This document shows positions 1-30,482 of a DNA stretch of 30,482 nt, piece after piece. Source of the DNA: Chlorokybus atmophyticus (taxonomy: Eukaryota > Plantae > Mesostigma and Chlorokybus algae); the NCBI GenBank assembly GCA_009103225.1, contig RHPI01001516.1, positions 1 through 30,482 on the forward strand, in the 5' to 3' direction. The stretch's first letter is position 1; each line of letters starts with the position of its first letter. The notes beneath the pieces are model-generated. The model was not told the origin of the DNA. It made no database searches and was given only the letters and a program-made list of their open reading frames with translations. The position numbers were made by a program, and so were the translations under genes.

Positions 1-379
1 GAGGAGCGACTCAACGCTTGTGTCATCCAAATAGAGTGATCTTCCCTAAGTGTCCTCCTTCCCGGATATGCACGGGGTTGTGCCAATCTGGTGACCCTGG
101 CTAGTCACACGCGTGCGCATGGTGTGCGCAACAGCGTTGTATACAAGGTTGCCTTGCACTGCACCGCTCCGTGGTGCGATGGCACACCAAGCCTCATAAT
201 CATAATGAAGATGCAGGCTAGGGTTCTTGTGAATAACTGTACATGTACAATTGTAAGACTTGTGCTTCTCTGTGCATCGGAGATGTTGCTCGCTGTGTGT
301 GGACGACCTGGTCATGCCTCAAATGTCAAAAATAAATGTTGACCAGGACAGCGAGCTCCCCTACCCTCTAATTGGCTTC

Positions 380-1685
380 TTACTCTTCAGAGTGGGCCAA
401 CTGCATATGGCAGCCCTCACACATCCAATTTCTTTTTGGAATCTTGTCCAATGGTGGCGACAGGCACCATTGGATGTGCCAGCTAGCCATGCAGGTATCA
501 CACGGCAGCATGATTGCTTCTCTGTCGGCGCGTGCGCATCCTTGGCTGGCGTCAGGAATAGCTGCCTTGGGGTCCACAGCCCTATCGATATTGGGTAGAT
601 GGCAAAGGGCATAGTTTTTCATCTGTTCTGCGCATGTTCTAGCATCACTGCCCTCGAGTAAAAGTACTCCTTTATTGCGCACCCTTTTGACTCTAAGAAT
701 CATATTGCTGGCACTAGTGTCCAGCGTGTCCTTGGTTTAACGGTGGAGATAAATATATTCCCTGCTCCAAATTTTGCATGCGGGGCTTGTAGAACCCGCT
801 GCGCACTCGAGCGTAGCGCTGAGTGTCTTTGTGTTGTGCAATGACTAGTTTGTCCATTGCAATCGGTACAACGCGTTTAAACAATGCTCTAGCAGTGAGC
901 TCTTTTGCAAAGCTTTGCTCATCTTGTAAATCTACAACCGCCTCTGCTGGCTTTCTGATAGCAGCTGGAAGCTGTGTGGATGGCGGCCATACAGCAAGAG
1001 GTTTGGGCTGTATGCTCCCAATGCAGCCTGTCGGCTGAACCTGTATCCCATCATAATCTATGGCAGCTGGAGATCCCAGTTGATGTCGTCGTGGCTGCGG
1101 CAGAAGTTGTGCAATCCCCCTTTCACAGTGTGCACCATCCTCTCGGTGAGTCCTATTCAGCTTGGGGATGGTTGCGATGCGTGTGATAATGATCAATTTA
1201 GCAAGTTATCACATGTGATCTCTGAAACTCTATGCCTTTACCTGATAGCACCTCTGCACATCCTCCAAATCTGCTCAACACTTAGTTGAGGAAGGCCTAT
1301 GTGATAGTGTTGCTGTCTTTGTTCACAAGTGGGGTTACCTCCACCCATTCGCTGAAATGTTCGATTATCACTAGGATGTAGCAATAACCTCTTTTGTTGA
1401 CGGGTAAATCTCCTGCCAGATTAACTTAACTCCAACAATACAACAACCCCTGAATGAGGAGTGGGTGAAGTTGTGGATGCTTCGTGTTGAAGCTAGCCTT
1501 CACCTTATCGCACTCCACAATCGTTGTACGATGGCGGCAATCATTGCTGCCACGCCTGCCCATCAATATGTCGTGGTCACTACGTTGCAATATGTTTTCC
1601 CTGCCAGCCGACTAAATATTGGCAACGGCCGTGCACCTGAGGACACTAATTTAGACTGTCGTGGCTCAGGCCACCTGTAATCTTG
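380..1685 (-). pseudogene. Decayed Ty3/Gypsy LTR-retrotransposon integrase (HHCC zone, rve core, C-terminal extension) ending in a PHD finger, copy 1
   Basis: Minus-strand translation across stops and frameshifts gives CDKVKASFNTKHPQLHPLLIQGLLYCWS..NLAGDLPVNKRGYCYILVIIEHFSEWVEVTPL..AFLN*VLSRFGGCAEVLSGKGIEF..HRNHPQA (rve core). It continues with AQHKDTQRYARVRSGFYKP and ILRVKRVRNKGVLLLEG..CHLPNID, then MLPCDTCMASWHIQWCLSPPLDKIPKRNWMCEGC (PHD, ~410-547). Confidence 0.88.
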
Positions 1686-1763
1686 ATACAGGGACCTAAT
1701 AGTAACTTCCGTTACTGTAAGGCCCTTTTAGTTACAATTTAGTCTTTAACAGTTAACTATGCC

Positions 1764-2050
1764 TAACTAACAGGCGCCTGTTAGTTACCTATCAGGCCTT
1801 AACAGGTGACTTTATATAATTAACAGGCACCTGTTAGTCACACACCAGGCCTTAACAAATGACTTTGTGTAATTTACAGGCAACTGTTAGTTACACATCA
1901 GGCCTTATTAGGTGACTACAACTAATCAACGGGCACCTGTAGGTTACACATCAGTCTTACTTAGGTGACTCGGCCTATGTGACAGGCACCTGCAGGTTAC
2001 ACACCAGTCCAGCGCAGGCGACTAAGCCTAATTCACAAGCACCAACTAGG
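1764..2050. repeat. 53-bp degenerate tandem array (~5.5 units) with a palindromic core, copy 1
   Basis: Units start at 1768, 1821, 1874, 1927, 1980 and 2033; consensus is ~TAACAGGCACCTGTTAGTTACACATCAGGCCTTA.CAGGTGACT. 1764-1787 (TAACTAACAGGCGCCTGTTAGTTA) is a perfect 24-bp palindrome. Confidence 0.92.
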
Positions 2051-3432
2051 TAATTATCGACAAAATAAGGCATTCTTTAACAACTGAAGGTGATTAATGC
2101 CTAACTGTCGTCATATGTATTTGCATAGCTTGACTACACGCGACTGTCACTGACTTCCAGCATTGTTATGTGCATGTGCCGTGTACATGTACCTGAAATG
2201 TGTACAGTATCTCTCAGTCACTTGCCAAGGCTTGTAGTTCGATTATGTGACTCGAATGCAGTTCTGTTGTATATCATAGGGATGCAAGTATTGATGTGCA
2301 TGAGCATAATGACGATTGACTGAGCTGGTTTAAGATGCACAACACTCAGTCACAAGAGCCTTGTAGCTATGTACACTACCAGCTAAACGGACTACCAACT
2401 GCGCTACAGCTCCTCTCCATCATCGCTNGCGCACAGATGCGGAAAACAACATTATATCGAGCACTAATTCTTGTTTCCTTTGGTCATAAACCATTAGCAA
2501 TAGACAACTATTATAATCGTTCACGCATACTTCCATTCCAGATCGCATCGTACACCAATTTTATGGACAATGATTCAAAGCATCCAACACAGTGGTAGCC
2601 ATCGTGCAGGCTAGTGTTCGATAACCACCCTCATGGTGAATTCGGTGTTGTGTTCCTCGGGAGTCAGGATGACGGCCTGTAATCTCAAGTGTTTGCAATG
2701 CCTTGGGCTGCATGCTCTCAACCTTGTGCATGTGGGCTAGCTTGTCTACCATAGCGGCGACGCGGCAATATGTGTGGCCCAGCAGAAGCAAGGCTACCCT
2801 CGTGAGCGCCGGCCTCCTCGCAGCAAATGCAGAGGAGATGGAAGTGACGGAGCCGTGTTGGGACGGCACAGCGGTGGCGATCCCCACCGCCCCCGCTCAC
2901 CCGTTTGTTGACTGGAGCGTGGCCTTGCTGGTACACGCCAGCATACTGGTCACCTCTCCGTCGTCGTGGCAGACCCTGTGCCCATGCGCGTGTATGAGCC
3001 AACGTGGAAGGATAGACGTGGCAGCTACTCTACCACACCGTACCTTGGGGTGGGAGGAGCGACTCAACGCTTGTGTCATCCAAATAGAGTGATCTTCCCT
3101 AAGTGTCCTCCTTCCCGGATATGCACGGGGTTGTGCCAGTCTGGTGACCCTGGCTAGTCACACGCGTGCGCATGGTGTGCGCAACAGCGTTGTATACAAG
3201 GTTGCCTTGCACTGCACCGCTCCGTGGTGCGATGGCACACCAAGCCTCATAATCATAATGAGGATGCAGGCTAGGGTTCTTGTGAATAACTGTACATGTA
3301 CAATTGTAAGACTTGTGCTTCTCTGTGCATCGGAGATGTTGCTCGCTGTGTGTGGACGACCTGGTCATGCCTCAAATGTGAAAAATAAATGTTGACCAGG
3401 ACAGCGAGCTCCCCTACCCTCTAATTGGCTTC

Positions 3433-4747
3433 TTACTCTTCAGAGTGGGCCAACTGCATATGGCAGCCCTCACACATCCAATTTCTTTTTGGAATCTTGT
3501 CCAATGGTGGCGACAGGCACCATTGGATGTGCCAGCTAGCCATGCAGGTATCACACGGCAGCATGATTGCTTCTCTGTCAGCGCGTGCGCATCCTTCGCA
3601 TCAATGGCTGGCGTCAGGAATAGCTGCCTTGGGGTCCACAACCCTATCGATATTGGGTAGATGGCAAAGGGCATAGTTTTTCATCTGTTCTGCGCATGTT
3701 TTGGCATCACTGCCCTCGAGTAAAAGTACGCCTTTATTGCGCACCCTTTTGACTCTAAGAATCATATTGCTGGCACTTGTGTCCAGCGTGTCCTTGGTTT
3801 AACGGTGGAGATAAATATATTCCCTGCTCCAAATTTTTGCATGCGGGGCTTGTAGAACCCGCTGCGCACTCGAGCGTAGCGCTGAGTGTCTTTGTGTTGT
3901 GCAATGACTAGTTTGTCCATTGCAATCGGTACAGCGCGTTTAAACAATGCTCTAGCAGTGAGCTCTTTTGCAAAGCTTTGCTCATCTTGTAAATCTACAA
4001 CCGCCTCTGCTGGCTTTCTGATAGCAGCTGGAAGCTGTGTGGATGGCGGCCATACAGCAAGAGGTTTGGGCTGTATGCTCCCAATGCAGCATGTCGGCTG
4101 AACCTGTATCCCATCATAATCTATGGCAGCTGGAGATCCCAGTTGATGTCGTCGTGGCTGCGGCAGAAGTTGTGCAATCCCCCTTTCACAGTGTGCACCA
4201 TCCTCTCGGTGAGTCCTATTCAGCTTGGGGATGGTTGCGATGCGTGTGATAATGATCAATTTAGCAAGTTATCACATGTGATCTCTGAAACTCTATGCCT
4301 TTACCTGTTAGCACCTCTGCACATCCTCCAAATCTGCTGAACACTTAGTTGAGGAAGGCCTATGTGATAGTGTTGCTGTCTTTGTTCACAAGTGGGGTTA
4401 CCTCCACCCATTCGCTGAAATGTTCGATTATCACTAGGATGTAGCAATAACCTCTTTTGTTGACGGGTAAATCTCCTGCCAGATTAACTTAACTCCAACA
4501 ATACAACAACCCCTGAATGAGGAGTGGGTGAAGTTGTGGATGCTTCGTGTTGAAGCTAGCCTTCACCTTATCGCACTCCACAATCGTTGTACGATGGCGG
4601 CAATCATTGCTGCCACGCCTGCCCATCAATATGTCGTGGTCACTACGTCGCAATATGTTTTCCCTGCCGGCTGACTAAATATTGGCAACGGCCGTGCACC
4701 TAAGGACACTAATTTAGACTGTCGTGGCTCAGGCCACCTGTAATCTT
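3433..4747 (-). pseudogene. Decayed Ty3/Gypsy integrase + PHD finger, copy 2
   Basis: Same motifs as copy 1. This copy has 9 extra nt that restore the first PHD Cys pair (H*CEGCAR) but include a stop. Confidence 0.88.
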
Positions 4748-4826
4748 GATACAGGGACCTAATAGTAACTTCCGTTACTGTAAGGCCCTTTTAGTTACAA
4801 TTTAGTCTTTAACAGTTAACTATGCC

Positions 4827-5113
4827 TAACTAACAGGCGCCTGTTAGTTACCTATCAGGCCTTAACAGGTGACTTTATATAATTAACAGGCACCTGTTAG
4901 TCACACACCAGGCCTTAACAAATGACTTTGTGTAATTTACAGGCAACTGTTAGTTACACATCAGGCCTTATTAGGTGACTACAACTAATCAACGGGCACC
5001 TGTAAGTTACACATCAGTCTTACTTAGGTGACTCAGCCTATGTGACAGGCACCTGCAGGTTACACACCAGTCCAGCGCAGGCGACTAAGCCTAATTCACA
5101 AGCACCAACTAGG
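4827..5113. repeat. 53-bp degenerate tandem array, copy 2 (candidate subterminal repeats)
   Basis: Same array as 1764-2050 at offset 3063. It begins ~75 bp after the point (~4752, CAGGGACCTAATAGTAAC) where Gypsy integrase similarity stops. Confidence 0.9.
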
Positions 5114-5466
5114 TAATTATCGACAAAATAAGGCATTCTTTAACAACTGAAGGTGACCAATGCCTAACTGTCGTCATATGTATTTGCATAGCTTGACTAC
5201 ACGCGACTGTCACTGACTTCCAGCATTGTTATGTGCCTGTGCTGTGTACATGTACCTGAAATGTGTACAGTGTCTCTCAGTCACTTGCCAAGGCTTGTAG
5301 TTCGATTATGTGACTCGAATGCAGTTCTGTTGTATATCATAGGGATGCAAGTATTGATGTGCATGAGCATAATGACGATTGACTGAGCTGGTTTAAGATG
5401 CACAACACTCAGTCACAAGAGCCTTGTAGCTATGTACACTACCAGCTAAACGGACTACCAACTGCG

Positions 5467-7294
5467 CTACAGCTCCTCTCCATCATCGCTGGTCTCGTCA
5501 TTACGGAACAAAGCACCACGCGCTGGGGCCTGTGGAGGAGACGCCGGAGCTTGCTCTTCCTCCTCAAACGGTTGTGCCAGCCAATCAAATGCCGCTTCTG
5601 CCTCAGCGAGCGGGTCACGAGCTGCTGTCTCTTGCGGCCGGCGCCGATTGGGATCTTTCAGGTATTCGACACAAGATGCAGTGCGGCGTTTCACAAGGGT
5701 GAATGGCTGGAGGGCTGCGTACCGTTGCCTCATCTCCCGCTTCATTGACATGATCATGGTGTTGATTTCGCTGAGGTACTCTTCATGTGTGTCTATGCTG
5801 GCAGCTAGGAGAGGGTCTCCATCCTTGCCCTTTAGGATGCGCTCCACCTGCGTAGTTTACAGGCATGTCTTAGTGGCATCGAAAGCCACTATTCACTGCA
5901 ACGCGTCTGCAAGCCTGTAGTTTGGGGCTACAGCGTTCCTGAATTGCTAATGATGGAGTTCAGAGTGCTCACCGTAAGCAACAGGTATGCGAGGTGGTTG
6001 ACTGTCAGCTGCCGGCGACCAGGTGTAGTGACGGCGTAAGACCAGCATTGCACGATCATTTGCCAGATTATGGGATTGCCCCATTCATGGATGTATCTCC
6101 TCCGCTCCGGGTCTGCAGTGTCGGTCACCTCAAATCTCCGCCATGACTTGTCTGCGACAGTCATACCGACAAGGCATTAGTCACGAAATAGATAGTTCAA
6201 GTTGAGCCTGCACCAGGCTAGAATAGTGCCTGTGACTTACTTTGGAGCGCGTTGCGCATCTGGGCTTTTTGGGTCTCGGGGTCCATTAGGGCGTCGATGT
6301 GCCTGATTGAATCGGTTACAATAGGCGAGATGAGTACGTGTGTATGGAGGCTGAGTAAGAAGGCAGTGTTGCATAGCAGACATGGTGGTGAGGGACCCAA
6401 CTCACTTGCGCTTGTTGCTGTTAAACAGTGTCCACTTGTACTCCTTCTCAAGGACATGCTTGATCTTGGTGACGTTCTCAGACCGGACCTGCGTAGCTTT
6501 CTTCAGGGCGACACTCCAGTGGAAGGGGCACTCCTTGGGAGTCCAGTACACCTCATAGAACTTGGCCGCATCGGCCTCGTCGTCATGGTCGAAGCCAACT
6601 ACCTGTCACGGGCAGGTTGGTCAGTGTCACGGTGCAGTGCGGTCATGAAGCATTCACAGCACCTGACACATGACGTTACGAATAGTGTCCTCCTTGGGAT
6701 AAACGTGGCTCTCTACCCAGTGGCCGTTTATGATTTCAACGACGGCATCTCGCAAATGCTGTCCACAGAAGAACAATCCGTTACACACATACACACAGTG
6801 TCACAGTGTCACACAGTGCTTACCTCGTTGCCAATCTTCCACTTGCTTGGGGAAGGGTTGCTGACGGCCGAGGTTGCCACGTCACGGCCAAATGCGTTTG
6901 GGTTGGGGGTTCCAATCGACCCTCTGCAAGCACAACCACATGAGTCATGCTGCCAGCCATGAAAGATGCAACCCTCACAGTTGCAAAAGAAGAACAACGT
7001 GCACAGTGTATCCAGAACGCATGCAGTGAGTCACTGTGCTAGTCATGATAGAAGCAAGCATCCAAGTTAGAAGTTGAGCAAGAAGCAACGTGCACAGTGC
7101 ATCAAGAACGCATGCAGTCTAGCTTGCCCTTGCGACTGCGGTGTCAGGTGGAGTTGTTGTGATGTGCTGGGCGTTAGCGCGGGGTCTTGCTGCGATTGGT
7201 TGGCGACGGTTGCCTGGTTGAACACTGGGGGCAATGTGGACAACTGGCGCCGACCTCCACGACGAGGTGCACTTACGGATGGACCACGAGGCAT
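5467..7294 (-). CDS. Intact 7-exon orphan gene, 393 aa (weak resemblance to fungal TE-associated DUF6532-like proteins)
   Basis: Exons are 7294-7128, 6923-6824, 6758-6663, 6602-6406, 6302-6241, 6151-5973 and 5847-5467. There is one GC-AG intron (AG|GCAAG) and five GT-AG introns of 60-204 nt. All phases join into one stop-free ORF of 1182 nt (MPRGPS...HLRDAVVEIINGHW...WGNPIIWQMIVQCW...LAYLLLT|VERILKG...GEEL*). Confidence 0.8.
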
Positions 7295-7477
7295 CTCTCC
7301 AACTGATAGTCGGGTGCCGCCTGTTTAGCTGTAAGTGGCGCTGCCGCCTCCAACGCTGCCGCCGCCGGTTGGCCCGCCCGAATGTATGAGGCGCGAAAAC
7401 GAAAATGAGGCGGTTTTGAACGTCTAGAGTCCCGCACTAGAGTCGCACTTGTAGTGCGTCCTTGCTCCTATGGTTGA

Positions 7478-7632
7478 TGGTACGACTTATGCATTCGTGC
7501 CATGCATGCTTCGTACAACCATTGTTACCAATGGTTGTGTCGTAACATTTATGGTACGACAGAGGCATCTCTCGTCCAACCCCAGCGATTGCCGTACAAT
7601 GGCTCTGTCGTACCATCCATGGTACGACAGAG
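7478..7632. promoter_or_regulatory. GTAC-rich hairpin cluster in the divergent intergenic region
   Basis: Six GTAC cores in ~150 bp. Hairpins are 7515-7538 (10-bp stem) and 7603-7632 (14-bp stem, CTCTGTCGTACCAT-CC-ATGGTACGACAGAG). A regulatory role is inferred from position only. Confidence 0.4.
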
Positions 7633-7699
7633 GCATTGCTCGATCAGCCCAAATGGGAGTTAGCATGCACTCACCCAAACACGCTTCATTGATGGCCGG

Positions 7700-10601
7700 A
7701 TGATGGCACGCAGGGGCACCAGGTCGATGACGGGTCGAATGTCAGGCTTGATGGGCCGGGGTTCGACTAAGAGGCGGAGGACTAGGAGTTGGCGGCGGCG
7801 GCGGCGGCGTGGCACATTTTGCGAGAAGTTGTGGTCGTAAGAGTTCAAGCAGCGAAGCCAGCTACTACCGGTCGCCACGTCATGGATCATGGCAGGCGTC
7901 AGCAATGGGGCTGTCCAACATGCATCACCAACATTGGACAAACCAGCAGGCAAGCCATTAAAGACCATCTTCACACAGAGAGCTGCTTGGTGGCTCGCTT
8001 TCTGCAACAGGGAGTGGATCAGGAGCTGCAGTCCTTGGAGCCCCTTGTCAGAACCATGCGGGACCAGTTGCGGCTGTGGGAACAAGCACAAAGGAATGAA
8101 GAGGTACGCTCAACAGTCACATGCATTACCTGGTAAGAGCAATTTGTTTTTTAGCGCAGTCCATGTGATATATGTAGCGTGGCTGCATGCCTCCACTGTT
8201 CACCCATACCCACCCTACAGTCAAGCCGACATTGCGGAAGCAAGAGCAGATAGACAGAGCTGGGCGGCGGTATGTTGTTGCCAATCTCGCTGTGCATGTT
8301 GACTGCAATGTCGGCTCCAATGCATGCCTACCTTTCCATGCTAGGATGTGCGTGAGCGTGCGAAGTCGCGCGCGCGTGCCGAACGAAGTAGGCTGGGTTT
8401 GAGCACAGGAGCGCGTGGCCATTCGTCCGGCATTTAACCAATAGTGCATCAACCAGCAATGACGCAGTCCATGCAATCATTCGTGCATCAACCAGCAATG
8501 CCGCAGGTGATTGTTCGAAGCAACCAACTGATGACGGTGTGACGCAGTTGACTATTGCAATTGCAGTGTCGCAAGCATGCAGCTAACCCACATGTGATTG
8601 GTTGACAGCACCACAGTGCACTAAGTCCTGTTGGAGCTCCTATGCAAGCCTGGATTCAATCCCATCAACTGGTCCTTCAATCCCACTTGCTGATGGGCGC
8701 GGCGGCAATGCGGCATCAGTTTAACATGCATGTTGGCCTGTTGAATCCCGACATGTCCATTGGGGCAGTGGCGCATGATGTGCCCATGGCTCACGAGCTC
8801 CGTGACGAGTCTGCCATCGAGGGTGGCGGGGAGAGTGCAGCTAATACCTTGTCAGCCCCCATGGCTTCCCCGGCTCCATGCAGCCCACGGGCCGTTGTGG
8901 TAAGTCGCTGTCTTTTATGCTCGTGCCTTGGTAATAATGCGTCAGGCACTGCATAAGCTTAAATTCGTCCTTTGCAACATTGTGAGCCATCTTATTCTGG
9001 GTCCTGTATACAGCCCCCCTTGCTGCATGCACAAGTGGTCTCACCTGCAGCTCCTGCTCCCCTCCCAGCCAGAGCGCAACCACCTTCCGCGGCACCAGTC
9101 CTTCGTGCACTGCCATCTCCTCCACGAGCAGCACCGGTGATTGCGGGGCAACAATCCTTCTTGCCGCCACCGGCGAGACCACAGCACAATGCAACAACCG
9201 ATGTGGCTTATGCACCTACCTTACCCCACCCGCTGCAAGTTGAAGCCGGCAGTCTGCCCCAAACTTAGGTACTTTATCCGTCACTGTGACTCTTGCCGTC
9301 CACAGTTGGACACACCATGTGAGTGCTGTATGCGCATGCAGCAGGGGTCACCACCTGCCAGCGAGTCATCAGAGGAGCTGGCCGCAACCCGCATACGGCC
9401 ATCAGTCATGCTAGGTCGCCAGCTTGCCTCATGGGACCACTTCAATGCGCCAACGGATGGTAATTGCTTCTACCATTGTGTATTTCGCGCCAGGCCATCC
9501 ATAGCGCAAAGTGTCCTGGATGATCACAAGTGCCCCAGCTCGAGCAGATTTTGGGCCATGCTGGACACCATGGACGACGACGGCAGGGGGCACACTCTCC
9601 GCAAAATCACCGCCAAGGCTGTCGATGCAGGCTAGCAAAATCCTAGACTTCTGCAGAGCCATTGGTGCCGCGGGAGAGATGGCGCAGTATTACGACAAAC
9701 TGCCTGCGACCATGTTGGCTGATATCAACTGCAACATTGACCTAGCCATGGCCAAGGTGCGACAGATCGTGCGGAGAAAAGATGTGTACGTCGAGCACCT
9801 GCAGATGACCATGTTTGCCAACAAGCTGGGCTTGTTGATTGGCTGCGTGACCGTTCAGCGCGAGCATGGGGAGTGGGTGCCACGGTCCGGCAGCGCAGTT
9901 TGGGTTGAAAATAAAGAAGCCCCCAACTCAGTGCTGGTGGTGGGCAACACTGCTCCTGATGAGCCAGAAGCACACTTTTGGCTGCTCAAGCCTGCAAGCA
10001 CCGAACAGTGGTCGTGGCCTATGCATGAAGTGCCACCGGAGGTAACACACCTGATCGGAGAGTGGCGGAATGGCGTTGCCAATTCCCCGCTACCACCGGC
10101 TGTGACCCAGAGTGCTGCGCCAACGCCTCAGGCCTCGCCTTCGTGTGCTAGGCAAGAAGTAGCCGAGTATTCTGCACATCCTCCCCTCAACCACAGCCAC
10201 ATGCTCGCAATCCCAATTCAGCACCCTCCCTTCCTGCCGCGGAGACTCACTTGCCACCACACTCTGACCATCCGGAGGCATCTCCATCAAGAAGCAGCTG
10301 TAGCTCGCCCTCTCCCTCTAAGCTTGCCACATTGATCCCAGCCTGTCTTGTTGGTAAAGAGATTGATCGAGGTGTCCTGAAAGCTGCGCTGAAAGACAAA
10401 GGCTTCATGCTCGACCTCATGAAGCAACATGAGGTCGTGGAGGAACGGGAGGCAACCAACAAGCGCAAGGCTGTGGAGCAAGAAGATAACGCCTTACCTC
10501 CTCTGAGTGACAGTGCCACGGAGAGCGCCTGCCAGGATGTGCAGGGTGACAAAAAAAAAAAGAAGAAGGTTGTTGGAACAAAGAACGCTGACATGACCTA
10601 A
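7700..10601 (+). pseudogene. Disrupted gene: N-terminal C2HC-like Zn finger, Pro-rich linker, OTU-like cysteine protease (deubiquitinase), basic NLS-like tail
   Basis: CPTCITNIGQTSRQAIKDHLHTESC (~7910-7985) precedes a GAG|GTACG donor at ~8103. The OTU Cys motif APTDGNCFYHCV is at 9447-9482 and the His motif EAHFWLL at ~9967-9987, with YVEHLQMTMFANKLGLLIGCV between them. A +1 frameshift lies near 9630 and another shift near 10170; in-frame TAA/TAG lie near 7770-7785. The tail reads DKKKKKK. The middle exon structure is unresolved. Confidence 0.65.
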
Positions 10602-10710
10602 AAAGGAAAGGCGAGGCATCGTTACAACATTAGAAGAAGCACAGCGCCTTGAAGCCTCACTGGGGCTGACTGTGTGTCCTGAGTAGGCACAGGCGGGTTT
10701 ACAGCGTCAA

Positions 10711-11721
10711 ATGGCTGCTCAGCATCGTCCAGAGAGACAGCCGGTGCGGCACGAGCTGCCTAAGCTCAAAGCACCGACGCGCAGACGCTTTGGGGGGCTG
10801 ACTCGTAGTGCAAAGGAGTTGATCACCCTACAGTACGCCCAAGACGCGCTGCATCACCGCATGCGGCATGCCTCGAGGTGGGTGATGAAAGTTTGCAATA
10901 AGTGGGAGCAAACGCGGGGAATGCGGTCTAAGCAGACCTCTGGGGATTGGCCGTGGTTGGAACCCATACACGATATGGCCATCCGTAGTACGTTGTTGCC
11001 CCTCGCCGTCCTCGATATGATGGTGTTGTTGCTGCCGCAGCACCCCGGCAATGTGCAAGAGCTATCTGCGGAGCAGAACTTCGACCTGCTGCAGCAGATG
11101 TACCTGTCGATGTCGACTAATGCGGGTCGAGATGTGTGCCACTACCTGAGCAAACATACTGGGTGGCAAGTAAAACCATTCGAGCTGTACTTGGCATGCT
11201 TTGGCTGGCAGTGGCTGTATGTCATACGGCACGTCGAGCTGATTCTGTGGAAGCTCGAAGAAAATGACGATGCGGGGGAGTACACGAGTGACGACAGCCA
11301 TGTCGAGGGCCTGGATGAACGCATGCTGGACGAGACCACCAAGACCAGCAGGTGGTGTATGGCGGCAGATGGGCGTCAGGTGATCGAGCAGGCAGTGGAG
11401 CGTTATGCTGCGCCATTCAGATGGGAGTCGCTACGCCTGCGACGCGATAACAGAGTTTGGTGGCAGAGGCAGCTTGCACACCCGCGTGCACCATGTGTGC
11501 TGATTTGTCGCATTGAAGAGCCACCCCCCCCAGCGGATGGGGAGACGCCCTGTTGCAAGAAAGCGATGTGCCATGTCTGCATCATAGCACATCAGAAGAC
11601 TGTGGCAAATAAATCAAAGAATCTACAAGCGTGTCCATTCTGCAAGCAACCTCACCCGTTTTGGTCGCCACGCCTGATGCAAGACGCCAACGTGTCGGCG
11701 GTGATTTGGCCCCCGCCTTGA
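10711..11721 (+). CDS. 336-aa single-exon protein with C-terminal RING-like zinc finger (putative E3 ligase)
   Basis: Open ATG-to-TGA ORF. The C-terminus CVLIC-x12-PCCKKAMCHVCI-x17-CPFC resembles a RING cross-brace pattern with Cys in place of the usual His. The N-terminal ~260 aa are not recognised. Confidence 0.65.
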   Translation: MAAQHRPERQPVRHELPKLKAPTRRRFGGLTRSAKELITLQYAQDALHHRMRHASRWVMKVCNKWEQTRGMRSKQTSGDWPWLEPIHDMAIRSTLLPLAVLDMMVLLLPQHPGNVQELSAEQNFDLLQQMYLSMSTNAGRDVCHYLSKHTGWQVKPFELYLACFGWQWLYVIRHVELILWKLEENDDAGEYTSDDSHVEGLDERMLDETTKTSRWCMAADGRQVIEQAVERYAAPFRWESLRLRRDNRVWWQRQLAHPRAPCVLICRIEEPPPPADGETPCCKKAMCHVCIIAHQKTVANKSKNLQACPFCKQPHPFWSPRLMQDANVSAVIWPPP

Positions 11722-12112
11722 TGCCAATTGTGCATGTATTGTAGTTTTGTGTTGGCTTCCTGTGAACCATGTAGGTACATGTATAGTTGCAGCATGGTGC
11801 ATGGTGCACCAGAGATCTGCTGTTGTTAGAAGCATTGGCTGTACATGTGTATGATGACTGCCCGGCGCATGAGTCAGTGCATGGCTTGCATACCTCGCTG
11901 GTTTAGAGCGTGGTTGACAGCAACAAACTCGAACAGCGCTCTGGGTTCCATGGCATGACAGCACAGTATTACTCTACGATCGTGGTAGTATGCGAGTATC
12001 CTTGTACTGTAGTACCATTAACAGATGGAGTACCATTCATTTTTATGTAGTACCATGCATGGTACTGCAATAGCGTATAAGGTACAGTCGTGCTTCACTT
12101 GAAGTTTGACCC

Positions 12113-12161
12113 ATTTAGGGTTTGTAAGCTGGCAACCCTAAATTGATGCCCATACCCTAAA
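12113..12161. promoter_or_regulatory. Telo-box-like (TTTAGGG/CCCTAAA) motif cluster upstream of the methyltransferase
   Basis: ATTTAGGGTT (12113-12122) and AACCCTAAAT (12134-12143) form an inverted pair, with a third ACCCTAAA at 12154-12161, 45-90 bp before the ATG. Confidence 0.35.
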
Positions 12162-12204
12162 GTCTCGCTCAATTTGTGGGCAGCCGTGCCGATTCCTATT
12201 GTGC

Positions 12205-13931
12205 ATGATGTTGGCGGCAGCAGTTGAATCACCCTTTCCTAGGAGACCATGCTTGGTGTGCCCACAATGCAATGCGTACGTATGTGCCAATGGCCGCAGG
12301 CAGCAAATGCGAGCACACTTGACCGAATGCCAGCGAGTGCAGACAGTGTGCCACGGTATTAGTGCTGCTTGCTGGCATCACACCACACACAATGTCGACG
12401 TGTTTGGCTGCCGCCTCGGCCAAGTGCTGTGCAAGGAACCCGAGTTTTTCCATTGCGTGCAGTGCGTGTGCGAATCGTGCTCGCGCTCATGCTTCGAGTG
12501 GCGAGGGGAACCCATGCGCTTCTTCACATGGACAACACCGGGACATGTGGTTAGTGGACAGGTGGTGGATGCTGTGGAGAATCCACAAGAGTGGACCGCG
12601 ACGTATCACTGCATGTTATGTTGGGCGTATGCTTATCTCATGCATGTTGAAGCTGTTGTCGCATTCAGAGCAGTCTTGCACGGTGTGGGCGTGGGCAGTT
12701 CCATCCCCTGGCCGCTGTAGAGGAGGCAGACCATCGACCGTTGTACAGCGCACTGCATCGGCTGCGGAACGCAGTTAAGTTGGGATGCGAGCAGCTGATC
12801 GGTGTGAGTGTCATGGTGCATTGGCCGCTGGATGGGGAATGGTATGCGGGCGTTGTGGAATCATTCAAGCAAGCGTCAGGTCAGCATCGCTTCGTGGCGT
12901 GCGAGATTGAGGACGCATCATATATGCATGGTGCAATGGAAAATGTCTTTGCAGGGCAGCACCGTATAGTATTCGATGACGGTGATCGACCACAAACCAT
13001 CAACTTCAAAGGGCACAACGTATTCGCGTACACATCAGTTGACGGGGCACGCCATGTTCTGCGCGCCGGAGGGGAGAACGTCAGTCGCAAAGTAAGCCCG
13101 GACGGCATCATTGTTAGTCCCTGGCCAGCACCACGGCCAGCCTTGACCACATACACGCCATTTGACAACAAGCTGGGACGCACACGCAGACCAAGGGCAC
13201 TCGACCTATTCTGCGGCGGTGGCGGTGCCAGTGTCGGTCTATACCACGCAGGCTTTGACGTGACCGGGATGGACATAAGTCCCTCCTCTGAGTACCCGCT
13301 GCCCTTCATACACCGCGATGTATGCACCCTGAGTGCAGGAGAGCTGAGCGAGTACGAGCTCATCTGGGCCAGTCCACCATGCCAGGCCTATTCAGGTGCT
13401 ATCCCGGCACCTCAACGGGCGGCACATGGCACATCCTGGAGACACCAGGATATGATACCGCTCGTCCGACGTCTGCTGCTTGCAAGCCAGGTCAAGTTTG
13501 TGATTGAGAATGTGCCAGGAGCAGCTTCCTCATTCAGACCCAATCTGTCCCTTTGTGGCACGATGTTTGGCCTATCAACTTTCCGACACCGTCTGTTTGA
13601 GACACAGCCAGTGGTAGCTACCCCACCAGCACGCTGCTCGCACGCGGGCAAGGCAGTTGGACTGCTATCGCCGCACCTGTCCGCTAGCGCGAAGAAGACA
13701 ATCGTGACATCAAACGCGCCACAGCAGATGTACCCGGTCTATGGCCTTCCAAGCACCAGGGGCGGCATTGCTGCGTGGCAAACAGCGCTGGGAGTGCCAT
13801 GGATGACCTCGGCCGTTTCCATAGCGAATGCAGTTCCTCCCGCAATGGCGGAGTGCATAGGGCGTCTCATGCTTGAAACAATGGATATGCGCTGTGACTA
13901 CCCTCCTGTGTCATGGAACTATGAGGCTTGA
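12205..13931 (+). CDS. Spliced Cys-rich/Tudor/C5-cytosine DNA methyltransferase (~526 aa)
   Basis: The catalytic domain has ordered C5-MTase motifs: I LDLFCGGGG, II GMDI, IV WASPPCQ, VI ENVPG, VIII RHRLF and X ANAVPP. Removing an in-frame 75-nt GT-AG intron (12880-12954) gives a Tudor-like LIGVSVMVHWPLDGEWYAGVVESFKQASGQHRIVFDDGD. A weaker 71-nt intron (12603-12673) joins it in phase to an upstream Cys-rich exon (CPQC..MRAHLTEC; CVQCVCESC). Confidence 0.9.
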
Positions 13932-14134
13932 GTGTGGTGCACTGTATTGATGCTTAATGCCACACGGCGGACTGATTGTTGAATGTTGCATGGATCATTC
14001 GATTGTGGTGACAGTTGTGCAGTGACAGCTGCCCGGTATTGTACACGTCCACATGCAAAAGTCTTAGCATACGATTAGCAATGCCTAACTGACTGATATG
14101 CTCCAAACTCAGAGTAGTGAGACAAGTACATGTG

Positions 14135-17100
14135 TCACGTGGAAGTGCAGTGAACGTTCACCCAATACTTGCCCTCTTGTACACGGGCGCTGTCCTTGTC
14201 AAACATGGGGAGCAGCTGGACAATGCCTTTTACTTGCTCCAGAGTCACGACATCGAGATGTGGACCGCCTCGACGCTTTTCCCATTCCAGAGCGATGCAC
14301 TTTGTGTCGCTCGTCACATCCAGCTTCGTGTACCAGCGGACAAACACGACCTCCTTCCACACGCGCTCGCCGCTACCACCCCACACCACCACGCGCAGAA
14401 AAAGGAGTGCCTGAGCCCACCACGTCACGTTCACACCGTCCTCATCACCTTCCAACTCAAGTGTAGAGAACCAAGGCCGCCCATGGAACATCCCAGTTGC
14501 GCGCGCCATGCTGACTCCTGATGTCATGTACACCGCTGCGCCTCCGTTCACCACGCGAACAGCACGCCACCCGTCGGCCAACTCCAGTTGTTCCCTCCTC
14601 AACCAGCTGTCCAGGGTGGCAGGCAGCTTGTCGACGAATGGAGTCTTCAAGGCGACTTGGCGGCTACGCGCAGATCCGCTCCAGTACAGGCTGGACTCCC
14701 TCCTTGTCAGTACATCCATCCGTAGTAACTTGTCCGTCTTCTCCATGACATTACAGCACTGCTGCCGCGCCTGCGCCATGACCGAGCGCATCTCGGGATC
14801 CACGACCATGCCATCCTCTCTCACATATTCCGCACAGCTCCATGCCTTCAGGATACGTGCCTGGTAGTCCCGGTTGTTGCCACCACGCGCCCACCGTTTG
14901 ATATTTTGGGCGTGCGTCTGCTCCATGCGGTTGGCGCTGAACCAATCTGGGTGTCCACTGCTGACAATTGCCGGCCCAAAATGAGTGAGCTGATGCATCT
15001 TCTCGATCTTCCAACCTGACTTCTGTGCAGAATATGACGACAGTAGCGGATGCAACACTGCAGCTTTGAAGGCAGCCAGCTCGTTGTCGGCTGTGGTCAG
15101 GGTCTCTNNNNNNNNNNNNNNNNNNNNNNNNNNNNNNNNNNNNNNNNNNNNNNNNNNNNNNNNNNNNNNNNNNNNNNNNNNNNNNNNNNNNNNNNNNNNN
15201 NNNNNNNNNNNNNNNNNNNNNNNNNNNNNNNNNNNNNNNNNNNNNNNNNNNNNNNNNNNNNNNNNNNNNNNNNNNNNNNNNNNNNNNNNNNNNNNNNNNN
15301 NNNNNNNNNNNNNNNNNNNNNNNNNNNNNNNNNNNNNNNNNNNNNNNNNNNNNNNNNNNNNNNNNNNNNNNNNNNNNNNNNNNNNNNNNNNNNNNNNNNN
15401 NNNNNNNNNNNNNNNNNNNNNNNNNNNNNNNNNNNNNNNNNNNNNNNNNNNNNNNNNNNNNNNNNNNNNNNNNNNNNNNNNNNNNNNNNNNNNNNNNNNN
15501 NNNNNNNNNNNNNNNNNNNNNNNNNNNNNNNNNNNNNNNNNNNNNNNNNNNNNNNNNNNNNNNNNNNNNNNNNNNNNNNNNNNNNNNNNNNNNNNNNNNN
15601 NNNNNNNNNNNNNNNNNNNNNNNNNNNNNNNNNNNNNNNNNNNNNNNNNNNNNNNNNNNNNNNNNNNNNNNNNNNNNNNNNNNNNNNNNNNNNNNNNNNN
15701 NNNNNNNNNNNNNNNNNNNNNNNNNNNNNNNNNNNNNNNNNNNNNNNNNNNNNNNNNNNNNNNNNNNNNNNNNNNNNNNNNNNNNNNNNNNNNNNNNNNN
15801 NNNNNNNNNNNNNNNNNNNNNNNNNNNNNNNNNNNNNNNNNNNNNNNNNNNNNNNNNNNNNNNNNNNNNNNNNNNNNNNNNNNNNNNNNNNNNNNNNNNN
15901 NNNNNNNNNNNNNNNNNNNNNNNNNNNNNNNNNNNNNNNNNNNNNNNNNNNNNNNNNNNNNNNNNNNNNNNNNNNNNNNNNNNNNNNNNNNNNNNNNNNN
16001 NNNNNNNNNNNNNNNNNNNNNNNNNNNNNNNNNNNNNNNNNNNNNNTTCACCCAATACTTGCCCTCTTGTACACGGGCGCTGTCCTTGTCAAACATGGGG
16101 AGCAGCTGGACAATGCCTTTTACTTGCTCCAGAGTCACGACATCGAGATGTGGACCGCCTCGACGCTTTTCCCATTCCAGAGCGATGCACTTTGTGTCGC
16201 TCGTCACATCCAGCTTCGTGTACCAGCGGACAAACACGACCTCCTTCCACACGCGCTCGCCGCTACCACCCCACACCACCACGCGCAAAAAAAGGAGTGC
16301 CTGAGCCCACCACGTCACGTTCACACCGTCCTCATCACCTTCCAACTCAAGTGTAGAGAACCAAGGCCGCCCATGGAACATCCCAGTTGCGCGCGCCATG
16401 CTGACTCCTGATGTCATGTACACCGCTGCGCCTCCGTTCACCACGCGAACAGCACGCCACCCGTCGGCCAACTCCATTTGTTCCCTCCTCAACCAGCTGT
16501 CCAGGGTGGCAGGCAGCTTGTCGACGAATGGAGTCTTCAAGGCGACTTGGCGGCTACGCGCAGATTCGCTCCAGTACAGGCTGAACTCCCTCCTTGTCAG
16601 CACATCCATCCGTAGCAACTTGTCCGTCTTCTCCATGACATTACAGCACTGCTGCCGCGCCTGCGCCATGACCGAGCGCATCTCGGGATCCACGACCATG
16701 CCATCCTCTCTCACATATTCCGCACAGCTCCATGCCTTCAGGATACGTGCCTGGTAGTCCCGGTTGTTGCCACCACGCGCCCACCGTTTGATATTTTGGG
16801 CGTGCGTCTGCTCCATGCGGTTGGCGCTGAACCAATCTGGGTGTCCACTGCTGACAATTGCCGGCCCAAAATGAGTGAACTGATGCATCTTCTCGATCTT
16901 CCAACCTGACTTCTGTGCAGAATATGACGACAGTAGCGGATGCAACACTGCAGCTTTGAAGGTAGCCAGCTCGTTGTCGGCTGTGGTCAGGGTCTCTCCT
17001 GTGTGTTCATGCGCCTTGAGCAACTTCTTGTTCCACTGGGCAAGCGATGCGGCAGCAATGGTGAAGAAATCGTTGCCCTCACTGTCGAGCAGCAAACCGT

Positions 17101-19232
17101 CTGCGAGGACCGGCAGCAGCTGCAGCACCGCCACTTTCTCTACCACCTGAAAGGAGTGGTCGGACAGGAAGAAATCTACTGTGCTTGTGGGTGCCTTGAA
17201 GTGCGAAACCCGCAGAGTCGTCTTGCATGCATTCAGCCTGTGCACATCTGCTCGTGAGCACGTGTTGTTGGCTTTGGTGTTGCTTTTGTGTTCAACACAA
17301 AAGCAACACCAAAGACGTGCCTGGCCTGCAGAATCTGTCTCGTGGATGGACGCATTCGTTCCTTCGCGGCGTCGTACACATCACCAAGCATGCGTGGTCA
17401 ATGATGCCTCTCAGCACATGCATTGCGTCAGGGGCAAGACGAGAGTAGCAGTTAGCTCCCGGCACCCGCGACGGTCGCCAACCCCACAGTGCATTCTGTT
17501 GCCAAACCACATTGCCTGGTTTCACGGAAAGCCATTCATCCTCACGAATGTCGATAATTTGACCATTACCTCCTCGACCTGCATGGAGTGCTGCTCTTTG
17601 AAAGCCTTGGCTGTCTGGCTGTCCTAACACCGCTATGCAGATCCGCCCGCAGCTGACGTATTGCTGGTGTGTAGAAGGCCTCGGTTCTCAATTCCCGGTC
17701 CTCATCCATCTCCAACAGATCTGTTTAGTGACGTGACAAACATCGCAAGGATGTCGTGTTTGGTTGCCCGACACAGTGCGTGCGAGTGTGGCAGTCTCGT
17801 ACAACACGACAAACTCAGATGTTCCATTGACAGCATCCTCCATGCACTGTTTGCTGGCAGGCTGCATCCGGTTACAATCATTCATGCCCACTACCTACGC
17901 AAATCGCTAATGTAGTTGGCAAGCGTGGGAAACACACGACGCTCGATGCCATTCGGGTCGATGAGCTGCAGACCTTCCCAACTCGCCCGCTTCACATCCC
18001 CTAACACTACATTCAAAGCGTCATGAAAAATCTCACGTTTTCGAATGGAGAACGATTCCTTGCCCTGCGCCCAGGTGGGATGCCCGGCCACTGCATGAAC
18101 CACCGGCAGAAGCGCTATCATAACAACCCCCATGTTGCTAGCATACATGTCCCAACTATAGTTGGCAAGCGATGCCATCAGAGGGTAGCCAGAGCGCTTG
18201 CCCGCGCTGTCCAGCGTGGTCTTGTCACTGTAAAGAATGGCAGGCGCCAAGTAGGACGCTTCCCCCACCTCTCTCCTCAAATCCACCTCCACATCCTTCC
18301 ACCAATCACCCGTGGAAGGAGGAGGCCAAAGCTGTGCTCGTCACCAGTGTACTGGAGATTGAAGCCATTGGCGGCATGTGGATTGCCATACAACCGCGCG
18401 AGCCATACCTNAAACCCTGCCTGTGAATGTTCAACGCTTTTACAAGAGTCTATCTTGCCTACAAGTATTCAAACGATGCCTGCTTGAAAATTCAGTGGTG
18501 TAATACATGTGATGGTCACAGCACTACACCATACAGGTTGAATGTACAGCTCCACTGCAAGTGAGTAAATGCCCCACATANAAACAAGAGCATTACTTAC
18601 TATGCTGGCCTCAGAATAGATACTGCATCGATACTGCATTAGGTATTGCATTTCACAGACCTTGGCCGGCATATATGTGACGCAGATGTCCTGATCCTCA
18701 GGGTCTCCAGGCTTGCGCAGGTCAGCCGTCACGTAGTTCTGATACGGCAGCACACTCGCATGTGCATATGTGACATGGCTCTGATGNCCTCGACATGCAG
18801 GAGCCAGGGACGCCGTATTCTAGGCTATTCACCCCTGTTTTTATTAACTATTCAGATCAAACAGTCTGAAAATTCAGGAATCGGGGGGGCTCAGAATTAC
18901 CGGTGTTTGGCTACAACAACCTCACACGCCTGGTAGCTGAAGACATGGTCAACGGCATCNAAGCACATGCACCGCACACCGTGAACACACCTCAGACTGA
19001 GAGAAAGCAATCGTGGTCCGGAGGTAGCTGGCCACATGCACACACCGGTCTCCCACTGGAGTCTTCCGTCAGGAAGTGTGCATTTCGGATGCACTTGATG
19101 ATCCGCCCCATGTCGGAGGCCGACAGGCCTTGGCCGTTGTTGCACTGCACGAATGCCACTGCAAGAGCATGCTCCGAGCCATACCACCTGGATTCCGACG
19201 CGTGCGAAGGGACGCCTCCACTTCCATGTTGG
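14135..19232 (-). mobile_element. Plavaka-family (PF18759-like) DDE DNA transposase gene, spliced, frameshifted, fragmented by assembly joins
   Basis: The pieces read HALAVAFVQCNNGQGLSASDMGRIIKCI (~19046-19232), DICVTYMPAK (18661-18786) and VWLARLYGNP..STGDWWKDVE..PAILYSDKT..GYPLMASLAN..IALLP..REIFHDALNVVL..RRVFPTLANYISD (18408 down to ~17900). They continue HPCDVCHV..ELRT, LAPDAMHVLRG (D-x2-H), KIEKMHQFTHFGPAIVSSG..ANRMEQTHAQNIK, and a C-terminal VFVRWY..DVVTLEQVKGIVQLLP domain. Frameshifts lie near 18320, 17720 and 17615. Confidence 0.88.
14157..16997. repeat. 951-bp duplication (14157-15107 = 16047-16997) flanking a 939-N scaffold gap (15108-16046)
   Basis: The two copies of the transposase 3' end differ by about 8 substitutions counted by eye, and each abuts the gap. 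This is typical of overlapping contig ends from two alleles or copies. Confidence 0.95.
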
Positions 19233-21202
19233 NTGTCAGCAAGGAAGACTTTCAGGCTTCTTTAGGCGTGCTGCGTGAACCCTGTATCATGGCCAAGCAG
19301 CATAGGATGCCGTTCCCGGCATCTTCTTCTAGCAGTCAACATCTAAGCGAGCTGGTACACATGGATGTTTGCGGGCCCGTGCGCTTTGTGGCGAAGCGAG
19401 GGGTAAGGTACTTTGCAACTTTCCTCGACGACTACGGTAAGCTGTCCATCATCTACCCTCTATCCCTGAAATTGGAAGTTGAAGGAGCTGTGCGCAACGT
19501 CGTGACATTGCTGGAGACACAATGAAGCAAGAAAATGAAAGCAATGCGCAGTAATCGAGAAGGGGAGTACATCAACGCCCAGCTTTGGGACTTCTTCGCC
19601 AGCAAAGGCATAAGGCATGAGACAACATCGCCCTACACTCCACAGCAAAACGAAGCGGCTGAACGCCTGAACCGGACCCTGTTAGAGCATGATGTGCGGG
19701 CTATGCTCGACGATTGCAAGTTGGAGGACTCAATGTGGAAGGAGGCTCCTCACAGCCTATCACATCCGCAANTATCGTACTGTAATGGACGCTGGCCGAC
19801 ATACAGCTTGATCTGCTTGCACACCCTGCTGCTAATAATGTGCATGTAGACCGAGCTACGTGTGGCAAAGCGCATGTGGCAATATGGACAAAGGACTCCC
19901 ATATCTCACTACTAACGTCGACACAGGTGTAGCCAATGTAACCTGCATCATATCCAGCAACACGCACACCCGCCGCCGCCGCCGCCGCCACCGCCACCAC
20001 CACCGCTACCGCTACCCTTGCATGCCCGAGGCGGGAAACTTGGCCGCCATGCACTGGCTCCGTCGTACCATTATAATGGTACGATCGAGCCATTGCACAT
20101 CCAGGGTGAGTCTCTGTATATATATATACACATATATATTCTAATTGAACCGTTTCAATGGTACGAAGATGCCTTTGCCAAAAGGTATAGCATGGCATTG
20201 TACAAAGGTACCATTGAAATGGTACCTTTGTACAATGGGAATGGCAGTTCGTACCATTGACAACTCTGGCAATGTCAGTCCCCCTGCGCATGAAAACACC
20301 ATTGATAGCTCCGCCAAGCTATGCCCTTACAGGGGCGTGATGCGGAGGGTATGTGGCAATTGGTGGATCGTTGGCGGCGCTGCCAGGGGCGTAGTGGGCA
20401 TTGTGGTCGAGGTCCGGGATGAATTCCATGTTCGCACAGGGCGGGCNAAAAGCAGCTACGGCACAAGTTTGGAGCCAGTTAGCAAGAAGGGAGTCTTCGT
20501 TGGCTACGAACCAGGCTCAAATGCGTACATGACTTTGCTTGAAGAGAGCCACAAGATCATTTTCAGCAGAGAGGTGGTGTTCCACGAGGGTTTACGAACA
20601 GAAGCGGGCTTCTTTTCCAATGGATAAAGATGAGGCACATCCACAAGCCGTTCCTGAGAGAGTGGAGGCTTCAGGCAAGGCAGACATCATTACAGAGGAC
20701 TTTCAAATGCCGCCTGAAAGGTGTTCAGGCGAGCAACAGCAGGCGTCTGTTCGTCGCTATCTTGAGAGGGAGAGATAAGGTCCTGACTTCTACCATAAGG
20801 CACTTTTAGGCGTGTGTTAAAAGGGAGACAGCACAAAGGAGCCAAGTACATACCAGGAGGCACTGTAAGCACTTGATGCAGAGCAGTGGCAGCAAGCCAT
20901 AGACGAGGGAATCGTGTTACTCAATGCTCACAAAACCTGGGTATTATAGAAGCTACCTTCAGGCGAGAAACCAATCCCTGTCCAGTGAGTCCTCAAGGTG
21001 AAGAGGAACGGTCTTCAAGGTGAAGAAAGACGGTCAAGACAACATGGAGCGTAACAAGGCAAGGCTGGTTGCAAAGGGCTTCTTGCGATAAGAGGGCGTG
21101 GACTTCAATGAGGTCTTCACGCCTGCAACATTCCGCACACTGCTTGCCCTGATTGCGGCTGAAGACTTGGCGCTTCACCACCTTGACGTGAAGATTGCCT
21201 TC
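18897..21202 (+). pseudogene. Decayed Ty1/Copia pol (gag-pre-integrase, rve integrase, integrase C-terminus, start of RVT_2 reverse transcriptase) in three N-bounded pieces
   Basis: 18897-18959 reads FGYNNLTRLVAEDMVNGI. 19234-19771 reads VSKEDF..EPCIMAKQHRMPF..ELVHMDVCGP..FLDDYGKLS..RSNREGEY..TTSPYTPQQNEAAERLNRTL. 20448-21202 reads [75 protein letters not shown]. Several stops and frameshifts; truncated at the N at 21203. Confidence 0.93.
19773..20446. other. Unassigned N-bounded segment with long palindromes, (CCG/CCA)n and (TA)n microsatellites
   Basis: 22-bp palindrome at 20063-20084, a 20-bp-stem hairpin at 20196-20237, a CCG/CCA run at ~19970-20015 and a TA run at ~20117-20140. It interrupts the Copia pol between the Ns at 19772 and 20447. 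Confidence 0.6.
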
Positions 21203-21203
21203 N

Positions 21204-28152
<6,949 letters not shown>

Positions 28153-30482
28153 GTATCAGTGGATGTATCAGTTCTGAACTGAGAAGCTGGGCTGGAGGAG
28201 CTTGGCTGACGAATTTTGCCTCGTGATTTTTGGCGGACATGTGTTGACAGGCCTTTTTGTAGTTGGCTTGGCTGTTTTTTTTTGTATCGTTCTGCATTGT
28301 AGGGGCATTGAGTCATTCATTCATTCAGTCATTCATTTGCACTGTAGTTGGTAGCTTGTGTATATACGTTTCATCGGTGCCATTGTTGATTGATTATCAA
28401 TCAAGCATTCTTTCTGCTCTACTTTTGTCTCCCTGTCGCGAATGTTTACCTGACTACTTGAATATTGCATTGCCATGGTTCTGCTGCTGTGTGTGCAACT
28501 TACTTTGTGGTAATGACATATCGTAATGCAGTTGTGTGAAAATATGTGCCATGAAACTATTGCCCGTGCTGCTCGATAAATGCCAATCGTCATTGATGGC
28601 TGTCATGCTTCCATGCTGATATACATGCTTGTTGTACATATACCAGCTGAACATAGTCAAATCGTCCTGAGCATGCAGACAACATGTGTTGTTTTCTGAA
28701 GCAGGTATTTAAAGACGTGTCCTTGACTACCTTGGCGTGTGTGCTCTCTGGTACATGCAGTGTTGGTTGTGTAAACTGCAGCACCTCATGCAGCTTGGCA
28801 ACAGACATGCACACTCAGCACAACGCCTTAAACTGCATGCACACTTTAAGGCTGCGCGTGCGCGTACATGTTCTGCCAGCAGACACACACTTTTAAAAGC
28901 ACACGCAGTTATGCACCTAACAGTGGCTCGCACGCACACACGCACAGTTCTTGAGCACGCTTGCAAACGCATAGCGAGCTGCTACGAGCTGCGGCGTTCA
29001 CACACAACTACTACGGACCCACACAAACACACAGCCACAAGCAGTGACCAACTGACACACTCAACGATACCCACAGCAACTATGAACTGCACACTCAACA
29101 AACAGCCTACGAACAGGCACACACATACCCACACGCAGCCACAAACAGATGCACACATTGCAAAAAGTCTACATACTTCACTTGATACAGGTGTGTGTTT
29201 GGTTACTGAATGGTGCATTGTGTGTGGCATGGTAGGAGTGGGGGCTAGGTGGAAACAGATACATGACCATGTATCATCCTTCTCTTCAATGCCAGCACAA
29301 CACTACATCTGCATACACACTCAAGCTCCTTCTTTATGTGTCCTCCATCGCAGCCATGGCACACAAGTATTTCCCCTACATACGCAACAACAAGTACAAG
29401 GTGGGACTCATGTGGTTCCTTACGCCCCTGTGCCTACCGGGCCTGCTGTTACTATTCGCGCCCAGCGGCGAATACTGCGGGCCGAAACCGGGGTCGCCCT
29501 CTTTGTAGTAGTAACGACGCCGCATTTATAGGTATCTTCGTTTGATTTAGCTTTCAATTGGAGTGCTGTGTGTGATAAAATATTATTTGTTCGAAAGAGC
29601 TGGAGTTTCTAACGAGGAAGGTTGATAGTCCAGCAACCTGCAAGTGCTGTTACCATTTGTAATTAGGCACGCTCCTAGGGTGATTGTATTGAATTCCTTG
29701 TACATGTTTTCAGTTCATTTTTCTTAATGTACATAGTTGGGTCAATCACATTGGCTACCACCAATGCTCAATGCTTTGTTCACCCCTGGACACCACAGTT
29801 GCTGCAACATCTTGCTAATCCCATCCCAGAGACACGCATACGCACATGCTAGTTTTTGCTTGTTGACTACCATGGTGGTACCTGTCGTATGCAGTTTGAA
29901 GGCTAAACTCTTCGGTGTTGCGTGATGAAGGTAAATATTGTCTATGTTTCCACTACACACAACGGTGCACTTGGACAGTTCAGAGCTGGGCTACAAATAG
30001 GGGTGTTCTTGTAGTGTCCACAGGCATCCGTTTGCGAGTGCATTGCGTTCGCAACAACCTGAACACCCACACACTGCTGCAGCGCAATGAGGCCACATGC
30101 TTCACCATGCTGGGTCTTCATGATAATGATCATGATCAAGTCAAGGACTCTTTGTGTATTGCACAGCCGAACTATATGAATGCCAGTGTCGGTTTTACTT
30201 CGGGGCTTCTGCACTCTCTCACTGACGTGCCTTGTAAAAGCTCTTATCGTGCGCACATCACACGCGACAACGCACTCGTAGTTGTTGTTGTCACATATGC
30301 ATTGTGAGCAAAGCAGCCGCAATAAAAACGTTGGATACTTGATGCCACCCTCAACAGGCGAGAGAGAGCGTATCTTCTCAGAAGCTTATGGTTTTGAGAC
30401 TGGGGTCGTACGAGATGATTACTGTGAAGTTGAAGGGCAATGTGTAACAAACGTCATGCACACGCCATTTATGATGCGCACA

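Follow-up and report, generated by a model that had tools for sequence, protein, structure and literature searches.

The block from position 4646 to about 19200 of the window, by which we mean the whole 30,482-nucleotide stretch of Chlorokybus atmophyticus DNA that was analysed, probably represents a single copy of a Plavaka (CACTA/EnSpm-related) cut-and-paste transposon that is large and was amplified recently (Table 1). The present copy is partly damaged, with frame breaks in the transposase and in the OTU-like gene, and partly mis-assembled; its apparent length is ~14.5-14.6 kb, and the true element probably measures ~12.7 kb. A sequence-only reading had proposed a giant Plavaka element that carries a chromatin-modifying toolkit, and this observation is real in part and its interpretation supported in part.

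Table 1. Features of the candidate element, in window coordinates.
Feature	Position	Strand	State or basis
Putative target dinucleotide TA directly outside the left terminus	4644..4645		Sequence; not repeated at the right end
Left terminal motif CGTCGCAAT	4646..4654	+	Exact CGTCGCAA match; within the 4600-4799 bin of the depth jump
Subterminal array; ~6 units of 53 bp, with TAACAGGTGAC-like motifs paired in inverted orientation in each unit	4733..5106
Unassigned interior, including the ORF 6252-6962	5107..7440		Multicopy like the rest of the stretch compared (up to 9599)
ATGGTACGA palindrome cluster	7477..7627		Followed by (GGC)n at 7790-7810
OTU-like cysteine-protease gene	9141..10335	+	Frame-broken, one extra base near 9625
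336-aa ORF with RING-like Cys/His cluster at the C-terminus	10711..11721	+	Intact
Cys-rich ORF, possibly first exon of the methylase gene	12199..12720	+	Translation
Tudor-like domain and compact C5 cytosine DNA methyltransferase	12741..13931	+	Intact ORF, 396 codons
Transposase gene, 3' end (copy A)	14135..15107	-	ORF; 99.2% identical to 16047-16997
Assembly gap, 939 N	15108..16046		Between 951-bp direct duplicates
C-terminal 399-aa transposase ORF (copy A' and upstream part)	16047..17245	-
Central and N-terminal transposase pieces, three frames	17292..18753	-	Plavaka domain at 17891-18292
Candidate right terminal motif, reverse complement CGTCGGAAT	19192..19200	-	8/9 positions as in the left motif

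Borders, copy number and repeat arrays

At the left border, which reads TA followed directly by CGTCGCAAT, both contig depth and contig number jump within a single 200-bp bin (4600-4799) of a public run, X2. The flank to the left of this bin (3600-4599) is represented by single contigs at a depth of 5-7; from the bin to position 9599 there are 368 contigs over all identity bands, individual variant sites are covered by 12-14 distinct contigs, and perfect-match contigs have a depth of 135-156. Depth in one public run thus lies ~20-fold above that of the flank from ~4.65-4.7 kb rightwards to 9.6 kb, with the reservation that contig depth cannot be read as copy number. A second run, X1, contains the element from 4673 onward without the left flank. 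In agreement with the sequence-only reading, the block is therefore a repeat, and its sharp left border lies ~100 bp or less from the start proposed earlier. The recurrence of the block is established for its left 5 kb, which is multicopy in a public run: the copy comparison spans 3600-9599, and within it multiple copies that share a sharp border and differ in their flanks were found at the left border and over 4.7-9.6 kb. The whole block would be copied as a unit, as is seen at least for these left 5 kb.

Just inside this border, at a distance of ~90-140 bp, lies the palindromic array that had been noticed at the left end. It is reported by Tandem Repeats Finder at 4783-5106 with a period of 53 and 75-79% matches, and is composed of TAACAGGTGAC-like motifs that alternate in orientation every 26-27 bp; 20 matches to this motif occur in the window (6 expected), all of them in the array or in its duplicate at 1670-1916. 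Since window positions 1-2427 duplicate 3054-5490 at 98.6% identity, the array is found a second time at 1720-2043. Such an array of inverted 11-mers would most likely be a docking site for the transposase or for an accessory protein. In the interior that follows, run X2 contains a deletion variant that joins 5306 to 7072. A palindromic motif, ATGGTACGA, is found 13 times against 1.9 expected, clustered at 7477-7627, where inverted repeats were also detected, and at 20063-20257.

The right end is less sharply defined. With at most one mismatch, the 9-mer CGTCGCAAT occurs at only four sites in the window, and the site ending at 19200, placed between the 5' region of the transposase and a Copia fragment, is the only near-match on the minus strand; the chance of an 8/9 match falling in the right-end zone is ~0.02-0.03. 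The two ends of the element would share a short motif in inverted orientation, CGTCGCAA(T), present at 4646 and, with agreement at eight of nine positions, in the candidate copy that ends at 19200. Target duplications of 2 bp or 2-3 bp have been reported for the Plavaka family (PMC12730594), and Plavaka/CMCT transposons mostly have 5'-CA..TG-3' terminal inverted repeats and duplications of 2-5 bp, whereas the termini here are CG..CG within the inverted 9-mer CGTCGCAAT/CGTCGGAAT. Directly outside the right motif stands CG in place of TA; the left TA is not reproduced, and no target-site duplication was found at these two ends.

In the left flank, the minus strand carries a degenerate retroelement integrase, with a weak rve match at 4363-4488 and a PHD finger, that extends up to ~4645, in line with the suggestion that an older integrase is cut off at the left end. 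On the right, a Copia-like integrase lies on the plus strand. The fragments on the two sides come from unrelated retroelements, lie on opposite strands and are not the two halves of one Gypsy integrase that had been anticipated; since they are non-contiguous, the locus as assembled is not a simple insertion. The Copia integrase is itself interrupted by a 478-bp TA-flanked insert (19915-20391), which contains ATGGTACGA palindromes and an end, ACGTCGACA, that resembles the end of the element; the window thus also contains a non-autonomous relative of the element.

Transposase and continuity of the assembly

The Plavaka transposase named by the sequence-only reading was confirmed by profile search, in which the ORF at 17891-18292 matches PF18759 with E=3e-19 and 69.9 bits (cut-off 26.3) over profile positions 107-226 of 325. 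The ORF is on the minus strand and is thus transcribed inward from the right end. HMMER returned 144 relatives, the nearest of which (P0121) shares 72% identity, and a homologue search with the C-terminal 399 amino acids returned none. The coding region is spread over three frames, with PCDVC at ~17760 and MHVLRGIIDH downstream; a frameshift is located near 18328 relative to L004, with further breaks at ~17891 and 17688, and at least one true frameshift is present in the gene. The subterminal array and the Plavaka transposase are both present within one repeat block, as had been proposed.

The 3' part of the gene is complicated by the assembly gap, on either side of which a 951-bp segment is found (14157-15107 and 16047-16997; 99.2% identity, 8 differences, 5 of them non-synonymous). 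As a consequence of this duplicate, the two sides of the gap are not a simple continuation of one another, and an in-frame reading through the gap is meaningless. The position of the gap between the two duplicates is also the reason why the apparent ~14.5 kb is probably really ~12.7 kb: the earlier figure of more than 14 kb takes in 1,890 bp of gap plus duplicate, which is probably an artefact and does not support a length of that order.

These features raise the question of whether short-read contigs from several repeat copies were scaffolded into a chimera, in which case the gene order and linkage would not be those of any real single element. In addition to the gap between duplicates of 0.8% divergence and to the mismatched flanks, such an origin is favored by the duplication of 1-2427 and 3054-5490, which ends exactly at a single N, by eight single Ns between 18411 and 21203, and by a 6.9-kb perfect (GA)n run that begins at 21204. 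However, the stretch 2429-15107 is free of N and holds the left end, the array, the OTU, RING and methylase ORFs and the transposase tail on one contig, and contigs of run X2 match this stretch perfectly where tested. The linkage extends across the gap, in that the transposase tail beside the methylase is 99.2% identical to the tail that is joined to the Plavaka domain. We therefore consider a chimera quite improbable.

A Plavaka transposon, or its transposase gene alone, may also have landed beside pre-existing methylase, RING and OTU genes of host or viral derivation, the larger unit then being a segmental duplication or a repeat island. The missing target-site duplication and the mismatched flanks are compatible with such an event, as is the extent of the copy data, which reach from 3600 to 9599. 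Moreover, the contigs that carry the closest relatives of the methylase are phage and giant-virus-like and have no Plavaka gene, and repeat clusters of intron-poor genes flanked by Plavaka are known from Amoebidium. Against this, the contigs are of uniform depth, and those with a perfect match cover the terminal motif, the array and the sequence onward to where the OTU-like gene begins, the inverted terminal motif is found at both ends, and methylase and transposase lie tail to tail on one uninterrupted contig, with their stops only ~200 bp apart. A chance neighborhood of this kind is improbable, and a single transposon that includes the accessory genes remains the preferred reading.

Accessory genes

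The accessory genes (OTU-like, RING-like and Cys-rich/Tudor/methylase) would converge from the left on the inward-running transposase. As stated earlier from the open reading frames, the block contains no recognisable housekeeping gene, since no housekeeping family was matched on any ORF that was profile-scanned. The best-defined member is the methylase: the ORF 12741-13931 (+) matches PF00145 with 26.4 bits (cut-off 22), its translation contains the methylase motifs I (FCGGGG), IV (PPCQ) and VI (ENV), and its methylase domain aligns end to end with that of P0004 at 40% identity. The Tudor region has no Pfam match and is recognised through structure 7de9_A (E=1.4e-5 over 38 residues), together with weak matches to the 53BP1 tandem Tudor. 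The assignment of a C5 methylase with a reader domain is thus upheld. A candidate GT-AG intron at 12683-12774, proposed from sequence only, would connect this ORF to the Cys-rich ORF upstream, and one gene would then encode a Cys-rich region, a plant-type Tudor domain and, fused to these, a compact C5 cytosine methyltransferase of the phage/giant-virus type.

The ubiquitin writer/eraser pair of the sequence-only reading depends for both calls on motifs below every family threshold. In the OTU-like gene, the catalytic Cys loop DGNCFYHC matches nine OTU structures, including that of a nairovirus (E=0.03-2), and is followed downstream by an EAHFW motif, with the frameshift separating the Cys and His parts; there is no Pfam match (PF02338 included), the homologue search was empty, and the fold model (pLDDT 46) is unusable. 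The RING-like cluster matches the TRIM30 RING in the PDB with E=0.16 and scores 0.86-0.88 against the RING clusters of the atlas, which are leads only; the ORF has neither a Pfam match nor homologues found by search, and its fold model (pLDDT 38) is likewise unusable. The additional orphan gene (ORF 6252-6962) is unsupported, with no Pfam match and an atlas recognition of 976, which corresponds to a very low protein-likeness.

On this evidence the cargo ORFs may be decaying passengers without function for the element, a captured fragment of giant-virus or host DNA that is merely tolerated. The frameshift in the OTU-like gene, the unprotein-like orphan ORF and the empty OTU and RING homologue searches all agree with this, as does the observation that no RNA run contains the stretch; but the methylase ORF has retained its 396 codons and its catalytic motifs, the 336-codon RING-like ORF is also intact, and the transposon family is young. 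We regard this explanation as on balance unlikely, with an appreciable chance of being correct.

In the preferred reading, the cargo would ride along because it alters chromatin or methylation at the element or at its targets; the sequence-only reading had raised the hypothesis that the element may thereby manipulate its own silencing. A more specific proposal goes further. An active DNA-transposon family would itself write 5-methylcytosine, its virus-derived methylase being guided to a histone mark by the Tudor domain while an OTU/RING ubiquitin module acts alongside, and would in this manner set its own chromatin or that of its target sites. This specific proposal is offered tentatively and, taken as a whole, must be called unlikely.

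Relation to known elements

From the red algae Bostrychia moritziana and Chondrus crispus, large Plavaka elements have been described that combine accessory genes for DNA and histone modification with arrays of inverted repeats (bioRxiv 10.1101/2025.02.11.637652). They have in common with the present element the Plavaka transposase, a length above 10 kb, massive amplification, tandem arrays of inverted repeats and a cargo of several DNA- or chromatin-modifying accessory genes. The cargo is different, however, consisting in the red algae of PAG1 (function unknown), PAG2 (N6-adenine methylase PF01555 and SET) and PAG3 (ParB-like and 2OG oxygenase), and here of the Tudor/C5 cytosine methylase, OTU-like and RING-like genes; none of the three PAG genes was found here, and none of the PAG2 and PAG3 families (N6-adenine methylase PF01555, SET, ParB-like, 2OG oxygenase) was matched on any scanned ORF. 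The red-algal elements are also longer (17-19 kb versus 12.7-14.6 kb for the present element, which has the terminal motif CGTCGCAA). Among fungi, PlavakaA/B and other transposons carry TET/JBP dioxygenases (PMC12730594); the Plavaka members combine a Plavaka transposase with cargo that acts on cytosine methylation, as is predicted here. The fungal enzymes remove 5mC, whereas the predicted methylase would write it, and the fungal elements have a single accessory gene each and termini of the form TGT..ACA or CATCA..TGATG.

Mobile elements that encode their own C5 cytosine methyltransferase and occur in many copies are known in the form of the retrotransposons SymbioLINE/DIRS-Dnmt3 and KnitGypsy-Dnmt3 (PMC5890265). 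In contrast to these, in which a eukaryotic Dnmt3-type domain is located inside the Pol polyprotein, the methylase is here a separate gene of a DNA transposon, of the compact phage/giant-virus type and fused to a Tudor domain. The giant Plavaka repeats of Amoebidium are similar in their Plavaka-flanked, intron-poor gene clusters and in the suspected lateral origin of their cargo (PMC11244446), but reach up to 50 kb, are rich in tyrosine recombinases and have no described methylase cargo. The earlier impression that the combination is undescribed thus needs to be narrowed. C5 methylases are already known in retrotransposons (PMC5890265), and 6mA methylases, SET domains and 2OG oxygenases (bioRxiv 10.1101/2025.02.11.637652) as well as TET/JBP enzymes (PMC12730594) in large DNA transposons, so that a large Plavaka element with DNA- or chromatin-modifying cargo has precedent; in the literature searched, no cut-and-paste element with a reader-fused C5 methylase of viral type was found.

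Epigenetic enzymes on mobile elements reveal the interplay of genomic parasites with host silencing. If the proposal is true, the present element would be among DNA transposons what the DNMT-bearing elements are among retrotransposons, and would mirror the fungal Plavaka elements that carry TET/JBP. It would also be an example of genes passing from giant viruses or phages to the transposons of eukaryotes and, if active, would allow a transposon that writes methylation, as opposed to erasing or evading it, to be put to the test.

Repetition and the left border

Logan contigs from four public sequencing runs were aligned to positions 3600-9599. In run X2, the stretch 3600-4599 is represented by one contig per place at a depth of 5-7, as against 368 aligned contigs of all identity bands starting with the 4600-4799 bin. 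The variant sites 4707 and 4733 each occur in 12-14 different contigs, and the perfect-match contigs on the element side have depths of 135-156 (by the tool's own warning, depth cannot be read as a copy number; it serves here solely to indicate repetition, for which the number of distinct contigs is the firmer evidence). Furthermore, run X1, which carries another organism label, covers 4673-9590 and lacks the flank, and two further runs contain short near-identical pieces of the same stretch. The step in contig number and depth, together with the X1 coverage, therefore places the start of a repeated, young unit between 4600 and 4707, and this unit is continuous from there through the subterminal 53-bp repeat array into the OTU-like gene.

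The sequence at the left border reads CAC TA followed directly by CGTCGCAATATG, with the exact 8-mer CGTCGCAA at 4646, within the border interval. Allowing one mismatch at most, the 9-mer CGTCGCAAT is found at only four sites in the window; the exact left-end pattern had no match among metagenome contigs. As the sequence-only reading had noticed, a retroelement is truncated here, its integrase being cut at 4646. This minus-strand integrase is degenerate, with a weak rve match (E=0.012) and a core recognizable by eye. Chromoviruses carry a chromodomain at the place occupied here by a PHD finger, so that this LTR element would have exchanged one reader domain for another.

Coordinates of features in the window
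Feature	Position	Strand	Details
9-mer CGTCGCAAT sites	left end; its duplicate at 1583; inside Copia coding sequence; site ending 19200	minus (19200 site)	
Internal duplication 1	1-2427 = 3054-5490		98.6% identity
Retroelement integrase with PHD finger	3414-4645	minus	PHD C-terminal, PF00628, E=2.6e-6
Small ORF	7789-8136		directly downstream of palindrome cluster and (GGC)n; Cys/His motif (CPTC...H...H), coiled-coil-like tail
C5 methylase ORF	12741-13931	plus	PF00145 above cut-off
Internal duplication 2	14157-15107 = 16047-16997		951 bases each side of gap, 99.2% identity
Long N run	15108-16046		the one long gap
Palindrome	17272-17314		43 bp, near-perfect (97.7%), in transposase gene
Plavaka domain ORF	17891-18292	minus	Pfam, 69.9 bits, E=3e-19
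Small insert	19915-20391		478 bp, TA-flanked, interrupts Copia integrase
(GA)n run	21204-28150		6,947 bp, 3,473 copies, 100% matches

Transposase and cargo genes

The Plavaka transposase proposed from sequence alone is borne out by the Pfam profile match on the minus strand. An HMMER scan of 1.8 billion representatives returned only 144 relatives, the best of which is a 134-aa metagenome fragment with 72% identity, the others reaching at most 49% and mostly 25-40%. Relative to L004, the DNA of that fragment, the transposase is frame-shifted near 18328, and further frame breaks lie near 17891 and 17688; some of these breaks could represent very short introns, although not that at 18328. Between two of the frame pieces lies the palindrome, which could be intron content or the footprint of a small insertion. 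Homologue searches with the 399-aa C-terminal ORF gave nothing detectable.

The methylase retains motifs I, IV and VI, and its whole catalytic domain aligns with that of the relative P0004 (40%). Its N-terminus matches the solved 66-residue chain 7de9_A (E=1.4e-5), which we take to be a Tudor domain from a plant PDS5-type protein; there is also a weak match to the 53BP1 tandem Tudor. A Cys-rich ORF (12199-12720) could, judging from the sequence, be joined in frame to the methylase via a candidate 92-nt GT-AG intron (12683-12774). The methylase has its closest relatives (37-48%) on a phage contig and on giant-virus-like contigs that are dense and intron-less; none of these relatives has a Plavaka gene as its neighbour. 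A separate methylase homologue search in viral contigs found nothing. On the contigs of the relatives P0008 and P0006 (L001 and L002), the methylase stands beside an SNF2-RING protein, a RING protein, kinases and a type II topoisomerase. Several of the nearest relatives have an MBD (methyl-CpG-binding) domain in place of the Tudor.

The OTU-like gene has no Pfam match and its homologue search was empty. Its loop PTDGNCFYHC resembles the catalytic loop seen in OTU structures, nairovirus ones among them (best E=0.03), an EAHFW motif follows about 160 codons past the Cys loop, and OTU domains account for 9 of its 17 weak structure matches; its two halves are in different frames, with one extra base near 9625. 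The RING-like ORF matches the TRIM30 RING at E=0.16 and has language-model leads, and no RING homologues were found in viral contigs. Single-sequence AlphaFold models of the RING ORF (pLDDT 38) and of the OTU part (pLDDT 46) were both too poor for a fold search. The small ORF downstream of the palindrome cluster, which has no Pfam match, may either begin the OTU-like gene as its first exon or represent a small gene of its own. The orphan gene of the sequence-only reading (6252-6962) is not counted as a gene, since it has no match and scores far lower for protein-likeness than real proteins do; the 4 kb that separate the array from the OTU gene are without assigned genes. GC content by codon position could not tell real ORFs from spurious ones, and a bacterial promoter and terminator scan of the intergenic spacer, irrelevant to a eukaryote, was empty.

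The right end and the state of the assembly

With CGTCGCAA and TTGCGACG as candidate ends, the right end would be the minus-strand near-match to CGTCGCAAT that ends at 19200; the chance of such a site in that 500-bp zone is roughly 0.02-0.03. Past 9 bp, similarity between the two ends does not rise above background. Nor was the anticipated target-site duplication recovered at the element ends, the left one bearing TA whereas CG directly follows 19200. To the right lie a Copia-like integrase and reverse transcriptase on the plus strand, as against the minus-strand integrase with its PHD finger on the left; these are different retroelements, so that the flanks do not form the two halves of a single integrase gene that had been envisaged. 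The explanation is either that left and right parts come from different copies and were joined during assembly, or that the locus underwent rearrangement.

Two other sets of ends were rejected. The first is of CACTA type, with CACTAC at 4641 and GTAGTG at 20396 delimiting a 15.7-kb element; it is discounted because the CAC TAC at 19907 belongs to the continuing Copia reading frame, and immediately past 20396 the Copia integrase picks up again (SH3_retrovirus profile). The ATGGTACGA clusters (7477-7627 and 20063-20257) are discounted because contig number and depth already rise near 4.65-4.7 kb. Since Copia coding sequence lies on both sides of 19915-20391, that stretch is a separate small insert. 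One of its ends is ACGTCGACA, and it contains a (CCG)n run and ATGGTACGA palindromes, both of which also occur at 7477-7810 in the large element; on these shared motifs it is probably a non-autonomous relative.

Besides the long gap, the window contains nine single Ns. Eight lie at 18411-21203, spaced 170-760 bp apart, one of them (19233) within an open reading frame; instead of gaps, these may reflect ambiguous bases called in a collapsed repeat. The (GA)n run does not look like real sequence but like an artefact of assembly or gap filling. It begins directly after a single N, which cuts the Copia-like reverse transcriptase mid-motif (DVKIAF).

The copies of the 2.4-kb duplicate are set apart by 625 unrelated bases, and the first stops exactly at the single N at 2428. 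Both contain one and the same junction between flank and element, and the two parts are diverged to a similar extent. Either a single insertion was assembled twice, the assembler having put a haplotype or repeat copy in tandem, or the segmental duplication is genuine. The copies flanking the long gap show 8 differences over 951 sites, of which 5 are non-synonymous in the minus-strand ORF, and look like two repeat-family copies or two alleles. Since the two sides of the gap repeat each other, they are not continuations of one another, and the 1,036-codon ORF read through the Ns is artefactual, arising because the gap length is a multiple of three. With the duplicate collapsed, the transposase C-terminal ORF runs from 17245 to 16047 and then from 14156 to 14135, and the element is 1,890 bp shorter; the 1,890 bp of gap plus duplicate are probably an artefact, though some copies may contain a real in-frame internal duplication. 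The copy in the window is damaged and partly mis-assembled.

Comparison with known Plavaka elements

Large Plavaka elements of 17-19 kb with inverted-repeat arrays make up one third of the Bostrychia genome, and carry three accessory genes, namely an N6 methylase with SET, a ParB-like protein with a 2OG oxygenase, and one of unknown function (bioRxiv 10.1101/2025.02.11.637652). Fungal Plavaka elements carry TET/JBP (PMC12730594), Amoebidium has Plavaka-flanked repeat clusters of up to 50 kb with intron-poor genes (PMC11244446), and C5 methylases are known from retrotransposons (PMC5890265). For the window element, the right end, the target duplication, the identities of the ubiquitin enzymes and the function of the cargo are candidate assignments. 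The element is a real, multicopy Plavaka-type transposon with C5 methylase cargo and, since large Plavaka elements with modifier cargo are already known and the literature searched holds no description of a Tudor-fused C5 methylase in a Plavaka or other cut-and-paste element, it is this cargo that is new.
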